The notes under the pieces were generated by a model, which ran no database searches, was not told the origin of the DNA, and saw only the letters and a list, made by a program, of their open reading frames with translations. Positions 1 through 64,000 of a stretch of 64,000 nt of DNA are shown piece after piece. The position numbers were made by a program, and so were the translations under genes. Positions within the stretch are counted from its first letter, which is position 1. Each line of letters opens with the position of its first letter. This stretch comes from Thermoanaerobaculia bacterium (GTDB lineage: Bacteria > Acidobacteriota > Thermoanaerobaculia > Multivoradales > UBA5704), in NCBI GenBank assembly GCA_036503335.1, contig DASXXC010000419.1:20363-84362 (forward strand), in the 5' to 3' direction.

Positions 1-704
1 TAATTGATATTGCTCAAATCTGGCGCAACCCCTCCGAGATTCAAATGCCCCCAATTGATGCCTAGCAAAAAGACTCCGCCCTTGTCCTGATTCGCCACGC
101 CTGGACGCCCCATTAAATCAAGAGAGATCCGCACAAACACAGGCGATCCGCTGGCGCCGATCAGTGATCTGCTCTCCACCAAAAAACTCTCTTGGCGCAA
201 TCCCGAGGGTAAAGCAATAGGTTCTAATGGCATCATGGCAATGTTGCCGAAGCGCAAAATAGGATTGTTCGATTCCTTTCCGTCATGCGTAATAAACCTG
301 CCGGCGGTTACTACGTCGTCGCCAGGACCTATGTTCAGCTCCCGGACTAGATCGTGAGTTACAAACATGTCGGTTGAAACGTGTTTGAATTTGTACGTGT
401 CGGTCGGGTCGAGCTTATAGATGGCAACGTCATCGCCGTTTTCATGGTGAAACCAGCCATCCTTTGTGGTTTCGACTACATCAAAACCTCCGCCGATTCG
501 GTTAATTCGAATAACCCTACAACTACCTATGTCACGTACAACATGGCCGTTCGTTACGATGTACGCATGATGGAAGCCGGCCAACTGGCCCGGCACGGAA
601 ACCCAAAACCCACAACCACCAGCTCGGCGCCCCTCCTGAGCCGCCTCGGTAGAAGGATAGAAGTAGACCACGCATTCCAGAAACCGGTCATCGATTCTCG
701 GCAT
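1..704 (-). CDS. Trypsin-like (S1 family) serine peptidase, 5' portion. The ORF runs off the left edge of the window, so it is absent from the supplied ORF track. Start ATG at 704.
   Basis: My manual minus-strand translation from 704 downward stays open to position 1. It shows the catalytic-triad contexts TNGHVV (His), DVAIYKLD (Asp) and GASGSPVF (Ser; GDSGGP-like). The underlying DNA is clearly lower in GC than the rest of the window. Confidence 0.5.
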   Translation of the reverse strand, partial: MPRIDDRFLECVVYFYPSTEAAQEGRRAGGCGFWVSVPGQLAGFHHAYIVTNGHVVRDIGSCRVIRINRIGGGFDVVETTKDGWFHHENGDDVAIYKLDPTDTYKFKHVSTDMFVTHDLVRELNIGPGDDVVTAGRFITHDGKESNNPILRFGNIAMMPLEPIALPSGLRQESFLVESRSLIGASGSPVFVRISLDLMGRPGVANQDKGGVFLLGINWGHLNLGGVAPDLSNIN

Positions 705-849
705 CCGACTCCTTTTCCACAGCGTTACAGGCTCACCTCTCGCGGAAAGCGTCTTCCAAGGCTCCAGAGGGTAGCTTAGCAAATTCGTTCTTGGGGTCTC
801 AGGAAACACGGCGCCCTCCCTTGACAATGCTAGAGCGGTATAGTACAGT

Positions 850-1737
850 ATGGTCATTATGGCAAACGTCCTCAGCAACGCCGACCGGACCGCCGTCGTC
901 GCCGCCCTTGTCGAGGGCAACTCGATCCGCGCCACCTCCCGCATGACGGGGGTGGCCCGGAACACGGTCACCAAGCTCCTCCTTGACCTCGCGAAGGTGT
1001 GCGCGGCCTACTCGGATGAGCGGCTGGTGAACCTGCCTTGCAAGCGGCTCCAGGTCGATGAGATTTGGGAGTTCTGCTACGCCAAGGCGAAGAACGTGCC
1101 GCCCGCGAAGAAGGGCGTTTTCGGCTACGGCGACGTGTGGACGTTCGTTGCCATCGACGCCGATACCAAGCTGGTGCCGTCGTGGCTGGTGGGCTCGCGG
1201 GACATCGGCAGCGCGACCGAGCTGATGCAGGATCTCGTCTCCCGCCTCTCCGGCCGCGTGCAGCTCACCACAGACGGCCTGAAGGCGTACATCTCGGCGG
1301 TCGAGGACGCTTTCGGCGGGGACGTGGACTACGGGATGCTCAACAAGATCTATGCCGCTCCGCCGAACGGCCCAGAGACGCGCTACAGCCCCGCCGAGTG
1401 CACCGGCTGCGAGAAGCGGGTGATCGTCGGCAACCCCGACAAGAAGCACGTCAGCACGTCGTTTGTGGAGCGCCAGAACCTCACGATGAGAATGTCCATG
1501 CGGCGCTTTACGCGGCTGACGAACGGCCACAGCAAGAAGGTGGAGAACCACGGCGCCGCCATCGCGGTCCATTTCGCCTACTACAACTTCTGCCGGACTC
1601 ACATGAGCCTCGGAAAGGGACCGGACGGTAAGGGGGTGACCCCGGCGATGGCGGCCGGAGTCGAGTCGCGGAAGCTCGAAATCTCTGACCTCATAGCCTT
1701 ACTTCCCGATTCAGAAAATAAGGCGGGGTCAAAATGA
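850..1737 (+). CDS. IS1-family transposase (single fused ORF)
   Basis: An N-terminal HTH-like region is followed by a DDE region. The C-terminal block ERQNLTMRMSMRRFTRLTNGHSKKVENH and the ...RTHMSLGKGPDGKGVTPAMAAGV tail match the InsB-type C-terminus (ERTHLNIRTHLKRLARKTICFSRSVEMH pattern). The gene is isolated and flanked by non-coding repeats. Confidence 0.8.
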   Translation: MVIMANVLSNADRTAVVAALVEGNSIRATSRMTGVARNTVTKLLLDLAKVCAAYSDERLVNLPCKRLQVDEIWEFCYAKAKNVPPAKKGVFGYGDVWTFVAIDADTKLVPSWLVGSRDIGSATELMQDLVSRLSGRVQLTTDGLKAYISAVEDAFGGDVDYGMLNKIYAAPPNGPETRYSPAECTGCEKRVIVGNPDKKHVSTSFVERQNLTMRMSMRRFTRLTNGHSKKVENHGAAIAVHFAYYNFCRTHMSLGKGPDGKGVTPAMAAGVESRKLEISDLIALLPDSENKAGSK

Positions 1738-1744
1738 GCCAGTA

Positions 1745-1965
1745 CCCCTGAAGGGCGCGACCTCCCCCTTCGAGGGCCGTCAGCGCCCCAAAGAGGGCGC
1801 GAGCTCCCCCTTTTAGGGACGCTACCATCCCCTCGAGGGCGCGACCTCCCCCAAAGAGGGCAGAGCCGGCCCCTCAGAGGGGAATCGCTGCCCTTTTGAG
1901 GGCGCTCGCTGCCCCTTCGAGGGACGCTACAATACCCAAGAAGGGACTTCAAAGAGCCGCATCCG
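1745..1965. repeat. Imperfect tandem array of ~9-10 units of ~22 bp (approximate consensus cc-ttYGAGGGcgcg-N5-cccc)
   Basis: Visible periodicity in the sequence: cccttcgagggccgtcagcgcc / ccaaagagggcgcgagctcccc / cttttagggacgctaccatccc / ctcgagggcgcgacctcccc / caaagagggcagagccggcccc / tcagaggggaatcgctgccc / ttttgagggcgctcgctgcccc / ttcgagggacgctacaataccc. The ORFs overlapping it on both strands translate to repetitive nonsense. Confidence 0.6.
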
Positions 1966-2146
1966 GAATCCACGCGTAGAGGAGGGACCGAAACCATTTA
2001 AGCTCAGCTACTTGGCAATTTCGATCGCCTCCGCCGGCCCTTGAGGGAGGCTGGACGGCGTGTCCGGTGCGCCTCCAACGGTAACCCAGATCGGAGGATC
2101 GGGGAAGAGGGCGTGGAGCGCCGGTCGACCAGCAGCTGGAGAAGCC

Positions 2147-2602
2147 ATGGAACCAAGACTCGTCGATCAATCAGCCTTTGACGTAGTGGGCCTGGAAGTT
2201 GTGACGACCCCAAAGTCGCCCGCGATTTCAGCCCTGTGGGACTCCTTCGTACCCAGGATGCACGAGATTTCCATGTCCGCTCCGGAAAAGGCGGCCTACG
2301 GAGTTATGACGCGGGACGAACGGGATCCGGGCAGCATGCGCTACCTGGCCGGCCTCCCGGTCGCGGGTGCTTCGTCCATGCCCCGGGGCATGAAGTCGGT
2401 CACCATACCCGCCGGGCGGTATGCGGTGTTCAATTCCTCCTTGGCCGAGCTCTCGCGCGACTTCGACTCCATCTACGGAAGCTGGTTGCCAGCCTCGGGA
2501 ATGCGAGTGGAGGGCCGGCCGGTCTACGAGCGCTATGGCGAGGAATTCGACCCCGGCAATCCTCATTCGCTTGTAACAATTCATATACCGGTTGCGCCAT
2601 GA
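2147..2602 (+). CDS. GyrI-like (SbmC/AraC effector-binding type) small-molecule-binding domain protein
   Basis: Begins MEPRLVDQSAFDVVGLEV... and has the overall length and composition of GyrI-like domain proteins. I chose the internal Met start over the 2060 start. Confidence 0.6.
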   Translation: MEPRLVDQSAFDVVGLEVVTTPKSPAISALWDSFVPRMHEISMSAPEKAAYGVMTRDERDPGSMRYLAGLPVAGASSMPRGMKSVTIPAGRYAVFNSSLAELSRDFDSIYGSWLPASGMRVEGRPVYERYGEEFDPGNPHSLVTIHIPVAP

Positions 2603-2789
2603 AGGTGCCAGGACCACCCCGAACTCGGGTCCGTCCTCTTAAACACATTTCTGTATCCCGTAGGGAGGCAGGAAGGGGAGGAGGGGCGAAGGAGTCCGAT
2701 CTCGAGGGGCCGGGCCGTCGCTTATCCAATCGTCATTGAGCGCTACAATAGTATACGATTGCTATAAGTCTAGAGGAGAACAAGCAAAG

Positions 2790-3656
2790 ATGCCGAGATC
2801 AACTAAGCCTCCCGAACCAAGGCCTGCTCAACTCACACCAGATCTGATGGCAAGGGGGCTGCCCAAGCTAGAACGAAGGATCGAGGAGCTTAAAAGCTTT
2901 GACGTGCGCACGCTTAAGAAGCGCGGGGATCCTGCTGCCGAGGCGCTTAAGAATAAGGTCAACGGAACGCTGCGAGAGCTTTTAGGGTACGATACTATCG
3001 AGTACGAAGAGTATAGCACGTACTCTCTGGATACACTGCCGATGAGGATAGGGGGCTATCCGCATCCGATTGAGGACATCTGGGAGGGATATCAAGAGGG
3101 GATTGATCGCGCGGTTACAAAGCTTCAGACGCTCAAGGCAGTGTTTGAGGAGCGTTTAGCTGATTTAGATGTTAGGGACGTCTCTTCGGAGCAGGAATCT
3201 CTCGCACCATCGAGCCCTAGAATATTTCTTGTTCATGGTCATGATGCGGCTACAAAGCTTGGCGTTGCTCGCTTTTTGGAACGGCTTGGGCTGGAGCCCA
3301 TAATTCTTCATGAGCAGGCCAACGAAGGCAAGACCATTATCGAGAAATTCGAGGTTCACTCCGCTGTAGATTTTGCGGTTGTATTGCTGACTCCGGACGA
3401 TATGGGTTATCCGCTCGACAAGCCGGAATTGACCCAGCCTCGTGCTCGGCAGAACGTAATAATGGAGCTTGGATTTTTTCTCGGAAGTCTAGGGCGTGGC
3501 AAAGTAGCCGTTCTCTATAAGAAAGGGGTGGAGATCCCTTCCGACTATCAGGGGGTAGCTTTTATTTCATTGGATGAAAGCGATGGATGGCACCTCCAAC
3601 TTGCTAGGGAGTTGAAGAAGGCAGGCCTTAATGTTGACCTCAACCGGGTTGTATAG
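2790..3656 (+). CDS. TIR-like / SLOG-type predicted nucleotide-binding domain protein (COG4271/MTH538-like C-terminal domain) with a helical N-terminal region
   Basis: C-terminal block IFLVHGHDAATKLGVARFLERLGLEPIILHEQANEGKTIIEKFEVHSAVDFAVVLLTPDD...PRARQNVIMELGFFLGSLGRGKVAVLYKKGVEIPSDYQGVAFISLD is the characteristic COG4271 TIR-like signature. AGGAGA Shine-Dalgarno sequence sits before the ATG at 2790. The gene is markedly lower in GC than its neighbours. Confidence 0.7.
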   Translation: MPRSTKPPEPRPAQLTPDLMARGLPKLERRIEELKSFDVRTLKKRGDPAAEALKNKVNGTLRELLGYDTIEYEEYSTYSLDTLPMRIGGYPHPIEDIWEGYQEGIDRAVTKLQTLKAVFEERLADLDVRDVSSEQESLAPSSPRIFLVHGHDAATKLGVARFLERLGLEPIILHEQANEGKTIIEKFEVHSAVDFAVVLLTPDDMGYPLDKPELTQPRARQNVIMELGFFLGSLGRGKVAVLYKKGVEIPSDYQGVAFISLDESDGWHLQLARELKKAGLNVDLNRVV

Positions 3657-3922
3657 ACTTGGAACGGTGGGTGAGGTCATTGGCCAGACCAACTCGCTAC
3701 TCGTGAGCTTCCGCGAGCGCTTGAGAGGTGTCGTCGACCTCGGCTGGGTCACTCCGATCGTTTCAGCACCCGGCGTGGTGAGAATCCCTTATGAAGCAGG
3801 GGACGGCACGATGGGGGAAGCTGTCGTCGTCGACGCGCGAGCGCTTCGCGATTGGCTGTCGCATCCGCGCTTTCACATGCCGAAGTGAGCCGCGTGCCTC
3901 ATAGGATCGGAACCGATCCCCC

Positions 3923-4816
3923 CTACCACATCAGCTCCGCCGTGACCGGCAGGTGGTCCGAGGTTCCGAGTGGCCAGGCGCGCGAGGCCCGGACCTGCCA
4001 GCCGTGGTCCACGAAGATGTAATCGATCTGCTCCTTCCAGCGCGGAAAGGTCGGACCGATCCCCCTTGAGGCGAGCTGGGCGGCGTTCTCGTGGAGGAAC
4101 GCCCTCATCTCCGGCGAGCCCGGACCCGTGTTGAGGTCCCCGGCGAGGATGTACGGGTAGCGGCTGGTGCGGACCTCCCGGGCCAGGCAGTCCAACTGCT
4201 CCCTCCGGATCTTCGAGTTGAGGCGGCCCCAGGTCGTGAGGTGCGTGGCGTAGAAGCTGATCGTGGCTCCGTCGATGCGGACCGTCGCCTCGAGGAGCGC
4301 CCGCGGCTCGCCGACGCAGGGCAACGGATGTGCCTCCGCCCGCACGATCTGGCCGCGGGTGAGGATCGCGTTGCCGAACTCGCCGCCCCACCGGACATAG
4401 CTCGGGACGAAGTAGCCGTGGAGGCCGGTGCCCGATTCCAGCTCGGCGACCTGATCGCGAAAGCGTGACTGCCAGGTCTTGCGGTGTACCTCCTGCAAGG
4501 CCACGAGGTCCGGGTGGAGGCGCTGGATCGCCTCGGCGATGTGGCGCACGTGATCGCCGTCGATCAGCTCGTCGTGGCCCGCGATGTTGTAGGTCATCAC
4601 CACGAGAGGCCGGCGCTGCGGCGGAAAGCCGGACCGCTCCGGGAAGCTGACGAGCGCGCCGTGCTCGTCGCGCGTCAAGAGGCGAAGGCTGGGGTCGACC
4701 GGCCGGGGCCGGCACTCGCCGGAACGTACGGTGAAGATGAACAAGACCCGGTAGAGAGCGGGCACGAGGAGGAGGGCGAGCACGCCGAGGATCAGTCTTC
4801 GCTTCTTGAGGGCCAT
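3923..4816 (-). CDS. Endonuclease/exonuclease/phosphatase (EEP) family protein with an N-terminal membrane anchor or signal
   Basis: Hydrophobic N-terminus (LILGVLALLLVPALYRVLFIF) followed by EEP-fold motifs (VMTYNIAG, LQEV, GDLN, SDHLPV). Confidence 0.85.
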   Translation of the reverse strand: MALKKRRLILGVLALLLVPALYRVLFIFTVRSGECRPRPVDPSLRLLTRDEHGALVSFPERSGFPPQRRPLVVMTYNIAGHDELIDGDHVRHIAEAIQRLHPDLVALQEVHRKTWQSRFRDQVAELESGTGLHGYFVPSYVRWGGEFGNAILTRGQIVRAEAHPLPCVGEPRALLEATVRIDGATISFYATHLTTWGRLNSKIRREQLDCLAREVRTSRYPYILAGDLNTGPGSPEMRAFLHENAAQLASRGIGPTFPRWKEQIDYIFVDHGWQVRASRAWPLGTSDHLPVTAELMW

Positions 4817-4959
4817 CGCTATCCGATCTCCAGGTCTCTGCTCTCCAGGTGGCGGCCCTGGACAGCAGGGCCCGGATTGTAGCGAAGCGTGGAGCGAAAC
4901 AGCGGCGGGCGAGGCCTAGAGGAGAGCGCTGGGTGGCTTGGACGCCTGGACGCCCTGCT

Positions 4960-5754
4960 TCAACTGGCGGAGGAAATCGACCAGCGCCTTGCCAGGGTCG
5001 GGCTCTCCGGAAGAGAGGACGTCGATTCCCAGCCGGCCGAGCACCTGCTGATCGATCGGATTGGGGAAGCCTGGAAGAGATAGGAACGGGGCCGCGCGCC
5101 GTCGCGGCCGACCCGCTCCCAGAGCTTCGCGAGCTTATAGAACAGATAACGGATGTTGAAGTCCGAGAAGCTGTAGCCGATGAAGAGCACGGAACGGCCC
5201 AGGACGTCGGCGCGGAGCTTCAGGTCGAGAGCCGTCTGAAACTCCAGCCGGTCGAAATAGCTCGATTCGGTCAGCACGAGCGAGGAATCGTCGTCGAAGT
5301 CACCATGGAACTTGACGATCTGCGTGACGCCCTCGCGGATCTTCACCATGTCGTCCACCTTGGCGATCCGGGTGTAGCTCCGCTCGATCCGTTCGTGAGC
5401 CGATTCGAGCCAGCGGTCATAATTGGTTGTATAGAGGATCGGGAAATCGAGATCGAGGATGAGGTTGTGGACCTCGGAATCCTCAATGCGGATATCCTTG
5501 GAGTGCCACTCCCGGTCCATGAGACTGCGGAGCGGGCCGATGCTGCCTTTCTTCAATACGTAGTACTCGGCCAGGCTCTGGAAGTTGCCGTAGGAACGGA
5601 AGATGTCGGGATCGAAATCCAGATCCCTGGCCATGAGCGCGATCAACTGGGACCACGAGGGGAGCTTCAATCCCATGGAGACCCCGGCTCCGGCGAAGAG
5701 AATCACCCGCCGCTCCGCGAGGGCGGCGATCAACTCGTCTGATGAATGCGCCAT
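4960..5754 (-). CDS. SIR2-like (SIR2_2/DSR/ThsA-type) domain protein. The C-terminal ~55 aa are probably out of frame; an alternative reading ends at 4916.
   Basis: ILFAGAGVSMGLKLPSWSQL, YTTNYD, KFHGD, SSLVLTESSYF and RSVLFIGYSFSDFNIRYL are the SIR2_2 signature blocks. The annotated tail (SPIRSISRCSAGWESTSSLPESPTLARRWSISSAS) looks unnatural. The -1 frame instead gives PNPIDQQVLGRLGIDVLSSGEPDPGKALVDFLRQLKQGVQASKPPSALL up to a TAG at 4916-4918. Confidence 0.75.
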   Translation of the reverse strand: MAHSSDELIAALAERRVILFAGAGVSMGLKLPSWSQLIALMARDLDFDPDIFRSYGNFQSLAEYYVLKKGSIGPLRSLMDREWHSKDIRIEDSEVHNLILDLDFPILYTTNYDRWLESAHERIERSYTRIAKVDDMVKIREGVTQIVKFHGDFDDDSSLVLTESSYFDRLEFQTALDLKLRADVLGRSVLFIGYSFSDFNIRYLFYKLAKLWERVGRDGARPRSYLFQASPIRSISRCSAGWESTSSLPESPTLARRWSISSAS

Positions 5755-6317
5755 ACCGGCTCCAGCTTCGCGCAGAGCGCGTCGAGCGCCTTGCGGCGCA
5801 TGGAGATCTCGTCCTTGATCTCATCTCCCATCTCTGCGTAGGTCTGGGAATAGCCGTCTGGGACGAAGAGTCTGTCCCAACCGAAACCGGCTATGCCCTT
5901 GGGCTCGGGAGCGATCCGGCCGCGGACACACCCCTTCGCCTGAACGATCTTGCGGCCGTCGCAGTATCCAACCATCGTACAGGCGAAGAGGCGCTGCTCC
6001 TCCTGCTTCCCGAAAAGCCGCAGGAACCTCTCGGGCCTCGACCGTTCAGGGCCCAGACCCATCCAGAAGCTCTGGGTCAGGCCGCCAGGCAGGCCGTTCA
6101 GGCACCGCACGTACAAGGCGGTGTGCTCGACCAGCAAAGGTAACCGGACCTTCTGAAAAGCGTCCAGCGTCTTCTGGCGGACGAGCCTGGGGAGGCTGTG
6201 AGTCTGGATCTCCTCGATCCCCAAATTCTTCCAGACGACGTCGATACCGCGGGGACCGAGGATGCTCTGAGCTTCCAGAACCTTTCGCTCAGACTGGGAT
6301 ACTAGAAAGAGCCGCAC
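5730..6317 (-). CDS. Ham1/RdgB/ITPase-family protein, divergent
   Basis: The C-terminal block GFGWDRLFVPDGYSQTYAEMGDEIKDEISMRRKAL matches the Ham1 GFGYDPIF...TFAEM...ISHR..AL region, and the fold is recognisable throughout. Canonical positions are substituted: SQS for TGN, EHTAL for EDSGL, and SMR for SHR. It overlaps the SIR2 gene start by 25 nt. Confidence 0.75.
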   Translation of the reverse strand: MRLFLVSQSERKVLEAQSILGPRGIDVVWKNLGIEEIQTHSLPRLVRQKTLDAFQKVRLPLLVEHTALYVRCLNGLPGGLTQSFWMGLGPERSRPERFLRLFGKQEEQRLFACTMVGYCDGRKIVQAKGCVRGRIAPEPKGIAGFGWDRLFVPDGYSQTYAEMGDEIKDEISMRRKALDALCAKLEPVWRIHQTS

Positions 6318-6345
6318 GCGAGGGTCTCCGTTTCAATGCTCTTGC

Positions 6346-8970
6346 TCACGGCAGAGCCGCGGAATTTTCGAAGCGCCGGCGCGGTGGAGCGCCGACGATG
6401 CTCTCCGGCTCGTCCAGTGGACGAGGAGGCAGAGTGAACTGGCTGATGCATCCTTGGGCGCGGACCCGCTCCAACCACCGCTCCGCCTCTTCCTGAGAGA
6501 GGCCGCTCACCACCAGCGTATCGATCAGCTTTTGATACTCCTCACGCAAGGTCGTGGCGAAGGTGACCGGATCGTCGGACCCGATACAGACCGAGATCGG
6601 CTGCAGGGGCGTGCCGTCCCGGGGAGGAGAGAGGCGCCAGAGCGGATGCCGGCCGAGGTCCCGCAGGTCTCCGATCAGGAAATTCGAGCTCGGGTTCGCC
6701 TCGATGACGATGCCGTGAGCGCCGACGTGGCGGATCAGCTCCGACTGGATCGTGGCGAGCGCCTCCCCCTCCGGCTCGGTCCGGATCCATTCGAGCTCAT
6801 GTCCGTTCTGGAACACCACGGGATCGGTCAGGAACTGCACGAGCAGGTTACGGCGCTTGCGGTCCTCGATCTCTCCCCGGGCCACTCCACCCCGGAAGGG
6901 CCGGCCGCTCGGGAATCCGACTTGGCAGAGGACCTCGGGCTTGTGCAGATCCTCGACCATCTTCTCCAGGCGGTCGGCGGGATGCGGTTTGCCGAAAATC
7001 TCTTGGGAAAGGCGGGCGATCTCCCGCATCAGGTGGCTGACCCTGCGGCCATCCGGAGGGCTCACGCGGGCCAGGGAATACCAGCCCCACTCCCAGACCA
7101 GATCGAACAGGCGCTCCTCCTTGGGCATCACCACCGAGCCGGTCCGCTTCGCCCAATCCAACGGATCGAGGCCCAGGGCCATCGCGTGCCCGAGCCGGTC
7201 CCCCTCCTGGAGCGGCAGGAACTCCATCGCTTCCGTCACCCGGCGGAGCCCGGTGAGCAGATGAGCGAAATCCTCGCCCGCGTGTACCGTGCTCCGCAGC
7301 GCGGGCGCGGTCTCCTCCGACATCTCCTGAAGGAAGCTCGAAGCTTCCCGGCCGGCGGCGTGAACGTATTGGAACACGGGCACCAGGACCCAGGTGGGAA
7401 CCCCCGCCTCGTCCGTGCAGATGTCGAGCCCGCGCAGCAGAAACAGAACGCTGGGGTGGCGCTGGATGGCCGTCGCCAGCGCCAGCGCCTCCCGCTTCTT
7501 TTTCTGGTAGTAAATCGAATAACGCCAGCCCGTCCGCTTGTGACGCGGATCGGCATAGGAATCGGCCCAGCGGTTTCCGAGCCTCCCCTCCGCCGCGTGG
7601 CCGCCCCGGTCCCGGGTGAAATGGAGAATGAGACCGACCTCGACAGGATGATCCCTGACCCGCTCACACCGCTCCTGGAGGGAGCGGGCGGCCAGCTCCG
7701 TGTCCTTGAAGAGCGTGACGTGCTCGGAGACCGACTCGGACGGCGCGGTCCGGAGCTCCAGATAGCGCAGGCCATGGCCGATCCCCTCCAACTGGGCCGT
7801 GCTCTCGATCTGCACCTTCGTCCCCCAGGCTCTCGCCGTACGGATCCGGCCATAAAAGCGGAAAAACCATTGCAATCCCGGAGTCAAGGGGCGCTGCACG
7901 AGGTGCTGGTAGAAGATGCCGCGCACCCGGATCACCTGCCAGAACAGAGATTCGAAAAGCGCGTCTTTCTTGCCCTTGCCGGCCCTGTCCTCCAGATGCC
8001 ACAGGCCCGCCGCCACGAACCGGATCTCCGGTGTGGGAACGACTGGCGACTCGGATGCCGGAAAATAGCGGGCGATCGGATCGAGCTGCTGGATCTCGGA
8101 GGCACACGTCGGCTCTTTCCATACCGTCGCTCCGCTCAGGCGCGCATAGAGTCCCCGGACCTCGGATAGCTTGATCCCATGCTCAGGCTCCAGCCGGCCA
8201 TGGACGAGCTCCCGGGCCACCGCCTGCAGGAGAGCCGCTCCGGTCGCTCTGAGCTCCGAAGCCAGGACCCCTTGCACCCATTGGGCAAAGCCCATCTCCC
8301 GCGCGTCGCGATCGGTCAGGAACGCGCCCATGAGCACCCGCACGAGCGCGGCCCGGGCCAGCCATTCGCCGAGCTCCTGCCCCTCATTGAATGCGGCGCC
8401 CGGGCTGCGGAAGTCCGAGGCATCGAGGCGCGAGTGCGCCATCACGAGGAGCACTCCCACCCAGAGATCCGTGAATTCGGAGGCGGCTCCGAAGTGCAGA
8501 TGAAGCTGCCCGAAACCGCGGTCCTTCAGCATGCGGTCGAGCCGGGGGGACACCGTGGCGACTCTGCGGCAGGGAGGGGGGCCCTTCTCGATCGCGGCCA
8601 GGAGCAGATCGGGAGGGAGCGAGAGAGCGATCCATTGCCAGAAGATCCTGGAGTCCGCTCCGGAGCTGTCGGGAGTCTGGAGCTCCTCCGGCAGCCTGGG
8701 CCACACCGTCGCTCCGTCCACCCGCAGGCACCGGGCGGCGATGGACCGCAACAGCGCCTCCAGAGGGACGTCGGTCTTTGACCGTTCCCCCTTCTCCGAG
8801 AACCAGATGTAATCGCGCAGGTTGGTGATCTCGTCGATCGAAAGCGAACGCGAGCGGAGATCGTTCTCCACGCACCGCCAGAAGTCGCCGGTCGGTCCCT
8901 TCAGGTCCGGGCACAGGTTCGTGACGTTGGTCCGGAACGCAAGCTCGGTGGCAAAGGGATACGACGCCAT
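6346..8970 (-). CDS. rdrB: Large adenosine-deaminase-fold protein, RdrB-like (RADAR deaminase candidate)
   Basis: LHLHFGAA (HxH metal ligands), STVHAGEDF (HAGE motif) and SVCIGSDDPVTFATTL (SLNTDDP-like), with IEANPSSN immediately upstream, are the adenosine/AMP deaminase signature blocks. They are spread over an 874-aa protein with large insertions. It lies 66 bp downstream of the big ATPase on the same strand. Confidence 0.7.
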   Translation of the reverse strand: MASYPFATELAFRTNVTNLCPDLKGPTGDFWRCVENDLRSRSLSIDEITNLRDYIWFSEKGERSKTDVPLEALLRSIAARCLRVDGATVWPRLPEELQTPDSSGADSRIFWQWIALSLPPDLLLAAIEKGPPPCRRVATVSPRLDRMLKDRGFGQLHLHFGAASEFTDLWVGVLLVMAHSRLDASDFRSPGAAFNEGQELGEWLARAALVRVLMGAFLTDRDAREMGFAQWVQGVLASELRATGAALLQAVARELVHGRLEPEHGIKLSEVRGLYARLSGATVWKEPTCASEIQQLDPIARYFPASESPVVPTPEIRFVAAGLWHLEDRAGKGKKDALFESLFWQVIRVRGIFYQHLVQRPLTPGLQWFFRFYGRIRTARAWGTKVQIESTAQLEGIGHGLRYLELRTAPSESVSEHVTLFKDTELAARSLQERCERVRDHPVEVGLILHFTRDRGGHAAEGRLGNRWADSYADPRHKRTGWRYSIYYQKKKREALALATAIQRHPSVLFLLRGLDICTDEAGVPTWVLVPVFQYVHAAGREASSFLQEMSEETAPALRSTVHAGEDFAHLLTGLRRVTEAMEFLPLQEGDRLGHAMALGLDPLDWAKRTGSVVMPKEERLFDLVWEWGWYSLARVSPPDGRRVSHLMREIARLSQEIFGKPHPADRLEKMVEDLHKPEVLCQVGFPSGRPFRGGVARGEIEDRKRRNLLVQFLTDPVVFQNGHELEWIRTEPEGEALATIQSELIRHVGAHGIVIEANPSSNFLIGDLRDLGRHPLWRLSPPRDGTPLQPISVCIGSDDPVTFATTLREEYQKLIDTLVVSGLSQEEAERWLERVRAQGCISQFTLPPRPLDEPESIVGAPPRRRFENSAALP

Positions 8971-9036
8971 CTCCGCGCAGATCTCCAGCGTGGGGATGGC
9001 GAGGGTGCGGGCGGCGGCGTTGTTGGTGGTCAGGGC

Positions 9037-11955
9037 TTATCCCCCAGAATTCTCATCGAGGTCGGGAAAAGCAGCACGCAACTGGGCTGTGAAGCCTTCC
9101 AGTGCGAAAGCGATCCGCTCTTGTGGGTCTCTGAGCCCTTTCTTGAGGAGCCGTTCTTGGGCTTGTTTCAACTCCTCGGAATTAGGCACCAGCTCACCGC
9201 CAAGAAGCTCATTGACCGGATGGATGTTGCTCAATTCCGCCGGGCTCATGCTGCTATCGCCCTTCTTGATCAGCATGCCAATCTTTTCATTGTCTATGAA
9301 GGGTGCAAGGCGATCTGCGCGAAGGTTGCGTATGCGCGAAGCTCTAGAACGTGATTCCTTAGGGTCACCTAGAAAGTTGCTCAAAGTGCTCTTGGCGAGG
9401 AGCGTGGTTATCGCTTGTTTCACGATGCTATGGTCTTGTGTTGCAAGGAATCCGGATTCCGGTGCAAGAAGAACGGGCAATCGAATAAGCCAGCTTTTGA
9501 TCCTTTCTGCTCGTACTGTCACGGCATTGGAGTCCTTAACGAGTTGTTCTATGGCTTCTGCCAATTTAACCCAAAGCTCGGAGCCAATCTCAACCTCGTC
9601 GAGAGAATCGGGAATGGTCTTGAGACCCGTGTCAGTTAAAGATTGCTCCTCGGAACCCGACGTCTCGGATTTGCTCGACTCCTGTGGTGGCGGTGGAGGT
9701 GGCGGATCCGATTTCTCAAAGATTTTGCATATCCCCGCGATCCAGGTATAGAGCAGCAAAGCTCTTTGATGCGGCTCGTCCCCTAGATACCACAGGTCAC
9801 TGCGAAGAGCGGAGTCCCAGATGTGACTGAGCTGATCGAACTCCCAGAAGCTAGTCCAGGCAGGGGTAATCCAAGGGACCTTTACTGCGTCACGAAGCCC
9901 CAGATCCCAGGCAGCTACGGCCCAACCCAGGTCCAGTGAGTTGGGCGAGAGAGAATGAGAGCCGACGATGCCTCCCCACCTCTCCAAGGCCAGGAGGTCA
10001 TGCAGCAGTACGATCAGGGCCTTGGTCCGTTCGGCGATCTCAATCGGGCGCTCTCTTTCCAGGTCCCAAAAGGCCCAGGAGCGCCGATAGCTAGCGTGCA
10101 GCGTGCAATCGTGATCGCGAAACGGGATGATCCTGCCGGGAACGGATATGCTTCGAGCCTCGACAAACCTCATAGCTTGAAGCCATTCCTCGTCTGGGTT
10201 GACTCCGAGCGCCTCTACGAAGCGCTCCCTGTAACGAATTGACAACAGCTCGTCTTCCTCCATGGCCCGGTGAGTCTCCATTCCGACCAAATTTATAAGC
10301 ATGGTGAGGTGTGATTTCCACTTATCCTCGGGGCCATGCGGAGTCTCGCGATGAATAAGGTCACGTATGGAAAACCATAGGTCGGCAATATAGCGTGGAG
10401 TTGCCTTGAGCAGCGTAGAGCCCGTGTAGGGGAAGATGCGTTCCTGGTCCGTTTTTTCTCTGCTCTTCTTTTCGAGTAAATTCTGTTCCTCGAGTGTGCT
10501 TGCTCTTGCGCCAGGTTTGGAGGAGGTCAATTCTTGAAGGCGTACATTGAAGCAAAGGAATTCGCAAAAATTGGGAACAATCTTGCCTGCGATGGATTGT
10601 AGCTTGTGCCTTTTGACCTTTTCGAGTTGTTTCTGTTCTTCGGATTCCTCGGGTTGAGGGGGTTGTTGTTGCCCTGTTTCTTTTCTGTCTGGCTCAAAGG
10701 CCGTTTCAATATCTATCGGAAGCTGCTCAAGGAGGTCTCGGAGTCTTTCTTTGTCGTTATTCCAGCCGTTTTTCGTATCCTCATTTCTGAGGTGGCGAGG
10801 ATGAAAATTGAGAGCTTCCCATACTTTTAATGCTCCCAGCTCAATCCGCTGCCCCGGAGGCACGAGCTTGCGGATCGCATGGCCGGATAAGGATCGCGCT
10901 ATACCTCGGATCTCCGAGGAAGACAGAGACAGGTAATCGGGTGTATAAGCGGCTTCGAGCACCTTGGCAAAGTCGCCGCTCTTCCTCAAGTTGAACATCA
11001 GCTCCGCCATCCGGACGTCACCCAAAACTATGATGAAAAGGCGGGGTGAGGTGACCATGCGGATCAGGTGCAGAAGCTCCAGGGAACGCAGAGGGTTCAG
11101 GTCATAGTCGTCTACCGGGAGAACGAAGAACGGGTTCTTGACGTAACTGCTCTTGCCGAGCTCCTGCGCGAGGTCATCGAGAGCCTTGTTGAGGGCTGCG
11201 TTGATCCCTACACGCGCATCCTCGACGCGAGTGACTTCAGCGGCGTAAGCGTCAGGGTCCAAGGCGCTGGCGCGAGCATCCACGTTACCGTCCCAGGCGA
11301 TGGCAACGTCTGCGGCCAATTTTCGTAGCCCATGTAGAGCCTTTTCCCCCGACGCGAGGCTCAGAAGGCCACTCTGGTAAGTTTTGTCATCCTTTTTCTG
11401 ATTAAAACGAGTAGCGGCTCGGTCAATCCGTGCTAGAATAGCCGCGAGGAGATTGACGGGGCGCGGTAGTGGTTCCATGTCCAAGGGATCAAGCCATACG
11501 AGGCGATCCTGCAGCTCTTCCAGAGATTTCCCTATCGCATCAGGGGTTTTCTGCTGATTATTTGTACTGGCATCCGGACCTTGCGATTTTGTGCCGGCTT
11601 TATCATTCGTAGTTGTCTCTTCTTTTTTGTCTCTTCTCTCGTCGCTGGCCTGGCAAAACCTGTCAGGATCGAGGAAGGCCTCGAACAAAGAAACGAGGAC
11701 CGTGGACTTGCCTGTCCCTCGTTTTCCCGAGACGAAGACCAGCCGGCTCGACCGGAAACGATCCGGGGTGGCGGGGAGGTTGGGAGGGTTCTCCGCGGAC
11801 TTCTGCCTGGCGGCCTCATCGACATCACGTCGAGCGTCTTTCAGCGCGTCGAGAATCTTGCGAAAGGCGCTCTGCTGGGAGGCATTCAGGAGATCCCAGC
11901 GCAGCGGCCGGGCTTCGGGGCGTAGGACGTAAGGCGTCTTCTCGTCGGAAGCCAT
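9037..11955 (-). CDS. rdrA: Large P-loop NTPase, RdrA-like (RADAR ATPase candidate)
   Basis: Walker A motif VFVSGKRGTGKSTVL at about aa 75-88 and Walker-B-like FFVLPVDDYD. It is about 970 aa, the first gene of the string, and the gene body is lower in GC than its neighbours. Confidence 0.65.
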   Translation of the reverse strand: MASDEKTPYVLRPEARPLRWDLLNASQQSAFRKILDALKDARRDVDEAARQKSAENPPNLPATPDRFRSSRLVFVSGKRGTGKSTVLVSLFEAFLDPDRFCQASDERRDKKEETTTNDKAGTKSQGPDASTNNQQKTPDAIGKSLEELQDRLVWLDPLDMEPLPRPVNLLAAILARIDRAATRFNQKKDDKTYQSGLLSLASGEKALHGLRKLAADVAIAWDGNVDARASALDPDAYAAEVTRVEDARVGINAALNKALDDLAQELGKSSYVKNPFFVLPVDDYDLNPLRSLELLHLIRMVTSPRLFIIVLGDVRMAELMFNLRKSGDFAKVLEAAYTPDYLSLSSSEIRGIARSLSGHAIRKLVPPGQRIELGALKVWEALNFHPRHLRNEDTKNGWNNDKERLRDLLEQLPIDIETAFEPDRKETGQQQPPQPEESEEQKQLEKVKRHKLQSIAGKIVPNFCEFLCFNVRLQELTSSKPGARASTLEEQNLLEKKSREKTDQERIFPYTGSTLLKATPRYIADLWFSIRDLIHRETPHGPEDKWKSHLTMLINLVGMETHRAMEEDELLSIRYRERFVEALGVNPDEEWLQAMRFVEARSISVPGRIIPFRDHDCTLHASYRRSWAFWDLERERPIEIAERTKALIVLLHDLLALERWGGIVGSHSLSPNSLDLGWAVAAWDLGLRDAVKVPWITPAWTSFWEFDQLSHIWDSALRSDLWYLGDEPHQRALLLYTWIAGICKIFEKSDPPPPPPPQESSKSETSGSEEQSLTDTGLKTIPDSLDEVEIGSELWVKLAEAIEQLVKDSNAVTVRAERIKSWLIRLPVLLAPESGFLATQDHSIVKQAITTLLAKSTLSNFLGDPKESRSRASRIRNLRADRLAPFIDNEKIGMLIKKGDSSMSPAELSNIHPVNELLGGELVPNSEELKQAQERLLKKGLRDPQERIAFALEGFTAQLRAAFPDLDENSGG

Positions 11956-12248
11956 GAATCCTCACTCTTTGGAAAAAGAAAGGGTCATTCTCTTAAAAGT
12001 ATAGAGAGGAGGATCTCGCTCCTGTCAAGGATTCTTGCTGATAGAAATATTCATCTCCGCGAAGGGAAGCGGTGAGGCCTCCGCCAAGAGATAGACGGAC
12101 GCTGGTTGGAAGTTCCGCGGGGATTCGGGAGAAGAGGTAGACCCCCTCCGGGATCAGAGGAGGACCCGGTGTATAATCGTCCGGCACTGACTCCTGGCGC
12201 TTACCCGCATCGGCTCGTCCCGCCATCGTCTTCGCAACGGAGGCCGCT

Positions 12249-13136
12249 ATGAGAGCACATCGTTTCGCCTGGCTGCCGGTCCTGGTTTTCGCCCTCCCTG
12301 GCTTCGGCGCAACCCCGGCCCCCCCGGTCTCGGGCCAGTTCGTGCTGGACGGAAAGGCGGTGGCGGTGAGCGAGGTCGCGGCTTTCCGGATGCGCGATCA
12401 GTTCAATCCCCGGACCCTCGAGACCTATGTGATGCTGACCGCCAAGCCCGTGGACCGGGCGGCGATCAGCGCCTCCCTCGATCCCTATAGCGTGGCGATC
12501 AACGATCCCGCGACGCTCCACGCCGACTACATCGCTTTCAGCGTGCGCGCCAACGGCGAGGTCGGCATGAACGCTCACGTGGGCGGGGTCCAGTACATCG
12601 ACACCTCAGGCAGGATCATGGGCCAGCCCGGCTCTCTGGTCGCGAAATGCAGCGAGAACACGCCGACGCGCGTCGCTTGCCACGTGAAGACGGAGAAGCC
12701 GGTCAAGACGATGGACGGGCCGACCTTTTCGCTGGACCTGAGCTTCGAGGCCGACGTGCAGTCCCGCAAGCCGGGCAAGCCCCTGGCCAAGGAGGACCAG
12801 GCCCCCGGCCAGGCGCTGCTGGCGCTGCGGGCCGCGGTCGCGGGTGACGACCTGGCCAAAATCCTGGCGCTTCTCACGCCTGAGCAGGCCAAGAGCTACC
12901 AGGAGGATTGGCAATCGCCGGCGGAGAATCTCAAATCCGCCAAGGACATCCTGAACGTCCAGCTCCCGAAGAATCCCAAGATCACCGGCGGCGAGATGCT
13001 GGCCGACGACCACGTGGTGCTGGAGGTCGAAGGCGAGCCGTACGAGAACGGTCACATGCTCTACCTCGTGGAGATGCGGCGGATCGACGGCCGCTGGCTC
13101 TACGAGCGGGCGAGCGTGGCCGGGATGTTGCGCTGA
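12249..13136 (+). CDS. Secreted hypothetical protein (signal peptide)
   Basis: N-terminal MRAHRFAWLPVLVFALPGFGA signal-like segment, coding-like composition, and a terminator hairpin directly downstream. Confidence 0.55.
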   Translation: MRAHRFAWLPVLVFALPGFGATPAPPVSGQFVLDGKAVAVSEVAAFRMRDQFNPRTLETYVMLTAKPVDRAAISASLDPYSVAINDPATLHADYIAFSVRANGEVGMNAHVGGVQYIDTSGRIMGQPGSLVAKCSENTPTRVACHVKTEKPVKTMDGPTFSLDLSFEADVQSRKPGKPLAKEDQAPGQALLALRAAVAGDDLAKILALLTPEQAKSYQEDWQSPAENLKSAKDILNVQLPKNPKITGGEMLADDHVVLEVEGEPYENGHMLYLVEMRRIDGRWLYERASVAGMLR

Positions 13137-13142
13137 GGCGCC

Positions 13143-13164
13143 CGGGATTTTGAATCCCGGGCGG
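13143..13164. terminator. Bidirectional hairpin terminator between convergent genes
   Basis: cccgggattttgaatcccggg is a perfect 7-bp stem with a T-rich loop. It sits between the stop of the 12249-13136 gene and the stop of the OYE gene. Confidence 0.5.
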
Positions 13165-13170
13165 GCTCCA

Positions 13171-14271
13171 TCAGACCGCCGCGGTCACCGCGTCCCGGGT
13201 CGGATAATCGATGTACCCCTTCTCGCCGCCCATGTAGAACGTCTCGCGGTCGGGGGTGTTGAGGGGGACGCCTTCGGCGAAGCGCTCGACCAGGTCCGGG
13301 TTGGAGAGGAAGAGGACTCCGAAGGAGATCAGGTCCGCCTCATCCTTGGCCAGAGCCGCGTTGGCGGTCTCCTGGTTGTAGCCGCCGTTCAGCATGAAGG
13401 GCCCCTGGAAGAGCGAGCGCAGCAGGGGCGCGACCGGCGACGGGGTCGAGCCGATCGCCTCGGTGACGTGCAGGTAGGCGAGGCCGAAGCGGTTGAGCTC
13501 CCGGGCGGCGTAGCCGAAGGTGGCCGCGGGGTCGGAGTCGCTCATGCTGTTGTAACTCCCGGGGGGGGAGAGGCGTACGCCGACCCGGTCCGCGCCCCAG
13601 ACGCCGGCCACCGCCTCCGCCACCTCCAGCAGGAAGCGGGCGCGGTTCTCGATCGGGCCGCCGTAGGCGTCCGTGCGGTGGTTCGAGCCGTCGCGGAGGA
13701 ACTGGTCGATCAGGTAGCCGTTGGCGCCGTGGAGCTCGACGCCGTCGAAGCCCGATTCCAGGGCCGTCCGGGCGCCGTGGGCGAACTGCTCGACCACGCC
13801 GGCGATCTCCGAGGTCTCCAGGGCGCGCGGGACCCCGAAGGGCTTGGGACCCTCGGAGGTGAAGGTCTGCCCCTCGGCCGCGATCGCCGACGGCGCCACC
13901 GGCAGGGCCCCGCCCGGCTGCAGGAGCGGATGGGAGATCCGGCCGACGTGCCAGAGCTGGGCGAAGATCCGGCCGCCGCGCGCGTGGACGGCGTCGGTCA
14001 CCCGGCGCCACCCCTCCACCTGGGCGGCGTCGTGGATGCCGGGCGTCCCGGGATAGCCCACCCCCTGCGGCGAGACCTGGGTCCCCTCGGTGATGATCAG
14101 CCCCGCGGAGGCCCGCTGGGCGTAGTAGGTGACGGCGAGGCCGCTCGGCACGTTCCCCGCGTCCGCGCGGTTGCGGGTCATGGGGGCCATCACCATCCGG
14201 TTGCGCAGGGTATAGGGTCCCACCTGGACCGGGGAGAACAGAGTCGGGTGCTGCTCCTGCTTGTCGCTCAT
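13171..14271 (-). CDS. Old Yellow Enzyme family NADH:flavin oxidoreductase (N-ethylmaleimide reductase-like)
   Basis: TLFSPVQVGPYTLRNRMVMAPMTR..., HGANGYLIDQFL and RTDAYGG are OYE hallmarks. I chose the Met-11 start (GGAGG Shine-Dalgarno before it). Confidence 0.9.
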   Translation of the reverse strand: MSDKQEQHPTLFSPVQVGPYTLRNRMVMAPMTRNRADAGNVPSGLAVTYYAQRASAGLIITEGTQVSPQGVGYPGTPGIHDAAQVEGWRRVTDAVHARGGRIFAQLWHVGRISHPLLQPGGALPVAPSAIAAEGQTFTSEGPKPFGVPRALETSEIAGVVEQFAHGARTALESGFDGVELHGANGYLIDQFLRDGSNHRTDAYGGPIENRARFLLEVAEAVAGVWGADRVGVRLSPPGSYNSMSDSDPAATFGYAARELNRFGLAYLHVTEAIGSTPSPVAPLLRSLFQGPFMLNGGYNQETANAALAKDEADLISFGVLFLSNPDLVERFAEGVPLNTPDRETFYMGGEKGYIDYPTRDAVTAAV

Positions 14272-14356
14272 TGTGGAGCCTCCTTCGATTCGGGTTTGCA
14301 TTGTTGGTGGGTCAAAGGTACAGGGGTGAACTTTCTAGGCAAAAAATTTTTGAGGC

Positions 14357-14761
14357 TCAGCTCCCCAGCCTTCCCAGCAGCCGGGTGAGGGCCTGGCGGT
14401 CCTCCTCGCCCAGCCCGGCGAAGACCTCGCGCTCGGTCTCGCCCACGATCCGCACGGCCTCGGCGTGGCGCTCCCGGCCCGCGGGGGTCAGGGCGGCCCG
14501 CACGGAGCGCCGGTCGGCGGGATCGGGGAGGCGCTCGACCAGCCGGTCGGCCTCCAGACGGTCCACGAGCTGGGTGATGTTCGAGCGGACGCAGCAGCAG
14601 CGGTCGGCCAGATGGCTGAGGGGCAGCGGCTCGTCGGTGTCCGCGAGCGCCTTGAGCACGTTGAGCTTGGCGAGGGAGAGGCCGATCGTCCCCAGGGCTC
14701 CTTCCAGCCTTCCCTCCACCTCGTGCGCGGCGCCGATCACCCGGAACGCGAGATCGTTCAT
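14357..14761 (-). CDS. MarR-family transcriptional regulator
   Basis: Winged-helix MarR pattern (LSLAKLNVLKAL...LSHLADR...SNITQLVDRLEADRLVERLPDPADRRS). Adjacent to the OYE gene. Confidence 0.85.
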   Translation of the reverse strand: MNDLAFRVIGAAHEVEGRLEGALGTIGLSLAKLNVLKALADTDEPLPLSHLADRCCCVRSNITQLVDRLEADRLVERLPDPADRRSVRAALTPAGRERHAEAVRIVGETEREVFAGLGEEDRQALTRLLGRLGS

Positions 14762-15146
14762 GGGTGAATCATACATCCGTCATCTGTTCAGCGCAAGAGG
14801 CAGGATCGGAGGTAGAATCCCCACCTGATGAACGCGGCTCGCCGTACTCTCGGCCGCTGGGTGCTCGCGGCTCTTCTCGAACGGGGTTGCGACCCCACCA
14901 CGGCCCGTATGCCCCGGCGGGTCTTCAGCGTCCGGCCGCTCGACGCGCGCGAGATGGCGGAGCTCAATCCCCTGGTCTGGCCTCTCGTTCCCGTCTCGAA
15001 CCTGCTGCCGCTGCCGCGTCCGGTCCGCCGGCCAGTCTATGAGGTCTAGATCCAGCAGTGACTCGCAACCCGGAGGCCGCCTTCCCGTACGGGTTGAAAG
15101 AGAATAGGCTCTCCCATCATTCCGTATTGACAGAGCGAGGAACGGC

Positions 15147-15908
15147 ATGGGTCTCAAAGAAGTCCTGAGCAAGATGAAGATCGTGGAGCTCGATCCGGAG
15201 GAGGTGGCCGCGGCGGTGCCTCCGGCCGCCGTGCCATCCATGTCCGGCCCGAAGGACCTGCCGCCTCCGCCGTCGATGCCCAGGAACATCCAGGACCTGC
15301 TGGGCACGATCCCCGAGCCGCCGGCCATCGACGAGAAGAAGCTGCCGCCGCCCGCGGCGGACGACGAGGAGGGGAGCAACATCCCCGACTTCCCGGCCAT
15401 CTACCGGGCGGCGGGGGTGACCGATCCTCCCCATGGATACAGCGCCTACAAGGTGCTGGAGATCTTCGCCTCGCCCGGTTTCGCGGCGCTCGACACGCGG
15501 GCCAAGGCCGCGGCCCTCACCGGGTTCCTCAACATGAATCCGTCCGGGCCGGTGCCGATCACCGACGTGGTGCAGGACGCCGTGCGGCGCGACCAGGCGC
15601 TCGACAAGTTCGAGGAGTTTCTGCGCAACAAGCTGGGCGCGCGAGGGGAGCAGATCGACAAGGAGAACGCCCAGCTCCAGGCGGAGATCGACGAGGTCAC
15701 CCGCCGCAACCGGGAGAAGATGGAGGCCAACCGCGCGGCCGTGGAGGCCGAGCAGGCCCGCTTCACCCGCTGGCTGAGCACCAAGCGCGCCGAGGAGCGC
15801 AAGCTCTTCGACGCGGTCAACCCGTTCGTCGAGCAGAATCCGATCTCGACCGCGGATACGCCCCGTCCGGCGGCGCCGGCACCGGCACCGGAGAAGGCTC
15901 AAGGCTGA
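15147..15908 (+). CDS. Hypothetical Pro-rich / coiled-coil protein, first gene of the PspA operon
   Basis: Coding-like composition; ends 16 bp before the PspA start. The C-terminal half looks coiled-coil (QLQAEIDEVTRRNREKMEANRAAVEAEQARF). Confidence 0.5.
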   Translation: MGLKEVLSKMKIVELDPEEVAAAVPPAAVPSMSGPKDLPPPPSMPRNIQDLLGTIPEPPAIDEKKLPPPAADDEEGSNIPDFPAIYRAAGVTDPPHGYSAYKVLEIFASPGFAALDTRAKAAALTGFLNMNPSGPVPITDVVQDAVRRDQALDKFEEFLRNKLGARGEQIDKENAQLQAEIDEVTRRNREKMEANRAAVEAEQARFTRWLSTKRAEERKLFDAVNPFVEQNPISTADTPRPAAPAPAPEKAQG

Positions 15909-15923
15909 GCCGAGGAGAAAGCC

Positions 15924-16682
15924 ATGTTTCAGCGCATCGCCCGTGTGTTCAAGTCGTGGATCGGCTACTTCATCTCCTTCGCCGAGGACCCGGAGGTGAT
16001 GCTCCAGGAGTCCATCGAGGAGATGCGCAACACGCTGCCCAAGCTCAACCAGATCCTGATCACCACCCGCGCCACGGTGATCCGCCTGGAGCAGGGGAAG
16101 GCGGCGCTGGAGAGCCGGGAGAAGCAGCTCGTCAATTCGATCAAGGCCGCCCTCGCCGAGGGGAGCCCCGAGTCGCGGCGCGTGGCCGAGGACGACGCCT
16201 CGTCCCTCCAGCAGGTGCGCCAGGAGCTGGCGACCACCAACGATCAGCTCACGGCGGCCTCCAAGGCCTTCGAGAACGCCCAGATCACGGTGGAGGACAT
16301 CAAGCAGAAGCTGCGGCAGAAGATGGAGGAGAGCCGCAAGGCGATCACCGAATCGAAGAACGCCGCGGCCCTGCGAAACGCCGCCAGCGCCATCGCCGAG
16401 CTCGACACCTACGGCACCGCCGCCACCAACGACAAGTACCTGGAGGAGATCCGCCAGCGCTCCGCCGAGGCCAAGGCCGCCGTCGAGGTGGCGACCGGCG
16501 GGCTGGACGTCGAGCGGATCAAGACCGAGCGCAAGGCCCGCCAACTCCAGGCCCAGAGCGTCCTCTCCGAGTTCGAGGTGGAGATGGGCCTCAAGAAGCC
16601 GGACGCCACCCGCGAGGCCGCGCCGTTCCCCACCCAGGCGACGCCCACGGCCACGCCGACCAAGCTGCCCGAGGCGGGGTAG
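15924..16682 (+). CDS. pspA: PspA/IM30/Vipp1 family protein (bacterial ESCRT-III-like)
   Basis: The N-terminus MFQRIARVFKSWIGYFISFAEDPEVMLQESIEEMRNTLPKL matches the PspA/IM30 N-terminal pattern. The rest is long coiled-coil. Confidence 0.8.
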   Translation: MFQRIARVFKSWIGYFISFAEDPEVMLQESIEEMRNTLPKLNQILITTRATVIRLEQGKAALESREKQLVNSIKAALAEGSPESRRVAEDDASSLQQVRQELATTNDQLTAASKAFENAQITVEDIKQKLRQKMEESRKAITESKNAAALRNAASAIAELDTYGTAATNDKYLEEIRQRSAEAKAAVEVATGGLDVERIKTERKARQLQAQSVLSEFEVEMGLKKPDATREAAPFPTQATPTATPTKLPEAG

Positions 16683-16685
16683 CCC

Positions 16686-18446
16686 ATGCCCGAAACCGCC
16701 GCCCCGTCCGCCCCCGTGTTCCTCGACACCCTCCCGCCGTGGGCGTCGGAGCTCGTGCGCGCCGTCAGCGCCAAGCAGTCGAATGCCTTCGTGCTGCACG
16801 GCGTGCCGGCCGATCTGATTCCGGTGCGGGGGCCGGCGGGGCTGCGCTTCCTCTCGCTCGACGACTTCCTGGTGCAGCAGCTCTTCGCGGGGTGGTCGTC
16901 GATCGTCACCTACAACCGGGCCGAGGGGTTGGGCTTCGCCACGCCGGCGGCCCGCAGCCACTTCCAGGACCGGCTGCGGGCCTACGACACGGTCCACGGC
17001 ACCAACTGGGCGGACACCCTGCCGCGTGACGCCCCGAACTGCTTCGCCCTCCTCGACTCCTACTTCCGCCAGTGCGCCTCGGCCCAGCCGTCGCGGCCGG
17101 TGGTGCTGATCCTCCCCTTCGCCGAGACGATCGTCCCGGCGGCCGAGGTGGCCTACCGCACCCCCGAGGACCGCGCCGTGCTGGTCTACCTGCGGAAGTG
17201 GTCGCAGGACCCGGTGCTGCTGGCCAAGAACATCGTGGTGGTGATGGTGACCGAGAGCCTGGCCGAGCTCGATCCCAAGCTCGTCCGCTCGCACTCCACC
17301 ATGGAGATCGAGATCGTCCGCCCCGACCTCCGGGAGCGGCTGACCTACCTGGAGGCGGTGCGCTCGCCGGAGTGGTACGCCGCCAAGTCCGACCTGCCGC
17401 CGGCCCGGCTGGCCGAGGTGACCGCGGGCATGACCCGCGTCCAGATCGGCCAGCTTCTCGACGGCGCCGACGGCAACGGCGAGCGCCTGACCCGCGAGCG
17501 GGCCCGCGATCTCAAGAAGGAGGTCATCGAGACCGAGGGGCTGGGGCTGCTGGAGTACGTCGAGCCCAAGTACGACCTCTCGATGGTGGCGGGCATGCCG
17601 GCGGTGAAGGACCGCCTCCGCCGCGCCGCGCGGGCGATCGCGCGGGGGAACCCGGCGGCGGTGCCCATGGGCTACCTCGTCTGCGGTCCGGTGGGGAGCG
17701 CCAAGACCTTCCTCGTCGAGTGCTTCGCCAAGGAGATCGGCTTCCCCTGCGTGAAGCTGAAGAACTTCCGCTCGATGTGGGTGGGCGCGACCGAGTCCAA
17801 CCTGGAGCGCATCCTCAAGATCCTCTCCGCTCTCACCCCCGTGGGCGTGGTGGTGGACGAGGCCGACGCCGCGCTCGGCAATCGCGACCAGCAGGGGGAT
17901 TCCGGCACCCAGAACCGGGTCTTCGCGCAGATCGCCGCCTTCATGGGGGACACCACCCATCGTGGCGAGATCCTCTGGTTCCTGATCACCGCCCGTCCCG
18001 ACCTGCTGCCGATCGACCTCAAGCGCCAGGGCCGGGCCGAGGAGCACATCCCCCTCTTCTACCCGGAGACGGCGGTCGAGTACGACGAGATCTACCGGGT
18101 GATGCTGAAGAAGCTGGGGATCAAGACCGCGGTGGCCAGCATCACCGACGTGGCGACCGAGGACCAGTACTTGGGCCTCTCCGGCTCGGATCTGGAGGCG
18201 GTGCTGGTGCGGGCCATCCTGGAGGCGGAGGCTTCCGATTCCTCCGAGGTCAAGGCGGAGCATCTCCAGAAAGCTTTTACGGACTTCATCCCTCCCGCCA
18301 ACAGCCGCGAGCGGGAGATGCAGATCCTCTGCGCCGTCCTGGAATCGACCAGCCGCGAGCTCCTGCCGGAGAGGTACCGCACCCTCGACCGCGGGGAGGT
18401 GCAGGGGCGGATCAATGAGATCAAACGGGAGCTGCGGCTGGTCTGA
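16686..18446 (+). CDS. Classical-clade AAA+ ATPase (Vps4/FtsH-type ATPase domain) with a ~330-aa N-terminal domain of unknown function
   Basis: Walker A CGPVGSAKT, Walker B VVVDEADA and second region of homology ITARPDLLPIDLKRQGRAEEHIPL (the ATNRPD..LLRPGRFD pattern). It starts 4 bp after the pspA stop. Confidence 0.85.
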   Translation: MPETAAPSAPVFLDTLPPWASELVRAVSAKQSNAFVLHGVPADLIPVRGPAGLRFLSLDDFLVQQLFAGWSSIVTYNRAEGLGFATPAARSHFQDRLRAYDTVHGTNWADTLPRDAPNCFALLDSYFRQCASAQPSRPVVLILPFAETIVPAAEVAYRTPEDRAVLVYLRKWSQDPVLLAKNIVVVMVTESLAELDPKLVRSHSTMEIEIVRPDLRERLTYLEAVRSPEWYAAKSDLPPARLAEVTAGMTRVQIGQLLDGADGNGERLTRERARDLKKEVIETEGLGLLEYVEPKYDLSMVAGMPAVKDRLRRAARAIARGNPAAVPMGYLVCGPVGSAKTFLVECFAKEIGFPCVKLKNFRSMWVGATESNLERILKILSALTPVGVVVDEADAALGNRDQQGDSGTQNRVFAQIAAFMGDTTHRGEILWFLITARPDLLPIDLKRQGRAEEHIPLFYPETAVEYDEIYRVMLKKLGIKTAVASITDVATEDQYLGLSGSDLEAVLVRAILEAEASDSSEVKAEHLQKAFTDFIPPANSREREMQILCAVLESTSRELLPERYRTLDRGEVQGRINEIKRELRLV

Positions 18447-18468
18447 GGACCGGAACGAAGGAGACCCA

Positions 18469-18960
18469 ATGAAAACCGTTCGATGGCTGCTGGCGATCCT
18501 GGTTGTGCTCTGCGCGATGCTGGCCGAGGCGCAGGACCCGAAGCCGGTTTCTTCCCACGTCGTGCTGGACGAGGCCGAGATCCACTGGCGGCCGGCCGCC
18601 TCGGCCGCTCTCGGCAAAGGGGTGGAGGTCGCCGTGCTTTCCGGCAATCCGGGAGCCGCGGGGCCCTTCGTGATGCGAATGAAGATGTCTGCCGGCTACA
18701 AGATCGCGCCGCACTGGCACCCCACGGACGAGCACATCACGGTGATCGCGGGCACCTTCTCCATGGGCATGGGAGAGACCTTTGACGCCAACGCCACGAA
18801 GCCGCTCAGCGCCGGGGGCTACGCGCTGATGCCGGCGAAGATGCGCCATTTCGGATGGACCAAGGACGGGGCCACGATCCAGTTGCACGGCGTCGGCCCG
18901 TTCCTGATCTACTACGTCAACCCCGCCGACGATCCCCGCGGCGGAAAGACCAGGCAGTAG
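18469..18960 (+). CDS. Secreted cupin-domain protein
   Basis: MKTVRWLLAILVVLCAMLAEA signal, then a cupin-like HWHPTDEHITVIAGTF motif. GAAGGAG Shine-Dalgarno before the ATG. Confidence 0.7.
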   Translation: MKTVRWLLAILVVLCAMLAEAQDPKPVSSHVVLDEAEIHWRPAASAALGKGVEVAVLSGNPGAAGPFVMRMKMSAGYKIAPHWHPTDEHITVIAGTFSMGMGETFDANATKPLSAGGYALMPAKMRHFGWTKDGATIQLHGVGPFLIYYVNPADDPRGGKTRQ

Positions 18961-19010
18961 GCCGCGCGGGGCTTGCCGGGAGCCGGGCCCTCCGGTGATA
19001 CCCTAAAGGC

Positions 19011-19610
19011 ATGTCCCGCTACGATTTCCTTCTCGAGACCTACGACACCGAGCGTCTGAAGACCCTCTCCGTCTGGTCGCAATTCCGGGATGAGGATCTC
19101 GCCTTCCGGCCGGAGCCCCGGGCGCGGACGCCCCACGAGCACATGGTCCACCAGCACATCAGCGAGGACACCTGGATGAAGACCATGCTGGGGATCGACC
19201 TCGGCGAGCCGCCGCTGCCCGCCGAGGAGACCCGCCTCGCCTTTATCCGGAAGTACGCGGACGCCTCGGGCCGGCGCCTCGAAAGGCTGCGCGGGATGCC
19301 GGAGGAGTGGTTCGAGGGGGCCACCCGCTTCTTCGATGTCGAGCGCTCCCGCGCCTGGGTGCTGACGCGGCGGATCGCCCACTCGGCCCACCACCGCGGC
19401 CAGCTCACCGCCTACCTGCGCCTGCTGGGCCGGAGCCTCTACTCGACCTACGGCCCCACCGCCGACACCGGCGGGCTGTTCCTCAACGGCGCGCCGACGA
19501 TCTATCGCTATCCGGACCTGGAGGGGTTGCTGGAGGCCGAGGCCCGCGGCGGGGAATCGCCAGAGCTCCCCGGGCCGGGGGAGAAGAGCCCGACCGAGCG
19601 GCCGGGCTGA
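19011..19610 (+). CDS. DinB/YfiT-family (DinB_2) metal-dependent hydrolase-like protein
   Basis: HSAHHRGQLTAYLRLLG is the DinB-family signature. Confidence 0.7.
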   Translation: MSRYDFLLETYDTERLKTLSVWSQFRDEDLAFRPEPRARTPHEHMVHQHISEDTWMKTMLGIDLGEPPLPAEETRLAFIRKYADASGRRLERLRGMPEEWFEGATRFFDVERSRAWVLTRRIAHSAHHRGQLTAYLRLLGRSLYSTYGPTADTGGLFLNGAPTIYRYPDLEGLLEAEARGGESPELPGPGEKSPTERPG

Positions 19611-19613
19611 GCT

Positions 19614-20585
19614 CTACCGCGAGAGCACCCGCGCCAGCTCGAACAGGCTGAGGTCGAGCGGCTTGCGGTTGGCGACCACGTCCACGAGCGGGGTGGTGAC
19701 GATCTGGCTGCTGCTGATCCCCACCAGGATGCCGTGCTCCCCCGCGATCAGCCGGTGGACGGCGCCGGCGCCGAGCCGGGTAGCCAGCAGGCGGTCGAAG
19801 GCTCCCGGGGTGCCGCCGCGCTGGACGTGCCCCAGGATCGTCGCCCGCAGCTCGAACCCCAGCCGCTGGCGGTGCTCGGAGAAGTGGTGGATGAGCCGGT
19901 CGGCGTTGAATTTCGCCCCCTCGGCCACCACCACCAGGGCGTGCGGCTTGCCGCGCTGGTAGGCCCCGCGGAGCTCGGCGGCGAGGGTCTCGGGATCGAT
20001 CTCCATCTCCGGGATGATCGCCGCCTCGGCCCCGCCCGCCACCGCCGCCGCCAGCGCCAGGTATCCGCAGTCGCGACCCATCACCTCCACCAGGAAGGCC
20101 CGCTGGTGGGACGAGGCCGTCACCTTGAGCCGGTCGATCGCCTCCAGGGCGATGTTGAGGGCGGTGTCCACGCCGATGGTGATCTCGGAGCCGTAGAGGT
20201 CGTTGTCGATCGTCGAGGCGACGCCGACCACGGGGAAGCCGAGCTCGGTGAGCTGGTGGGCCCCGGTCTGGGAGCCGTTGCCGCCGATGACCACCAGGGC
20301 GTCGATCCCATGTTGTCCGAGCTGGCGCACGGCCTCGATGCGCCCTTCCTCGTTGCGGAACTCGGGGCAGCGGGCGCTCCCCAGCATGGTGCCCGCCTGC
20401 TGGAGGATGCCGCCGACGTCGCGCGCCTCCAGGCTGATGAAGTTGCCCGCGATGAGCCCCGCGAAGCCGCGCCGGACCCCGAAGACCTGCAGGCCCTCGT
20501 GGATGCCGGCGCGCACCACGGCCCGGATGGCGGCGTTCATTCCAGGGGCGTCCCCCCCGCTGGTCAAGACTGCGATCCTCTTCAT
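19614..20585 (-). CDS. pfkA: ATP-dependent 6-phosphofructokinase
   Basis: MKRIAVLTSGGDAPGMNAAIRAVVR, GGNGS, MGR and GHVQRGG are canonical PFK motifs. Confidence 0.95.
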   Translation of the reverse strand: MKRIAVLTSGGDAPGMNAAIRAVVRAGIHEGLQVFGVRRGFAGLIAGNFISLEARDVGGILQQAGTMLGSARCPEFRNEEGRIEAVRQLGQHGIDALVVIGGNGSQTGAHQLTELGFPVVGVASTIDNDLYGSEITIGVDTALNIALEAIDRLKVTASSHQRAFLVEVMGRDCGYLALAAAVAGGAEAAIIPEMEIDPETLAAELRGAYQRGKPHALVVVAEGAKFNADRLIHHFSEHRQRLGFELRATILGHVQRGGTPGAFDRLLATRLGAGAVHRLIAGEHGILVGISSSQIVTTPLVDVVANRKPLDLSLFELARVLSR

Positions 20586-20675
20586 GGCACCTCCGGCCCG
20601 TTCATGCCGCCCCTACCTTACAAAACGCGGGCCGTGCTTGACAGCCCCATCCGCTTCCGGGATGCTGCGACTGCG

Positions 20676-22592
20676 ATGCAGACGGAGACCACATCGACCC
20701 CCTCGCTCTCGGAGGTCCACGGCTCCGTCGAGATCCCGCGGCAAATTTCCTTCTGGCGGCGCTTTTTCGCGTTCAGCGGCCCCGCCTATCTGATCAGCGT
20801 CGGCTACATGGACCCGGGCAACTGGGCCACGGACATCGCCGCCGGCTCCAAATTCGGCTACGGCCTGCTCTGGGTGCTGGTTATGTCGAACCTGATGGCG
20901 ATCCTGCTCCAGAGCCTCTCGGCGCGGCTCGGCATCGTCACCGGCATGGACTTGGCCCAGGCCTGCCGCTCGATGTTCTCCCGCCGCGTCTCCTGGGTGC
21001 TCTGGATCCTCGCCGAGGTCGCCATCGCCGCCTGCGACCTGGCGGAGGTGCTGGGCTCGGCGATCGGCCTGCAGCTCCTCTTCGGTATACCCCTGCTCGC
21101 CGCCGTCTTCGTGACCGCCCTCGACACCTTCGTGCTCCTGCTCCTGCACCACCGCGGGGTGCGGCTGATGGAGGCGTTCATCCTGGCGCTGGTGATCACC
21201 ATCGGCGCCTGCCTGGCCATCGAGGTCTTCCTCTCGAAGCCGCACTGGGGGCAGATGGCGGCCGGGCTGGTGCCATCGCTGCCGGGGGAGGGGGCGCTCT
21301 TTCTCGCCATCGGCATCCTCGGCGCCACGGTGATGCCGCACAACCTTTATCTCCATTCGGCGCTCGTGCAGTCCCGACGGGTCCAGCACACGCCGGCGGG
21401 CATCCGCTCCAGCATCCGGTTCAACACCATCGACTCCTTCGTGGCCCTCAACGGCGCGCTGCTGGTCAACGCCGCCCTGCTGGTGCTGGCCGGGGCCACC
21501 TTCTTCAAGGCGGGGATGTTCAACGTCGCCGAGATCCAGGACGCTCACCGCCTGCTGGAGCCGCTCCTGGGGCACAAGATCGCTCCCATCGTCTTCGCCG
21601 TCGCCCTGATCGCCGCCGGGCAGTCGTCCACGATCACCGGCACCCTCGCCGGCCAGGTGGTGATGGAAGGGTTCGTCCACATCCGGATGCGGCCGCTCGT
21701 GCGGCGCCTGCTGACCCGGGCCCTGGCCATCATCCCCGCCGTGCTGACCATCGCCTTCTTCGGCGAGCGGGCGACGGGGAACCTCCTGTTGCTCTCCCAG
21801 GTGGTGCTCTCCCTCCAGCTCTCCTTCGCCGTGATCCCCCTGATCCAGATCGCCTCCGACCGCCGCTGGATGGGGCAGTACGTGATCAACCGGTGGATGA
21901 AGCTCGGCGGCTGGCTGGTGGCGGGCGTGATCGCCGTGCTCAACCTGAAGCTGGTCTTCGATCAGCTCATGGACTGGCTGACCGGGACCACCGGCCCGCG
22001 GGCCTGGGTGATCGGCCTGACGGCCATGCCGGTCATCCTCGGGCTGGTGGCCCTGCTCGGCTACGTGATCGTGGTGCCCATCCTGGAGCGGCGGCGCAAC
22101 GACCCGGTGCCGGCGCTGGTGGGGGTCCACGGCCCGAGCGTCATCCCGGAGATCGTGCCGCCGCGGGCTCCCCGTCTGATCGCCGCGGCGCTCGACTTCA
22201 CCTGGGCCGACAAGTCGGTGGTCTCCTTCGCCGTGACCCTCGCCCGCGCCACCGGCCGGGGGGCCAAGGTGCTGCTCTTCCACGTCGTGGAATCCGGCGG
22301 TGCCCTGGTGATGGGCGGCGAATCGCGCGACCGCGAGGCCGAGGCCGACCAGGAGCGGCTGGAGCTCTACACCCGCGAGCTGGCCGAGCTGGGGGTCGAC
22401 GCCGAGTACGACCTCGGCTTCGGCGATCCCCCCGAGGAGCTGGCCAAGCTGGTGGAGGAGCACAAGCCGGACCTCATCGTCCTCGGCAGCCACGGCCACC
22501 GCCGCATGGGCGACATCGTCCACGGCACCTCGGTCGAGCGCCTCCGCCACCGGGTGCGCGTGCCGGTGATGGTGATTCCGGCGAAGGAGTAG
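20676..22592 (+). CDS. mntH: Nramp/MntH-family divalent metal transporter with a C-terminal universal stress protein (UspA) domain
   Basis: GPAYLISVGYMDPGNWATDIAAGSKFGY and MPHNLYLHSAL are Nramp motifs. The C-terminal ~140 aa (KVLLFHVVESGG...LIVLGSHGHRRMGDIVHGTSVERLRHRVRVPVMVI) look like UspA. Start set at the Met after the pfkA overlap. Confidence 0.9.
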   Translation: MQTETTSTPSLSEVHGSVEIPRQISFWRRFFAFSGPAYLISVGYMDPGNWATDIAAGSKFGYGLLWVLVMSNLMAILLQSLSARLGIVTGMDLAQACRSMFSRRVSWVLWILAEVAIAACDLAEVLGSAIGLQLLFGIPLLAAVFVTALDTFVLLLLHHRGVRLMEAFILALVITIGACLAIEVFLSKPHWGQMAAGLVPSLPGEGALFLAIGILGATVMPHNLYLHSALVQSRRVQHTPAGIRSSIRFNTIDSFVALNGALLVNAALLVLAGATFFKAGMFNVAEIQDAHRLLEPLLGHKIAPIVFAVALIAAGQSSTITGTLAGQVVMEGFVHIRMRPLVRRLLTRALAIIPAVLTIAFFGERATGNLLLLSQVVLSLQLSFAVIPLIQIASDRRWMGQYVINRWMKLGGWLVAGVIAVLNLKLVFDQLMDWLTGTTGPRAWVIGLTAMPVILGLVALLGYVIVVPILERRRNDPVPALVGVHGPSVIPEIVPPRAPRLIAAALDFTWADKSVVSFAVTLARATGRGAKVLLFHVVESGGALVMGGESRDREAEADQERLELYTRELAELGVDAEYDLGFGDPPEELAKLVEEHKPDLIVLGSHGHRRMGDIVHGTSVERLRHRVRVPVMVIPAKE

Positions 22593-22602
22593 GGGCCGGG
22601 CT

Positions 22603-23664
22603 CTACGGCACCGTATCCTTCACCACCAGCACCCGCCCGCCCTTCGGATCGCACACCCAGACCTGCCTCTGATCGTCCGCCACGGCGCAGTGGGCGCCGA
22701 CGGCGGTGTCGGCGGTGGCGAGGAGCTTCAGCGTCCCCTCCTTCGTGACGCCGACGATCGCCATCTGCCCGGTCTTGGAGGCGGGGACGTAGAGCCGGTG
22801 GAGGGTGGGGTTGTAGGCGATGATGTCGGTGCCGCTGCCGAAGCGGAAGCGGTCCATGATGGCATGGCGGGTGACCTCGAGGAGGTCCGCTCCCCCCTCG
22901 GCGCAGCCGACAAAGAGGAGCCCCTTGGGAGCGTCCAGAGCGAGGCCGCGGGAGCCCTGGCAGCCGTTGGACCAGGTCTGGACGATCTTGCGCCCCGCGA
23001 GGTCGATCACCACCGTGGAGCTCTTCCAGAGGTTGGCGTACCCGACCTTGCGGCGGGCGTCGATCACCAGCGACTCCGGCCCGCCCGGGACGGCGAGGAA
23101 GGCCGCGTGGGCCGGCACCGGCGGCGTGGCGTTGGAGAGGCTGAAGATCTCGATGCCGTCCTTGTCCGGCTCGGTGACCCAGACCTCGTTGGTGGTGGTG
23201 ACGTAGCGGACGTAGTCCGGGGAGCCGCCGAGAGGGGCGCCGCCCACGATGGCGCCCTTGGCGGGGTCGATCACCACCAGCCGCTTGGCGGTGCGGTCGC
23301 TGGCGAACAGGTAGCCCTTGCCCTCGTCGGCCGAGGTGGGGCCGGCGTCGTGCGAGGCGTTGCCCGGCGGGGTCGACTTGAAGCCGCCGATCTCGCGCGC
23401 CTTGCGGCTCTGGGGATCGAACAGGACGATCTTGCCGGTGCGGCCGGCGGGCACCACGACTTGGCGCAGCCCCGGCGGGAAGGCGAGGTCGTCGAGGCCG
23501 ATCCCCCCTTCACCGCCGGGCAGCGGAACGGGCTCGGCCTTCAGCTTGACCGCGGGCTTCCCGGCCTCCCGGAGGGGCTCGGGATGGGCCGGAGGGAGCT
23601 CCTGGGCGAAGGCGCTCGAGGCGAGGAGCAGCAGGGCGGCGAGGAGGTGGAGGGGTGGTTTCAT
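22603..23664 (-). CDS. Secreted beta-propeller repeat protein
   Basis: Signal peptide MKPPLHLLAALLLLASSAFA followed by repeated strand-rich blades. Confidence 0.7.
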   Translation of the reverse strand: MKPPLHLLAALLLLASSAFAQELPPAHPEPLREAGKPAVKLKAEPVPLPGGEGGIGLDDLAFPPGLRQVVVPAGRTGKIVLFDPQSRKAREIGGFKSTPPGNASHDAGPTSADEGKGYLFASDRTAKRLVVIDPAKGAIVGGAPLGGSPDYVRYVTTTNEVWVTEPDKDGIEIFSLSNATPPVPAHAAFLAVPGGPESLVIDARRKVGYANLWKSSTVVIDLAGRKIVQTWSNGCQGSRGLALDAPKGLLFVGCAEGGADLLEVTRHAIMDRFRFGSGTDIIAYNPTLHRLYVPASKTGQMAIVGVTKEGTLKLLATADTAVGAHCAVADDQRQVWVCDPKGGRVLVVKDTVP

Positions 23665-23686
23665 AGGCTCTTTGGATCCTTTTTCC

Positions 23687-24712
23687 CTACCGGCTGACCA
23701 CCAGGATTGTAAACGTGTTCGGCAGAATCGTGGGCCGCGGGCGCGGCTGCTCGGCGGTGGGGGCGGGCGCCGGGCCGAATTGGGCGGTGACCACGTAGAC
23801 AGTGTGGGTCTTCTCGTCGAGGGCCATGGTGCGCGCGCCCTTGCGGGTAGGCACGTTCTCGGCGACCGTGAAGCGGCCGGGGGTCTCCTCGCGGATCACG
23901 GTCAGCGTGGCGTCCCGGCCGTTCGAGCTGAAGAAGAGCCCCGTGCCGGGATCGAAGGCGTTGGCGTCCACCCCCTCGCCGATCGGCACCGTGGTCACCA
24001 CCTTGCCGCTCTCGGTATCCACCACGGCGGCCATCTTGTTGTCGCAGCCGCTGAGCAGGCGGTGGTGCTGGCGGTCGATCGCCATGCCCGAGGGCTCCTC
24101 GCAGGGCTTGAGCGGCCAGTGGGCCTTGACGGCCAGGCTCTTGGCGTCGATCTCGGCGATCTCGCTCAAGTCCTCGATGTTGACGAAGACCCGCCCCTTG
24201 AGGTCCGTGGTGGCGAACTCGGGCTTGCCGCCCAGCGCGATCGTGCCCACGACCTTCCCCGTCCTGGCGTCCAGCACGGTGGCGTTCTTGGAGCGGCCGT
24301 TGAAGGCAAAAACCTGCGACGAGAAGGGGTCGTAGAGGATGGCGTCCGGGTTCTCGCCCGTCGATTTGACCTCGCCCACGTTCGCCAGGGTCTTGAGATC
24401 GAAGATGGTCACCGTCGAGCTGCGGCCGTTGCTGATGAAGCCGCGGTTGAGGTCGTGGGCGATGGCGATGCCGTGGACTCCGGAGAGGCCCGTCACCTCG
24501 CCGGCTTTCTTCCCGCTGTCGACGTCGATCACCTCGACCTTGTTGGTGTGGGAGACGTAGAGGCGGCGGCCGGCGGGGTCCACGGTCAGGTAGTCCCAGC
24601 CCCCCTCGCCGCCGACCTGGATTTCCTTGGCGACGTGGTAGGCGGGCGCAGCGGCGTGGAGAGGGAGAACGAGACACGCGAGGACGGTCATGGAAAGCAG
24701 GGGGCGGTTCAT
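23687..24712 (-). CDS. Secreted YVTN-type beta-propeller repeat protein
   Basis: Signal peptide, then repeated ...G.LYVSH....V.V.D..SGK..G.V......HGIA... units typical of the YVTN/40-residue repeat. Confidence 0.8.
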   Translation of the reverse strand: MNRPLLSMTVLACLVLPLHAAAPAYHVAKEIQVGGEGGWDYLTVDPAGRRLYVSHTNKVEVIDVDSGKKAGEVTGLSGVHGIAIAHDLNRGFISNGRSSTVTIFDLKTLANVGEVKSTGENPDAILYDPFSSQVFAFNGRSKNATVLDARTGKVVGTIALGGKPEFATTDLKGRVFVNIEDLSEIAEIDAKSLAVKAHWPLKPCEEPSGMAIDRQHHRLLSGCDNKMAAVVDTESGKVVTTVPIGEGVDANAFDPGTGLFFSSNGRDATLTVIREETPGRFTVAENVPTRKGARTMALDEKTHTVYVVTAQFGPAPAPTAEQPRPRPTILPNTFTILVVSR

Positions 24713-27700
24713 GGTTCCTCCAAAGGGAATGATGAAGGCCTTCTCCGCAGCGCCACGTACGCCGAAGGCACCGCGAACAGGGTCACCAGGGTCGAGAGCC
24801 CCAGCCCGCCGATGACAGCCAGGGCGAGCGGCTTCTGGAGCTCGGCGCCGGCGCCCAGGCCGAGGGCGAGGGGGAGCAGGCCGAAGAGGGTGCAGAGGGT
24901 GGTCATCAGGATCGGCCGCAGGCGCACCTGGGCCGCGTGGGCGACCGCTTCCGGGAACGGCTGCCCCTCGGCGTGGAGGCGGTGGGCGTAGTCGATCATC
25001 ACGATGCCGTTCTTCACCACCAGGCCCACGAGCAGGATCAGCCCCATGGCGGAGGAGACGTCGAGCTCCGAGCCGGCGAGGCGGAGGAGCAGGAAGGCGC
25101 CACCGAAGGAGAGCGGCGCCGCCAGGAGCAGGATGATCGACGGGGTTACCCGCCGGAATTCGATCACCAGCACCAGCAGCACCAGCGCGGCGGCGGTGGC
25201 GAAGACCAGCATCAGCTCGCGGAAGGCCTGGCGCTGCGACTGGTACTGCCCGCCCACCTCGACCGAGTAGCCCACGGGCAGCTTGAGGCCGCGCAGCCGC
25301 TTCTGGATCTCGGCCGCGGCGGTGCCGAGGTCCCGTCCTTCAAGCCGCGCGGTCACCAGCGCCACCTGCCGGAGGTTCTCGCGGGTGAGCTCGCCGTCTC
25401 CCGTGCTCACCACCGGCCGGGCCACGGAGGAGAGGGGGACGAGGCGGCCGTCCGGGGCTTTCAGGGTGAGGCGCGCCAGCCGGGCGGGATCGAAGCGGTC
25501 GCGGTCCGGATAGCGCACCCGCACGGGGATGGCGCGGTCGCCCACCTGGAGGTGGGTGGCGGTCTCGCCGGCCCAGGCGACGGCGAGCTGGTCCTGGATC
25601 TGCTCGGCGGTGAGCCCGGCGCGGCCGGCGGCTTCGAGATCGATCCGCCAGGTGAGCTCGGGAGCGCCCCGCTGCGGCCCCACGAGGTCGACCACCCCCT
25701 TCACCCCCTCCATCTTGTTCTGGACCTGCTCCGCGAGTCGGCTAAGGGTGCTGGTGTCGTCGCCGAAGATCTTCACCTCCAGCGGCTCGGCGGCCCCTTC
25801 GAGGTCGCCGATCATGTCCTGGAGGAGCTGGACGAACTCGAGATCCACGCCGGGCGCGGCCTCGGACAGCTTCGGCCGCAGGTCCGCGATCACCTCCTCG
25901 GCGGAGCGGCGGCGCTCGGAGCGGGGCTTCAGCCGCACCAGGATGTCCCCCTTGTTGGGCTGGGTGGCGAAGAGGCCGAGCTCGGCGCCGGTGCGGCGGG
26001 AGAAGGCGGCCACCTCGGGGGTCTTGGCGATCTGTGCCTCCACCTTGCGGAGCAGCCGGTCGGTCTCGGCGAGGGCGGTGCCGGGTGGCGTCAGGTAGTC
26101 GATCACGAAGCCCCCCTCGTCCATGGGCGGCAGGAAGCCGCTGGGCATGCCGAGGTAGAGGAGATAGCCAACCACCGCCAGCCCGAGGGCGGCGGCCACC
26201 GCGGCCCAGGGGCGGCGCACCGAGGCGGCGAGCGCCCGCGCGTAGCCGCGCTCCAGCCGGCTGGGCCCCGCTCCTTGGCCGTGCTCGCCGTGGCGGTAGG
26301 CGAAGTGGGAGAGCAGGGGGATGAGGGTGAGCGAGAGCACCAGCGAGACCAGCACGGAGACCGAGAGGGTGAGCGACAGGGCGCGGAAGAACTGCCCCAC
26401 CACGCCGGAGAGGAAGCCGAGCGGCGTCAGCACCACCACCGTAGTGAGGGTGGAGCCCACGACGGGCGCGATCAGCTCGGCTGTAGCCTCTTCGATCGCT
26501 TTTTCTCCGCGCCCCGCGCGCAGCCGCCGGTGGATGTTCTCCACCATCACCACCGCGTCGTCGATCACCAGGCCGATGGCGACCGCGAGGCCGCCCATCG
26601 ACATTAAATTGATCGATTCGCCGAACAGGCGCATGAAGAGGAAGGTGGCGAGCACGGTGAGCGGCAGGGTGATCGAGGCGATCAGGGTCACCCGCCAGTC
26701 GCGCAGGAAGAAGAGGAGCACCAGCACGGCCAGGGCGCCGCCGATCAGGATGGCGTCGCGCACGTTGGCGATGGCGGTGGCCACGAACTCGGCGAGGTCG
26801 TAGACCTTGGAGAGGCGGAGCCCCGAGGGGAGGGTATGGGTGAGCTCCCTGAGCGTCCCCTCGACGCCGTCCTTGACCGCCAGGATGCTGGCCCCAGGCT
26901 GCTGGGAGACGTTGATCACGGCGGCGTCGCGGCCGTTGCCGGTGATCAGGGAGGTGCGGTCCGGCGAGCCGGGGAAGACCTGGGCCACGTCGGCCACCCG
27001 TACCGTGGCGCCGTTGCGCACGGCCACCGGGGTGCGGCCGATCTCGGCGGCGGAGCCCCAGAGGGCCGAGGCCAGCACCAGATGCTCCAGGCCGCCGGCG
27101 GCATAGCGCCCCACGGGGGCCAGGCGGTTGGCGGCGCGCAGGGCGTTGACCACGTCATCAATCGTGAGATTGGCGGCCAGCAGGCGGTCCGGATCGGCCG
27201 CCACCTCGATCTCCCGGGTGTCGGTGGCGTCCACCTCGACCCGGCCCACGCCCGGCACGCGGGCCAGGGCCGGGCGGATGACGAAGAAGGCGTAGTCGCG
27301 GAGGTCCGGGGTGGGCAGGCCGCCGGTGAGGTTGAGGCTGAGCATGGGGAAGGCCGAGACGGTGAGGCGCTCGACGGTGAGCTCGGTCTCGGCCGGCAGC
27401 TCCTGGCGGACCTCCGCCACCCGGTTCTGGAGCTGCTGGAGGGCCCCGGCCATGTCGGTCCGGGGGTCGAATTGCGCGGAGATCTCGGTGGCGCCGCGGA
27501 AGGTGCGCGAGCGCACCCGGCGGATGCCCGGCACCTCCATGGCCGCCTGCTCCAGCGGCCGGGTCACCGAGGTCATCATGGTGCGCGCGGGGAGCGAGCC
27601 GGTGTGGGCGATCACGATCAGCCGGGGGAACTGGAGCGGCGGATAGATGTCGCTCGGCAGCGAGGGGAGCACCACCGCGCCGGCCCCGGCCAGCAGGAGG

Positions 27701-27753
27701 GTGATCAGCAGGACCGCGCGTCCCTGGGCGCCGGCGAAGCGGGCGAAGGTCAC
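24709..27753 (-). CDS. RND efflux permease (CzcA/AcrB superfamily)
   Basis: 1014 aa and 12-TM RND architecture; the N-terminus MTFARFAGAQGRAVLLITLLLAGAGAVVLPSLPSDIYP is typical. It is translationally coupled to the MFP gene. Confidence 0.95.
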   Translation of the reverse strand: MTFARFAGAQGRAVLLITLLLAGAGAVVLPSLPSDIYPPLQFPRLIVIAHTGSLPARTMMTSVTRPLEQAAMEVPGIRRVRSRTFRGATEISAQFDPRTDMAGALQQLQNRVAEVRQELPAETELTVERLTVSAFPMLSLNLTGGLPTPDLRDYAFFVIRPALARVPGVGRVEVDATDTREIEVAADPDRLLAANLTIDDVVNALRAANRLAPVGRYAAGGLEHLVLASALWGSAAEIGRTPVAVRNGATVRVADVAQVFPGSPDRTSLITGNGRDAAVINVSQQPGASILAVKDGVEGTLRELTHTLPSGLRLSKVYDLAEFVATAIANVRDAILIGGALAVLVLLFFLRDWRVTLIASITLPLTVLATFLFMRLFGESINLMSMGGLAVAIGLVIDDAVVMVENIHRRLRAGRGEKAIEEATAELIAPVVGSTLTTVVVLTPLGFLSGVVGQFFRALSLTLSVSVLVSLVLSLTLIPLLSHFAYRHGEHGQGAGPSRLERGYARALAASVRRPWAAVAAALGLAVVGYLLYLGMPSGFLPPMDEGGFVIDYLTPPGTALAETDRLLRKVEAQIAKTPEVAAFSRRTGAELGLFATQPNKGDILVRLKPRSERRRSAEEVIADLRPKLSEAAPGVDLEFVQLLQDMIGDLEGAAEPLEVKIFGDDTSTLSRLAEQVQNKMEGVKGVVDLVGPQRGAPELTWRIDLEAAGRAGLTAEQIQDQLAVAWAGETATHLQVGDRAIPVRVRYPDRDRFDPARLARLTLKAPDGRLVPLSSVARPVVSTGDGELTRENLRQVALVTARLEGRDLGTAAAEIQKRLRGLKLPVGYSVEVGGQYQSQRQAFRELMLVFATAAALVLLVLVIEFRRVTPSIILLLAAPLSFGGAFLLLRLAGSELDVSSAMGLILLVGLVVKNGIVMIDYAHRLHAEGQPFPEAVAHAAQVRLRPILMTTLCTLFGLLPLALGLGAGAELQKPLALAVIGGLGLSTLVTLFAVPSAYVALRRRPSSFPLEEP

Positions 27754-28835
27754 GGCTCGGGCTCCGCCGTCTCCGTCATCTCCACGGTGGCGCCGTCGGG
27801 GAGGGCCGTCTGGCCGCGCACCACCACCGTGTCGCCGGCCTTGACGCCGGAGAGGATCTCGGCCTGGCCATCCGCCGTCACGCCCACCGTCACCTCGCGG
27901 CGGTGGGCCTTCTTCTGGCCGTCCACGATGTAGACGAAGCTCTGCGTCCCCTCCTGCACCAGGGCGTCGGCGGGGACGAGCACGGCGGCCGGGCGCTCCT
28001 CGCCGTAGATTTCGACGTCCACCGCCAGGCCCGCGGGCCGGCGGGTGGGCTGATCGAAGGCGAGCCGCGCCAGGGCGGTCCCGGTGGCGGGATCGACGGC
28101 AGGCGGCCGGGCGATGACGCGGGCAGTCTCGTCCGGGAAGGAGCCGCCGCGCACCCGCGCGGGGCTCCCCACGGCGATCCGTCCGAGCTCGCCCGCGGGC
28201 ACCGCGGCCTCCACTTGCAATCGGGATGGGTCGATCAGGCGGATCAGCGGCTCGGGGGCGCCGGGCTCGACGAGATCCCCCACCTGATGCGAGCGGCCGA
28301 CCACCACGCCGTCGAAGGGGGCGCGCACCACCTCGCGTCCGGCGAGGCGTCCGGCGGCCGAGGTGGAGCTGCGGGCCTCGGCTACGGTGGCCTCCGCCTG
28401 GGCCACGTCGCGGCGGGCGTCCTCCACCTCCTTGCGGGCGGCGATGCCGCGGTCGTAGAGCCCGGAGAGGCGGGTGAGATTCTGCCGCGCCGTCTCGAGC
28501 TGGGCCTGCCCCCGCGCGAGATCGGAACGCCGGGCGGCGGCGTCCGCCTCCAGACTGGGGATCTCGAAGCGGATCAGCAGATCGCCGCGCCGTACATGGT
28601 CCCCCACCACCTTCGGCATCTCCGCGACGCGGGCCTCCTGCGGCGGCGATACCTGAAAATCCGCTCCCGCCGCCGGCTTCACCTGTCCGGTGGCGGCGAC
28701 CACGGCGCGGATGGGGCCGGCGTGGGCCGTGGCGACCGTGACCGGGACGGCCTCGGCGGTCTCCACCGCCTCGGGGGCGGCTTTGTGGCAGGCGGCGAGG
28801 AGGAGGGCCAGGCCCAACAAACGGAGGGTCTTCAC
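27750..28835 (-). CDS. RND efflux periplasmic adaptor (membrane fusion protein)
   Basis: Lipoprotein-like N-terminus (LLLAACHK), coiled-coil hairpin region and beta-barrel C-terminus. Overlaps its neighbours by 4 nt. Confidence 0.9.
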   Translation of the reverse strand: MKTLRLLGLALLLAACHKAAPEAVETAEAVPVTVATAHAGPIRAVVAATGQVKPAAGADFQVSPPQEARVAEMPKVVGDHVRRGDLLIRFEIPSLEADAAARRSDLARGQAQLETARQNLTRLSGLYDRGIAARKEVEDARRDVAQAEATVAEARSSTSAAGRLAGREVVRAPFDGVVVGRSHQVGDLVEPGAPEPLIRLIDPSRLQVEAAVPAGELGRIAVGSPARVRGGSFPDETARVIARPPAVDPATGTALARLAFDQPTRRPAGLAVDVEIYGEERPAAVLVPADALVQEGTQSFVYIVDGQKKAHRREVTVGVTADGQAEILSGVKAGDTVVVRGQTALPDGATVEMTETAEPEP

Positions 28836-30097
28836 GGCAGCGGCTCTCCGATCGCCCGCTCCAGGTCGGCGAGCGCGTTCTGGTAGTCGATCCCGGCCTG
28901 CACCGCCTGGAGGCGCAGGTCGTGCACGGATTGCAGGCTCTGGAGCAGGGCCACGAGGCCGGTCTGGCCCGAGCGGTAGGAGTCCTCGGCCAGGCGCTCC
29001 ACCTCGGCGGCGCGGGGGAGGATCTCGTCGCGGTAGCGCAGATAGGCCTGCCGCTGCACCTCGGCGTTGGCGGCGGCGGACCAGACCTCGCCGCGCACGC
29101 GCGCCGCGGCGGCGTCGCGCTCGGCCTGGAGGCGCGCCAGCGTCGCCTCCTCCAGACGCACCTGAGCCCCGCGGGTGAAGATCCGCAGCGGCACGGCGAG
29201 GGAGGCGCGCCAGCCCCAGGTGAAATCCGGCGGCGAATAGTGGGTGACCCCGGCGGCGGCGGTCAGATCCGGCACCGCCTCGGCGCGGGCGAGCTCCACC
29301 TGCGCTTTCTGCTGGGCGAGCCCCAGATCCAGCACGGAGAGCTCGGTGCTCGACCGCAGGGCCAGATCGACGGCGGCCTGCGCAGGCGGCACCTTTCCGG
29401 CGTCCAGGAGATCGCTCACCACCAGGGGATCGTCCGGGGGCCGGCGGAGCAGGGCGTTTAGATCGGCCCGCGCGCCGGCCAGGAGCCCCCGGGCCTTGTC
29501 GGCCTCTCCCGCGCCTTGAGCCGCGGAGAGCTCGGCCTGGAGCACGTCGAGGCGGGGGACGTCGCCGGCCTCGAAGCGGGCGCGGGCGGCGTCGCGGGCC
29601 CTCTCGGCCAGGCTCTGGAGCTCGGCCGCCTCCGCCGCCCGCCGCTGCGCCGCGGCGAGGGCGAAATAGGCCCGGCGGATCTCGTTCCGGGTCTGAGCCT
29701 CCAGGCGCGCGATCTCCGCCTCGTTGCTCCGGGCCTGCGCCTCGGCCAGCGCGATCCGCCGCCGCCGCTTCCCCCCGCGCTCGATCGGCACCGAGAGCCC
29801 GGCCGAGTCGCGCGGATAGTCCCTGGCCTCCTCGACCGACAGCTCGGGATTCGGCCGCTGGCGCGCCACCTCCCCGCGCACCTGGGCCTCCGCCCGGCCG
29901 AGCCGGGCCGCGGCCAGCGCCGGATTGGCCGACAGGGCGGCCGTCATCACCTGGTCCAGCGTCAGAGGAGGAGGGAAAGGCGGAGGAGCCTCGGCGTGGC
30001 CGGGCAGCGCGGTCTGGAGGCTGAGGAGAGCACCGAGGAGCAGGGCGCGCACGGGTGGACTCTGTCTCGTCCCGAGGGCCTCGTCAAGGGACGGCAT
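28832..30097 (-). CDS. TolC-family outer membrane efflux protein
   Basis: Signal peptide plus the two-repeat alpha-helical/beta-barrel TolC pattern (LTLDQVMTAALSANPALAAARL...). First gene of the three-gene efflux operon. Confidence 0.85.
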   Translation of the reverse strand: MPSLDEALGTRQSPPVRALLLGALLSLQTALPGHAEAPPPFPPPLTLDQVMTAALSANPALAAARLGRAEAQVRGEVARQRPNPELSVEEARDYPRDSAGLSVPIERGGKRRRRIALAEAQARSNEAEIARLEAQTRNEIRRAYFALAAAQRRAAEAAELQSLAERARDAARARFEAGDVPRLDVLQAELSAAQGAGEADKARGLLAGARADLNALLRRPPDDPLVVSDLLDAGKVPPAQAAVDLALRSSTELSVLDLGLAQQKAQVELARAEAVPDLTAAAGVTHYSPPDFTWGWRASLAVPLRIFTRGAQVRLEEATLARLQAERDAAAARVRGEVWSAAANAEVQRQAYLRYRDEILPRAAEVERLAEDSYRSGQTGLVALLQSLQSVHDLRLQAVQAGIDYQNALADLERAIGEPLP

Positions 30098-30193
30098 ATG
30101 GAATGCAGTACTCCGAGGCTCGTGGCGGAGGGGCGGACGTCTCGCCCCTGCACGGCTCGCAGCTCAGACCGTGTCGGTCGGGAGGAAGCGCCC

Positions 30194-31033
30194 ATGAAAC
30201 CCCCCTTTCATTCCAAGCTGTCTACCTATCTTCTTCTCTCGATGATGCTCGCCGGCTCCGCGGCCTGGGCCCAGGATAAGCCGCCGGCCTCCGCGCCGCC
30301 TGGCGCTCCGGAAGCGTCGGCGCCGGGCTTTTTCTATCTGGTCCGCACCGACCTGCGGGACGTGCTCGGCGCGCCGCGCCACTGGACGGGCCGGCAGTGG
30401 GAGCACTTCTCGTTCGCCGTGGCGGGCATCGGCGCGGCGGCCCTCCTGGACCGCACGGTGCGCGACCGGGAGCTGCACGATCACAGCCATTTCTCCGATC
30501 AGGTCGCCAGGGACTTCGAGCAGTTCGGCACGACCGGCGCCTTCGGAACCATGGGAGCCTTCTACCTCGTCGGCCTGGTCAGCGACGACGCGCGGGCCCG
30601 CTCGGTGGGGGCGGACGGCCTGATCTCCACCCTGATCGCGGGCGGCATCGTCACCCCGGCGCTGAAGCTCGTGGTTGGCCGCCGGCGCCCGCGGGATACG
30701 GACAAGACGTTCGACCTCAAGCCGTTCAGCGGCAATTCGTCGTTCCCGTCCGGGCACTCGACCGAGGCCTTCGCCGTGGCCTCGGTGATCGCGACCCACT
30801 ACGATCAGCGCTGGGTCCAGGTGGTCTCCTACGGCTCGGCGACCCTGGTCGGCTTCGCTCGCATCCACCACCGGGCGCACTTTCTCTCGGACGTGACGGC
30901 GGGAGCGATCATCGGCACCGCGACCGGCAGGTCGGTCGTCCACCGCAACGAGGAGGAGCGCCACAAGTACGCCCTGATGCCCGTGGTGGGTCCCCACGGC
31001 GAGCCGGGGGTGGGGATGGCGTTCAGCTTCTAG
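30194..31033 (+). CDS. PAP2-family phosphatase (signal peptide)
   Basis: KLVVGRRRP, PSGHS and SRIHHRAHFLSD are the KxxxxxxRP / PSGH / SRxxxxxHxxxD motifs. The start is set at MKPPFHS, after the upstream antisense overlap. Confidence 0.85.
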   Translation: MKPPFHSKLSTYLLLSMMLAGSAAWAQDKPPASAPPGAPEASAPGFFYLVRTDLRDVLGAPRHWTGRQWEHFSFAVAGIGAAALLDRTVRDRELHDHSHFSDQVARDFEQFGTTGAFGTMGAFYLVGLVSDDARARSVGADGLISTLIAGGIVTPALKLVVGRRRPRDTDKTFDLKPFSGNSSFPSGHSTEAFAVASVIATHYDQRWVQVVSYGSATLVGFARIHHRAHFLSDVTAGAIIGTATGRSVVHRNEEERHKYALMPVVGPHGEPGVGMAFSF

Positions 31034-31790
31034 CCCGCAGCACGCGCGCCAGCAGCGAGACGGCGACATCCAGGTTCTTGTCCGTCAGGCCGGGGCCGAG
31101 GATGCGGGCGCGGGACTGCCGGTTCGCCAGCCGCTCGTTGTAGGAGACCTGGGGAAGCGCCCGCCGCATCTCCTCCACCAAAAGGGTGAAGTTGGCCTGC
31201 ACCGACGGCTGCAAGGCGTGTCCGAAGGAGCGATAGTCGAGCGCGCCCGAGCGGAACACCAGCGGCGGATGCCCGGGCGCGTAGAGGTGGAAGAATTCCT
31301 CCCGGTCCACCGACGTCACCTTGTCGGTCGTGCGGACGGTCTTGGTCATCATCAGCCCCTGGGTCAGCACCGCCCGGCTGAGGCTGAATTTCCGCTGCTC
31401 GGTCGTCTTCGTCTCTGTCCGCTCGTCGAGCTTGACCCCGCGCAGGAAGAGGTCGAGGTCCCGGTAGACGATCCGGGTGGTGTCGCCCCGGCGGGAGGTG
31501 GCCGTGATCCCCTGGCCGTCGAGCTCGAAGCCGCGGACGAGGAAGCGCCGGGCGTCGGTCTCGAGGTCGTCGTCGGTCAGCAGGATGGGGGAGATCCCGT
31601 TCGCCCGCAGGCGTCCGGCGCAGGCCCAGGCGGGCTCGATCTCCCCATAGCGGGCGACCACGGCCGGCCCCCCTTCCGGATCGGACAGCCTTGCCCGCAC
31701 CTCGTACGCGGTCTTGTCGAGCGCCTCCGCCAGCGCTCCGGCCAGGGCCTCCCCGCCACCGGGGGCGTAGTGGATGGCGATCACGTTCAC
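31023..31790 (-). CDS. Hypothetical protein
   Basis: Coding-like ORF with no motif I recognise. Confidence 0.45.
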   Translation of the reverse strand: MNVIAIHYAPGGGEALAGALAEALDKTAYEVRARLSDPEGGPAVVARYGEIEPAWACAGRLRANGISPILLTDDDLETDARRFLVRGFELDGQGITATSRRGDTTRIVYRDLDLFLRGVKLDERTETKTTEQRKFSLSRAVLTQGLMMTKTVRTTDKVTSVDREEFFHLYAPGHPPLVFRSGALDYRSFGHALQPSVQANFTLLVEEMRRALPQVSYNERLANRQSRARILGPGLTDKNLDVAVSLLARVLRARS

Positions 31791-31971
31791 GGCTCCACTC
31801 TGGCGCCTCGGGGGCGGCAGGTCAAGTGGCGCGGGCGCGGGCGTGGCATGTTCCTTGCCATTTTCGAAATCCAGGTGGATGGAAACGATTCAATCCGCCG
31901 ATGGATCCCTCCCATGTTGACGCATCTCCAAACACTCACCCGAATTCGCATCCTGGAAGGAGAGCACGATC

Positions 31972-33261
31972 ATGAAGTCTTGCAGCCCATGCCGTCGTCC
32001 CTTGGCGTACTGTCTCCTCGCGCTCGTGCTGCTCGCGGCTCCCGCCGTCCGCGCGGCCAAATTCGTGGGCGATTACTCTGAGTGGTCGGTCTATGGCCAC
32101 GATTACGTCCCCGCCGACATCCCCGCCGACAAGCTCACCCACATCAATTACGCGTTCATCGTCCCGGCCGGCCCCGACGCCAACGGCAACTACGCCTGCG
32201 CCATCTCCGATACCTGGGCAGCCGAGCAGAAGCCGCTCGACCGGCTGGTGCCCGGCACCGACACCTCCAAGGGCGAGGACCTCGGCACCCTCAACCAGCT
32301 CCGGAAGCTGCGCTCCTGGCGCCTGCAGAACGGGCAGGTCCTGCCGCTGATCCTGATCGTCGGCGGCTCCTCCGGCTCCGGCGCCTTCTCGGGCGCGGCG
32401 GCGACCGACGCCACGCGGACCGCGTTCGCGAATTCCTGCGTCGGCCTGATGATGAACGAGGCCTTCGACGGCCTTGAGATCGACTGGGAGTTTCCGGCGA
32501 GCACGGAGACCGCCAACGTCACCGCCCTGCTCCAGAAGCTCCGCGGCACGCTCGACGCCCAGGGGACCGACCCCCGCACGGGCGCCCACTATCTGCTGAC
32601 CCTGGCCGGCCCGGGGGACGCCTACTACCTCAGCCGCTTCGACGTCGCCGGCATCCAGCCCTACCTCGACTGGGTCGACGTCATGAGCTACGACTTCCAC
32701 GGCTGCTGGGGAGGGACGGACCACACCGGCCACAACGCGCCGCTCTACGGCTCCGCGGACGATCCGGACGGCGCCACTTTCAGCGTCAGCCAGGGGATCT
32801 CCGACTGGATCAGCCGCGGGATGCCCGCCGCCAAGATCCTCCTCGGGCTGCCCTACTACGGCAAGGCCTTCCAGGCGCTCACGGACGCCGGCCCGAACGG
32901 CTCCTATCCCGGCCGGTACGCGGGGGTCGACCCGGCGCAGAACGACGGCACGACCTGCGCGCCGGGCACCTGGGGGAACGACGGCGGTCTCGACTACTGG
33001 GACCTCGCCGCCAACTACGTCAACGTGAACGGTTACGTCCACTACTGGGACGGACAACAGGGGGTCCCCTTCCTCTGGAAGGACCTGACCCGCTGGGTCA
33101 CCTACGACGACGCCCAGAGCCTCGCGGGCAAGGCCACGTTCGCGCGCAACCAGGGGCTGGGCGGGGTCTTCGTCTGGGAGCTCTCGCTGGAGTCCGCTCC
33201 CACACAGGTGCCCAAGACTTATCCGCTCACCAACGCGGTGGCGGGGAGCTTGAATCCGTAG
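31972..33261 (+). CDS. Secreted glycoside hydrolase family 18 chitinase
   Basis: Signal peptide, then the catalytic DGLEIDWEFP (DxxDxDxE) motif and MSYDFHG. Confidence 0.9.
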   Translation: MKSCSPCRRPLAYCLLALVLLAAPAVRAAKFVGDYSEWSVYGHDYVPADIPADKLTHINYAFIVPAGPDANGNYACAISDTWAAEQKPLDRLVPGTDTSKGEDLGTLNQLRKLRSWRLQNGQVLPLILIVGGSSGSGAFSGAAATDATRTAFANSCVGLMMNEAFDGLEIDWEFPASTETANVTALLQKLRGTLDAQGTDPRTGAHYLLTLAGPGDAYYLSRFDVAGIQPYLDWVDVMSYDFHGCWGGTDHTGHNAPLYGSADDPDGATFSVSQGISDWISRGMPAAKILLGLPYYGKAFQALTDAGPNGSYPGRYAGVDPAQNDGTTCAPGTWGNDGGLDYWDLAANYVNVNGYVHYWDGQQGVPFLWKDLTRWVTYDDAQSLAGKATFARNQGLGGVFVWELSLESAPTQVPKTYPLTNAVAGSLNP

Positions 33262-33319
33262 GCGGGCAGGGACAAAGGACGTAAAAGACCGCAAGGACTG
33301 CAAGGACGACGTGCCATTG

Positions 33320-33345
33320 TAGAGACGCCCCGTGGGGCGTCTCTG
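33320..33345. repeat. 24-bp perfect palindrome (agagacgcccc-gt-ggggcgtctct), copy 1
   Basis: Visible in the sequence. A near-identical second copy lies ~100 bp downstream. Confidence 0.7.
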
Positions 33346-33423
33346 AGGCGGTGACATCCGCTACGCAACCCCGAACGCCCCGCGGACACGCCATGGCACA
33401 TGGAAACGGTGCTGCCGACTCCG

Positions 33424-33450
33424 GAGACGCCCCACGGGGCGTCTCTACAG
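33424..33450. repeat. 24-bp palindrome (ggagacgcccc-ac-ggggcgtctct), copy 2
   Basis: Second copy of the same palindrome. Both flanking antisense ORFs translate the same ETPHGASLQW peptide because of it. Confidence 0.7.
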
Positions 33451-33514
33451 TGGCAAGGCCGTCCTTGCGGTCCTTTATGTCCTTGGGATAGAACCGTTTC
33501 AAGGAGGGACTGGC

Positions 33515-35053
33515 ATGAGCGGAGAGCAACAGCTTTCGGGACCCGATCTGTCGCAGGGAGTATCTTTGGCGGAGCTGCCGGACGGCGGCCAGCTCCTCGG
33601 GCACAGCGGCGGCGAGGCGGTGCTGGTGGTGCGGCGGGGGGAGGAGATCTTCGCCATCGGCGCCACCTGCACCCACTACGGCGGCCCGCTGGCGGAGGGG
33701 ATCGTGGTGGGGGACACGGTGCGCTGCCCCTGGCATCACGCCTGTTTCAGCCTGCGCACCGGCGAGGCGCTGCGGGCGCCGGCCCTCAACCCGGTCTCCT
33801 GCTACCGGGTGGAGCGCGCGGGGGACCGGATCACCATCCGCGAAAAGATCGACGCGATCCCACAGCGCCAGGCGGCCGGTCCTGATCCAGTCATCATCGT
33901 GGGATCGGGGGCCGCCGGGAATGCCGCCGCCGAGGCGCTCCGCCGCGAGGGGTACGGCGGGAAGATCCTGATGCTCGATCCCGAGGGGGAGATCCCCTAC
34001 GACCGGCCCAATCTCTCGAAGGACTACCTCGCCGGCAACGCCCCCGAGGAGTGGATTCCGCTCCATCCGCCCGACTTCTACGAGGAGAAGAGGATCGAGC
34101 TGGTGAAGGGGGCGCGGGCCACGGCGATCGATCCCAAGGCCAGGACGCTCACCCTCTCGGACGGCCGCTCGCTCTCCTGGGGGGCGCTGCTGCTCGCCAC
34201 CGGCGCCGAGCCGATCCATCTGCCCATCCCCGGCGCGGACCGGCCCCACGTCCACGTCCTGCGCTCACTGGCGGACAGCCGGTCGATCATCGAGGCGGCG
34301 AAATCCGCCAGGAAGGCGGTGGTGATCGGCGCCAGCTTCATCGGCCTGGAGGTGGCCGCGTCGCTGCGGGCCCGCGAGGTCGAGGTGACGGTGGTGGCGC
34401 CCGAGGACCGGCCGCTGGGGAAGATCCTGGGGCCGGAGCTGGGCGATTACATCCGCTCGCTGCACGAGGAGCACGGGGTCACCTTCCGGCTCGGCCGCAA
34501 GCCGGCGTCGATCGAGGAGCGGGAGGTCCGGCTGGACGACGGCTCGTCGCTGCCGGCCGATCTGGTGGTGATGGGGGTCGGGGTCAAGCCCCGGCTGGAG
34601 CTGGCACAGGGGGCCGGGCTCGACGTCGACAACGGCGTGCTGGTGAACGAATTCCTGGAGACGAGCGCGCCGGGGATCTTCGCGGCGGGGGACATCGCCC
34701 GCTGGCCCGACCCCTGGTCGGAGGAGCGCATCCGCGTCGAGCACTGGGTGGTGGCCGAGCGCCAGGGTCAGACGGCGGCGCTCAACATCCTGGGCCGGAA
34801 GGAGCCCTACGACGACGCGCCTTTCTTCTGGAGCCAGCACTACGACGTCGCCATCTCCTACGTGGGGCACGCCACGAAGTGGGACACCATCGAGGTCTCG
34901 GGGTCGATCCCGGAGAAGAACGCGGTGGTCACCTACCGCACCGGCGACCGCATCGCCGCCGTGGCGACCATCTTCCGCGACAGGGAGAGCCTGGAGGCGG
35001 AGATCGCCATGGAGGCGGGGGACGCGACGGCGGTGGAGCGGGCGGTGGGGTAG
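33515..35053 (+). CDS. Rieske [2Fe-2S] domain fused to an FAD/NAD(P)-dependent pyridine nucleotide-disulfide oxidoreductase (ferredoxin-reductase-like)
   Basis: CTHYGGPL...CPWHHACF are the Rieske ligands; [15 protein letters not shown] is the FAD Rossmann motif and [13 protein letters not shown] the NAD Rossmann motif. Confidence 0.9.
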
Positions 35054-35063
35054 ACTCCCGCGA

Positions 35064-35999
35064 ATGCGAATCCTGGTAGCCCTGGGCGGGAACGCCCTGC
35101 TGCGGCGGGGCGAGGAGATGACCGCCGAGAATCAACGCAAGAACGTCCGCCTGGCGGCCGAGGCCCTGGCACCGCTGGTGGGCTTGGAGCATCAGCTCGT
35201 GATCACGCACGGCAACGGCCCGCAGGTCGGGCTGCTGGCCCTGCAGAGCGCCGCCTACAGCCAGGTCAGCCCCTATCCGCTCGACGTGCTGGGCGCGCAG
35301 ACCGAGGGGATGATCGGCTACATGATCGAGCAGGAGCTGGGCAACCTGCTGCCGTTCGAGCAGCCGTTCGCCACCATCCTCTCGATGGTCGAGGTCGATC
35401 CCGACGATCCGGCCTGGGAGCACCCCACGAAGCCGATCGGTCCCGTCTATACCGAGGAGGAGGCCCGGCGCCTGGCGGCGGAGAAGGGGTGGACCATGGC
35501 GCCGGACGGCGACGGCTTCCGGCGGGTGGTGCCGTCGCCGCAGCCGAAGCGGATCTTCCAGGTGCGGCCGGTCAAGTGGCTGCTGGAGAAGGGGTGCATC
35601 GTCATCTGCGCCGGCGGCGGCGGCATCCCCACCATGTACGCGCCCGGGCGCCAGCTCCACGGCGTCGACGCGGTGGTGGACAAGGACCGGGCGAGCACTC
35701 TCCTGGCCCGCGAGCTGGAGGTGGACCTCTTCATCATGGCCACCGACGCCGACGCCATCTATCTCGACTGGAGGAAGCCCACCCAGCGGGCGATCCGGCG
35801 GGCCTCCCCCCAGGCCCTGGCCGCCTACGATTTCGCCAGCGGCTCGATGGGCCCCAAGGTCGAGGCGGCGATCGAATTCGCCGAGCGCACCGGCAGGACG
35901 GCCGCCATCGGCTCGCTGGCCGACGTCGCCCGCATCGCCAAAGGCGAGGCGGGGACGCTGGTGACGAAGGAAGCCGAGGGGGTGGAGCTCTACCCCTGA
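35064..35999 (+). CDS. arcC: Carbamate kinase
   Basis: [20 protein letters not shown] and CAGGGGIP are the amino-acid-kinase / carbamate kinase signature. Confidence 0.9.
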
Positions 36000-36092
36000 C
36001 CGGGCTTCACTGGGGAGATCGGGGTCCTGGATCTGCCTGCCATCGTCGTGTCCTCCGTGGAGAGGGCCGCTGCAGGCTCCGGGCCAGCGCTC

Positions 36093-36632
36093 CTATTCCG
36101 GGGGCGCGCACACGACGCCCTGCTGCGTCGCGGCCTGCTGGAGAAGCTGCTGGCAGACGGCGGCCTCCTGGGGCGTGATCTGGAGAAACTGCGTGAGATT
36201 GGCGCTGCAGTAGGGAGGCGCCGCGGACTGGTTCACCAGGACGAAGGTCCCCTCGGGGGTGACCACGCTGGTCACCTGCGAAACGTTGTCGGCGACGCAC
36301 TGCTGCACCGTGACGCTGCCGGACACGATGCTGGCGAACAACGGGATCGCCGCGCCGCAGGGGCAGGTCACCGCGCACGGAGGGGCTTGGCCGCCGCTGT
36401 GCTTCATGAAATTGTCCAGAACCTTGGCGCAGGCGGTGGGAGAGGCCTGCGGCTGCGGGCTGTCGCAATCCATCGCCTCGCAGTAGGCGTTGCAGAGACC
36501 GAAGAGGACCCCGTCCAGGCTGTCACAGACCGTCTCTTCTGACGGAGGCTGGCCGTCCGGCGTTCCCAGCGCCAGCGAGGGGAGGGCGAGAGCAAGGAGG
36601 CCAAGGACGAAGATGAAAAGGTTTTTTTTCAT
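36093..36632 (-). CDS. Secreted Cys-rich hypothetical protein
   Basis: Signal peptide MKKNLFIFVLGLLALALPSLALG followed by many Cys residues. Confidence 0.6.
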   Translation of the reverse strand: MKKNLFIFVLGLLALALPSLALGTPDGQPPSEETVCDSLDGVLFGLCNAYCEAMDCDSPQPQASPTACAKVLDNFMKHSGGQAPPCAVTCPCGAAIPLFASIVSGSVTVQQCVADNVSQVTSVVTPEGTFVLVNQSAAPPYCSANLTQFLQITPQEAAVCQQLLQQAATQQGVVCAPPE

Positions 36633-36963
36633 GATCTCTTCCCTTCAATAGATGAAAACAGATTTGAAAGAAAACTGCAAAACTAACATCGGACCACGAC
36701 TACAGTCTCACTGTAGACGGGCTTGCGGGAACAAACAACGATGGTTGCTTTTTACGATAGGTCTATGTGCCGGATTTCGCGGGCTCTTCCGGATGATCGC
36801 TGGGCGGGCCGGAGTGGAGCGGCTCCCAGGCGGGGGGATCGCTGGCGGGGAAGCTCTCCTCGGAGGCCTCGTCGACAGGGTCGGGCGTCTCTTCGGGGGC
36901 GGGTGGGGCCGGGGTGTCGGGCATGGCGGGTATTGTAGCGCCCGCCATGCCGATCTCACTCTC

Positions 36964-38271
36964 CTACTCCTGGTAGACCTTCAGGTCGGTCGGGCGGAGC
37001 CCCTTGGAGATCATGTCGCGCCAGCGGGTCACGAAGGCGTTGAGATCGAGCCCCATGACCACGTCGCCGGGCGTGCCGCCGTGGACGATGGCGTCGAAGA
37101 GCCGCTGGTTGCCGTCCTTGTAAGTCTCCACGTCGATCAGCTGCATCTGCTTGCCGCGCGCCGCCTGCCATCTCTTCTCGAAGGCCGCGCGGTCGAGGGC
37201 CTGCCAGTACTCGTTCTGGGTCTCCTCATAGCGGAACGCGCCCGCGTAGAGGACGGTCGAGCTGGGCTTGTAGGTGGTGACGTCGATGAGCTGCAGCCCC
37301 TGGGTGTTCTTGAGCTCCTTCACCTTGGCGTCGAACTCCTTGCGGTTCTGGCCCACCCAGAGGGAGTGCTTCTCGCCGAGGTCGCGGAAGAGCCCGGTGA
37401 ACAGGATCTTGCCGCCGCTCGGGTAGATGGTGAGGTTGAACAGCCGCTTGCGGTTGCCGGTGCCCGTCTTCCAGTTCTTGAGGAAGGTGTCCCCGTCCTG
37501 GTTGGCCAGCATGAGGATCGGCTGCTGGCTGCTGTGGAAGATGCCGTTCCAGTAGACCTTCCCCCCCTGCTCGAAGGTGCTGACCTCGGCGAGCTGGAGC
37601 CCCCGGGTCCCGAGGTCGTCCACCCGCTTCTTGAAGGCGGTCCAGTCCAGGCCGACGACGACCGCCCGCCCGTCCGGCTCCGGGCTGAAGACGGCGAGGA
37701 CCTGCGGCGCCTGCGAAGCCGCCGGAGCGGCAGGGGCCACGGCGCCCTTCTTCCCCTTGGCCGGCTTGGCCGGCCTGGCGGGGGCCGCCGGCGGGGGCGG
37801 CGGGGTGGAGATCTCGAGGCTGTCGACGCTCATCCGCACCGTCACCGACCCCTGCGCGCGGCTGTTGATGTCGAGGGTGTACTCGCCGCCCGCGGGCACG
37901 TTGATGGTGGTGGTGTTGAGCTTCTCCCAACTGGTGCCGATCCAGCCCGTGTCCAGCCAGGCCGTGCAGCGGATGTCCGCCGGGAAGGTCTGGATGTCGA
38001 GGCCTTTGTTGATGTTGACGGAGTACTTGGTCTTCGCCTTGGAGCCGGCGAACATCTCGGCCTCCGGCTTGCCCTCCACGCCGCAGCTCAGCTTCCACGG
38101 GCAGGACCCCTTCTGCGGGCACTTCTGGACCAGCATGTCATTGAAGGTGGCCCGGCCCACGGCGGACGCCGGGGACGGGGAGGCCAGGAGGAGCGCTGCT
38201 CCGGCAAGCAAGCACAGCATCCAGCAGACCGGGGCCGGCAGGCGCAGCCCCTTCAACGCGTGAGCTCTCAT
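36964..38271 (-). CDS. Secreted protein with four tandem ~45-aa repeats (GLDW.AF.KR...GLQL.DV.T..)
   Basis: Signal peptide after MRAHALKGL, AAAGGAG Shine-Dalgarno before the ATG at 38271, a Pro-rich linker and internal sequence repeats. Confidence 0.7.
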   Translation of the reverse strand: MRAHALKGLRLPAPVCWMLCLLAGAALLLASPSPASAVGRATFNDMLVQKCPQKGSCPWKLSCGVEGKPEAEMFAGSKAKTKYSVNINKGLDIQTFPADIRCTAWLDTGWIGTSWEKLNTTTINVPAGGEYTLDINSRAQGSVTVRMSVDSLEISTPPPPPAAPARPAKPAKGKKGAVAPAAPAASQAPQVLAVFSPEPDGRAVVVGLDWTAFKKRVDDLGTRGLQLAEVSTFEQGGKVYWNGIFHSSQQPILMLANQDGDTFLKNWKTGTGNRKRLFNLTIYPSGGKILFTGLFRDLGEKHSLWVGQNRKEFDAKVKELKNTQGLQLIDVTTYKPSSTVLYAGAFRYEETQNEYWQALDRAAFEKRWQAARGKQMQLIDVETYKDGNQRLFDAIVHGGTPGDVVMGLDLNAFVTRWRDMISKGLRPTDLKVYQE

Positions 38272-38416
38272 GGACCGACTCCTTTCAACGAGGGGGAGTG
38301 AAGCGTGCTCATGGTAACCCGGGTCGCGTCTCCGCGGAACATGCTTTTTTATCGTGGGCTCAGGAATACGCAAAGGGGGCCCGCAGGCCCCCTCGTTTCA
38401 CGGCTGGGAAGGACGG

Positions 38417-38740
38417 TTACGGGCAAGTGGCCGTCCCGGTGTTGCAGTCGACCGTCCCGCCCACGTAATAGGTGGCGATCCGGCAGGGAATGGGGTCATC
38501 GAGGCACTTCGGCACGAAGTAGAAGTCGACGTCCATCATGCCCCCTCCCATGTCGATGACCTCCGTCTGCATCTTGTATAGCTTGGAGCCCTCGAAGGGC
38601 GCCATCTGGGTCTGGAAGCAGGGGGTGGAAAGGGCGATCTTGGCGGGCTGGCACTGGTTGGCCTGCGCGGTGGGCGCGGCGAGGATGAGGACGAACGCCG
38701 TCACGGCGATTACCATGGCGATCTTGAAGAGCTTTGACAT
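38417..38740 (-). CDS. Small secreted Cys-containing protein
   Basis: MSKLFKIAMVIAVTAFVLILAAPTAQA signal and a strong AAGGAGGTG Shine-Dalgarno. Confidence 0.55.
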   Translation of the reverse strand: MSKLFKIAMVIAVTAFVLILAAPTAQANQCQPAKIALSTPCFQTQMAPFEGSKLYKMQTEVIDMGGGMMDVDFYFVPKCLDDPIPCRIATYYVGGTVDCNTGTATCP

Positions 38741-38917
38741 GATGCACCTCCTTGGAGCGTGCTGCGTGGACAGCTCTACTGTAGAAAACGATGGAAGGCG
38801 CACCCACGCCCGGCCGGGTGGGCGGGCGCGCGTGCCGGGGGGGATTTCGGGGCTGTCCGGAAGGGTGGGGCGGCGGCCCGATCCGGGCCTGCTATCCTAC
38901 CCGCCGGAGACTGATGC

Positions 38918-40210
38918 ATGAGCGAGCTGATTCTGATCGTTGACGACGAGCCGGGGATCCTCTCCACGCTGGGAGGTATCCTGTCGGACGAGGGATATGC
39001 GACCCTGACCACTACCAGCGGCGAGAGCGCGCTGACTCTCTACGAGGAGAAGCGGCCCGCCGTGGTCTTCCTCGACATCTGGCTGGCCGACCGGGACGGC
39101 CTGGAGACCTTGCAGGCCCTGCGCGACGCCGATCCCACGGCCGCCGTGGTGATGATGTCCGGCCACGGCACCACCTCGACCGCCGTCAAGGCGATCAAGA
39201 TGGGGGCCTACGACTACCTGGAGAAGCCCCTCTCCTACAAGCGGGCGGTCGACGCCGCGGCCGGCGCCCTCGAATACAGGCGCACCCTCCAGGCCGGAGC
39301 GGCCCAGGCCGCCCCCGAGCGGCGGCGGGACCGCGGCGAGGCCGAGCGCCGGTTCGCCGCCGCCCCGGACCTCCCCCTCCTGGCCGAGACCGCGCGCAAT
39401 CAGCGGACCCTCCGCCATTCGACCGTGGTCTACGGCTTAGGTCTGCACTCGGGCCAGCGCACCGGCATGGTCCTCCAGCCGCTGTCCGAGAACAGCGGCA
39501 TCCACTTCGTGACCCTCCCCACCGGGGTCGAGATTCCGGCCCACGTGAGCGCCGTGGCCGAGACCGACTACGCCACCACGCTCTCGGGAGAAGGGGAGAG
39601 CATCAAGACGGTCGAGCACCTCCTCTCGGCCCTTCACGCCTATGGCGTGGGGAACCTGCTGATCAAGGTACACGGGGAGATTCCGGTCCTCGACGGCTCG
39701 GCCCTGGAATTCTGCAAGGTCCTGGAGGAGATCGGAGTGGCCGAGCAGGCCGAGCCGCAACGGGAGGTGGTCATCGACCGCCGCTACGAGGTGAAGGGGG
39801 CGGGCGAGAAGGTGCTGGCGATCGAGCCGGCGGACGAGTTTTCCGTCTCCTACCTCCTCCGCTATCCACCCCCTGTGGGCGAGCAGGCCTACGAATTCAC
39901 CCTCACCTCGCAGGAGGCCTACAAACGGGAGATCGCCCCGGCCCGCACCTTCGGCTTCATGAAGGACCTCAAGATGCTCAACGAGCTCGGCCTCGGCTCG
40001 GGCGGGCGCCTCGACAACTTCATCCTGGTGGGTGAGGACGACGTCATCAACACCGAGCTGCGTTTCCCGGACGAATTCGTCCGCCACAAGATCCTCGACA
40101 TCATCGGCGACCTCTACCTCCTCGGATACCCCATCCGCGGCAAGGTCACCGCCCGTCTCACCGGCCACCGCGACAACATCGCGCTGCTGCGGAAGATCGT
40201 CTCCGGGTAA
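38918..40210 (+). CDS. Response-regulator receiver domain fused to an LpxC-type (UDP-3-O-acyl-GlcNAc deacetylase fold) domain
   Basis: REC: ILIVDDEPGI...FLDIWLADRDGLE...MMSGHG. LpxC-like: RTLRHSTVVYGLGLHSGQRTGMVL, TVEHLLSALHAYGVGNL, ARTFGFMKDL and FVRHKILDIIGDLYLLG. Confidence 0.85.
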   Translation: MSELILIVDDEPGILSTLGGILSDEGYATLTTTSGESALTLYEEKRPAVVFLDIWLADRDGLETLQALRDADPTAAVVMMSGHGTTSTAVKAIKMGAYDYLEKPLSYKRAVDAAAGALEYRRTLQAGAAQAAPERRRDRGEAERRFAAAPDLPLLAETARNQRTLRHSTVVYGLGLHSGQRTGMVLQPLSENSGIHFVTLPTGVEIPAHVSAVAETDYATTLSGEGESIKTVEHLLSALHAYGVGNLLIKVHGEIPVLDGSALEFCKVLEEIGVAEQAEPQREVVIDRRYEVKGAGEKVLAIEPADEFSVSYLLRYPPPVGEQAYEFTLTSQEAYKREIAPARTFGFMKDLKMLNELGLGSGGRLDNFILVGEDDVINTELRFPDEFVRHKILDIIGDLYLLGYPIRGKVTARLTGHRDNIALLRKIVSG

Positions 40211-40288
40211 GCGGGCCACGGGCGTTCCGATCTGGGTTAAAGTTACCGCGCCCTTTCCGACGCAGAGAACGATCCTGGAGGAGTACGG

Positions 40289-42286
40289 ATGGACGCTCCT
40301 GATACGAAGTCCCTGCCCGAGAACGCCTATCGGACCCTCGCCCCTGGCGAGACCTACGCCCCGATCGTCCCCCCCGGGGCCCGCCAGGAGGAGGCGACCG
40401 TGCGCTCGGTCGGCTGGGGTCTCTTCCTGTGCGTCGTCTTCACCATCGCCTCGGCCTATTCGGGGCTCAAGGTCGGGCAGGTGATGGAGGCGTCGATCCC
40501 CATCTCCATTCTCGCCATCGGCCTCGCGCGGACTTTCCGGCGCCGCTCGACGCTGCTGGAGAACGTCATCCTCACCAACATCGGCGGCACCTCCGGCGGC
40601 ATCGTCGCGGGGGCGATCTTCACCCTGCCGGCCTTCTACATCCTCCAGCTCTCGCCGCACCCGCTGCAGACCACCTTCATCCTGATCGCCGGCGGCTGCC
40701 TGGGCGTCCTCTTCCTGATCCCCCTGCGGCGCTACTTCGTGCGCGAGACGCACGGCGAGTTCCCCTATCCGGAGGCAACGGCGATCACCGAGGTCCTGGT
40801 CACCGGCGAGAAGGGGGGCTCACAGGCCGCGCTCCTCCTCCAGGCGACGGGCATCGCGGCGGTCTACGACTTCTTCGTCACCACCTTCCAGGTCTGGCGC
40901 GAGACGATCGACTTCCAGTTCATCCCGGGGATGAAGGTGCTCGCCGACCGCGCCAAGCTCGTGCTCCGCTTCGACGCCATCTCGTTCATCCTGGGGCTCG
41001 GCTACGTGATGGGCCTGCGCTCGTCGGCGATCCTCTGCGCGGGCGGGGCCCTCGCGAACTTCGTGCTGGTGCCGCTGGTCTGGTACTTCGGCCGCGACAC
41101 CGCCCTCGCCGGCTATCTGAGCAAGCCGGTCACCCCCAACATGGACGCCGCGGCGATCTTCCGCAACTACGTCCGCTTCATCGGCGTGGGCGCGATCGCC
41201 ACCGCGGGTATCTTCGGCGTCCTCAAGTCCCTGCGCATCATCCAGGGCTCCTTCGCGATCGCGGCCAAGGCGTTCAAGCACGGCGAGGACAGGGCCCAAG
41301 AGCGCACCGACCGCGACATGCCGATCACCACCATCCTGATCGGCGTGATCCTCACCGCGGTCGTGGCGGGGGTCTTCTTCAACACCCTGGAGGGGACCCT
41401 GCTGGCGGCTCTGGTCGGCCTGCTGCTGACCCTGGTCTTCTCCTTCTTCTTCGCCTCGGTGGCGGCGAACGCCATCGCCACCACGGCCCGCAACCCGGTC
41501 TCGGGAATGACGATGCTGACCATCATCATCTCCTCGATCGTGATGCTGCGCTTCGGCCTCTCCGGGACCACCGGCATGTTCTTCGTGATGGCGGTCGCCG
41601 GCATGGTCTGCACGGCGCTCTCGGTCTCGGGGCAGGTGATCACCGACCTCAAGACCGGCTACTGGCTGGGCAATACGCCCGCGGTGCAGGAGCGGGTGAA
41701 GTTCCTGGGCATCCTGGCCTCGGCGGTTGCGGCGGCGCTGACCATCGTGCTGCTGGCGAAAACCTTTCAATTCGGCGAGGCGGCGCCGGGGGATGCCCGG
41801 GTAGTTCTGGCCTCCCCGCAGGCCTCGATCATGAAGGCGCTCGTCCAGGGGTTCATGAGCCAGCAGCCGATCCCGTACGCCCTCTTCGCCGTCGGCGCGG
41901 TGGTCGCCATCCTCGTCGAGCTGCTGGGGATTCCGCCGCTGATCTTCGCGCTCGGCATGTACCTCCCCCTGGAGCTGAACACGCCGGCGCTGGTGGGCGG
42001 CTTCCTCTCCCACTGGCTGAACCGCCGCTCCGAGACCATGGGCGGCGAGGAGGGGCGGAGCGTCCGCGAGCGGGGGGTGATCATCGCCTCGGGCCTGATG
42101 GCCGGCGGCGCGCTGGGCGGCGTCTTCGGAGCGGCCCTGCGCCTCTTCCCCTGGTACCGGGAGGATCTGATCAAGACCCCCTTCTTCGACATCGATTGGG
42201 TCTCGCAGATCGTCTCGGCCCTGCTCTTCGTGGCGCTCTGCGTCTATCTCTGGTACGGATCGCTGAGGCGGCGGCGGGCGGGATAA
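40289..42286 (+). CDS. OPT-family oligopeptide transporter
   Basis: 665 aa polytopic membrane protein with OPT-like blocks (NIGGTSGGIVAGAIFTLPAFY, MFFVMAVAGMV). Confidence 0.85.
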   Translation: MDAPDTKSLPENAYRTLAPGETYAPIVPPGARQEEATVRSVGWGLFLCVVFTIASAYSGLKVGQVMEASIPISILAIGLARTFRRRSTLLENVILTNIGGTSGGIVAGAIFTLPAFYILQLSPHPLQTTFILIAGGCLGVLFLIPLRRYFVRETHGEFPYPEATAITEVLVTGEKGGSQAALLLQATGIAAVYDFFVTTFQVWRETIDFQFIPGMKVLADRAKLVLRFDAISFILGLGYVMGLRSSAILCAGGALANFVLVPLVWYFGRDTALAGYLSKPVTPNMDAAAIFRNYVRFIGVGAIATAGIFGVLKSLRIIQGSFAIAAKAFKHGEDRAQERTDRDMPITTILIGVILTAVVAGVFFNTLEGTLLAALVGLLLTLVFSFFFASVAANAIATTARNPVSGMTMLTIIISSIVMLRFGLSGTTGMFFVMAVAGMVCTALSVSGQVITDLKTGYWLGNTPAVQERVKFLGILASAVAAALTIVLLAKTFQFGEAAPGDARVVLASPQASIMKALVQGFMSQQPIPYALFAVGAVVAILVELLGIPPLIFALGMYLPLELNTPALVGGFLSHWLNRRSETMGGEEGRSVRERGVIIASGLMAGGALGGVFGAALRLFPWYREDLIKTPFFDIDWVSQIVSALLFVALCVYLWYGSLRRRRAG

Positions 42287-42298
42287 CGTCTCAGCACG

Positions 42299-42325
42299 CC
42301 CTCCCCTCCTGGCGGGAGGGGAGGG
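42299..42325. terminator. Bidirectional hairpin terminator (ccctcccctcc-tggcg-ggaggggaggg)
   Basis: Perfect 11-bp GC-rich stem between the convergent OPT gene and the small peptide gene. Confidence 0.55.
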
Positions 42326-42343
42326 CAGGAGAGCGGCGGACTT

Positions 42344-42487
42344 TCAGCAATACTTGGTTCCGCAGGTGCAGCCGGTGAAACAACTGAGCGCGGTGTTACC
42401 TCCTGCCACGCCTTCGAGCTGAGTCTTTTCGAGGGCCTGCAGCGTCTCGCGGTTGAGGCTCAACTTGACGGTGTTCTGCTTCTTCAT
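42344..42487 (-). CDS. RiPP-type precursor peptide (47 aa): GG-motif leader plus Cys/Thr-rich core
   Basis: My manual translation gives MKKQNTVKLSLNRETLQALEKTQLEGVAGG|NTALSCFTGCTCGTKYC. AAGGAG Shine-Dalgarno sits 7 nt before the ATG. It falls below the ORF-track size cutoff. Confidence 0.6.
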   Translation of the reverse strand: MKKQNTVKLSLNRETLQALEKTQLEGVAGGNTALSCFTGCTCGTKYC

Positions 42488-42867
42488 GAGGAAACTCCTT
42501 TCGTGGCTCATCGTCTCCAGCCTATCTGGGGGACGATAAGGTTACCATACTAAAATTTAGATAACTTGAAAAGACTTGGCTCCAGCGTGCCCGTAATTTC
42601 CACCCCGCCCTACCGGAAATCCCGCCCCACCCGACGGAGCGGGGCGCGTTCTTTGCGCCCGCGCAATAATGAAACCGAGACCTCAGCTTTCCGGTTTCAT
42701 CCCGCCGTTCCCGGTCCTATCCCCGTGGCGATCGTCGCCCCGGGGCCTCCTCCGGAGCCGGGGGTGGCGGGGCCAAATCATCTCGTGGTGACGCGCGGTT
42801 GATTCCTGGAGCTCGACTGCCTACTCTTGTGCCTCGATCCGGTCTCGAAGAGGCCAAGGAGGAAGCG

Positions 42868-43035
42868 ATGAAGAGAGTCGGCAAGCTTACCCTCAACAAG
42901 GAAACCCTAGGCCAGATGGTCGCTCAGCAGGATTCGACCGTCATCGATCCCGTCAACGAGTCGTGCGTCCAGAGCTGCTACATCCAGTCCTGTGGCGGCG
43001 GCTGCACGATCTCGACGGGCTACACCTCGGACTAG
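42868..43035 (+). CDS. RiPP-type precursor peptide (55 aa) with a KLTLNKETL leader and a Cys-rich core
   Basis: MKRVGKLTLNKETLGQMVAQQDSTVIDPVNESCVQSCYIQSCGGGCTISTGYTSD. AGGAGG Shine-Dalgarno before the ATG. Divergent from the other precursor across an AT-rich promoter region. Confidence 0.55.
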   Translation: MKRVGKLTLNKETLGQMVAQQDSTVIDPVNESCVQSCYIQSCGGGCTISTGYTSD

Positions 43036-43347
43036 TACGCCGTCAACCTGAAATGGCGGGTGTTTGTAAGGGCGGCCCTGCGTGGCCGCCCTTACGGAAT
43101 GCGTCATTCCTAGTTGACGATTGACGGCCGCCGCAAATAGCGCTAAATTGAATTTTTGGAATCTTACGGCCTGACCGCCGTGAGAAACCTGAGCGCGGCT
43201 GCATCGCTCTTGCCGGTGCTGACCGTAAACCTCTGGGCCGGATCACTCGGCTCGTTCAGGTGTTCCGACCCTCCTCCCCGGGCAGGACGAGCTTCCTGCC
43301 ATGCCACGCGCCGGGCGCTCGGTGTGCTCGGCGCCAAGGAGAAACCC

Positions 43348-43743
43348 ATGAGCAATCCGGAAGGAAAGAGCGCGACGTACGCCGTCATCGGGTTCGTTCC
43401 CGATGAGGTCGCCCGGTCGATCGGAAAGCAGGGCTATGGCAAGGCGCTCGAGGTCCGCACCGAACGGGGGAAAGATCACGAGGTCATCCATATTCAGCCC
43501 GACCACATCGTGGGGGTCCTGCAGGGGGCCTCGCAAGAGGGGGAGACCGGCGTGCAGGTGATCCTCAAGGAGAACGCAACCGTCCAGACCATGTCTCGCG
43601 GCGTCTCCAGCGAGCTTCGCCTGCGGCCCATCACCGACCTGAGCACCATCATCCACAAGCCTCCGATCTTCGTCATCTATATCGATCCTCACGGTCCGCG
43701 GCTGCCGGATATTCTCAGAGAGCTCAACACCGCCCACCGGTAG
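43348..43743 (+). CDS. Hypothetical protein between the precursor peptide and the radical SAM gene
   Basis: AAGGAG Shine-Dalgarno, coding-like composition, no motif I recognise. Confidence 0.45.
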   Translation: MSNPEGKSATYAVIGFVPDEVARSIGKQGYGKALEVRTERGKDHEVIHIQPDHIVGVLQGASQEGETGVQVILKENATVQTMSRGVSSELRLRPITDLSTIIHKPPIFVIYIDPHGPRLPDILRELNTAHR

Positions 43744-43828
43744 CTTCCGGCTCGCCGCGCCGCTTCGCCGTCGTGCCGGGCGGTCGCCGACCGTCCGGCA
43801 AGTCCTTCATCCGAGGGAGGAGCCTGCC

Positions 43829-45736
43829 TTGAGAGTCCTATTGACCCAGCCGCCCCTCAGCACAAACCCGGAGGTCGGTCCACCGGTGGGCCTCTGCACG
43901 CTGGCCGCCTGGCTGATCCACAAGGGACACGAGGTCTCCGTCCTGGACCTGGACCTCGCCGTCAAAGGCCTTCCATCCGGCCAGGAGGTCTACCGCGGCT
44001 TGCTGGCCAGCGCCGTGAGGGATTTCGCGCCTCAGGTGGTGGGTGTCACCTCGATGTTCAACAACAGCCTGCAGGCGGAGCGTCTCACGCGGACGGTAAA
44101 AGACTGCGATGACTCCATCGTCACCGTCGGGGGCGGCTCTCATTTCGGCGCGCTGACCCTCCAGTCGCTCCGGCGTATCCCCACGCTGGACTACACCATC
44201 GAAGGCGAGGGCGAGGAGGCGTTCGCGGAGCTGCTGGACGCGCTCGCCGCCGGCGCCGCGGTGGCGGACATCCCCCGGCTGTGCCACCGCGTGGATGGCG
44301 AGCCGCGCCAGAACCCCTCCCGCGGCCTGATGGACCTCGCGGAGATCCCGCCGGTCTGGCCCGTGGTGGATGGCTGCGTCGACATCGGCAGATACGCGCG
44401 CACCGTCCCTGCCGGCTCGGCGCGGCGGACCGTCTACATCGAAGTCGGGCGGGGCTGCCCGTTCACCTGTACCTTCTGTGCGACCGCCCCGTTCTGGGAA
44501 CGCAAGTACCGCGTAAAGCCGGTGGCGGCCCTCCTCCAGGAGATCCGCTTTCTTCACGAGCAATACGGATACAACGGCTTCATGCTCGTTCACGACCTGT
44601 TGACGGTCGACAAGGATTTCCTGGACGAATTCAGCGAAGCCGTGCGGGAGTCGCGGTTGCCAGTGGAGTGGATGGCGAACCATCGGACCGACATCAACTT
44701 GTACGGGCTGCTGCCGAAGATGAAGGCGGCGGGCTGCTGGGCGATGTTCTTCGGCATCGAGTCCGCCTCCGAACGCCTGCAGAAGAAGGTACGGAAAGGG
44801 CTAAAGCGCGAGGGCATCGTCTCGACCATCACCGGGCTGGCCGGCCTCGGGATCGCCTCGACGTGCTCTTTCGTTATCGGTTTCCCCGACGAAACGCCGG
44901 AGGAGCTATCGGCCACCGTGGCCCTGGGAGCTGAGCTGAAGCTGCTGGGCGCGGGCATGGTCCAGCTCCATCGCCTGCGTACCTGGCCCCCCGCGCCGCT
45001 CTCCCGCGCCATGCTGCCGGCGCGATTCGACCTGGATTCGCTGCGCCTCGAATACCCGTTCCTCGACGTGCCCGAAGCGGACGTCGCCGCGATCACGGCG
45101 GATCCGGAGTTCTTCGCCGGTTACTTCGCCCCCTCCACCACGGCGGGTACCTTCGCTCAGATGGCGCAGGTCGAGCTGTTCTTCACCCACGCCGTCCACA
45201 TGGCGTCCCTGACGGTCGCCGTAATGAGCCGGCTGGCTGGCGGGAGCCTCATCCCCACCTTCTATGACGTGCTGGCGCGGAGAGGAGGCATCACCCGGCA
45301 GGAGATGGAGGCCGATCCGAACAGCCCATGGCCGGCCTGGCGCGCGTTGCGCCCCCGCCTAGAGGACTGGGTCGCCATCCATCCGGCCTTGGAAGATTGG
45401 CAGCGAAAGCTCGTCCTGGGCGCCATAGACTACGAGGAGAGTCGGCTGCGATTCGTCAACAGCAACGGGGCGGAGCGGGATGGCATGGCCGCCGGCGGCG
45501 AGGACTGGGCCGCGTTCGTCTCCACGGTGGACATCGCCACGCTGTTCGACCACCTACGCAACGGAGGCGCCTTACTGCCGGACCTCGTGAGCGACTGGGC
45601 GGTAGTGTTTGTGCAGACGGGCGGCGGTGCCTTCGGCGCCTATATGACCGACGTGGAACGTCTGCCGGAGCTCAGTGAGCGTCCATCCCTGATGGCGACG
45701 AACGCGCGCTCCGCTCCCGCACCTCCTCCGACGTGA
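43829..45736 (+). CDS. B12-binding-domain radical SAM protein (candidate RiPP maturase)
   Basis: N-terminal Rossmann-like region (VVGVTSMFNNSLQAERLTRTVKDCDDSIVTVGGGSHF) consistent with a cobalamin-binding domain (inference from its position N-terminal to the rSAM core), then the CPFTCTFC (CxxxCxxC) radical SAM cluster motif. Confidence 0.85.
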   Translation: MRVLLTQPPLSTNPEVGPPVGLCTLAAWLIHKGHEVSVLDLDLAVKGLPSGQEVYRGLLASAVRDFAPQVVGVTSMFNNSLQAERLTRTVKDCDDSIVTVGGGSHFGALTLQSLRRIPTLDYTIEGEGEEAFAELLDALAAGAAVADIPRLCHRVDGEPRQNPSRGLMDLAEIPPVWPVVDGCVDIGRYARTVPAGSARRTVYIEVGRGCPFTCTFCATAPFWERKYRVKPVAALLQEIRFLHEQYGYNGFMLVHDLLTVDKDFLDEFSEAVRESRLPVEWMANHRTDINLYGLLPKMKAAGCWAMFFGIESASERLQKKVRKGLKREGIVSTITGLAGLGIASTCSFVIGFPDETPEELSATVALGAELKLLGAGMVQLHRLRTWPPAPLSRAMLPARFDLDSLRLEYPFLDVPEADVAAITADPEFFAGYFAPSTTAGTFAQMAQVELFFTHAVHMASLTVAVMSRLAGGSLIPTFYDVLARRGGITRQEMEADPNSPWPAWRALRPRLEDWVAIHPALEDWQRKLVLGAIDYEESRLRFVNSNGAERDGMAAGGEDWAAFVSTVDIATLFDHLRNGGALLPDLVSDWAVVFVQTGGGAFGAYMTDVERLPELSERPSLMATNARSAPAPPPT

Positions 45737-46199
45737 GCCCGTAGAGCGGCGGCGTGGGGACGTCCAGAAGCCCGAGCATCAGATAGATCTGCCCGCGATG
45801 GTGGATCTCGTGCTCGGCCATCGAGCGCAGCCACTTCCAGACCTGGATCCTGGCGCCGCCGGGGGTTTCACAGCGGCGCTCCAGATCCTCAGGGGTGAGG
45901 CCGCGGAAGATCGCCATCGACTCCGCGTGCATGCGGTCGAAATAGGCCAGCACCGCGTCGTATCCCGAGGCCAGCTCCTGGCCGTGGCCGGGATAGCGGC
46001 TGGGCCGGCAGAGCGCGTTCTCGGCGAACATCCAGCGCTCGATGGCGCCCAGGTGGCGCGTGAGGTCGCCGAAGGTGAAGGCCCCGGGCTTGTACGTCCA
46101 CTCCAGTTGCTCGGGCGGAACGCAGAGGACGACGCGGCGGGTCCGCTCCCGCACGCGCTCGAAATACTGTAGGAAGGGCTCGACGCTCTGGATCTCCAT
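45672..46199 (-). CDS. DinB-family (DinB_2) protein
   Basis: MAEHEIHHRGQIYLMLGLL signature. It is the C-terminal 175 codons of a longer spurious ORF; start set at MEIQS, 12 bp after the pepT stop. Confidence 0.7.
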   Translation of the reverse strand: MEIQSVEPFLQYFERVRERTRRVVLCVPPEQLEWTYKPGAFTFGDLTRHLGAIERWMFAENALCRPSRYPGHGQELASGYDAVLAYFDRMHAESMAIFRGLTPEDLERRCETPGGARIQVWKWLRSMAEHEIHHRGQIYLMLGLLDVPTPPLYGLTSEEVRERSARSSPSGMDAH

Positions 46200-46210
46200 C
46201 TGCTCTCCTC

Positions 46211-47470
46211 CTAGCCCTCCGCCTTCTCCTCCCAGATCCGCGCGAGATGGACGATCACCTCGACCGCCTTCTCCATGTCCTGCGCCGAGACCCATTCGAG
46301 GCGGGAGTGGAAATTCTGCTCGCCCGCGAAGATGTTGGGCGTGGGCAGCCCCATGAAGCTGAGCTTGGAGCCGTCGGTGCCGCCGCGGATGGGGCGCTCG
46401 TGGATCTCCAGACCCACGCGGCGGATGGCCTCGCGGGCGTTCTCCACCACGTCGGGATGATGGTCGAGCACCTCGCGCATGTTGCGGTAGCTCTCCTCGA
46501 CCTTGATCTCCACCGACGCGCCCGGCCAGGCCTCGACCGTCTGGCGGGCGAGCTTCTCCAGGAAATCCTCCTTCTCCTGGAGCCCCGGCCGCGTGAAGTC
46601 GCGGATCAGCAGCTTGACCGAGGTGCGGTCCACGCTCGCGTTGACCACGTAGGGGTGGACGAACCCTTCGTATCCTTCGGTGGTCTCGGGGGAGAGACTG
46701 CCCCTGGGCAGGCGGGAGATGAAGTCGGCGGCGACCTTGATCGAATTGATCATCTTCCCCTTGGCGAAGCCCGGGTGGGTGTTGAAGCCCACGAAGGTGA
46801 TCGTCATCGCGTCGGCCGAAAAGGTTTCCATTTCGATCTCGCCGCGCGCGCCGCCGTCCATGGTGTAGGCGTAGTGAGCCCCGAATTTGGCCACGTCGAA
46901 GTGCTTGGTGCCGGCGCCCACCTCCTCGTCGGGGGTGAAGCCGACGCGGATCGCTCCGTGGGGGATCTCCGGGTGATTCACCAGATACTCGGCCGCGGTC
47001 ATGATCTCGGCCACGCCGCTCTTGTTGTCGGCCCCCAGCAGGGTGGTGCCCGAGGCGGTGATGATGTCGTCGCCGATCCGCTCGCGCAGATAGGGGACGT
47101 CGGCGGCGCGGATCACCGCGGTCGGGTCGTCCGGCAGCACGAGGTCCTGCCCCTGGTAATTCTGATGGACGATCGGCTTGACCCCGGCGCCGCTCATCTC
47201 GGGAGAGGTGTCGACGTGGGCGATGAAGCCGATCACCGGCACGTCCTTCTTCGGGCTGGTGGCCGGGATGGTCGCCATCACGTAGCCGTGCTCGTCGATG
47301 GCGGCGTCGGCGAGGCCGATCGACTTGAGCTCGTCGACCAGATGGTTGAGCAGGTCGAGCTGCTTGGCCGTGCTGGGGTAGGTCTGCGAGGTCTCGCTCG
47401 ACTGGGTGTCGAACTTCACGTAGCGCAGGAACCGCTCGACGACGGAAAAATGGACGGTGGAATCGGGCAT
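46211..47470 (-). CDS. pepT: Peptidase T (tripeptide aminopeptidase, M20B)
   Basis: N-terminus VERFLRYVKFDTQS, HVDT, GADNKSG and M20-type metal-ligand blocks. GAGGAG Shine-Dalgarno before the Met-44 start. Confidence 0.9.
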   Translation of the reverse strand: MPDSTVHFSVVERFLRYVKFDTQSSETSQTYPSTAKQLDLLNHLVDELKSIGLADAAIDEHGYVMATIPATSPKKDVPVIGFIAHVDTSPEMSGAGVKPIVHQNYQGQDLVLPDDPTAVIRAADVPYLRERIGDDIITASGTTLLGADNKSGVAEIMTAAEYLVNHPEIPHGAIRVGFTPDEEVGAGTKHFDVAKFGAHYAYTMDGGARGEIEMETFSADAMTITFVGFNTHPGFAKGKMINSIKVAADFISRLPRGSLSPETTEGYEGFVHPYVVNASVDRTSVKLLIRDFTRPGLQEKEDFLEKLARQTVEAWPGASVEIKVEESYRNMREVLDHHPDVVENAREAIRRVGLEIHERPIRGGTDGSKLSFMGLPTPNIFAGEQNFHSRLEWVSAQDMEKAVEVIVHLARIWEEKAEG

Positions 47471-47675
47471 GGGCGGGGTCTCCTCGGGTCTCCGGCTTGG
47501 CCGGGCTGCCAGGCTCAGCGGAGGAAGGGTATAGGAGGAGAGAGCCCGCCGCCAAGGGGAGGAGAGGCGGCGAGGATCGCTTCTTGAGGGATTGCGCACT
47601 TACAGGGGTAGAGACGGCGAGCCGTGCTCGCCGGATCGTCAACGAGGCTCTATGCCTGCAAAGGAGAACAAGATG

Positions 47676-47906
47676 AAGCGAGGCGCCTGCAAGCTGGTCC
47701 TGGCCTGTACCCTCCTGGTCGCCACGGCGTTCCTGCCGCCGAGCGCCCAGGCGGGGACCTGCTGCACCAACTGCTACAACAAATACCTGGTCACCTGCTG
47801 GAACAGCTGCGCCAGCAACGACACCACCTGCCAGAACAACTGCGAGAACCAATACGACAGTTGCGCCACCGGCTGCAGCCGCTTCGGCGATTTCTGCCCC
47901 ATCTGA
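47676..47906 (+). CDS. Small secreted Cys-rich peptide (76 aa)
   Basis: AAGGAG Shine-Dalgarno, signal peptide MKRGACKLVLACTLLVATAFLPPSAQA, then a 12-Cys mature region (GTCCTNCYNKYLVTCWNSCASNDTTCQNNCENQYDSCATGCSRFGDFCPI). Confidence 0.6.
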   Translation, partial: KRGACKLVLACTLLVATAFLPPSAQAGTCCTNCYNKYLVTCWNSCASNDTTCQNNCENQYDSCATGCSRFGDFCPI

Positions 47907-47989
47907 TTCGGCTCGGGGGGCACCCACTCGGGTGCCCCGGCTTCATCGGGGTTTTGGCCAACCCGCTGGGGGGACCTTTCCTGCGCGCC

Positions 47990-50900
47990 TCACCGCACCA
48001 CCGGCGCTAGCCCGGCCGCGCGGACCTGGCGGTCGAGATCGCGGATCTCCCCGTTGAGGAGCGCCTGCCACTTCGCCAGCGCCGCGTCGAGCTGCTTCCG
48101 GTAGATCTCGAAAGCCTCGCGCTGCGGCGCGTTGGGGGCGCGGTCGGCCCCTTCCAGATCGGTCGCGAGGGGGGTGAGGACGGCGGCGATCGCGGCGAGG
48201 TTGTCCTCCCCGCGAGCGGCGCGCCGCCGGCCACCCGCGGCCTGGAAGCCCGCGACGTCGGCCGCGACCCGCTTCGCCATCTCCCGCAGCGCGGCCGAGC
48301 CCGGACGGCCGCTGAGCTCGCCGTCCAGGGCCTTGAGCCGCGTCGAGATCTCCCCGATCTGCTCCTGTGCGTCCGTCGACCGCGCCAGAGCCTGCGAGAC
48401 CGCCGCGTACATCTCGTGCTGGGCCACGAGATCCGCCTGCGGCGTCTTGACCCGCGGGTCCATGGCGACCTTCAGCGGCTGGGTGACGGTCTTGCCGTCC
48501 GCCGTCAGGCGCACCTGATAGGTCCCCGGCAGGACGAAGATCCCCTGCGGTAGCTCGGGGGTGTCCGCGCCGGGCACGGCGGCGATGGAGTAGTCGTACT
48601 CCAGGGCGCGCGGGCGCGGACCGCGGAGATCCCACACGAAGCGGTTGTGGTGGGGCTGAGCCGGCAGCGCGGACGGCGCCTGCAGCCAGTCGTTGGCGAA
48701 GTATTGCCCCGCCTCCGGACGCTTCGGCGCCTCGTCGCTACGGAAGCTCCGCACCACCTGACCCTTGGGATCGACGATCTCCAGGACGACCGGGCCGCGC
48801 ACGGAGGCCGGCAGCACGTAGTCGAGGATGGCGCCGGCCGGAGGGTTGAACGCCCGCGGCTCGTCGAGCGGCAGCGGCGTGTCCCGGTTCTGGTTGGCCC
48901 CCACCCGGTAGGCCGTGGCCGGCGGGAGGAGGGTGGCGGCGGTGACCGAGCCGGTCAGATGGCGTAGCGGCGAGATGTCGTCCAGCACCCAGAGCGAGCG
49001 CCCCTCGGTGGCGGCCACCAGGTCGTCGCCGTGGATCGTGAGATCGTTGACGCCGGTCGTCGGCAGGTTGAGCTGCAGCGGCTGCCAGTGAGCGCCGTCG
49101 TCGAAGGAGACGAAGGCGCCCCGGCTGGTGCCGGCGAACAGGAGCCCCGCCTTGACCGGGTCCTGACGCACCACCGCCACCCAGCCCTCGGCCGGCAGGC
49201 CTGCCGTGGCCTGCGTCCAGGTCTTCCCGAAGTCGTGGGTGACATAGAGATAGGGGCGGTCGTCGTCCATTCGGTGGCGGTCGACCGCGGCGTAGGCGGT
49301 GCCGGCCGAGGTCGCCGAGGCGTCGATCTGGGCCAGCCGGCTCCACTCGGCGAGGCCGGGCGGGGTGACGTTCTGCCAGTGCTTGCCGCCGTCCCGGGTG
49401 AGCCGGATCAGCCCGTCGTCGGTGCCCACCCAGATCAGATCTTTCTCGATCGGCGACGGCGCGATGGTCGAGATCACGCCGAAGCCGCAGGTCCTGGCGC
49501 GCGAGACGGGGACGTCCCCGGTCTCACAGTCCTTGGTGCCGGGGACGGCGCCCGAGAGGTCCGGGCTGATCGTCTCCCAGTGCTGGCCGCCGTCGAGCGA
49601 GCGGAAGAGCACCTGGGCGCCCTGATAGATCGCGTGCGGCGGCAGGGGGGAGATGGCGATCGGGGTGATCCAGGTGGTGCGATAGCGCACGGAGGTCGGC
49701 CGCGCGCCGTAGGTGGAGACCGGCCACGGAGCCACGTTCGAGACCTGGCCCGTGCGGCCGTCCCAGCGCGAGAGGCGCCCGCCGAGGCCGCTGCCGTAGA
49801 TGATGTCGGGGTCGCCGGGGAAGGGGAGGTCGTAGTCGCGCTCGTCGCCGCCCACCGGATGCCAGTCGCGGAAGGTGAGCTGGCCGTAGTCGCTTCGGCT
49901 CGCCACCCCCACCGTGCCGCTGTCCTGCTGGCCGCTGTAGATCCAGTAGGGGAAGCGGTCGTCGGTGGCCACGTGGTAGAACTGGCCCGTGGGCTGGTTG
50001 TACCAGGAGCTCCAGCTGGCCCCGTTGTTGACGGTGACCACCGTCCCCTGATCGCTCGCCACGATCATCCGCTCCGGCCGCTCGGGATCGATCCACAGGA
50101 AGTGATAGTCGTCGCCGCCCGGCGCGCCGCGGAAGAAGTCGAACGTCTTGCCGCCGTCGTCCGAGCGCCGGATCGACTGCCCCATCACATAGACCGTGTC
50201 CTGATTCTTGGGGTCGACCGCGAGCATCGAGAAGTAGTCGCTGGCAAAGCCTCCGTTGTTGTTGACGTACTGCCAGTTGGTGCCGCCGTCGTCCGAGCGG
50301 TAGAGCCCCGAGCCGGGGCCGTTGGCGTTGATCGTGGCATAGACGCGGGCGCCCCGGCTGCCGGGCGCGACCGCGAGGCCGATGCGTCCCAGGGTGCCGT
50401 CGGGGAGGCCGTGGCCGGTGAGGTGCGTCCAGGTCTTGCCGCCGTCGGCCGATTTGTAGATGCCGCTCCCCGGGCCGACGCTGGGCGTGAAGTAGGAGAG
50501 CCAGGGGTAGTAGCGAAGCTGCCAGGTGGCGGCGAACACCGTGTCCGGCGCGGCCGGATCGGCCGCGAGGTCCACGGCGCCGGTGTTGTCGTCCACGAAC
50601 AGAACCTTCTCCCAGCTCCGGCCGCCGTCCGTGCTGCGGAACACCCCGCGCTCCGCGTTGGGTCCGAAGACGTGCCCTTGGGCGGCCACCAGCACCACGT
50701 CGGCGTTGCGGGGATCGACCCAAAGGCGGCCGATGTGGCGGCTGTCGGCGAGCCCGCGCGCCTCCCAGGTCCTGCCGCCGTCGGCGGAGCGGTAGATGCC
50801 GGCGCCCGAGGCGATGTCCCACCGGGAGGTGACCTGGCCGGTGCCCACGTAGATCACCGCCGGATCGCTCGGCGCCACCACCAGGGCCCCGATCGACGCC

Positions 50901-51166
50901 ACCTTCTCACGGTCGAAGAGAGAGCTCCAGGTGCGTCCGGCGTCGGTGGTCTTCCACACCCCGCCGTCGGCGGCGCCGAAGTAGAACGTCTCCGGCTGCC
51001 CCGGCACGCCGGAAGCGCACGTCCCCCAGCCGCCGCGCAGGGGCCCCACCAGGCGCCAGCGCAGGGCGGAGTAGTCCTCGGGCGGCACGGGAGCCGCGGC
51101 GGCCAGGACGGCGGAGATCAGGAGCAGGAGGACGGTGGAGATCAGGGACAGGCGGCGAAGATTCAT
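47990..51166 (-). CDS. Secreted BNR/Asp-box repeat (sortilin/Vps10-like) beta-propeller protein
   Basis: More than 10 repeats of S.D.G.TW (YRSADGGRTWE, FRSTDGGRSWE, YKSADGGKTWT, ...). Signal peptide after MNLRRLSLISTVLLLL. The annotated 1227-aa N-terminal extension is antisense read-through. Confidence 0.8.
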   Translation of the reverse strand: MNLRRLSLISTVLLLLISAVLAAAAPVPPEDYSALRWRLVGPLRGGWGTCASGVPGQPETFYFGAADGGVWKTTDAGRTWSSLFDREKVASIGALVVAPSDPAVIYVGTGQVTSRWDIASGAGIYRSADGGRTWEARGLADSRHIGRLWVDPRNADVVLVAAQGHVFGPNAERGVFRSTDGGRSWEKVLFVDDNTGAVDLAADPAAPDTVFAATWQLRYYPWLSYFTPSVGPGSGIYKSADGGKTWTHLTGHGLPDGTLGRIGLAVAPGSRGARVYATINANGPGSGLYRSDDGGTNWQYVNNNGGFASDYFSMLAVDPKNQDTVYVMGQSIRRSDDGGKTFDFFRGAPGGDDYHFLWIDPERPERMIVASDQGTVVTVNNGASWSSWYNQPTGQFYHVATDDRFPYWIYSGQQDSGTVGVASRSDYGQLTFRDWHPVGGDERDYDLPFPGDPDIIYGSGLGGRLSRWDGRTGQVSNVAPWPVSTYGARPTSVRYRTTWITPIAISPLPPHAIYQGAQVLFRSLDGGQHWETISPDLSGAVPGTKDCETGDVPVSRARTCGFGVISTIAPSPIEKDLIWVGTDDGLIRLTRDGGKHWQNVTPPGLAEWSRLAQIDASATSAGTAYAAVDRHRMDDDRPYLYVTHDFGKTWTQATAGLPAEGWVAVVRQDPVKAGLLFAGTSRGAFVSFDDGAHWQPLQLNLPTTGVNDLTIHGDDLVAATEGRSLWVLDDISPLRHLTGSVTAATLLPPATAYRVGANQNRDTPLPLDEPRAFNPPAGAILDYVLPASVRGPVVLEIVDPKGQVVRSFRSDEAPKRPEAGQYFANDWLQAPSALPAQPHHNRFVWDLRGPRPRALEYDYSIAAVPGADTPELPQGIFVLPGTYQVRLTADGKTVTQPLKVAMDPRVKTPQADLVAQHEMYAAVSQALARSTDAQEQIGEISTRLKALDGELSGRPGSAALREMAKRVAADVAGFQAAGGRRRAARGEDNLAAIAAVLTPLATDLEGADRAPNAPQREAFEIYRKQLDAALAKWQALLNGEIRDLDRQVRAAGLAPVVR

Positions 51167-51231
51167 GGAACCCTCCAGGGTCACGGTTGTCGGCCCGGAG
51201 CATATCGCGGGACGAGGCGCAGGGGAGACGC

Positions 51232-51933
51232 TCAGTCCTGCGGCGGACCGTCCGTCTCCACCTGGCCGCGTCGCTGGAGCCAGCGGGCGAGCAGCCAGCA
51301 GATGAGCGCCCAGACACCGCCCAGGGTCCAGCCGGCCAGCACGTCGGTCGGCCAGTGGACCCCGAGATAGACGCGGCTGGTGCCGACCAGCAGGGTGATC
51401 AGCATGGCGAACCCGAGCAGGAACACCTTGAGCCGCCGCCGGCGCTGGACGCGCGCCAACAGGGCGCCGAGGGTGAGATAGGTGGCCGCCGACATCGTCG
51501 AGTGGCCGCTGGGGAAGCTGGAGGTATAGACGTACGAGCCGTGGGGGACGAGGTCCGGTCGCGGCCGCTCGAACCCGTGTTTCAGCACCGAGCTCCACAG
51601 CAGGGCGCCGGCGACCGCGGCCAGCACCAGAAGGGCCGCGCGGTCCTTGCCGTCGATGAGCAGGAATCCGCACACCCCGAGCGTCAGGAGAGACATCACG
51701 CCGACGCCCCCAAGGGCCGTGAAATCGCGCTCCGTCTCCTCGACCCAGGCGGGCCCGAGGGGGTCTGAGCGGTCCGCCGGATTGCGCAACGCGAGCAGAA
51801 CCCGCTCGTCGAAGCGGCGCGTCTCCCCTTCCCGGACCTCATCCGCGAGGCCGGCGAAAGCCCAGATCCCACCCGCGATGACGATGAGCGCGATGAGGGG
51901 CAACAGCTCAGGGTGCAACCGCCGGCTGATCAT
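51232..51933 (-). CDS. PAP2-family membrane phosphatase
   Basis: KHGFERPRP, PSGHS and SRVYLGVHWPTD motifs. AGGAAAGGAGAA Shine-Dalgarno before the MISRRL start. Confidence 0.8.
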   Translation of the reverse strand: MISRRLHPELLPLIALIVIAGGIWAFAGLADEVREGETRRFDERVLLALRNPADRSDPLGPAWVEETERDFTALGGVGVMSLLTLGVCGFLLIDGKDRAALLVLAAVAGALLWSSVLKHGFERPRPDLVPHGSYVYTSSFPSGHSTMSAATYLTLGALLARVQRRRRLKVFLLGFAMLITLLVGTSRVYLGVHWPTDVLAGWTLGGVWALICWLLARWLQRRGQVETDGPPQD

Positions 51934-52071
51934 CTCGTTCTCCTTTCCTCCCCGCCGCCTGTGATTGCGAGCCGGATGCCAGGGCACGCGCCAGATTCAC
52001 CAGCAATTGTCGTATCAGTGATACGACAATCTCGCGAATCTGGGCCAATAGCACGCCGGGTCCGTGAAGAT

Positions 52072-53118
52072 CTAGATCCCGGCAGCGATCGCGTCGGCGT
52101 CGCGGCTGCCGCGGTCTGTCGCCTGCTGCTCGAGTTGCAGCCGGGTGCGGGCCACAGCCTCGCGAAGGTGCCGCTCCAGCAGGTCGCGCGGCGGGAGCTC
52201 GGTCAGGTACTCGGCCACATGGATGCCTCGGGGCTCGAGCTCGAGCACCTCAACGGTTTCGCGCTTCTTGCCGGCACAGAGGATGAGGCCGATGGGTCTC
52301 TCTTCCCCCTTCTGCCGTTCGTGGCGGTCGAGCCAGCGTAGGTAGAGCTCCATCTGGCCGGCATCCGCGGGCTTGAAGTCGCCGATCTTCAGCTCGATGA
52401 CCACCAGCCGCCGCAAGCGGCGATGGTAGAACAGGAGATCCATGTAGTAGTCGTCGCCATCCAGCGTGATGCGCTTTTGGCGTTCGACGAAGGCGAAGCC
52501 GATGCCGAGCTCCAGGAGAAAGGATTCGATCTCGCGTAGCAGAGCGTCCTCCAGATCTCTTTCGCCGTAGGTATCCCGCAGGCCGAGGAAGTCGAGCACA
52601 TAGGGGTCCCGGAAGACCAGGTCGGGAGTGAGCTGGTCTCGTTCGCGCAGCGCCTGGATCTCCTGCGCGATGAGCTTTTCGGGCTTCTTCGAGAGGGCGG
52701 TGCGCTCGTAGAGCATGCTGTCGATCCGGGACCGCAGAGCCCGGACGCTCCAGCGCTCGATGCGGCACATCTCGGCGTAGAATTCGCGCTGAAGCGGGTC
52801 TGTCAGGGGGAGGATCTCCTTGAAGTGGCTCCACCCCAATTGTCGCGACAGTGTAGCGACAATCTGGGGGTCGGTGAATGAAGAGGCGAACTGCACCATC
52901 CGGCGAAGGTTTTTCTCGCCGAAGCCGCGTCCGAATTCGAGCTCCAATTGTGCGGACAGCGCCAGCACGATCTCGGCGCCATACTCCGCACGCTTCTCCT
53001 GGAGAATCTCCCGCTGGATGCGCTCACCGACCTGCCAGTAGAGTAGCGTCAGGCCGGTATTGACCATCCGGGCGGTCTGCTGCCGGGCTTCGAGGATAAG
53101 GTCTCTCACCTCGGCCAA
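52072..53118 (-). CDS. YhcG/DUF1016-family protein (PD-(D/E)XK nuclease fold)
   Basis: N-terminal NTGLTLLYWQVGERI and LSWSHF blocks, plus C-terminal DGDDYYMDLLFYHRRLRRLVVIELKIGDF (a D...ELK PD-(D/E)XK core). Confidence 0.8.
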   Translation of the reverse strand: MAEVRDLILEARQQTARMVNTGLTLLYWQVGERIQREILQEKRAEYGAEIVLALSAQLELEFGRGFGEKNLRRMVQFASSFTDPQIVATLSRQLGWSHFKEILPLTDPLQREFYAEMCRIERWSVRALRSRIDSMLYERTALSKKPEKLIAQEIQALRERDQLTPDLVFRDPYVLDFLGLRDTYGERDLEDALLREIESFLLELGIGFAFVERQKRITLDGDDYYMDLLFYHRRLRRLVVIELKIGDFKPADAGQMELYLRWLDRHERQKGEERPIGLILCAGKKRETVEVLELEPRGIHVAEYLTELPPRDLLERHLREAVARTRLQLEQQATDRGSRDADAIAAGI

Positions 53119-53312
53119 CAGACCTTTGGACCGGACCCTGGTCTTCGATGGCGCGAGGTTCTTGAACGTGGATCGCTTCGGGCTCAGATCGATCCGCCTT
53201 TCCAGAGTCGTTTTATGCCGTGCCGTTACTTCTGTCGCGAGTATACCGCACGGTCGGACGATTGCCGGAGGCGTTTCGCTATGATCCGGAACGCTAAGGA
53301 GGGGGGCACGAA

Positions 53313-54227
53313 ATGAACATCGCGATCCTGGGAGCCGGCGGCGTCGGCGGGTACTACGGGGGCACTCTCGCCCGGGCGGGGAACCGGGTGGCGCTGGTGG
53401 CCCGCGGTGCCCATCTGGAGGCCTTGCGGGAGCGGGGACTGGAGGTGCGGACGCCAGAGGGGACGTTCACCGTGGCGGTCGAGGCGGTGGAGGAGGCGGA
53501 GGCTCTGCGGGGGATCGAGCTCGCGGTGGTGGCCGTCAAGAGCTACTCGCTGGCGGAGATCGCTCCGGCGGCCCGGCTGCTGGCCGAGCGCGGGGCGGTG
53601 GTGGTGCCGCTGCTCAACGGCGTCGAGGCCGCGGACCGGCTGATCGCGGCTGGCGTGCCGGACGAGCAGGTGCTCGGAGGCTTGACCGGGATCAGCGCTG
53701 TGCGGATCGGGCCGGGGATCGTCGAGCGCCGCAGTCCGTTCCAGCGGGTGGTCGTGGGCGAGCGGGAGGGCGGAATCTCGGAGCGCGCGGAGCGGATCGC
53801 CGCCGCCTTCCGGGAGGCCGGCGCGGAGGCCCGCGCCTCGGACGACATCACGGTCGACCTCTGGCGGAAATTCGCCTTCATCACCACCATGTCCGCCGCC
53901 TGCGGTCTGGCCCGCACGTCCATCGGGCCGGTCCGCGAGGCGTCGTTGGGAAATCTGCTGATCGAGCGGGCCCTGCGGGAGGTGATCGCGGTGGCCCGCG
54001 CCCACGGCGTGGCCCTGCCGGCGGACGCGGAAGCGGACGTCCTCGCGCTCGTGAGCGGGATGCCCAGCGCCATGAAGCCGAGCTTCCTGCTCGACCTGGA
54101 AGCCGGCGGCTCCACGGAGCTCGACGATCTGAGCGGCGCGGTCTCCCGGCTCGGCCGCCAGGCAGGCGTCGAGACCCCCGTGCACGACGTGGCCACGGCG
54201 GCGTTGGGCGCGGGGCGCGGGATCTAA
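53313..54227 (+). CDS. panE: 2-dehydropantoate 2-reductase (ketopantoate reductase)
   Basis: MNIAILGAGGVGGYYG Rossmann motif and ApbA/PanE-length architecture. GGAGGGGGG Shine-Dalgarno region before the ATG. Confidence 0.85.
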   Translation: MNIAILGAGGVGGYYGGTLARAGNRVALVARGAHLEALRERGLEVRTPEGTFTVAVEAVEEAEALRGIELAVVAVKSYSLAEIAPAARLLAERGAVVVPLLNGVEAADRLIAAGVPDEQVLGGLTGISAVRIGPGIVERRSPFQRVVVGEREGGISERAERIAAAFREAGAEARASDDITVDLWRKFAFITTMSAACGLARTSIGPVREASLGNLLIERALREVIAVARAHGVALPADAEADVLALVSGMPSAMKPSFLLDLEAGGSTELDDLSGAVSRLGRQAGVETPVHDVATAALGAGRGI

Positions 54228-54871
54228 GGCAGCCGCTGCGCCAGCAGCCATTCGATCACGGCCGGATCCTCGTAGGTGCGGCTCCAGGCGTCGTGGCCGG
54301 CGTCGGGATAGATCGTGAGCCTCACGTTGCCACCGCAGCCTTCCAGGCGCCGGGCGAGCGCCTCGGACCAGGAGACGGGGATCACGTCGTCCTGGCGGCC
54401 ATGGACGATCCAGACCGGCACGTCCTTCAACTGGCAGACCTCCACCGGATTGCCGCCGCCGCTGATCACCAGCAGCGCCGCGAAGCGGTCGGGCGTCGCG
54501 ACACCCAAATCCCAGGCGCCGAACGCCCCCATGCTGATGCCGGTGAGGTAGACGCGGTCGCGATCGACCCACAGCGTGGTCTCGAGCTCGTCGAGCAGGT
54601 AGGTCAGGGGCTCCTCGTTCCAGACCTGCCCTTCCGGGATCTGCGGCGCCACCAGGACGAACGGGAAGCTCCGCCCGGAGGCGGCGAGCTTCGGCAGCCC
54701 CTGCCGCTCCAGCTTCTTCAGATCGGTGCCCCGTTCGCCGGAGCCGTGAAGGAAAAGCACCAGCGGCCACGACTTGCGGGCGGTCTTGTGCTCCTCCGGC
54801 AGGTAGCGGAGATAGGGGAGGTCGAAGCTGCGGGCGGCGGTGACGTGGTAGTCGTGCTCGGTGGCTTGCAT
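54224..54871 (-). CDS. Alpha/beta hydrolase (phospholipase/carboxylesterase family)
   Basis: LFLHGSGERG, GISMGA (GxSxG) and HGRQDDVIP. Confidence 0.85.
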   Translation of the reverse strand: MQATEHDYHVTAARSFDLPYLRYLPEEHKTARKSWPLVLFLHGSGERGTDLKKLERQGLPKLAASGRSFPFVLVAPQIPEGQVWNEEPLTYLLDELETTLWVDRDRVYLTGISMGAFGAWDLGVATPDRFAALLVISGGGNPVEVCQLKDVPVWIVHGRQDDVIPVSWSEALARRLEGCGGNVRLTIYPDAGHDAWSRTYEDPAVIEWLLAQRLP

Positions 54872-54948
54872 GGCGATCCTGGATAGAGACGCGCAGATTC
54901 GGAAATGGTATCAGGCGCCTCGGCCCGCGCTCCAAGCAAGTAGGATAG

Positions 54949-55812
54949 TTGCTCTTGAGCCCGTCCGCTCTCCTCCTGTTGCTCGTCGCGGCCGCCGTGC
55001 ACGCGGGCTGGAACCTGCTGGTGAAGCAGGCCGGCGAGAAGCACATCTTCTCCTGGTGGGCCCTGGTGACCGGCTCTCTCCTGTTCGTGCCCCTCGTCCT
55101 CTGGGGCGCGCCGTGGCCCGCCCGGGTCTGGCCGTACGCGCTCGCCAGCGGTCTGGCGGAGGCGGGGTACTTCGCCCTGCTCGCGTGGGCCTATCGCCTG
55201 ACGGATTTCTCGCTCGCCTATCCGCTGGCCCGTGGCGCCGCGCCCGCCTTGCTGGCGCTCTGGGCCGTCCTCTGGCTGCACGAGGCCCCACGGCCCGGCG
55301 GCGTGCTGGGCCTCGGCACGCTGGTGCTCGGTCTGATCATCGTGGGAGCCGCCCGGACGAAAGGGCCGGATGGGACGGCCGGGCGCCCCTGGGCCGGCAT
55401 CGCCGCGGCGCTGGCGGTGGGCGTGCTGATCTCGATCTATTCGGCGATCGACGGAGCGGCCGTGCGCTTCGTCTCTCCAGTCCCGTATACGGCGTTGGTT
55501 CTCGTGCTCGGAGCCCTGTTCGTCACACCTGTCGTCCTGCTCCTCTATGACGGCCGGGCTCTGCTGGCCGAGTGGCGGCGGAGCTGGCCGCGCATCCTCC
55601 TCGTGGGGCCGCTCATGCTGTTCTCCTACGGGCTGGTGCTGATCGCCTATACGCTCGCTCCGGTGTCCTATGCGGGAGCGGTCCGCGAGGTCAGCATCCT
55701 GTTCGCGGCGCTGGCGGGATGGCGTTGGCTGCGCGAGCCGCTGGGGAGGTGGCGGCTTGCCGGCGCAGGGCTGATCTGCGCCGGCATCCTTCTCATCGCT
55801 CTCGCGGGTTGA
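54949..55812 (+). CDS. EamA/DMT-family transporter (TTG start)
   Basis: 10-TM hydrophobic profile with EamA-like duplicated halves. Confidence 0.8.
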   Translation: MLLSPSALLLLLVAAAVHAGWNLLVKQAGEKHIFSWWALVTGSLLFVPLVLWGAPWPARVWPYALASGLAEAGYFALLAWAYRLTDFSLAYPLARGAAPALLALWAVLWLHEAPRPGGVLGLGTLVLGLIIVGAARTKGPDGTAGRPWAGIAAALAVGVLISIYSAIDGAAVRFVSPVPYTALVLVLGALFVTPVVLLLYDGRALLAEWRRSWPRILLVGPLMLFSYGLVLIAYTLAPVSYAGAVREVSILFAALAGWRWLREPLGRWRLAGAGLICAGILLIALAG

Positions 55813-55815
55813 GGT

Positions 55816-56382
55816 CTAGACCCGCCGGCGGTCACGGAACGAGGCCACGATCAGCCAGACGCCGACGGCGACCATGACGAACGGCCAGAGCCGGAAGAGC
55901 CAGTCGTAATCGATGATGGTGTAGCGGTCGAGCACGGAAGCGATGCCGATCAGGGTGAGCAGCACCCCCGCCACCAGGCCGCCCTGGCCGGCTCCGGGAA
56001 CCTTCGGCAGGTCGAGGAGGCCCAGATCCTGGGCGTAGCCGTAGTTGATCAGCGTCGCCTGCCGGTAGGCGTCGATCACGTTGAAGAGCCAGAAGAAGGC
56101 GACCGCCATTCCGAACAGCGGATGCCCGCCGCCGCTGTTCGCGACGCCGAGCAGAGAGGCGATGACGAGGAAGAAGATCAGCCCTCGCATGTAGAGGCCG
56201 TTGTAGACGTTGCCCATGCCGGGGAAGCCGGAGAGCAGCGCGGCCAGGAAGGGGTTCTTGCGGCTCACGGCCGGCGGCGGCACGGGCACCGCGGCCGGCG
56301 TTGGCGCCGCGAAGGCCGGGGCCGGCTCGGGCTCGGCGGCGATCGGTCCGGCGGCGGTCTGCCAGTTTTCTGCGGGATTCAT
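55816..56382 (-). CDS. Membrane protein with a Pro/Ala-rich N-terminus and a TM2-like domain
   Basis: NPFLAALLSGFPGMGNVYNG followed by hydrophobic helices. Confidence 0.6.
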   Translation of the reverse strand: MNPAENWQTAAGPIAAEPEPAPAFAAPTPAAVPVPPPAVSRKNPFLAALLSGFPGMGNVYNGLYMRGLIFFLVIASLLGVANSGGGHPLFGMAVAFFWLFNVIDAYRQATLINYGYAQDLGLLDLPKVPGAGQGGLVAGVLLTLIGIASVLDRYTIIDYDWLFRLWPFVMVAVGVWLIVASFRDRRRV

Positions 56383-57005
56383 TTCGGTCTCCTCACGGAC
56401 CCGTCGGGCTCGTGCCGCGGGGCCTGATTGACAAGGTTTTCGGGGACGGCGTCAAAAAGGTGGCTGGAGAAGCCGGAGAGCCGCTCCAGCGAGCTCTCGA
56501 CCGACTGCCGGGCGGTATCGCCCACCGTAATGGCGGTCGAGCGCAGCTTCGCGATCTTTTCCCGTCCGCCCCTCTCGGCGCCCTGCACGAGCGGGCTCAC
56601 CTGCGCCTGGACGGTGTCCAGCACCTCGATGCCACGGTGGGCGGCGTGAGAGAGCGCGGGGCCCAGGAGCAGCGCCAGGATGGCGCTGGCGGCCACGGCG
56701 TAGCGCGGGCTGCGGGCCCACTCGGGGAGCGGCGGACGGCTCGCCGGAGCGATTGTCCGCAGGCGGTGGGCGAGGGTCTCCGGCACCGGCGCCCGGGGGA
56801 CGGCGAACTGCAGCACGGCGCCCGGCTCGGGGCCGGCGATCGCGCCGAGGCTCCGGCGCAGGCTCTCCGGCACGGGGAGGCGGACGCCCGCCGCGCTCTC
56901 CAGGGCGGCGGCGAAGGCCTCGCACTCCGGGCAGGCCCGGCGGTGCGGATGCGTCAACCCCGGAGCAAAGCGGGCGCGGAACCGCCGGCAGGGGTTGCTC
57001 AGCAC
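56379..57005 (-). CDS. Anti-sigma factor (zinc-finger type), GTG start, overlapping the sigma gene stop
   Basis: HPHRRACPECEAF (zinc-binding anti-sigma motif), then a TM segment (AVAASAILALLLGPAL). It is coupled to the ECF sigma gene. Confidence 0.65.
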   Translation of the reverse strand: MLSNPCRRFRARFAPGLTHPHRRACPECEAFAAALESAAGVRLPVPESLRRSLGAIAGPEPGAVLQFAVPRAPVPETLAHRLRTIAPASRPPLPEWARSPRYAVAASAILALLLGPALSHAAHRGIEVLDTVQAQVSPLVQGAERGGREKIAKLRSTAITVGDTARQSVESSLERLSGFSSHLFDAVPENLVNQAPRHEPDGSVRRPK

Positions 57006-57610
57006 GGCTCCACCTCCAGGGCCGGGACGGCGGCGCGGGGCGCTGGCGTGGCGAGCCTGGCGGCGACCCGGCCGGCGAGCTCGATCCGTCCGCGATGGAG
57101 CCGCGATTTGACCGTCCCCACCGGCACCTCCAGCCAGGCCGCGGTCTCCTCCAGGCTCCACCCCTGGAGATCGCGCAGCAGCACGACCTCGGCGAGGTCC
57201 TCGGACATCGCCTCGAGCTCGCGATAGACGGCGCGGAGCTGCTGGCGGCGCTGGGCCTCGGCCTGCGGATCGTCGCCGGTGGGCAGCCGCGCCAGCACCT
57301 CCTCGGAGACGGCGGCGGCGCGGCGCTCGCGGCGGGCGCGGCGGTAGTGGTCGATACACAGGTTGCGCGACAGGCGGAGCGCCCAGGCGGCCAGCGGCAC
57401 GTCGCCGCGGTAGAGGCGGAGGCTCTGATGGAGCCGCAGGAAGATCTCCTGGGTGAGGTCCTCCGCGTCCTCGGCCGCCCCCGCGAAGTGGAGGGCCAGG
57501 TTGTAGATGCGCTCGCTGTAGAGCGCCAGCAGCTCCTCCCACGCGTCCACCCGCCCGGCGGCGGCGCGGCGGGCGAGCAGGAGGTCGGGATTGGGGGGCG
57601 GAGCGCTCAT
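56999..57610 (-). CDS. ECF (RpoE-like) sigma-70 family sigma factor
   Basis: Region 2 (EDLTQEIFLRLHQSL...) and region 4 (LQGWSLEETAAWLEVPVGTVKSRLHRGR). Confidence 0.9.
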   Translation of the reverse strand: MSAPPPNPDLLLARRAAAGRVDAWEELLALYSERIYNLALHFAGAAEDAEDLTQEIFLRLHQSLRLYRGDVPLAAWALRLSRNLCIDHYRRARRERRAAAVSEEVLARLPTGDDPQAEAQRRQQLRAVYRELEAMSEDLAEVVLLRDLQGWSLEETAAWLEVPVGTVKSRLHRGRIELAGRVAARLATPAPRAAVPALEVEPC

Positions 57611-57768
57611 CTACCCATCAAGACGAAATCGGGAGGGAAAAGGTTCTCGGGTCCGCCCGGCGTCAGGGAAACCGGGCTGAGGGGAAACGCTCCGGCCGTT
57701 CGTTTCTGCCGCAGGCCCCGATGGGCGGGGCCGGTGAACAGCCAGCAGAGCCGACAAGGAGCTTTCCC

Positions 57769-58089
57769 ATGCAGACCATCCTTCCTCTCATCCCCGGCCG
57801 CACCCTCAACCATAACCAGACCGTGATGACTCCGGAGGTGGGCATCACCGTCAACCACAACCAGACCGTCGCGCGCCCGGAGGTGGGCATCAATCCGAAC
57901 CACAACCAGACCCTGGTCCGCGCCGAGCTCAACGTCCGCATCGCCAACCACAACCAGACGGTCGTCCGGCCGCGGCCGGTGATCGTCGTCGGCTTCGATC
58001 CGGGCCTCGCCACCAACCACAACCAGACCGTCGCGCGGCCGGTCCCCGGGCTGGCGTTCAACCACAACCAGACCCTGGTGCGGCGCTGA
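57769..58089 (+). CDS. Small repeat protein with seven NHNQT(V/L) motifs
   Basis: CAAGGAG Shine-Dalgarno before the ATG. The ORF is open across an 18-bp DNA repeat (caaccacaaccagacc) spaced irregularly at 43-69 bp and always read in the same frame. Confidence 0.5.
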   Translation: MQTILPLIPGRTLNHNQTVMTPEVGITVNHNQTVARPEVGINPNHNQTLVRAELNVRIANHNQTVVRPRPVIVVGFDPGLATNHNQTVARPVPGLAFNHNQTLVRR

Positions 58090-58093
58090 GGAC

Positions 58094-58936
58094 GTGATGA
58101 CGGACGTCGGGGAGGGCCAGAGCATGGAGAGCATCCGGCGGCGAGTATGGGCCCTGGGGCAGCGCGCCGAGCGCCGTCAGGAGCAGGGACGATATGGCGC
58201 GTCGGAGAGGCTCTACCGCCGGGCTCTAATTCTTGCCGAGGAGGCCTTCCCCGACGACCTCGAGACCGCGGCGCTCCTCAACGGGCTGGGCGTGCTGCAC
58301 AAGTATCAGGGGCGGTACGACGAGGCGGAGCCGGTCTACCGGCGGGCTCTGGCGATCGTCGAGGCGGCGCTCGGCCCCGACCATCCGGAGACCGCCTCGC
58401 TCTACCACAATCTCGGCGGCCTGGAGCACGCGCGGGGCCGCGCCGCCGAGGGCGAGCCCTGGGCGCGGCGGTCGGTCGAGATCCGCGAGAAGGCCCTGGG
58501 TCCCGATCATCCGATGGTGGCCGCGGACAAGGCCGCCCTGGCGGCGATCCTCGACGCCCAGGGCCGTTTCGACGAGGCCGAGGCGCTCTACGCGGAGGCG
58601 CTGGCCGTCTTCGAAAGGGTTTACGGTCCGGAGCACTACGAGCTGGCGGTGAATTACAACAACCTCGCGGCGATCCGCCAGACGAAGGGCGAGGCGGCCG
58701 AGGCCGAAACGCTCTACCGCCGCGCCCTGGAGATCAAAGAAAAGGTTTTGGGTGGCGGCCATCCGGACACCGCGCTGACCCTCCACAACCTGGCCACCCT
58801 GCTGGCCGGTCTGGGTAGATCCGCCGAGGCCGGGGCCCTCTACGGCCGCGCCCTGGCCGTCTTCGAGAGCAGGCTCGGGAAGGAGCACCCTCATACGGAG
58901 GTCTGCCGGGAAGGATTGGAAGCGCTTCAGGGGTGA
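58094..58936 (+). CDS. Tetratricopeptide-repeat protein (TPR_10/12-like)
   Basis: Repeated ...A..LYRRAL.I.E..LGP.HP.TA..L.NLA... units. Confidence 0.85.
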   Translation: MMTDVGEGQSMESIRRRVWALGQRAERRQEQGRYGASERLYRRALILAEEAFPDDLETAALLNGLGVLHKYQGRYDEAEPVYRRALAIVEAALGPDHPETASLYHNLGGLEHARGRAAEGEPWARRSVEIREKALGPDHPMVAADKAALAAILDAQGRFDEAEALYAEALAVFERVYGPEHYELAVNYNNLAAIRQTKGEAAEAETLYRRALEIKEKVLGGGHPDTALTLHNLATLLAGLGRSAEAGALYGRALAVFESRLGKEHPHTEVCREGLEALQG

Positions 58937-59493
58937 TCGCGAAGCCAGGCCGCGACCTCTTCCGCGTTGCGGTCCGGCGGGAAGACCGGATAGAAAACCT
59001 TTTCGATCGCGCCGTCCCGCGCCACGAGGGTGATCCGCTTCACGAAACGGGTGCCCGCCAGCTCGAAGGTGGGGAGCATCAGCGCGTCGATCCACTCGAA
59101 GCGCTCGTCGCTCAACAGCTCGAAGGGGAGATGGAGCCGTTCGACCGCCTCGCGCTGGTACTCCGTGTCCTGCGTGCTGATCCCGAAGACTCCGGCGCCG
59201 AGCTCCCGCAGCTCCGCGTGATGGTCCCGAAACGCGCAGGTCTGCGGCGTGCACCCCCGGGCGCCGGGGATCTCGTTCCACCCCGGCAGGGCGTCCCGGT
59301 CCGGCCGTCCGGTGTGGGGATAGAGATAGATCACCGTCCGTCCCGGCAGCGCCGAGAGATCGACCCGCCCTCCCGCCGTCGAGGGGAGGGGGATCGCGGG
59401 GAGCCGCAGGCCCGGCAGGTGATCGCAGGCGCCGTCGTCCTCCGGAATGGGGAGGTCGACGGGGAGGGCGTAGAGGCTGTCGGAGCGGGTCAT
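58927..59493 (-). CDS. Peroxiredoxin (AhpC/TSA-Bcp-like thioredoxin-fold protein)
   Basis: RGCTPQTCAF is the peroxidatic Cys context, within a redoxin-fold protein of typical length. Confidence 0.8.
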   Translation of the reverse strand: MTRSDSLYALPVDLPIPEDDGACDHLPGLRLPAIPLPSTAGGRVDLSALPGRTVIYLYPHTGRPDRDALPGWNEIPGARGCTPQTCAFRDHHAELRELGAGVFGISTQDTEYQREAVERLHLPFELLSDERFEWIDALMLPTFELAGTRFVKRITLVARDGAIEKVFYPVFPPDRNAEEVAAWLRDHP

Positions 59494-59640
59494 GAGGCCG
59501 GAAATTATAACGCCTGGAAATGTCCTGCGGACCAGGGAGATCCACCAGGAGGCTCAATGCAGGTGGGGGTAGCCGCGCCCTTGCGCCTTCCTTTCCCATG
59601 AGCGAGGATGGACCCCTGATCTCAAACCGGGATATCGAGG

Positions 59641-60012
59641 CATCGCCCTTGGGAGGGCGGGGACGAGGTCTTCGGCGGCTATCCCGAGCAGCGGGTCCAC
59701 GGCTTCACCACCAAGGCGTTCCTCAAGCGCTACGCCCTGCGCCATCTCCCGCGCTCGATCGTCCACCGGCGCAAGCGCGGCCTCTCGGTGCCGCTGGCCG
59801 GCTGGCTACGGGGGCCGCTCCAGGAGTGGGCGCGCGGCCGGCTCTCCTCACGGTTCCTGCTCGCGGCGTGCGTCGAGCCGCGGGCCGCCCTTGCTCTGTT
59901 CGAGGAGCACCAGTCGCGGCGGGCGGATCATTCCCGGGCGCTCTGGACGCTGATCACGCTCTCCGAATGGCTCGGCTGGGTGGCGGATTCCCGTCACTTC
60001 CCGAACGTATAA
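59641..60012 (+). pseudogene. 3'-terminal remnant (~120 codons) of an asparagine synthetase (AsnB) gene
   Basis: My manual translation gives ...GDEVFGGYPEQRVHGFTTKAFLKRYALRHLPRSIVHRRKRGLSVPLAGWLRGPLQEWARGRL...ALWTLITLSEWLGWVA, matching the AsnB C-terminus (ELFGGY...KQGF..P...WLRG). It is preceded by an in-frame stop and has no N-terminal amidotransferase or synthetase domains. Confidence 0.55.
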
Positions 60013-60335
60013 GCCAGCGTGTCGTTCGGCACGCTCGCCTGGAACTCGGCCACCTCCTCCAGCTTCCGATCGTCGCTGACGCGGTAGACGTGCCCCGCCT
60101 TGCCGCTCACGTTGCCGGGGGCTCCCGGCACGGGCGAGCTGGTGCGGAAGACCAGGATCCGGCCCGGCTCCCAGACCTTCTGGGGCTCCTTGGGAACGGG
60201 TCCGAAGGTGACGAGCTCGGCCTTGTTGCCGTCGATGACGGCGACCTGCCGGTAGTCCTTCCCGCAGCCGGTGACGGAGAGAGCGAGGACCAGGGCGAGG
60301 AAACAGACGCTTGCGAGAGCGGTCTTGCCAGGCAT
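59994..60335 (-). CDS. Lipoprotein
   Basis: Signal peptide with lipobox LSVTGC. Confidence 0.65.
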   Translation of the reverse strand: MPGKTALASVCFLALVLALSVTGCGKDYRQVAVIDGNKAELVTFGPVPKEPQKVWEPGRILVFRTSSPVPGAPGNVSGKAGHVYRVSDDRKLEEVAEFQASVPNDTLAYTFGK

Positions 60336-60492
60336 GAGGGCCTCCTTTCGAGACGCTCGGCGCCAGCCCGCGCCGCCCGCTTCGACCGCCCCCGTTCAGC
60401 CCTCGATCGGGGGTCCCCCGACGGCCGGCTGGTGAGCCAGAATCGCGATCTCATTGTACTCCTGAAGAGAGGGAAGTCATATCCTGTGGGCC

Positions 60493-60846
60493 ATGAAAAA
60501 CGTCCTGAAACCGGTCAGCGCCGCCACCGCCGAGCACTACACCTGGGGGGAGGTCTGTGACGGCTGGCGCCTGTTGAAGGAAGAGCAGCTCAGCGTCATC
60601 CAGGAGCGGGTGCCCCCCGGCGGCGCCGAGGTGATGCACTTCCACTCGCGGGCGCGCCAGTTTTTCTACGTTCTCTCAGGGATCGCGACGCTGGAGCTCG
60701 CGGACGGCGCGGTGACCTTCGGCGCGGGCGAGGGCGTCCACGTGCCGCCGGGAATCCCCCACCGGTTCCGCAACAATACGGGCGCGGACGTCGTATTTCT
60801 GGTGATCTCCGCCCCTTCGACGGAGGGGGACCGCACCCTGGTCTGA
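60493..60846 (+). CDS. Cupin-domain protein
   Basis: HFHSRARQFFYVLSG...GEGVHVPPGIPHRFRN are the two cupin motifs. Confidence 0.85.
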   Translation: MKNVLKPVSAATAEHYTWGEVCDGWRLLKEEQLSVIQERVPPGGAEVMHFHSRARQFFYVLSGIATLELADGAVTFGAGEGVHVPPGIPHRFRNNTGADVVFLVISAPSTEGDRTLV

Positions 60847-60866
60847 GCCTTGATCGAGGAGACGCC

Positions 60867-62072
60867 ATGAGAGCCCGAGCCCTGCTGCTGTTCCTGGGAA
60901 TCCTCGCCGGTTGCGCCGCCGCGCCGAAGATCGCCGGCCACCCGGAGCCGGTCCCCCACGCCATCCGGCGCCTGGACGGCCGTACCCTGACGCCCGAGCA
61001 GGTCGCGGCCACCGTGGAGCGGCTCATGGCCGCCGGAAAGGTCCCCGGCCTGGCCCTCGCCATCCTCAACGGCGGCGAGATCGTCTACCTGAAGGGCTTC
61101 GGCCTGCGGAACGTGGAAAAGCAACTCCCCCTCACCGAAGAGACCACGATGTACGCCGCGTCGTTCACCAAGGCGATGTTCGCCTGCCTGGTGATGCAGC
61201 TCGTCGAGGAGGGGGTGATCGATCTCGACCGGCCGATCTCCGCGTATCTGAAAAAGCCGCTCCCCGAATATGAGAAGTACGCCGACCTCGCGGGCGACGA
61301 GCGCTGGCGGCGCTTCACCCCGCGCATGCTGCTGAGCCACACCAGCGGCTTGCCGAACTGGCGATGGATCAACGACGACGGCAAGCTCGACATCAAATTC
61401 GAGCCCGGCTCCCGCTACAGCTACTCGGGCGAGGGGATCAATCTGTTGCAATTCGCGATCGAGGAGAGCACCGGGCGCCAGGTCGGCGAGATGATGCAGC
61501 GGCGCGTCTTCGACCGTTTCGGCATGACGCGCACCAGCATGGTCTGGCAGCCGGCGTTCGAAACCAATTACGCGCTGGGCTACGACGAGCAGGGAAAAGT
61601 GATCGGTCACAACAAGCGGACCGCCGTGCGCGCGGCGGGCTCGGCGGACACCGACATCGCCGACATGGCGCGCTTCCTGCGCGGCGTCCTGCGCGGCGAG
61701 GGTTTGAGCCGGCGCGCCCGGGAGGCGATGCTCTCCCCCCAGATCCGCATCCGCTCGGCCTACCAGTTCCCCACCCCCAGGCCGGAGACCACCGGCCGCG
61801 ACGACGCCATCCGGCTCTCCTACGGGCTCGGCTGGGGGCTCTTCTGGTCCCCCTATGGCAAGGCTTTCTTCAAGGAGGGGCACGACGACGGCTGGGAGAA
61901 CTACATGGTGGCCTTCGACGGCCCGAAGACGGCGATGATCGTGATGACCAACAGCTCCAACGGCGAGAGCATCTTCACCGAGCTGCTGGCCACCCTGATC
62001 GGCGACACCTACACGCCGTCGGTCTGGGAGCGCTACGTCCCCTACGACCAGAAGGCGGCGGGAGCCCCCTGA
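60867..62072 (+). CDS. Beta-lactamase-family serine hydrolase (class C / penicillin-binding-protein-like), lipoprotein-type signal
   Basis: LGILAGC lipobox, ASFTK (SxxK motif) and YSYSGEG (YxN-like region). Confidence 0.85.
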   Translation: MRARALLLFLGILAGCAAAPKIAGHPEPVPHAIRRLDGRTLTPEQVAATVERLMAAGKVPGLALAILNGGEIVYLKGFGLRNVEKQLPLTEETTMYAASFTKAMFACLVMQLVEEGVIDLDRPISAYLKKPLPEYEKYADLAGDERWRRFTPRMLLSHTSGLPNWRWINDDGKLDIKFEPGSRYSYSGEGINLLQFAIEESTGRQVGEMMQRRVFDRFGMTRTSMVWQPAFETNYALGYDEQGKVIGHNKRTAVRAAGSADTDIADMARFLRGVLRGEGLSRRAREAMLSPQIRIRSAYQFPTPRPETTGRDDAIRLSYGLGWGLFWSPYGKAFFKEGHDDGWENYMVAFDGPKTAMIVMTNSSNGESIFTELLATLIGDTYTPSVWERYVPYDQKAAGAP

Positions 62073-62170
62073 GGAGGGTGGATGGCCCGGCCCTTGCAAA
62101 GTATGTCGGGCGCAGTAGCTGTAAGCAGCCTGACCAGGCGTCCAATCACGCCGAACGCAAGGAGACCGCC

Positions 62171-62320
62171 ATGCTTTTGACCATTGCGATCATTCTGTTC
62201 ATCCTCTGGGCTCTCGGGTTCTTCGCCTTCCACGTCGCCGGCGGGTTGATCCACCTGCTGCTGGTGATCGCGGTCATCGTGATCATCGTCCACCTGATTC
62301 AGGGACGACGACCGCTCTGA
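62171..62320 (+). CDS. lmo0937-family small membrane protein (49 aa)
   Basis: MLLTIAIILFILWALGFFAFHVAGGLIHLLLVIAVIVIIVHLIQGRRPL. AAGGAG Shine-Dalgarno before the ATG. In the ORF track it appears as the tail of a longer ORF. Confidence 0.7.
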   Translation: MLLTIAIILFILWALGFFAFHVAGGLIHLLLVIAVIVIIVHLIQGRRPL

Positions 62321-64000
62321 GCCCCGCCGGAGCCGGGTGGGGGACGGGGCGCCGCCGCTCCGCCAGGATGGGGACCACCAGCACCGTCGCCGCCACGCAG
62401 GAGGTGAGGCTGAGCGCCAGCAGGCCGCCCAGGCGGTGGTTCGCCGGCACCTGGGAGAGGAGCAGGACGGCGAAGCCCAGGACCGTGCTGGCGGCGTCGG
62501 TGAGGATGGCGGGCCCGGTCGCCTCCAGGGCCGCGGCGGCGGCGTCCTCACCCCGCAGCCCGCGCCGACCCAGGCGCTCCATCCGGTCGAGGAGATGGAT
62601 GGCGTAGTCGACCCCCACCCCCAGCGTCATGCCCGCGAACATCGAGGTGGCGACCCCCAGGGGGACCCCCCACCAGCCCAGGGCCGCGAAGTTGAGGAGG
62701 ACCGCGAACGCCGCCGGCAGCACGCAGAGCAGGCCGCGGCGGAGCGAGCGGGAGAGCCCGGCGGTCACCGCGAAGATCCCCAGCAGCGAGAGGGCCAGCG
62801 ACTCCACCTGGGTCGTCACCACCCCGGCGATCAGCGCCTGGCTCACCGCCACGTCCCCCGCGAAGCCCAGCCGGGCCCCGTGGGGCGCCAGGCGGTTCCG
62901 CTCCCAGGCGCGCAGGGCCGCCATCAGCCGGGCGGTCTCCGCGTAGTTGGAGCCGCGCAGGAAGACGGTCACCAGCCCGCGGGTCCGGCCGGCGTCCACG
63001 ATCCGGCGCAGGCGCTCCTCGCCCAGGGCGCGCCCGGTGTTGTGCCAGAGGATGTCCGCCTCTCGCGGCGAGCCCGGCAGCCGCCGGGGGCCCGCGGCGT
63101 CCGGCCGCATCAGGAAGGCGGCGGTCTCCAGCAGCTCCGCCGGTCCCGAGACCTTCCCCACGCCCGGCCAGCCGGCCAGGAAACGCTCGAGATCCCGCAC
63201 CCGCTCCAGGGTCGCCGGCACCGCCAGCGGCTCCAGCCGGATCTCCCAGGACACCGGCACGCCGGGGCCGGCGCCCAGCCCGAAGCGCGGCGAGCCGCCG
63301 GTCAACGGCCAGCTCAGGGCAATCCGGGGCCCCTCGGGCCGGACGGCCGCCACCCAGGACCCCCAGCGCGGACCGTCGGCGCGCCGGAGATCGAGGAAGC
63401 TCCCCGGGAGCCGCGCCGAGGGCATGCCGGCGGCGGGCAGGAGCAGGGAGCGGTCTCCCACCGCCGCGCCGTCCACCGTCCCCGACCGGTGGAAGCCGGG
63501 CGCCTCCACCACCACCCGCAGGAGGTTGGAGCCGGCGAAGTCGCGGTCGAAGCGGCGCATGGCGCGGGCGAAGCCGCTCGCCGGCGCGAAACCGTCCACC
63601 CAGCTGTCCTGCACCTCCAGCCGCCGCAGGCCGTCGGCCGCCAGCAGCGCGGCGAGAGCGGCGGCGGCCAGCACGGCCCGCCGCCGGTGGATGGCGAAAC
63701 GTCCGAGGGTGGAGAAGAGCCGCGCCGCCGGGGAGGGGCGGAGCGGCCGGCGGCGGGCGATCCAGCCCGGGGGGAGCAGGGCGAGGGCGGCGGGGACCGC
63801 GGTCAGCGATCCCAGCAGGCAGAGCAGGGCTCCGGCCGCCGCGAACAGCCCGAACGCCCGCACCGGCGCCACCGGGGAGAGCGAGAACGACAGGAACCCG
63901 GCCGCCGTGGTGGCCGCCGCCTGCAGCACGGGGGACTCCACCTCCGCGACGGCGGCGGCGGCGAGCTCCCCGGCCGTGGCCTCCGGACGCTCGTCCCGCA
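62283..64000 (-). CDS. MMPL/RND-superfamily transporter, 3' portion (the ORF continues past the right edge)
   Basis: C-terminal 12-TM-type half (GVDYAIHLLDRMERL...). The reading frame is open upstream of the annotated GTG through to position 64000. Confidence 0.75.
   Translation of the reverse strand, partial: RDERPEATAGELAAAAVAEVESPVLQAAATTAAGFLSFSLSPVAPVRAFGLFAAAGALLCLLGSLTAVPAALALLPPGWIARRRPLRPSPAARLFSTLGRFAIHRRRAVLAAAALAALLAADGLRRLEVQDSWVDGFAPASGFARAMRRFDRDFAGSNLLRVVVEAPGFHRSGTVDGAAVGDRSLLLPAAGMPSARLPGSFLDLRRADGPRWGSWVAAVRPEGPRIALSWPLTGGSPRFGLGAGPGVPVSWEIRLEPLAVPATLERVRDLERFLAGWPGVGKVSGPAELLETAAFLMRPDAAGPRRLPGSPREADILWHNTGRALGEERLRRIVDAGRTRGLVTVFLRGSNYAETARLMAALRAWERNRLAPHGARLGFAGDVAVSQALIAGVVTTQVESLALSLLGIFAVTAGLSRSLRRGLLCVLPAAFAVLLNFAALGWWGVPLGVATSMFAGMTLGVGVDYAIHLLDRMERLGRRGLRGEDAAAAALEATGPAILTDAASTVLGFAVLLLSQVPANHRLGGLLALSLTSCVAATVLVVPILAERRRPVPHPAPAGLRAVVVPESGGR

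Follow-up and report, generated by a model that had tools for sequence, protein, structure and literature searches.

A compact operon pairing a PspA-family protein with a tandem AAA ATPase in a Thermoanaerobaculia bacterium

Does a bacterial PspA, which belongs to the ESCRT-III superfamily, have an ATPase of its own that acts on it as Vps4 acts on ESCRT-III? Current reviews describe bacteria as lacking a Vps4-like ATPase (PMC7619361), and proposals for what disassembles PspA/Vipp1 polymers name PspF, chaperones, Hsp70 and an intrinsic NTPase activity (PMC11746142). The question is raised by a stretch of 64 kb (here called the window) from a Thermoanaerobaculia bacterium, an acidobacterium from soil, in which a pspA-type gene is followed at once by the gene of an AAA+ ATPase. 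Neither the association of PspA with such an ATPase nor the analogy to Vps4 is new. The pairing was predicted earlier by comparative genomics (2020/2024), and Ravi et al. (mSystems 2024, PMC11237479) described an "inactive classical AAA + classical AAA" protein beside PspA (section 18, Table S3, Text S2.2), with examples in Clostridium sp. BNL1100 (AEY64320/AEY64321) and Handelsmanbacteria (OGG56892), and already proposed a Vps4-like, ATP-dependent remodelling. A search of the literature found no experimental work on the family of PspA-linked tandem AAA ATPases.

The operon and its surroundings

Three closely spaced open reading frames, orfA (15147-15908), orfB (15924-16682) and orfC (16686-18446), lie on the + strand at the coordinates given in the original prediction; the gaps between them, given there as 16 and 4 bp, are 15 and 3 nt in the sequence. 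The spacer between orfA and orfB (15909..15923, + strand) contains an AGGAG ribosome-binding site (Shine-Dalgarno), read from the sequence, and orfC follows orfB after 3 nt, so that the three genes form a translationally tight unit. The same gene order was found again in related genomes and the arrangement is therefore not due to chance.

A small conserved ORF of 73 residues (MNAARRTLGRW..., 14828..15049, + strand) ends 97 nt 5' of orfA. It was picked up by an HMM derived from the corresponding ORF of nine related loci (E 6e-43), its differences by codon position (473/304/906) follow a coding pattern, and the operon may begin with it. Divergently oriented on the - strand is a gene for a MarR-family regulator (14357..14776; PF01047/PF12802), which may regulate the operon, followed downstream by an ORF for an FMN oxidoreductase of the Old-yellow-enzyme type (13171..14301, - strand). 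The pair of MarR and oxidoreductase genes stays beside the operon in relatives (89% identity), and the oxidoreductase gene (PF00724) is found at the equivalent position in the relative loci L001 and L002. When the region 14300-19700 was scanned, no sigma70-like promoter site was found and terminator-like sites occurred at background level. A large P-loop NTPase with faint similarity to RdrA/mad8 is encoded about 3 kb upstream of the operon, in a stretch of lower GC content.

The product of orfB (15924..16682, + strand; 252 residues) was originally predicted to be a PspA/IM30 protein belonging to the ESCRT-III superfamily, an assignment that holds. It matches PF04012 (PspA_IM30) over profile positions 3-206 of 220 with an E-value of 5e-16 and 59.4 bits (gathering cut-off 33.9). 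Comparison with known structures by phmmer gave weak, full-length matches to Vipp1/PspA proteins (7o3w_D, E 3.4e-4 over query residues 1-241; 8qhv, 8qbw and 6zvr), collinear from helix alpha0 to alpha5. We recognised an N-terminal amphipathic helix, the motif 'AEDPE' and, towards the C-terminus, the motif EFEVEMGLK, after which comes a tail of low complexity. The 64-kb window encodes no other PspA. Among all three operon proteins, Pfam and NCBIfam gave no match to other Psp families, including PspB and PspC.

In the partner protein encoded by orfA (15147..15908, + strand; 253 residues), whose N-terminal peptide is MGLKEVLSKMKIVE, a short helix at the N-terminus leads through a Pro-rich linker to a small helical region and then to a long helix. 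In its structural model the Pro-rich residues 12-77 are disordered and residues 138-230 form a single long helix. No match was found in Pfam, NCBIfam or PADLOC, and a fold search of the model with Foldseek gave no meaningful match. Its homologues amount to 694 database proteins, and all the named ones belong to Thermoanaerobaculia/Acidobacteriota; judged from this distribution and its predicted helices, orfA is a lineage-specific coiled-coil protein of the Thermoanaerobaculia. PspA lies directly downstream of it in all 16 of the 16 loci that carry orfA. We also considered whether orfA might be a divergent ESCRT-III protein (hhalign against PspA, E 0.075, probability 1%) or a relative of c4, the membrane-anchored protein described below (E 4e-4, probability 35%), and in both cases took the similarity as coiled-coil noise.

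Architecture and affinities of the ATPase

The ATPase encoded by orfC (16686..18446, + strand) has 586 residues and matches the AAA domain PF00004 at residues 331-456 (E 5e-23), as well as AAA_16 and AAA_lid_3 in Pfam. This match falls in the second of two domains, D2 (residues ~293-535; 17562..18290, + strand), which is predicted to be an active classical AAA domain with its lid. On the same strand D2 carries the Walker A motif GPVGSAKT (17685-17708), pore loop 1 MWVG (17775-17786), the Walker B residues DE (17856-17861) within VVVDEAD and the arginine fingers R447 and R450 (18024-18035). Residues K340, G367, D391, E392, R447 and R450 are conserved across 42 diverse family members. With the Walker A lysine, the Walker B DE, the aromatic pore loop and the two arginines of the SRH all intact, orfC can be placed in the classical AAA clade, in agreement with the original prediction, and the SRH string it quoted (ITARPDLL...RQGRAEEHI) is present. 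The sensor-1 position, usually the Asn of 'TNRPD', is Ala in orfC (ITARPD) and varies between N, C, S and A across the family; this replacement could lower the ATPase rate.

The first 290 residues (D1; 16686..17555, + strand) had been regarded as an N-terminal domain that could recognise PspA. Profile-profile comparison and alignment with PEX1 identify them instead as a degenerate, presumably inactive duplicate of the AAA domain. D1 and D2 match each other in profile-profile comparison with an E-value of 3.4e-6, and PEX1 aligns with orfC over 411 residues. In D1 the Walker A motif is replaced by 'LHGVPADL' and Walker B by 'PFAE'; throughout the alignment of 42 diverse family members the P-loop Lys and the DE of Walker B are absent from this domain. 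By sequence, then, orfC is a tandem AAA protein with an inactive D1 and an active D2, as in PEX1/6. It ends in a helical extension (18291..18446, + strand) with the family motif E..Q.L.AV.ECT....LPE.YR, in which P561 is nearly invariant in the family alignment and residues 541-585 are helical in the model.

The ATPase, originally described as Vps4-like, is not specifically so. Among NCBIfam models, CdvC (32.4 bits, far below its cut-off of 650) scored lower than CDC48 (68.4), FtsH (63.0) and PAN (54.5), and the top 60 sequence matches in the PDB were Cdc48/p97, VAT, AFG2, NVL and Rix7. Pfam detected neither an MIT domain (E<=0.01) nor the Vps4 C-terminal domain (PF09336), and the protein has two AAA domains; the placement outside Vps4 rests on these profile scores, PDB matches and domain content. 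The original statement that the ATPase is not PspF proved correct, since Pfam found no sigma54-activator domain (PF00158) and no HTH in orfC.

Conservation of the pairing with PspA

For the original prediction, a lack of conserved linkage to PspA in other genomes was to count towards a refutation; the linkage proved to be conserved in three lineages. In a genome scan with a 12-sequence alignment, PspA was encoded upstream of the ATPase on the same strand in 37 of the 39 loci that had enough upstream sequence: 14/14 in Thermoanaerobaculia, 7/8 in other Acidobacteriota and 16/17 in Balneolaceae/Bacteroidota. The remaining operon genes differ between these lineages, which leaves PspA and the ATPase as the constant pair. 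It is clear that the linkage is not universal. Within 5 kb of the ATPase gene, no PspA was found in Rhodothermales (0/8), Spirochaetota (0/2) or Myxococcota (0/7; 0/17 together), so PspA cannot be the sole client of the family, unless its gene lies elsewhere in these genomes.

The PspA encoded by orfB has its orthologues in the Balneolaceae and Terriglobia operons that include the ATPase, and a C-terminal motif, [EQ]F[EK]xEMG[LK], is common to the PspAs of these operons; by these sequence comparisons the ATPase-linked PspAs are one orthologous subfamily. The immediate upstream neighbour of the ATPase in 36 loci is c4, a protein with a TM hairpin and a coiled coil, and it is c4, not PspA, that adjoins the ATPase in Balneolaceae and Terriglobia. 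Ravi et al. regarded this TM-anchored partner as a divergent Snf7 (PMC11237479). In our hands this could not be confirmed: c4 gave no Pfam match to Snf7 or PspA even at E<=10, and its hhalign comparison with the profile of PspA ended at an E-value of 0.05; c4 is absent from the whole 64-kb window. We also looked for fusions of PspA and the ATPase of the Rosetta-stone type, and in the family members of 820-860 residues the additional part proved to be another degenerate N-domain rather than PspA, c4 or orfA.

Possible roles and comparison with known systems

On balance, we lean towards reading the operon as a compact PspA (ESCRT-III-like) module of bacteria, equipped with a dedicated AAA+ unfoldase of its own. 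By means of its N-terminal amphipathic helix, PspA would polymerise on the inner membrane under stress. The ATPase would form a double-ring hexamer in which, as in PEX1/6, the degenerate D1 ring provides the scaffold for assembly and the D2 ring the motor, and with ATP it would thread PspA subunits through the aromatic pore loop; the handle on PspA would probably be the flexible C-terminal tail beyond the EMGL motif. Threading would disassemble, recycle or remodel the PspA polymer, the job that Vps4 does on ESCRT-III. The protein orfA, which combines a long coiled coil with a disordered Pro-rich arm, could serve as an adaptor or a co-polymerising partner particular to the Thermoanaerobaculia, and may replace the membrane-anchored coiled-coil protein that adjoins the ATPase in other lineages.

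This reading is favoured by the PspA identity of orfB, the conserved catalytic and pore motifs of orfC, the tight gene spacing, the linkage in three lineages and the common subfamily of the linked PspAs, by the best sequence matches of orfC, which are substrate-threading unfoldases (Cdc48/p97, VAT, AFG2, FtsH and PAN), and by the fact that Ravi et al. (PMC11237479) independently reached the same association and hypothesis. Against it are the three lineages in which the family occurs with no PspA within 5 kb, the position of c4 rather than PspA next to the ATPase in Balneolaceae/Terriglobia, the sensor-1 Ala of the window protein, and the outcome of searches for a recognition domain such as MIT and for a PspA-ATPase fusion, neither of which was found. 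A dedicated AAA protein is also not strictly required, since PspA has intrinsic ATPase activity (PMC11746142) and a preprint implicates Hsp70 in Vipp1 disassembly (bioRxiv 10.1101/2025.05.20.655051).

Several of these points would fit an ATPase that acts as a general chaperone for the extraction or assembly of membrane proteins, in the manner of Msp1/ATAD1, FtsH or PEX1/6, with orfA, c4 or transporter subunits as clients and PspA co-expressed only to seal the membrane while clients are handled. The position of c4 directly upstream in 36 loci would be explained, as would the members lacking a nearby PspA, which lie beside an ABC/FtsX transporter and a Ser/Thr kinase (Myxococcota) or beside metabolic genes, and one family member (P0278) that ends in an FtsH-type M41 protease. 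We nevertheless consider this explanation unlikely. The window operon encodes no TM protein, its three products being predicted as soluble or peripheral, and across the three linked lineages the transporters vary, PspA alone being a constant partner.

A regulatory pair that works by sequestration, PspA inhibiting the ATPase or the reverse until membrane stress releases it and no polymer being disassembled, has a precedent in E. coli, where PspA is a known partner of an AAA+ protein and inhibits PspF (PMC7619361). We find it quite improbable here; orfC has neither a DNA-binding nor a sigma54-interaction domain, belongs to the classical rather than the NtrC clade, and carries, as threading motors typically do, an aromatic pore loop. 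An anti-phage defence module, with the ATPase as an IetA/IteA- or TRIP13-like effector or sensor, is suggested by weak PADLOC and NCBIfam matches (~35 bits) and by the P-loop NTPase in the lower-GC stretch upstream, and is very improbable, given that the matches span only the generic AAA core (35.7 bits against a curated cut-off of 510), the IetS partner is absent, the ATPase tree follows taxonomy, and the operon lies in a conserved chromosomal context, unlike a mobile defence island.

Returning to the dedicated unfoldase, it is possible, and we put it forward tentatively, that bacteria have their own machine of an ESCRT-III protein and a disassemblase, made of PspA and a PEX1/6-like double-ring unfoldase and assembled independently of Vps4. 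The Thermoanaerobaculia operon of three or four genes would be the smallest version of it that suffices by itself, and orfA its adaptor. In that case, and against what current reviews say, the ATP-driven turnover of polymers of the ESCRT-III type would not have been invented by archaea or eukaryotes. In at least three bacterial lineages a PspA subfamily is accompanied by an AAA motor of the threading type, which makes it a direct test case for polymer disassembly. The window version is the simplest that we found, and with no transporter and no membrane anchor it is convenient for reconstitution in vitro. As a genomic prediction the idea is already published; what is added here is a clean minimal example, the detail of D1 degeneracy, the linkage statistics and the common C-terminal motif of the PspAs.

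By its architecture and its orthology to the published operon type, the window ATPase belongs to the family of Ravi et al.: it combines a degenerate N-terminal with an active classical AAA domain, is operonic with PspA, and, compared over its full length, shares 43-47% identity with the ATPases from operons of Terriglobia/Bryobacteraceae. The genes there follow the published order PspA - SBP+OmpA - permease - ABC ATPase - TM/coiled-coil protein - ATPase (PMC11237479), whereas the window holds a minimal version (small ORF, orfA, PspA, ATPase) in which the ABC transporter and TM-anchored partner are missing and the Thermoanaerobaculia-specific orfA is added. In the PspF-PspABC system of Proteobacteria a PspA gene likewise adjoins an AAA+ gene; PspF, however, belongs to the sigma54 activators of NtrC type and carries an HTH domain, and orfC has neither feature. 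The type II AAA unfoldases PEX1/PEX6, NSF/Sec18 and p97/Cdc48 include the best sequence matches of orfC (Cdc48/p97), yet orfC is bacterial and PspA-linked, begins directly with D1 rather than with a double-psi-barrel or other substrate-binding N-domain, and has a D1 far more degenerate than theirs, with no P-loop at all.

With Vps4/CdvC and ESCRT-III of eukaryotes and archaea the operon shares a classical-clade AAA protein in which the pore loop is aromatic and the SRH arginines are present, a gene adjoining that of a polymer-forming protein in the ESCRT-III superfamily, and, plausibly and by analogy, the job of ATP-driven subunit extraction. It differs in having two AAA domains instead of one and no MIT, Vps4_C or beta-domain, and its partner comes from the superfamily's PspA branch rather than from that of Snf7. 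Judged from these features, the likeness to Vps4 is one of functional analogy within the classical AAA clade and not of orthology, and the PspA-linked motor was most likely recruited independently of Vps4.

The operon and its surroundings

Three open reading frames of 253, 252 and 586 aa, orfA (15147-15908), orfB (15924-16682) and orfC (16686-18446), were found on the + strand at 15147-18446, exactly where a three-gene operon had been proposed. The intergenic gaps, originally given as 16 and 4, were each off by one: in the sequence, orfA and orfB are separated by 15 nt, with AGGAG six bases ahead of the orfB ATG, and orfB and orfC by 3 nt. The G+C content around the operon in the window is about 68-70%. 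The nearest relatives of the window are Thermoanaerobaculia (Acidobacteriota) metagenome-assembled genomes; the orfC protein is 95% identical to that of the related locus L004 and the orfA protein 99% identical to its homologue P0121.

Between a divergent MarR gene and orfA lies a 73-aa ORF (MNAARRTLGRWVLAALLERGCDP...; 14828-15049, + strand), which matches no known family. It is kept in nine related Thermoanaerobaculia loci, its substitutions are biased to the third codon position (473/304/906), and it probably represents a genuine small gene that heads the operon. The MarR regulator and an old-yellow-enzyme FMN oxidoreductase (13171-14776, - strand) are divergent from the operon, with only 51 bp between the MarR start and that of the small ORF, and the pair occupies the same position in the relatives L001, L002 and L003. 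That the pair is kept here hints at a possible response of the PspA operon to electrophile or redox stress.

Downstream of orfC, a cupin gene (Cupin_7/ChrR-like, 18470-18960, + strand) has its most likely start at ATG 18470, which lies 23 nt beyond the orfC stop and is preceded by a GGAG site, and the N-terminus of its product resembles a signal peptide (MKTVRWLLAILVVLCAMLAEAQ). Since the cupin is not retained downstream of the operon in relatives, we placed it outside the module. On the - strand, a gene for a 972-aa protein (9037-11955) with an N-terminal P-loop, GKRGTGKST, and only faint matches (AAA_16, RdrA, mad8) lies in a stretch with a G+C content of 0.54, compared with about 0.68 nearby; the protein may be an NTPase gained by horizontal transfer and perhaps involved in defence.

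The PspA protein and orfA

The PspA/IM30 identity of orfB was borne out by PF04012 (E 5e-16; the 59.4 bits exceed the gathering score of 33.9, and the match spans profile positions 3-206 of 220), and its alignment with solved Vipp1/PspA chains is weak but collinear. When compared across loci, the PspAs linked to the ATPase form one orthologous subfamily with a common C-terminal motif, [EQ]F[EK]xEMG[LK], followed by a variable tail.

No match to orfA was found in Pfam, NCBIfam or PADLOC. Its 694 homologues, of which every named one comes from Thermoanaerobaculia or Acidobacteriota, mark it as a genuine conserved protein. In the predicted structure a short helix at the N-terminus leads into a disordered Pro-rich arm (12-77), followed by a small helical region and a long helix (138-230), the last modelled as a single helix at high confidence; a Foldseek fold search with the model found nothing. 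We also noticed the string MGLK both in the invariant N-terminus of orfA (MGLKEVLSKMKIVE; residues 1-14, 15147-15188, + strand) and in the PspA C-terminal motif EFEVEMGLKKP (orfB residues ~219-227, ~16578-16604, + strand), which could be chance or a common short recognition motif for the ATPase.

The two AAA domains of orfC

A Pfam search of orfC gave one PF00004 AAA domain (residues 331-456, E 5e-23) and neither a sigma54-activator domain nor an HTH; the earlier claim that the protein is not PspF is therefore correct. Walker A (GPVGSAKT), Walker B (DE), the pore loop (MWVG) and Arg447/Arg450 are intact, and these catalytic and threading motifs are kept across 42 family members of just 25-42% identity to orfC. 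At sensor-1 Ala replaces the usual Asn, a position that is variable in the family. The AAA lid is followed by a C-terminal extension (residues 536-586, 18291-18446, + strand) with a family-wide conserved motif, E..Q.L.AV.ECT....LPE.YR, for which no counterpart was recognised in other classical AAA proteins. MIT and Vps4_C domains were both absent in the Pfam search, curated models scored 68 bits for CDC48, 63 for FtsH, 54 for PAN and only 32 for CdvC, and the best PDB sequence matches were Cdc48/p97, VAT, AFG2 and NVL. Of the proposed Vps4-like character, membership of the classical AAA clade thus stands, whereas these comparisons argue against counting orfC as a Vps4 homologue proper.

The N-terminal domain had been put forward as one that could recognise PspA. 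Instead, residues 10-290 gave a confident AlphaFold model (pLDDT ~80-90) with a beta-alpha-beta core and a helical lid, and the N-domain profile aligned with that of the protein's own C-terminal AAA domain from the Walker-B strand to the lid (E 3.4e-6); by model and profile, this half is a dead AAA domain (D1, residues 1-290) ahead of the active one (D2). In the family, LHGNVxDL stands in place of the P-loop and DYAE or PFAE in place of Walker B, so D1 should be incapable of ATP hydrolysis.

Some homologues depart from this layout. P0248, P0254, P0265, P0295, P0390 and P0391 (818-860 aa) carry two degenerate N-domain copies before the active AAA, that is, three AAA-like domains; near the P0391 gene (L084:10001-12583) are DUF350 and spermine-synthase-like genes, which are PspA-associated elsewhere according to Ravi et al. 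(PMC11237479). P0278 (721 aa) joins a degenerate N-domain and an AAA domain to a C-terminal FtsH-type M41 peptidase, and, lacking TM segments, is by its sequence an FtsH-like but soluble protease. P0349 (931 aa) has a Hint/LAGLIDADG intein immediately ahead of the AAA domain.

Linkage to PspA and possible mechanism

At E<=1e-3, a search with the N-domain only gave 782 cluster representatives. The majority are 560-610 aa long and share the two-domain layout. A genome scan for the ATPase gave 80 loci in six lineages; ORFs were called and clustered at all loci, and annotation of the conserved neighbours gave five operon types. These are [small ORF]-orfA-PspA-[c4]-ATPase in Thermoanaerobaculia; PspA-short PspA-like-c4-enoyl-CoA hydratase-CNNM/CorC-ATPase in Balneolaceae/Bacteroidota; PspA-SBP(NMT1)+OmpA-ABC permease-ABC ATPase-c4-ATPase in Terriglobia/Bryobacteraceae; and, with no PspA within 5 kb, ABC-FtsX-Ser/Thr kinase-ATPase in Myxococcota and DAO-DeoC-ATPase-EutN in Rhodothermales. 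The c4 protein, about 295 aa long, combines a TM hairpin with a coiled coil and is not encoded anywhere in the window. In the Balneolaceae loci (L022-L079) the second, short PspA-like ORF (~150 aa) lies directly 3' of the full-length PspA; the example at L028:1364-1819 matches the PspA profile only, and no Pfam match was obtained for this ORF at E<=0.01.

Counting only loci with >4.4 kb of upstream sequence, PspA lies upstream of the ATPase in 14/14 loci of Thermoanaerobaculia, 7/8 of other Acidobacteriota and 16/17 of Balneolaceae/Bacteroidota, and in 0/8 of Rhodothermales, 0/2 of Spirochaetota and 0/7 of Myxococcota. The linkage is thus conserved in three lineages. Over all loci, 58/59 PspA-profile matches are located upstream of the ATPase and on the same strand as it. 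The neighbour-joining tree of the ATPase tracks taxonomy, and PspA-linked and unlinked clades are interleaved.

The Terriglobia gene order is that published by Ravi et al. (PMC11237479), and the ATPase of this operon type is orthologous to orfC over its full length, so orfC belongs to their family. They proposed ATP-dependent remodelling comparable to Snf7-Vps4; the idea is therefore already published as a computational prediction. According to later reviews, bacteria appear to lack a Vps4-like ATPase (PMC7619361), and Junglas et al. speculate that PspA is disassembled by chaperones or PspF (PMC11746142). Our literature search found no experimental study of the PspA-associated ATPase family.

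The best-supported reading, to which we give somewhat better than an even chance, is that the PspA polymer has a double-ring unfoldase dedicated to it: orfC, presumably a hexamer, would extract PspA subunits from the polymer, perhaps using their C-terminal tail as a handle, and recycle them, and orfA may be a lineage-specific adaptor or co-polymer. Its main rival, that c4, orfA or transporter subunits are the clients of the ATPase while PspA does no more than protect the membrane, gains from the PspA-less contexts of the ATPase and from c4 being its usual immediate neighbour; with PspA upstream in nearly all loci of three lineages, we consider it a good deal less probable. It is unlikely that PspA and the ATPase are a PspF-like sequestration pair, given the domain content of orfC, and a role of the operon in defence is very improbable.

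For the extraction of PspA subunits by orfC, the window operon offers a minimal set, predicted to be all-soluble, in which to test for a bacterial ESCRT-III disassemblase. As to that original prediction, the linkage is conserved and the functional analogy plausible, but narrow homology with Vps4 does not hold and the N-domain is a dead AAA. An inactive D1 followed by an active D2, as in orfC, is the layout of PEX1/PEX6.

Follow-up and report, generated by a model that had tools for sequence, protein, structure and literature searches.

A receiver domain and LpxC are joined in one open reading frame

In the 64-kb stretch of Thermoanaerobaculia DNA analyzed here (the window), a single unbroken open reading frame on the plus strand (38918..40210) was found to encode a protein of 430 amino acids, in which a variable linker connected a CheY-like receiver (residues 5 to 112) to a complete LpxC (residues 162 to 428), the enzyme that commits the cell to lipid A for the outer membrane (Table 1). 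An earlier note on this DNA had described a receiver fused to an LpxC-type deacetylase, and this was confirmed by Pfam, by TIGR00325 and by the single reading frame. A scan of positions 38600 to 40500 yielded neither a sigma-70-like promoter nor an intrinsic terminator.

An artifact of assembly or gene merging, which the earlier note had considered, or of gene calling was ruled out by the recurrence of the architecture across hundreds of independent genomes. The public cluster P0001 is a two-domain protein at 100% identity to the window protein, the same architecture was present in every one of the 120 protein clusters listed as best (84 to 100% identity), and of the 80 best genome loci, 79 carried the fusion at full length, the exception (L071) being cut by a contig end. 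The fusion is therefore genuine and conserved. It was detected in no fewer than 562 stretches drawn from species-representative genomes; most of these belong to Thermoanaerobaculia, and MAGs of Binatia, Entotheonellia, Nitrospinota and deltaproteobacteria carry it as well. Complete chromosomes with the fusion include OY970330.1 (8.78 Mb, L027), OZ243123.1 (5.12 Mb, L038) and CAVUHL010000003.1 (8.38 Mb, L017).

Table 1. Features of the fusion gene and of the protein it encodes
Feature	Position	Strand	Basis or remark
Receiver-LpxC fusion gene, complete, stop codon included	38918..40210	+	ORF list, Pfam, NCBIfam, identical public protein P0001
GGAG ribosome-binding site	38906..38909	+	8 nt 5' of the ATG, read from sequence
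Receiver (REC, CheY-like), NtrX/NtrC type, residues 5 to 112	38930..39253	+	Pfam PF00072
Asp53 codon, predicted phospho-acceptor	39074..39076	+	Invariant Asp in family alignment
Extended alpha5 helix (to about residue 129) and disordered Ala/Arg-rich tether, residues 113 to 161	39254..39400	+	AlphaFold2, alignment
LpxC (UDP-3-O-acyl-GlcNAc deacetylase) domain, residues 162 to 428	39401..40201	+	Pfam PF03331, TIGR00325, structure match
Glu233-His234, general base and first zinc ligand	39614..39619	+	E77/H78 in P. aeruginosa numbering, by alignment to PaLpxC
Thr344-Phe345, oxyanion and substrate-binding motif ARTFGF	39947..39952	+	T190/F191 in P. aeruginosa numbering
HKILDIIGD helix	40085..40111	+	His390 and Asp394 are zinc ligands; Lys391 and Asp398 also here
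His417, general acid	40166..40168	+	H264 in P. aeruginosa numbering; invariant in 72/72

The LpxC domain retains the catalytic and zinc-binding residues

The C-terminal domain matched PF03331 over positions 1 to 267 of the 268 in the Pfam model (E 4e-86; 289.3 bits against a cutoff of 27) and passed the NCBIfam cutoff of the lpxC equivalog TIGR00325 (260.5 bits against 187.25), with the latter match ending at model position 272 of 297. Pseudomonas aeruginosa LpxC matched this domain with an E value of 1.5e-49, and identities to solved LpxCs were 35 to 39%. The AlphaFold2 model (pLDDT 85.9) adopted the LpxC fold, with an rmsd of 1.4 to 1.8 Å and a TM-score, normalized to the target, of 0.85 to 0.95 against solved LpxCs in Foldseek. 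Like the LpxCs of P. aeruginosa and A. aeolicus, the fusion has the two-domain fold, the His-His-Asp zinc site, the Glu base, the His acid and the Thr/Lys/Asp helpers; it differs from them in carrying about 160 extra N-terminal residues (receiver and tether), in lacking the C-terminal tail or FtsH degron, and in two clade-specific residues, G183 and K250.

Across 72 of 72 family members, E233, H234, T344, F345 and the residues of the HKILDIIGD helix were invariant, as was the whole set of nine catalytic and zinc residues, and in alignment A1 the helix residues were likewise identical in long and short forms. The zinc ligands H234, H390 and D394 correspond to H78, H237 and D241 in P. aeruginosa numbering, and the HKxLD active-site helix seen in the earlier note was borne out as HKILD, that is, H390-K391-I-L-D394. 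Of the 41 columns with a conservation of 90% or more among 67 representative stand-alone LpxCs, 39 were retained in the fused clade. The earlier note had named absent zinc ligands as the mark of a pseudo-enzyme; here the ligands are present and the full set of catalytic residues is kept, by which that reading was ruled out. Given the passed equivalog cutoff, the intact catalytic residues and the retention of 39 out of 41 conserved columns, the LpxC half is unlikely to be a pseudo-enzyme or to act on a new substrate, and the non-lipid-A substrate that the earlier note had entertained was left unsupported. The LpxC half is apparently fully functional, with catalysis predicted from its residues.

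Since just 13 residues follow His417 before the protein ends, the C-terminal tail is absent, and the window protein does not have the non-polar degron tail of the FtsH-regulated enterobacterial type. The C-terminal LpxC degron of enterobacteria has been described previously (PMC12444477).

It could be hypothesized that the fused protein is a specialized paralog, with a canonical lpxC elsewhere and the fused copy acting on another substrate or providing signal-specific extra lipid A capacity. Consistent with this, the fusion gene had neither a conserved operon partner (the commonest neighbor family occurred in 9 of 81 loci) nor neighboring lipid A genes, and at the position of the clade-specific K250 most stand-alone LpxCs have Glu. 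However, the equivalog score, the intact catalytic residues and the retained LpxC columns argue against a paralog, as do the 64 to 96% identity of the fusion across Thermoanaerobaculia and its wide occurrence. A second lpxC was absent within 10 kb on each side in 80 related loci, which is a low-power test, and the closest named stand-alone LpxCs came from Nitrospirota and NC10 rather than Acidobacteriota, a result that is uninformative on Thermoanaerobaculia. We therefore judge a specialized paralog to be unlikely.

The receiver is of the NtrX type and keeps its phosphorylation residues

The receiver matched PF00072 (Response_reg) with an E value of 8.6e-27 and 93.9 bits against a cutoff of 30.2. 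Among NCBIfam receiver families, NtrX (NF051870) scored highest with 108.5 bits, about 30 bits above the runner-up (77.9), although the window protein covered only positions 4 to 123 of the 452 in this model. The closest solved receivers were 4d6x (Fis-family bacterial regulatory protein in its deposition), which we take to be Brucella NtrX, and 5m7n, deposited as a nitrogen assimilation regulatory protein. A full-length NtrX is recognized by a score above 600 bits together with AAA+ and Fis-type HTH domains; no AAA+ or HTH_8 domain was found by Pfam in the window protein, which lacks the full NtrX layout.

The residues D9, D10, D53, S81, K103 and P104 were invariant in 71 of 71 receiver-bearing members, and position 100 was either Tyr or Phe in all 71. 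The phosphorylation and switch residues were also invariant across phyla in an 87-sequence multi-phylum alignment. The dN/dS ratio of the receiver (~0.24) pointed to purifying selection, as on the LpxC domain (~0.27). By its residue set, the receiver is predicted to be phosphorylation-competent.

Relatives link the fusion to NtrX and NtrY

Longer relatives of the fusion (P0121, P0393 and P0136) were found to contain AAA+ or HTH_8 domains, with the Pfam layouts Response_reg, Sigma54_activat, AAA_lid and LpxC, or Response_reg, HTH_8 and LpxC. The long forms matched the NtrX model over positions 3 to 452 of 452, with 335 to 349 bits, and passed the lpxC cutoff too. The GAFTGA loop was present in none of 18 long forms, and the acidic Walker B pair of the family's AAA+ domain was mostly absent. 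In a neighbor-joining tree, the LpxC domains of all fused forms made up a single clade in 29 of 40 bootstraps, which is moderate support from a sample that was picked by full-length score and so favors fused proteins. Of four apparent stand-alone LpxCs inside this clade, three were rejected: P0175 is a fused gene broken up by frameshifts, with synteny of the Binatia type, and P0156 and P0194 are fragments, because their contigs are ~900 bp long. The fourth, P0206, branches deeply and is a genuine stand-alone LpxC.

The earlier note had asked for a cognate histidine kinase nearby. None is encoded in the 64-kb window, and neither a motif search nor tblastn with NtrY detected an NtrY ortholog within 10 kb in the 80 related loci (L001-L080), where kinase-like open reading frames, as generic kinase-core matches, occurred in 4 of 80 flanks at inconsistent positions. 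In the seven sampled Binatia-type and long-form contexts, by contrast, an NtrY histidine kinase lay directly upstream of the fusion. The kinase in L081-L089 was on the same strand with the architecture NtrY_N-HAMP-PAS-HisKA-HATPase_c, and that in L091 had a matching architecture without a recorded NtrY_N match; two NtrYs that were compared shared 44% identity over their full length. Because neither the window nor the 80 loci had an NtrY, the kinase was inferred solely from distant relatives with 46 to 51% identity.

Compared with NtrX, the window protein has an NtrX-type receiver, and its relatives keep the receiver, an AAA+ domain lacking GAFTGA and the Fis HTH, directly downstream of ntrY; unlike NtrX, the window protein itself has no AAA+ or DNA-binding domain and no adjacent ntrY, and its output is an enzyme instead of transcription. 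Judged from these sequence comparisons, the receiver of the window protein is inherited from an NtrX-type response regulator. The earlier note had thus seen the fusion itself but missed the NtrX type of its receiver, the long NtrX-like relatives and the NtrY kinase gene that lies directly upstream in other phyla. An NtrX-like regulator with a receiver, a degenerate AAA+ domain and a Fis HTH, encoded beside ntrY, may have fused to LpxC; the AAA+ and HTH modules would later have been lost in several lineages, leaving receiver, tether and LpxC, and in Thermoanaerobaculia the gene would additionally have been relocated away from ntrY. The family would then exemplify a transcription factor that decays stepwise into a pure enzyme-regulatory module.

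In Thermoanaerobaculia, as in two or more further sub-lineages, the fusion is an orphan, and the adjoining NtrX modules of the family have decayed, both of which would fit a receiver that lost its kinase, is no longer a phospho-switch and serves as a constitutive module for dimerization, scaffolding or localization, e.g., by docking LpxC to a membrane protein. Pseudo-receivers, however, usually lose the acidic pocket, while the phosphoryl-transfer and switch residues here were invariant in more than 70 orphan members as well as across phyla, and the receiver remained under purifying selection. Loss of the switch function is therefore improbable in our view.

Control of LpxC by receiver phosphorylation is the most likely reading

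Mean identity in the linker was 47%, compared to 81 to 83% in the domains, and its dN/dS was ~0.76. In relatives, an AAA+ module and/or a Fis-type HTH occupies this position. AlphaFold2 predicted a helix at residues 107 to 129 and a pLDDT below 50 for residues 129 to 143. The domains were confident in the model, but the tether was disordered, the pTM was 0.70 and no confident receiver-enzyme packing was obtained, and we therefore do not claim a regulatory interface.

Response regulators with an enzyme as output include CheB (receiver-methylesterase), PleD and WspR (receiver-GGDEF) and RpfG (receiver-HD-GYP). The fusion resembles these in having an N-terminal receiver, a flexible tether (as modeled by AlphaFold2) and a catalytic domain, and by analogy catalysis is presumably gated by the receiver, through occlusion as in CheB or through dimerization as in PleD. 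Unlike theirs, its output is not a signaling enzyme but one of biosynthesis, in an envelope pathway that is essential.

Because the receiver is joined to a catalytically intact LpxC, the signal-regulated deacetylase tuning envelope synthesis that the earlier note had put forward appears to be the best reading. A housekeeping LpxC that carries a phosphorylatable, NtrX-derived receiver and is controlled by phosphorylation of this receiver is, taken together, the best explanation, and we consider it reasonably probable; for the control of LpxC itself, receiver phosphorylation is the most likely mode. Asp53 would be phosphorylated by a histidine kinase, most plausibly an NtrY-type one, whose gene would lie elsewhere in the genome, and this would shift the alpha4-beta5-alpha5 face together with the long alpha5 helix, altering receiver dimerization or receiver-enzyme contacts. 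The activity of LpxC (or its stability or location) would thereby be switched, by either activation or inhibition, and lipid A flux would be set post-translationally. Receiver control would replace the FtsH/LapB degron control of enterobacteria, for which the C-terminal tail is missing here. The fusion suggests a direct on/off control of outer-membrane synthesis, hitherto undescribed, in several little-studied bacterial phyla, and a receiver on LpxC, if regulatory, would add a control mode that is new, direct and readily tested.

Phosphorylation could alternatively set the abundance of LpxC rather than its catalysis, with the receiver acting as a conditional degron or adaptor handle, RssB-like, through which LpxC is degraded or protected. 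LpxC is under proteolytic control in E. coli (FtsH/LapB), and an alphaproteobacterial LpxC is degraded by Lon in E. coli (PMC12444477); in the fusion, the missing C-terminal degron would call for another handle, and the modeled disordered tether is compatible with such a role. No protease or adaptor genes were linked to the fusion gene, however, and we regard control of abundance as very unlikely.

The proposed control of LpxC by its own receiver can be set beside the known systems, which comprise FtsH/LapB/YejM proteolysis in E. coli, MurA activation in P. aeruginosa and Ght in Neisseria, in addition to transcriptional control of lpxC by NtrYX and ChvGI in alphaproteobacteria (PMC12444477). 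All of these target LpxC as the committed step (PMC12444477), as the receiver would, but none of them has a sensor domain covalently attached to LpxC. No paper describing a REC-LpxC fusion, or LpxC together with NtrX, NtrY or a receiver, was found in the searchable literature, and the terms "response regulator" and "fusion" are both absent from a 2025 review of lipid A regulation, which says that how LpxC is controlled in other bacteria is still being worked out in detail (PMC12444477).

In R. sphaeroides and C. crescentus, the levels of both the lpxC transcript and LPS have been shown to be under NtrYX control (PMC7240162, PMC12444477), and lpxC is the single target of an NtrC-family regulator in D. 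vulgaris (PMC3333781). By tying NtrY/NtrX physically to LpxC, the fusion would lend independent genomic support to the effects of NtrYX on the envelope and lpxC in alphaproteobacteria. More tentatively, the fused protein may be the only LpxC of Thermoanaerobaculia, Binatia and allied lineages, with an NtrY-type kinase phosphorylating LpxC's own receiver, which we hold to be possible. If so, the fusion would be a "Rosetta stone" for the long-puzzling NtrYX envelope phenotypes, which would reflect an ancient and direct functional link between NtrX and LpxC.

Natural LpxC fusions also exist in the form of the bifunctional LpxC-FabZ proteins (NF009667), and P0240 and P0253 (~440 to 460 amino acids) were among the matches. 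Their partner domain is a C-terminal enzyme of the pathway and not an N-terminal signaling domain, and the window protein scored 200 bits against the NF009667 cutoff of 465.

The receiver-LpxC fusion retains a catalytic center and a phosphorylation site

The earlier note had described a response-regulator receiver fused to an LpxC-type deacetylase, and a single ORF with Pfam matches to both domains confirmed this and its coordinates. The protein scored 260.5 bits against TIGR00325, the NCBI lpxC equivalog (cutoff, 187.25), and the best solved relatives of its LpxC half were the P. aeruginosa, A. aeolicus, and E. coli enzymes (E values down to 1.5e-49). In LpxC, H78, H237, and D241 are the zinc ligands, E77 the general base, and H264 the general acid (P. 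aeruginosa numbering). By alignment to P. aeruginosa LpxC, these correspond to H234, H390, D394, E233, and H417 of the fusion, respectively, while T190, F191, K238, and D245 correspond to T344, F345, K391, and D398; none of these nine residues varied among the 72 family members taken from the genome loci. In an unbiased test of 41 alignment columns conserved at ≥90% among 67 stand-alone LpxC representatives, 39 were kept at ≥80% in the fused clade and the remaining two showed conservative changes only. Fused-clade-specific positions were just G183 and K250 (Glu in most stand-alone enzymes). The AlphaFold2 model (mean pLDDT, 85.9) superposed on solved LpxCs with an rmsd of 1.4 to 1.8 Å. A pseudo-enzyme without zinc ligands, which the earlier note had considered, is therefore excluded by the equivalog score, the invariant residues, column conservation, and the model fit, and the active site of the LpxC half is shown, at the level of alignment, to be intact. 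Neither that score, the catalytic residues, nor the conserved columns gave any pointer to the non-lipid-A substrate also proposed there. The protein ends 13 residues past the catalytic His and therefore, unlike E. coli LpxC, lacks the C-terminal tail bearing the FtsH degron (PMC12444477).

In the receiver, the D9/D10 acidic pair, the acceptor D53, S81, K103, and P104 were invariant in all 71 members having the domain, with Tyr or Phe at position 100 in each. The phosphorylation and switch residues were likewise invariant in an 87-sequence alignment across phyla, and these alignments show an intact phosphorylation pocket. The top family was NtrX (NF051870; 108.5 bits), about 30 bits over AtoC, PgtA, and NtrC. 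The top solved matches were 4d6x and 5m7n. The former bears the deposited name Fis-family regulatory protein, and we take it to be Brucella NtrX; the latter was deposited as a nitrogen assimilation regulatory protein. These matches identify an NtrX-type receiver. It continues into a long α5 helix (residues 107 to 129) and a variable tether, predicted to be disordered (AlphaFold2 pLDDT of <50 at 129 to 143). Nei-Gojobori dN/dS ratios over approximately 2,100 to 2,200 pairs, which are rough given a median dS of 0.6 to 0.86, were 0.24 (receiver), 0.27 (LpxC), and 0.76 (linker), showing both domains, on codon comparison, to be maintained by purifying selection and the linker to be almost unconstrained.

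Features of the window (single residue numbers refer to the 430-aa fusion protein)
Feature	Position	Strand	Remarks
Receiver-LpxC ORF	38918-40210	+	Uninterrupted, 430 aa
Ribosome-binding site GGAG	8 nt 5' of ATG	+	Receiver-LpxC gene
Receiver domain	residues 5-112		Pfam, E 8.6e-27
LpxC domain	residues 162-428		Pfam, model positions 1-267 of 268 (end to end), E 4e-86
Small Cys-rich ORFs	36093-36632, 38417-38803	-	Signal-peptide-like N-termini, no family match; apparently secreted
469-aa protein	36964-38373	-	Polyglycine-hydrolase-like BTRD1 repeats; apparently secreted
295-aa ORF	850-1737	+	Weak IS1-type DDE transposase match, 4.8e-6
Exo_endo_phos nuclease	3923-4816
ThsA-like SIR2 protein	4960-5754		PADLOC 1.4e-30
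RdrB-like 874-aa protein (RADAR deaminase) and adjacent 972-aa ORF	6346-11955	-	RdrB: PADLOC 1.3e-45
PspA/IM30 gene, then directly 586-aa AAA ATPase	15924-18446	+	Unannotated 253-aa ORF upstream
Possible RiPP gene cluster	42799-45736	+
B12-binding radical SAM enzyme	43829-45736	+	Best NCBIfam: RiPP maturase ApyD, 213 bits, below cutoff
YhcG/DUF1016 PDDEXK nuclease	52072-53118	-	PADLOC candidate defence family PDC-S02, 1.9e-129

Distribution and origin of the fusion

Both domains were present in all 120 best-listed protein clusters (84 to 100% identity), the named ones carrying mostly Thermoanaerobaculia or Acidobacteriota labels. Scanning a single genome for each species yielded at least 562 stretches encoding a relative. 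The best 80 of these carried full-length fusions, apart from L071, where a contig end truncates the gene; almost all were from Thermoanaerobaculia-type MAGs, complete chromosomes among them, and two (48% identity) were from Syntrophaceae and "Deltaproteobacteria" MAGs. A profile search recovered this architecture, at 46 to 51% identity, from further MAGs, including those of Candidatus Binatia. Named carriers in the family included deltaproteobacterial MAGs, Entotheonellia, and Nitrospinota. Within a library clustered at 50% identity, approximately 1,768 proteins matched at E 1e-30 or better, and fused forms made up 43 of the 117 best matches with complete LpxC domains.

In L072, L076, L078, and L093, loci from "MFD" long-read metagenome assemblies, the fused gene was apparently split by frameshifts, as were the neighboring ruvB and ntrY in L093. 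Such splits produce false stand-alone LpxC calls, a trap for domain-architecture surveys; protein cluster P0175 was rejected as a stand-alone LpxC on finding a frameshift-fragmented fused gene.

Many relatives were longer than the window protein, with Response_reg, Sigma54_activat, AAA_lid_14, and LpxC domains (650 to 739 aa) or Response_reg, HTH_8, and LpxC (490 to 505 aa). Long forms matched positions 3 to 452 of the 452-position NtrX model with 335 to 349 bits and passed the lpxC cutoff as well, and one bears the JGI name NtrX. The GAFTGA loop was found in none of 18 long forms and the acidic Walker B pair was retained in only one, so that their AAA+ modules are NtrX-like and sigma-54-independent. 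In a neighbor-joining tree of LpxC domains only, from a sample chosen by full-length score, all fused forms made one clade apart from stand-alone LpxCs (29 of 40 bootstraps), with short and long forms intermixed. The simplest reading would be a single fusion of a whole NtrX-like regulator to LpxC followed by repeated AAA+ and HTH loss, of which the window protein would be the fully reduced form.

An NtrY kinase accompanies the fusion in some lineages

The cognate histidine kinase sought nearby was not found in the 64-kb window, nor was an NtrY ortholog within 10 kb in any of the 80 genome loci; the gene was likewise an orphan in two further sub-lineages. Gene order around the Thermoanaerobaculia fusion gene was not conserved, the commonest neighbor family occurring in 9 of 81 loci. 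In L081 (a long form) and L082 to L089 (Binatia-type short forms), the gene directly upstream on the same strand encodes NtrY_N, HAMP, PAS, HisKA, and HATPase_c domains. The upstream kinase of L091 has the same layout, with no NtrY_N match on record, and the L081 and L082 NtrYs share 44% identity over their full length. As these ntrY operons contain no separate ntrX, the LpxC fusion is their response regulator. A DUF2203 protein (approximately 146 to 149 aa), a family to which we know of no assigned function, follows receiver-lpxC by 3 to 25 bp in most of L082 to L089, suggesting an ntrY/receiver-lpxC/DUF2203 operon in Binatia-type genomes.

In the window, an OPT oligopeptide transporter gene lies 78 bp downstream of the fusion gene, and no lipid A genes were found across the whole stretch. 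Three apparently secreted proteins are encoded just upstream and divergently; these Cys-rich and BTRD1 neighbors were not conserved beside the fusion in other genomes. In L092 (1-7329), from one orphan sub-lineage, receiver-lpxC lies approximately 5 kb downstream of ftsZ, recalling the ftsZ-lpxC (envA) gene order that closes the dcw cluster in proteobacteria and weakly hinting at a housekeeping role. The rival to a housekeeping LpxC would be a paralogue, with a stand-alone lpxC elsewhere in the genome.

Probable mode of action and relation to known LpxC control

D53 would be phosphorylated by a kinase whose gene lies elsewhere in the genome, an NtrY-type enzyme being the most plausible, and the phosphorylated receiver would then alter dimerization or contact with LpxC, thereby switching LpxC activity or, alternatively, stability or location. 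Two analogies are available: the CheB receiver occludes the catalytic site, while PleD and WspR are activated via dimerization. The AlphaFold2 model (pTM, 0.70) held no receiver-LpxC interface information and therefore favors no direction or mechanism of switching.

Published modes of LpxC control comprise proteolysis via FtsH/LapB/YejM, activation by MurA, Lon, Ght, and transcription via NtrYX and ChvGI, in a review containing neither the term "response regulator" nor "fusion" (PMC12444477). Loss of NtrYX in R. sphaeroides raised the lpxC transcript 8.8-fold and increased LPS; the region upstream of lpxC has no NtrX site there (PMC7240162). The gene lpxC is the single target of an NtrC-family regulator in D. 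vulgaris (PMC3333781). The fusion provides independent genomic evidence for this functional link between NtrYX/NtrC-family regulators and lpxC. Our literature searches found no paper describing it, yet the architecture is already visible in public annotation, under the plain name LpxC; we therefore rate it as a variant of the known class of response regulators with enzymatic output, the fusion to LpxC being new in the literature searched.

Other loci in the window

A lower-GC island (GC of 0.54 to 0.61 versus approximately 0.68 to 0.72 elsewhere) is probably a defence island. It holds the RdrB-like gene, with the ThsA-like and nuclease genes alongside; the 972-aa partner matched RdrA very weakly (7.6e-5), leaving its RADAR assignment unproven. 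The transposase-like ORF may be what remains of a mobile element bordering this region. Ahead of the radical SAM gene lie an unannotated ORF of about 131 to 195 aa and a small ORF whose tail is Cys-rich (...NESCVQSCYIQSCGGGCTISTGYTSD), together a possible RiPP gene cluster. The PspA/IM30-AAA ATPase locus may be a membrane-stress module.

Follow-up and report, generated by a model that had tools for sequence, protein, structure and literature searches.

Gene content of the locus

The locus lies within a 64,000-nucleotide stretch of DNA from a Thermoanaerobaculia bacterium, referred to here as the window, and its features are listed in Table 1. As an earlier note on this DNA had described, two small precursor-type peptides with a common leader (peptides A and B) diverge from a low-GC spacer, 51% at its lowest as against 67.6% for the window, with an OPT-family oligopeptide transporter upstream and a B12-binding radical SAM (rSAM) enzyme carrying CPFTCTFC downstream. 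No Rfam family reached threshold at the inverted repeat in the gap between the transporter and peptide A. The second inverted repeat, past the peptide B stop codon, is probably a terminator that divides peptide B from the genes that follow. At the far end, the DinB and rSAM genes overlap by 65 nt at their 3′ ends.

Table 1 Features of the locus, in coordinates of the 64,000-nt window
Feature	Position	Strand	Remarks
OPT-family oligopeptide transporter	40289..42286	+	PF03169, 296 bits; TIGR00733, 268 bits
12-bp perfect inverted repeat, GCCCTCCCCTCC/GGAGGGGAGGGC	42298..42326		OPT/peptide A gap; probable bidirectional terminator
Peptide A, 47-aa precursor-type peptide	42344..42487	-	Leader ends GVAGG; AAAGGAG ribosome-binding site
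Divergent intergenic spacer, peptides A/B	42488..42867		GC dip to 51%
Peptide B, 55-aa precursor-type peptide	42868..43035	+	AAGGAGG ribosome-binding site upstream
Insertion of ~2.67 kb relative to near relatives (whole rSAM cassette)	43036..45704 (right end approximate)		Hairpin, promoter-like site, candidate precursor gene, rSAM gene
12-bp perfect inverted repeat, GTAAGGGCGGCC/GGCCGCCCTTAC	43066..43095		30 nt past peptide B stop codon
Sigma-70-like promoter match, TTGACG-17-TAAATT	43121..43149	+	Consensus match only; upstream of candidate precursor gene
131-aa 'hypothetical' protein, candidate precursor	43348..43743	+	
VIYI motif, aa 109-112 of 131-aa protein	43672..43683	+	
B12-binding radical SAM enzyme, 635 aa	43829..45736	+	TTG start; PF02310, PF04055
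CPFTCTFC of enzyme, aa 210-217	44456..44479	+	
Enzyme C-terminal domain, aa 431-635	45119..45733	+	Helical bundle, then β/α module; TglI-like fold
DinB-family protein	45672..46199	-	PF12867, PF05163

Peptides A and B are conserved precursor-type genes

Peptide A reads MKKQNTVKLSLNRETLQALEKTQLEGVAGG followed by the 17-aa core NTALSCFTGCTCGTKYC, which contains four Cys. Its mechanically called open-reading frame is 55 aa long, beginning at an upstream ATG, and the AAAGGAG sequence favours the 47-aa start. Peptide B reads MKRVGKLTLNKETLGQMVAQQDSTVIDPVNESCVQSCYIQSCGGGCTISTGYTSD. A K-L-x-L-N-[KR]-E-T-L leader is common to both, and the pattern [KR]x0-2LxLx[KR]E[TS][LIV], searched in the six-frame translation of the window, matched exactly twice, in peptides A and B, compared to a mean of 0.04 matches in shuffles. 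Peptide A passes the class I lanthipeptide leader model NF038153 (29.7 bits, cutoff 22) and, marginally, the leader model TIGR04149 for rSAM-modified RiPPs (26.0 bits, cutoff 25); a public source labels it 'class I lanthipeptide'. Peptide B scores 15.8 bits with NF038153, under the cutoff of 22, and gave no match to TIGR04149 in the NCBIfam search. Both peptides had been taken for GG-type precursors. The leader type holds for both, whereas in the window the GG motif is found in peptide A only, peptide B reading VIDPVN where its relatives have VIGGGN or VVGGN.

Homologues of peptide A (P0142, P0143) are 74-78% identical to it. Peptide B has ~25 homologues, with 18 metagenome loci and L017 holding versions at 50-95% identity, and its core is strongly conserved as N[DE]SCVxSC[YF]xxSCxGGCTIS. 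Both small open-reading frames are genuine, conserved genes of the RiPP-precursor type. The earlier note had proposed a search for a leader peptidase or exporter near the peptides; neither was found nearby. The 20 largest open-reading frames of the window include no LanB, LanC, rSAM/SPASM maturase or C39-peptidase exporter; a scan of ten flanking genes at five of the homologue loci (L105, L110, L111, L114, L117) gave no LanB or LanC, and no rSAM/SPASM maturase or C39-peptidase exporter lies beside the peptide A/B homologues. With no maturase, leader peptidase or exporter nearby, peptides A and B may depend on maturation enzymes encoded elsewhere in the genome, or they may be plain disulfide peptides that are exported as such. 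No rSAM protein other than the B12-type enzyme is encoded in the 64 kb, and that enzyme has a precursor candidate of its own.

The enzyme reached peptides A and B in a separate insertion

In ~20 other contigs, relatives of peptides A and B are found at this same chromosomal position (OPT … DinB/PepT), and none of these contigs has the enzyme. The loci with peptide A homologues (L016, L017) and those with peptide B homologues (L017, L100-L117) gave no match to the rSAM profile or to the profile of the 131-aa protein. Of these loci, eight extend over 6 kb or more; many peptide B contigs are short (1-4 kb), and a missing cassette tells something only if the contig includes both flanks, as is so for L101, L103, L107 and L110-L113, and also for L100 and L102 with a short right flank (166-410 nt). 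The genes flanking the homologues encode OPT, catalase, DinB, M20 peptidase, sortilin, RF3, amidohydrolase and methyltransferase proteins. The OPT transporter, syntenic in L016, L103, L105 and L110, all lacking the rSAM gene, is a conserved chromosomal neighbour outside both gene sets, and the DinB gene, which directly adjoins peptide B in relatives, is likewise a conserved neighbour.

In near relatives (83-93% nucleotide identity) the peptide B stop codon lies ~10 nt from the DinB gene, and across L100-L103, L107 and L110-L113 homology to the window skips from 43035 to 45703-45708, with ~10 nt between. Since peptide B joins DinB across so short a distance in these relatives, the window bears a 2.67-kb insertion. 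A cassette in L011 is homologous to window positions 43278-45701 (81% nucleotide identity) in a different genomic context, and this homology stops at 45701, exactly at the insertion junction. The final ~10 codons of the enzyme fall in what is flanking DNA in relatives. The enzyme thus came to lie beside peptides A and B by way of a separate two-gene insertion.

This result bears directly on the functional pairing of peptides A and B with the rSAM enzyme that had been put forward for this locus, in which the peptides would be its substrates, yielding a ranthipeptide-like or C-methylated Cys-rich RiPP, with the 131-aa protein in an accessory role. Proximity speaks for that pairing, as the genes are no more than 1.5 kb apart here and in each of the 19 contigs with an identical enzyme, and so does the passing score of peptide A with TIGR04149. 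A leader-type peptide also lies 3.2 kb upstream of the enzyme ortholog in L033, with an unrelated core. L033 is, however, the exception: conservation of the small open-reading frames with the rSAM gene in relatives had been proposed as the test, and no A/B-type leader peptide occurs in 25 of the other 26 ortholog loci (392 kb). Nor does any A/B homologue found elsewhere lie beside the enzyme. The discrete insertion is missing from the near relatives, a perfect hairpin and promoter-like site stand between peptide B and the cassette, the enzyme always has an adjacent precursor candidate of its own, and a ranthipeptide is ruled out because the enzyme lacks a SPASM or auxiliary-cluster domain. Comparative genomics largely refutes this model, and we consider peptides A and B very improbable substrates of the enzyme.

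A candidate precursor adjoins the enzyme in every assessable locus

In all 27 ortholog loci that could be assessed, the enzyme has as its neighbour a homologue of the 131-aa protein or a 29-45-aa version of its tail; these loci are distributed over Acidobacteriota, Krasilnikovia, Hoeflea and other Proteobacteria. Four parts can be told apart in the window protein: a β-rich, putative leader domain (aa 10-90), LRLRPITD as a putative recognition or linker segment (aa 90-97), the hydrophobic core LSTIIHKPPIFVIYI (aa 98-112) and the follower DPHGPRLPDILRELNTAHR. In the AF2 model aa 10-90 have a pLDDT of ~80 and the tail is disordered. The N-terminal domain of the family (52 representatives) is well conserved, with an invariant GAS..GET.VQ motif. 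No Pfam or NCBIfam model matches the window protein (E values up to 0.1) or its relatives (E values up to 10), and together these proteins form a previously undescribed family of putative precursors.

Conservation at the C-terminus is positional. A DP pair lies 17-18 residues from the C-terminus in 43 of 43 sequences, the core is 16-18 residues long, and most sequences end at I-x-[VAI], with Ile at -3 in 41/43, Val, Ala or Ile at -1 in 41/43, and Phe or Tyr at -2 in 16/43. The VIYI motif of the window protein corresponds to this x-I-x-[VAI] end, Ile110 being the near-invariant Ile at -3. The strict DP spacing and this Ile point to a site of chemistry. Precursors with a follower pair with enzymes 59-100% identical to that of the window, and the short peptides, found in one enzyme clade, pair with enzymes 50-53% identical to it. 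These short forms keep only MKEAxAV, LRPSRLxDPLL and a variable core, and occur in one to three copies, in tandem in L028 and L029. Tandem copies with variable cores and no folded domain are a pattern typical of substrates, not partners, and the 131-aa protein probably encodes the substrate of the enzyme.

The 131-aa protein could instead be an obligatory partner or chaperone, with the substrate encoded elsewhere, much as the B12-rSAM enzyme MpcB requires the separate DUF5825 protein MpcC (PMC10849626). Its folded, well-conserved N-terminal domain with the invariant motif would suit such a role, as would a cassette lacking protease and exporter. Loss of that domain in the short-peptide clade, where up to three tandem peptides with variable cores take its place, argues against a partner, as do the fixed DP-to-end spacing with Ile at -3 and the putative recognition-type domain that the enzyme already has, and we judge this role quite unlikely. 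A point against the 131-aa protein as substrate is that the folded 85-aa domain of the long precursors is unusual for a leader and could have a function of its own.

The enzyme groups with RiPP-type B12-radical SAM proteins

Only two Pfam domains match the enzyme, the B12-binding domain PF02310 (53 bits, aa 16-136) and the rSAM core PF04055 (68 bits, aa 204-364), the latter with CPFTCTFC as its CxxxCxxC motif and as the sole Cys cluster of the protein; no SPASM or auxiliary-cluster domain was detected. The ranthipeptide/SCIFF type was excluded, as the enzyme has no SPASM or twitch domain, and the ranthipeptide product suggested earlier is further weakened by the Cys-rich peptides not being co-conserved with the enzyme. 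A search returned 412 homologues, and the closest solved structure by sequence scored 78 bits. The best NCBIfam match is ApyD, over enzyme aa 15-434, at 213 bits and so far under the cutoff of 750. With rSAM_ocin_1 the enzyme scores 107 bits (cutoff 282), and neither score amounts to an equivalog-level match to a characterised member. TIGR03975 matches it at 107 bits. The closest curated families, ApyD, rSAM_ocin_1 and PhpK, are C- or P-methyltransferases.

The C-terminal domain has a fold like that of the RiPP-recognition protein TglI, at 11-15% sequence identity; residues 171-269 of TglI have been predicted as an RRE (PMC9016710). Given its best curated match, ApyD, and this TglI-like, putative peptide-recognition domain, the enzyme belongs, as the earlier note had held, with RiPP-type B12-rSAM enzymes and not with primary metabolism.

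The cassette contains no protease and no exporter, so its product may not be a released peptide. Nor is either conserved with the cassette across its loci, where the surrounding genes vary; a MacB/FtsX permease recurs in the short-peptide clade only.

A model for the two gene sets

We favour, as the likely explanation, two independent modules that became neighbours by an accident of insertion, the inserted one pairing the B12-rSAM enzyme with the 131-aa precursor and probably C-methylating its hydrophobic C-terminal core. Peptides A and B would constitute the first module, divergent orphan precursors with class I lanthipeptide or GG-type leaders and Ser/Thr/Cys-rich cores, placed in a fixed slot between OPT and DinB/PepT in this Thermoanaerobaculia-like lineage. 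The second would be a self-contained, mobile two-gene cassette with its own hairpin and promoter-like site. In it, the β-rich N-terminal domain of the 131-aa protein would serve as a long leader, and LRLRPITD(L/P) is the probable recognition sequence, which the TglI-like domain of the enzyme may bind. The B12/[4Fe-4S] active site would then receive the hydrophobic core with its V-I-Y-I end. Methylcobalamin-dependent C-methylation at unactivated side-chain carbons is the likeliest chemistry, with the Ile at -3 and/or the neighbouring Val, Pro, Phe or Tyr as probable targets. The C-methylated RiPP of the earlier note stays plausible as a product type, with a different probable precursor: the 131-aa protein, passed over there as hypothetical, in place of peptides A and B.

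The same gene pair might carry out a reaction other than methylation, such as a C-C or C-heteroatom cross-link or a rearrangement, or the uncleaved protein of ~110-131 aa might itself be the end product. B12-rSAM enzymes are known to form C-C, C-S and C-P bonds and to catalyse ring contractions, including cross-links and other reactions in RiPPs (PMC11117315; PMC12257519), the enzyme does not reach equivalog level with any curated methyltransferase, and an aromatic residue is frequent at -2; the missing protease and exporter would fit an uncleaved product. Against other chemistry stand the C- and P-methyltransferases as nearest curated families, and against a cross-link the conserved core residues, which are aliphatic (Ile, Val, Ala, Leu) and include no obvious cross-link partner. 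On balance such outcomes seem rather unlikely.

More tentatively, with a chance a little short of even, the cassette may represent an undescribed RiPP or protein-modification class, in which a B12-rSAM enzyme with a fused TglI-like domain modifies a hydrophobic core of the form DP-x15-I-x-[VAI] at the extreme C-terminus. Leaders in this class would be of two sorts, a β-rich domain of 85 aa with a novel fold or a minimal stretch of 20 aa, and the two-gene cassette would move among Acidobacteriota, Actinomycetota and Alphaproteobacteria. If so, it would make a novel kind of hydrophobic peptide or lipophilic protein tail, poly-C-methylated or modified by radical chemistry in some other way.

Comparison with known systems

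Peptide A resembles class I lanthipeptide and TIGR04149 precursors in its GG leader end and Ser/Thr/Cys-rich core; the core of peptide B, unlike those precursors, is unusually conserved for a RiPP. For the cassette, proteusins offer one parallel. Polytheonamide arises from PoyA, whose leader of ~90 aa is combined with C-methylation of aliphatic residues by the B12-rSAM enzymes PoyB and PoyC. Proteusins (TIGR03975) have in common with the cassette a B12-rSAM enzyme and, for the leader proposed here, its length. NHLP or Nif11 leader models gave no match in the 131-aa protein (E up to 0.1) or its relatives (E up to 10).

In the clavusporin system of Streptomyces clavuligerus (MpcA/MpcB/MpcC), a B12-rSAM enzyme multiply β-methylates an unactivated hydrophobic core of Val, Ile, Thr and Pro between a leader and a follower, and precursors occur in forms with and without the follower (PMC10849626). 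That core resembles the PPIFVIYI-type core here, and the same follower/no-follower split is seen. The mpc clusters differ in having a DUF5825 partner, an S9 peptidase and an MFS transporter, none of which is in the cassette (neither cassette protein has a Pfam match to DUF5825), in a leader of 17 aa as against an 85-aa folded domain, and in being confined to Actinobacteria, whereas the cassette is mainly found in Acidobacteriota. A further parallel, to TglI and DUF2063 proteins, concerns the C-terminal domain of the enzyme. TglI, of the 3-thiaglutamate pathway, partners the MNIO TglH; here the TglI-like domain is fused to the B12-rSAM enzyme.

ApyD of Burkholderia thailandensis (aminopyruvatide; NF050148) is an RRE-containing B12-rSAM enzyme that β-methylates the penultimate Tyr of ApyA, in GYLYD (PMC11117315). 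Its model does not align to the C-terminal 200 aa of the window enzyme, its precursor is unrelated to the 131-aa protein, which has no YLY motif, and its MNIO, P450 and methyltransferase partner genes are absent here, where the cassette consists of two genes. ApyD is nevertheless like the window enzyme in B12-rSAM type and in length (~640 aa), and its site of action is near the C-terminal end of the precursor, just as the core proposed here from sequence would be C-terminal.

Peptides A and B are conserved in the absence of the radical SAM enzyme

The two divergent Cys-rich peptides of this region, A and B, were read in the earlier note as GG-leader substrates of the B12-binding radical SAM (rSAM) enzyme encoded downstream. 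The features behind that reading are real. The leader-bearing ORFs point apart across a spacer in which GC content drops to 51%, compared to 67.6% for the window, Shine-Dalgarno-like sequences lie 5-9 nt 5′ of both starts, an OPT transporter gene lies upstream and the B12-rSAM gene with its CPFTCTFC motif lies downstream. A regular expression for the common leader matched the six-frame translation of the window twice, at exactly ORFs A and B, compared to a shuffled mean of 0.04. Peptide A passed both the NF038153 "class I lanthipeptide" leader model (29.7 bits; cutoff 22) and the TIGR04149 "rSAM-modified RiPP" leader model (26.0 bits; cutoff 25), while peptide B scored only 15.8 bits against NF038153. 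The GG motif ascribed to both peptides is found, in this window, in peptide A only.

The pairing of these peptides with the enzyme did not hold up, as their homologues occur without it. Peptide A homologues P0142 (78% identity; locus L017, gene order DinB-hydrolase-B-A-(REC-LpxC)) and P0143 (74% identity; locus L016, gene order PepT-DinB-luciferase-A-PadR-MacB-OPT-(REC-LpxC)) lie in the chromosomal neighborhood of the window, which in both loci is without the enzyme and without the 131-aa gene that precedes it here. A metagenome scan with peptide B recovered 18 further loci, frequently with two B copies and a divergent A-type peptide, in which the peptide B core N[DE]SCVxSC[YF]xxSCxGGCTIS is strongly conserved; profiles of the enzyme and of the 131-aa protein matched in none of these 18 loci. 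The same scan with a peptide A alignment gave no confirmed relative. The genes flanking peptide B encode OPT, catalase, DinB, M20 peptidase, sortilin, RF3, amidohydrolase and methyltransferase proteins. Peptide B is constant, unlike peptide A, which is variably present and is absent from peptide-B loci L100-L103, in which nothing but the spacer separates OPT from peptide B. DinB, adjacent in many loci, was considered as a thiol-transferase partner of A and B and rejected as mere synteny, because loci L114 and L117 are without DinB.

The 20 largest ORFs of the window include no LanB, LanC, LanM or SPASM enzyme, and no C39-type exporter; a literature search on class I lanthipeptides in Acidobacteria found nothing specific. 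A and B are real, conserved peptides with leaders of the class I lanthipeptide or GG-type RiPP precursor type, and they are orphans in every context examined. They may be matured by enzymes encoded elsewhere or exported as unmodified four-cysteine peptides. Together with their homologues they make up a conserved, Cys-rich family of orphan peptides in Acidobacteriota.

Features of the window, with positions in nucleotides
Feature	Position	Strand	Remarks
Peptide A	42344-42487	-	MKKQNTVKLSLNRETLQALEKTQLEGVAGGNTALSCFTGCTCGTKYC
Peptide B	42868-43035	+	MKRVGKLTLNKETLGQMVAQQDSTVIDPVNESCVQSCYIQSCGGGCTISTGYTSD
Perfect 12-bp hairpin	43066-43095		within left end of the insertion
Sigma-70-like site	43121-43149		within left end of the insertion
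131-aa ORF	43348-43743		no Pfam or NCBIfam match
Enzyme, 635 aa	43829-45736	+	B12-binding and radical SAM domains; CPFTCTFC at aa 210-217
ORF	850-1737	+	weak IS1 transposase match, 27 bits; possible mobile-element remnant
SIR2_2/ThsA-like protein, 264 aa	4960-5754	-	104 bits; adjoins the RdrB-like gene
RdrB-like protein, 874 aa	6346-8970	-	matches RADAR adenosine deaminase RdrB (PADLOC, 154 bits; Pfam A_deaminase)
107-aa protein	38417-38740	-	apparent N-terminal signal peptide
Receiver-LpxC fusion	38918-40210	+	response-regulator receiver domain fused to LpxC (PF00072 and PF03331); unusual architecture
77-aa protein	47673-47906	+	apparent N-terminal signal peptide; Cys-rich mature part (TCCTNCYNKYLVTCWNSCASNDTTCQNNCENQYDSCATGCSRFGDFCPI)
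YhcG/DUF1016 PDDEXK nuclease gene	52072-53118	-	possible mobile-element remnant

Elsewhere in the window, the RdrB-like and SIR2_2 genes may form a defense island; an RdrA-type ATPase was not identified. The receiver-LpxC fusion is kept beside OPT in L016 and L017, and the 77-aa and 107-aa signal-peptide proteins are unrelated to the leader-type peptides.

The enzyme is accompanied by a constant adjacent gene

The enzyme family yielded 412 matches, and the 120 listed were all at least 51% identical. An identical enzyme was present on 19 contigs, all with the gene order of the window, and these add no independent information. A scan with one genome per species identified full-length orthologues in 23 loci (L018-L040), which belong to Thermoanaerobaculia, Holophagales, Bryobacteraceae, Terriglobales, Acidobacteriaceae bacterium KBS 96, two Krasilnikovia isolates, a Hoeflea genome and other Proteobacteria MAGs. 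A profile of the 131-aa family matched the gene directly before the enzyme gene in the window and in 16 further distinct loci. In the enzyme clade 50-53% identical to that of the window (L026-L030, L032 and L033), the adjoining gene encodes only 29-45 aa (for example, MKEAQAVNDAKALQVKGLRPSRLQDPLLSSPVTNGPTVIFV from L029); two copies are present in L028 and three in L029, and in L033 the short peptide lies downstream of the enzyme. The partner gene was also present in L037, L099 and L097, the last with two enzyme-precursor pairs, and an adjacent partner was found in 27/27 assessable loci, L018 having been left out as it is cut off upstream. A leader-type Cys peptide, on the other hand, occurred once in 392 kb of ortholog loci, with a different core (L033), and the small ORFs A and B are not conserved with the enzyme, an outcome that the earlier note itself named as grounds for rejecting the pairing. 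The L033 peptide (4459-4752, +; MLKKLHRLTLNRETLRRLDEPALRVVEGGG…) shares the leader type of A and B but has an unrelated core; its gene is 3.2 kb upstream of an rSAM orthologue, and it is the sole such case among 26 ortholog loci.

Neighboring genes were clustered across the 27 cassette loci in search of a conserved protease or exporter, and none was found; a MacB/FtsX permease alone recurred, in seven loci of the short-peptide clade. This 808-aa MacB_PCD/FtsX protein is encoded divergently beside the cassette in loci including L026-L029, L032 and L033 (for example, L026 5182-7608, -). It could be an exporter or mere shared synteny and is not counted as part of the system, because permeases of this kind are widespread in these phyla. 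On metagenome contig L097 (2376-8842), two successive precursor and B12-rSAM pairs (108 aa and 631 aa, then 111 aa and 612 aa) precede a third radical SAM gene, with JmjC, ATP-grasp and more rSAM genes on the other strand; the same cassette may here be the center of a larger, composite RiPP cluster. In L014 (2319-9908), the cassette is preceded by a second B12-rSAM gene (656 aa) and genes for an AMMECR1-domain protein of 962 aa, a 2OG-Fe(II) oxygenase and a carbamoyltransferase. The AMMECR1-domain protein is again found directly upstream in L015, another contig with the identical enzyme, and was seen in none of the remaining ortholog loci with called genes.

The partner family has the features expected of a precursor

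An exhaustive profile search collected 52 representative proteins of the 131-aa family, ranging from 64 to 156 aa, and no match was found between the family and Pfam or NCBIfam models or PDB sequences. The majority measure 104-122 aa, and their C-terminus lies exactly 17-18 residues past a DP dipeptide. Among the 43 sequences ending at the core, DP was at -18/-17 or -17/-16 in every one (43/43), Leu at -15 in 38, Ile at -3 in 41, and Val, Ala or Ile at -1 in 41. In the clade of the window, a charged follower of 19-27 aa comes after the equivalent core, D-LSTIIHKPPIFVIYI. The short peptides retain MKEAxAV at the N-terminus, the segment LRPSRLxDPLL and the core, and are therefore members of this family that have lost the folded domain. 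Precursor architecture tracks the enzyme clades, and this, together with tandem copies whose cores vary, a C-terminal core of fixed length and a disordered tail, is as expected for a RiPP-type substrate and not for an accessory protein.

The cassette arrived by insertion

Window positions 40000-48000 were compared with the peptide-B homologue loci by blastn. In L100-L103, L107 and L110-L113, whose flanks are 83-93% identical to the window, homology reaches 43035, the peptide B stop codon, and restarts at the 3′ end of DinB (45703-45708), with a gap of only ~10 nt in the relatives. Against the cassette of L011, whose enzyme is 86% identical and whose genomic context is unrelated, homology extends over 43278-45701 at 81% nucleotide identity. 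The ~10-nt junction and the limits of the L011 homology show that the window carries a 2.67-kb insertion, from 43036 to ~45704. The final ~10 enzyme codons (…SAPAPPPT) are plain flanking DNA in the relatives, so the insertion replaced the native C-terminus and stop codon of the enzyme; with this end read from former flanking DNA, the enzyme gene overlaps the convergent DinB gene by 65 nt at the 3′ ends (45672-45736). No target-site duplication was found at the insertion junctions, and a search of 42200-43900 for Rfam families, including the cobalamin riboswitch, gave only chance matches to the hairpin.

The enzyme has a putative built-in recognition domain

The top curated match of the enzyme was ApyD (213 bits over aa 15-434; equivalog cutoff 750), followed by BchE (124 bits), the RiPP C-methyltransferase family TIGR03975 (107 bits) and then P-methyltransferases. 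ApyD is an RRE-containing B12-rSAM enzyme that converts the penultimate precursor residue to (2S,3R)-β-methyltyrosine (PMC11117315). No close solved structure was found for the enzyme, the best by sequence being 9ccb_A (78 bits), then AprD4, TokK, CysS and TsrM. In the structural model, the C-terminal 205 residues (pLDDT 87.9) form a helical bundle and then a β/α module, and the sole significant Foldseek match of this domain was TglHI (8hi7_A; E 3.3e-4, probability 1.00, TM 0.55). TglHI works on the C-terminal residue of a scaffold peptide, and residues 171-269 of TglI are a predicted RRE (PMC9016710). The fold match and the predicted RRE together support a putative peptide-recognition domain built into the enzyme.

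Proposed mechanism and comparison with known systems

The cassette consists of two genes. One encodes an enzyme that combines B12 and rSAM domains with a TglI-like domain at its C-terminus, and the other, adjacent to it, encodes the proposed precursor, which co-evolves with the enzyme and carries a conserved DP…I-x-[VAI] end. We propose that the recognition domain would bind the conserved segment LR(P)x(x)LxDPxL, that the hydrophobic core would be threaded into the active site, and that methylcobalamin-dependent C-methylation would then modify the nearly invariant Ile at -3, its Val, Pro, Phe or Tyr neighbors, or both. Other B12-rSAM chemistry, such as cross-links, may take place instead of C-methylation, and the product may stay attached to its folded domain.

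Under the proposed precursor-enzyme pairing, the cassette is a mobile, minimal B12-rSAM unit whose precursor family is described by no curated library, and a literature search found no paper describing the cassette or the family. The case illustrates how gene adjacency can mislead RiPP mining, as an obvious Cys-rich leader peptide beside an rSAM gene would be called the precursor while an unannotated "hypothetical protein" is the true partner. Read in this way, the cassette is a small system of two genes in which B12-dependent radical chemistry at unactivated aliphatic residues can be tested; it has a clear putative recognition motif, a fixed-length core and natural minimal substrates of 29-45 aa, and cultured hosts exist in Krasilnikovia and Acidobacteriaceae bacterium KBS 96.

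Streptomyces loci with distant (~31% identical) B12-rSAM genes were considered as mpc clusters and set aside, their gene content being different. In the clavusporin system, a B12-rSAM enzyme adds up to eight β-methyl groups to a Val/Ile/Thr/Pro core, and precursors are known with and without a follower (PMC10849626). Clavusporin is a direct precedent for the proposed mechanism. It requires a DUF5825 partner, and a peptidase and a transporter are part of the system; all three are absent from the cassette described here. The cassette belongs to the B12-rSAM-modified ribosomal peptides, and is new in its precursor architecture, recognition domain and cluster composition.
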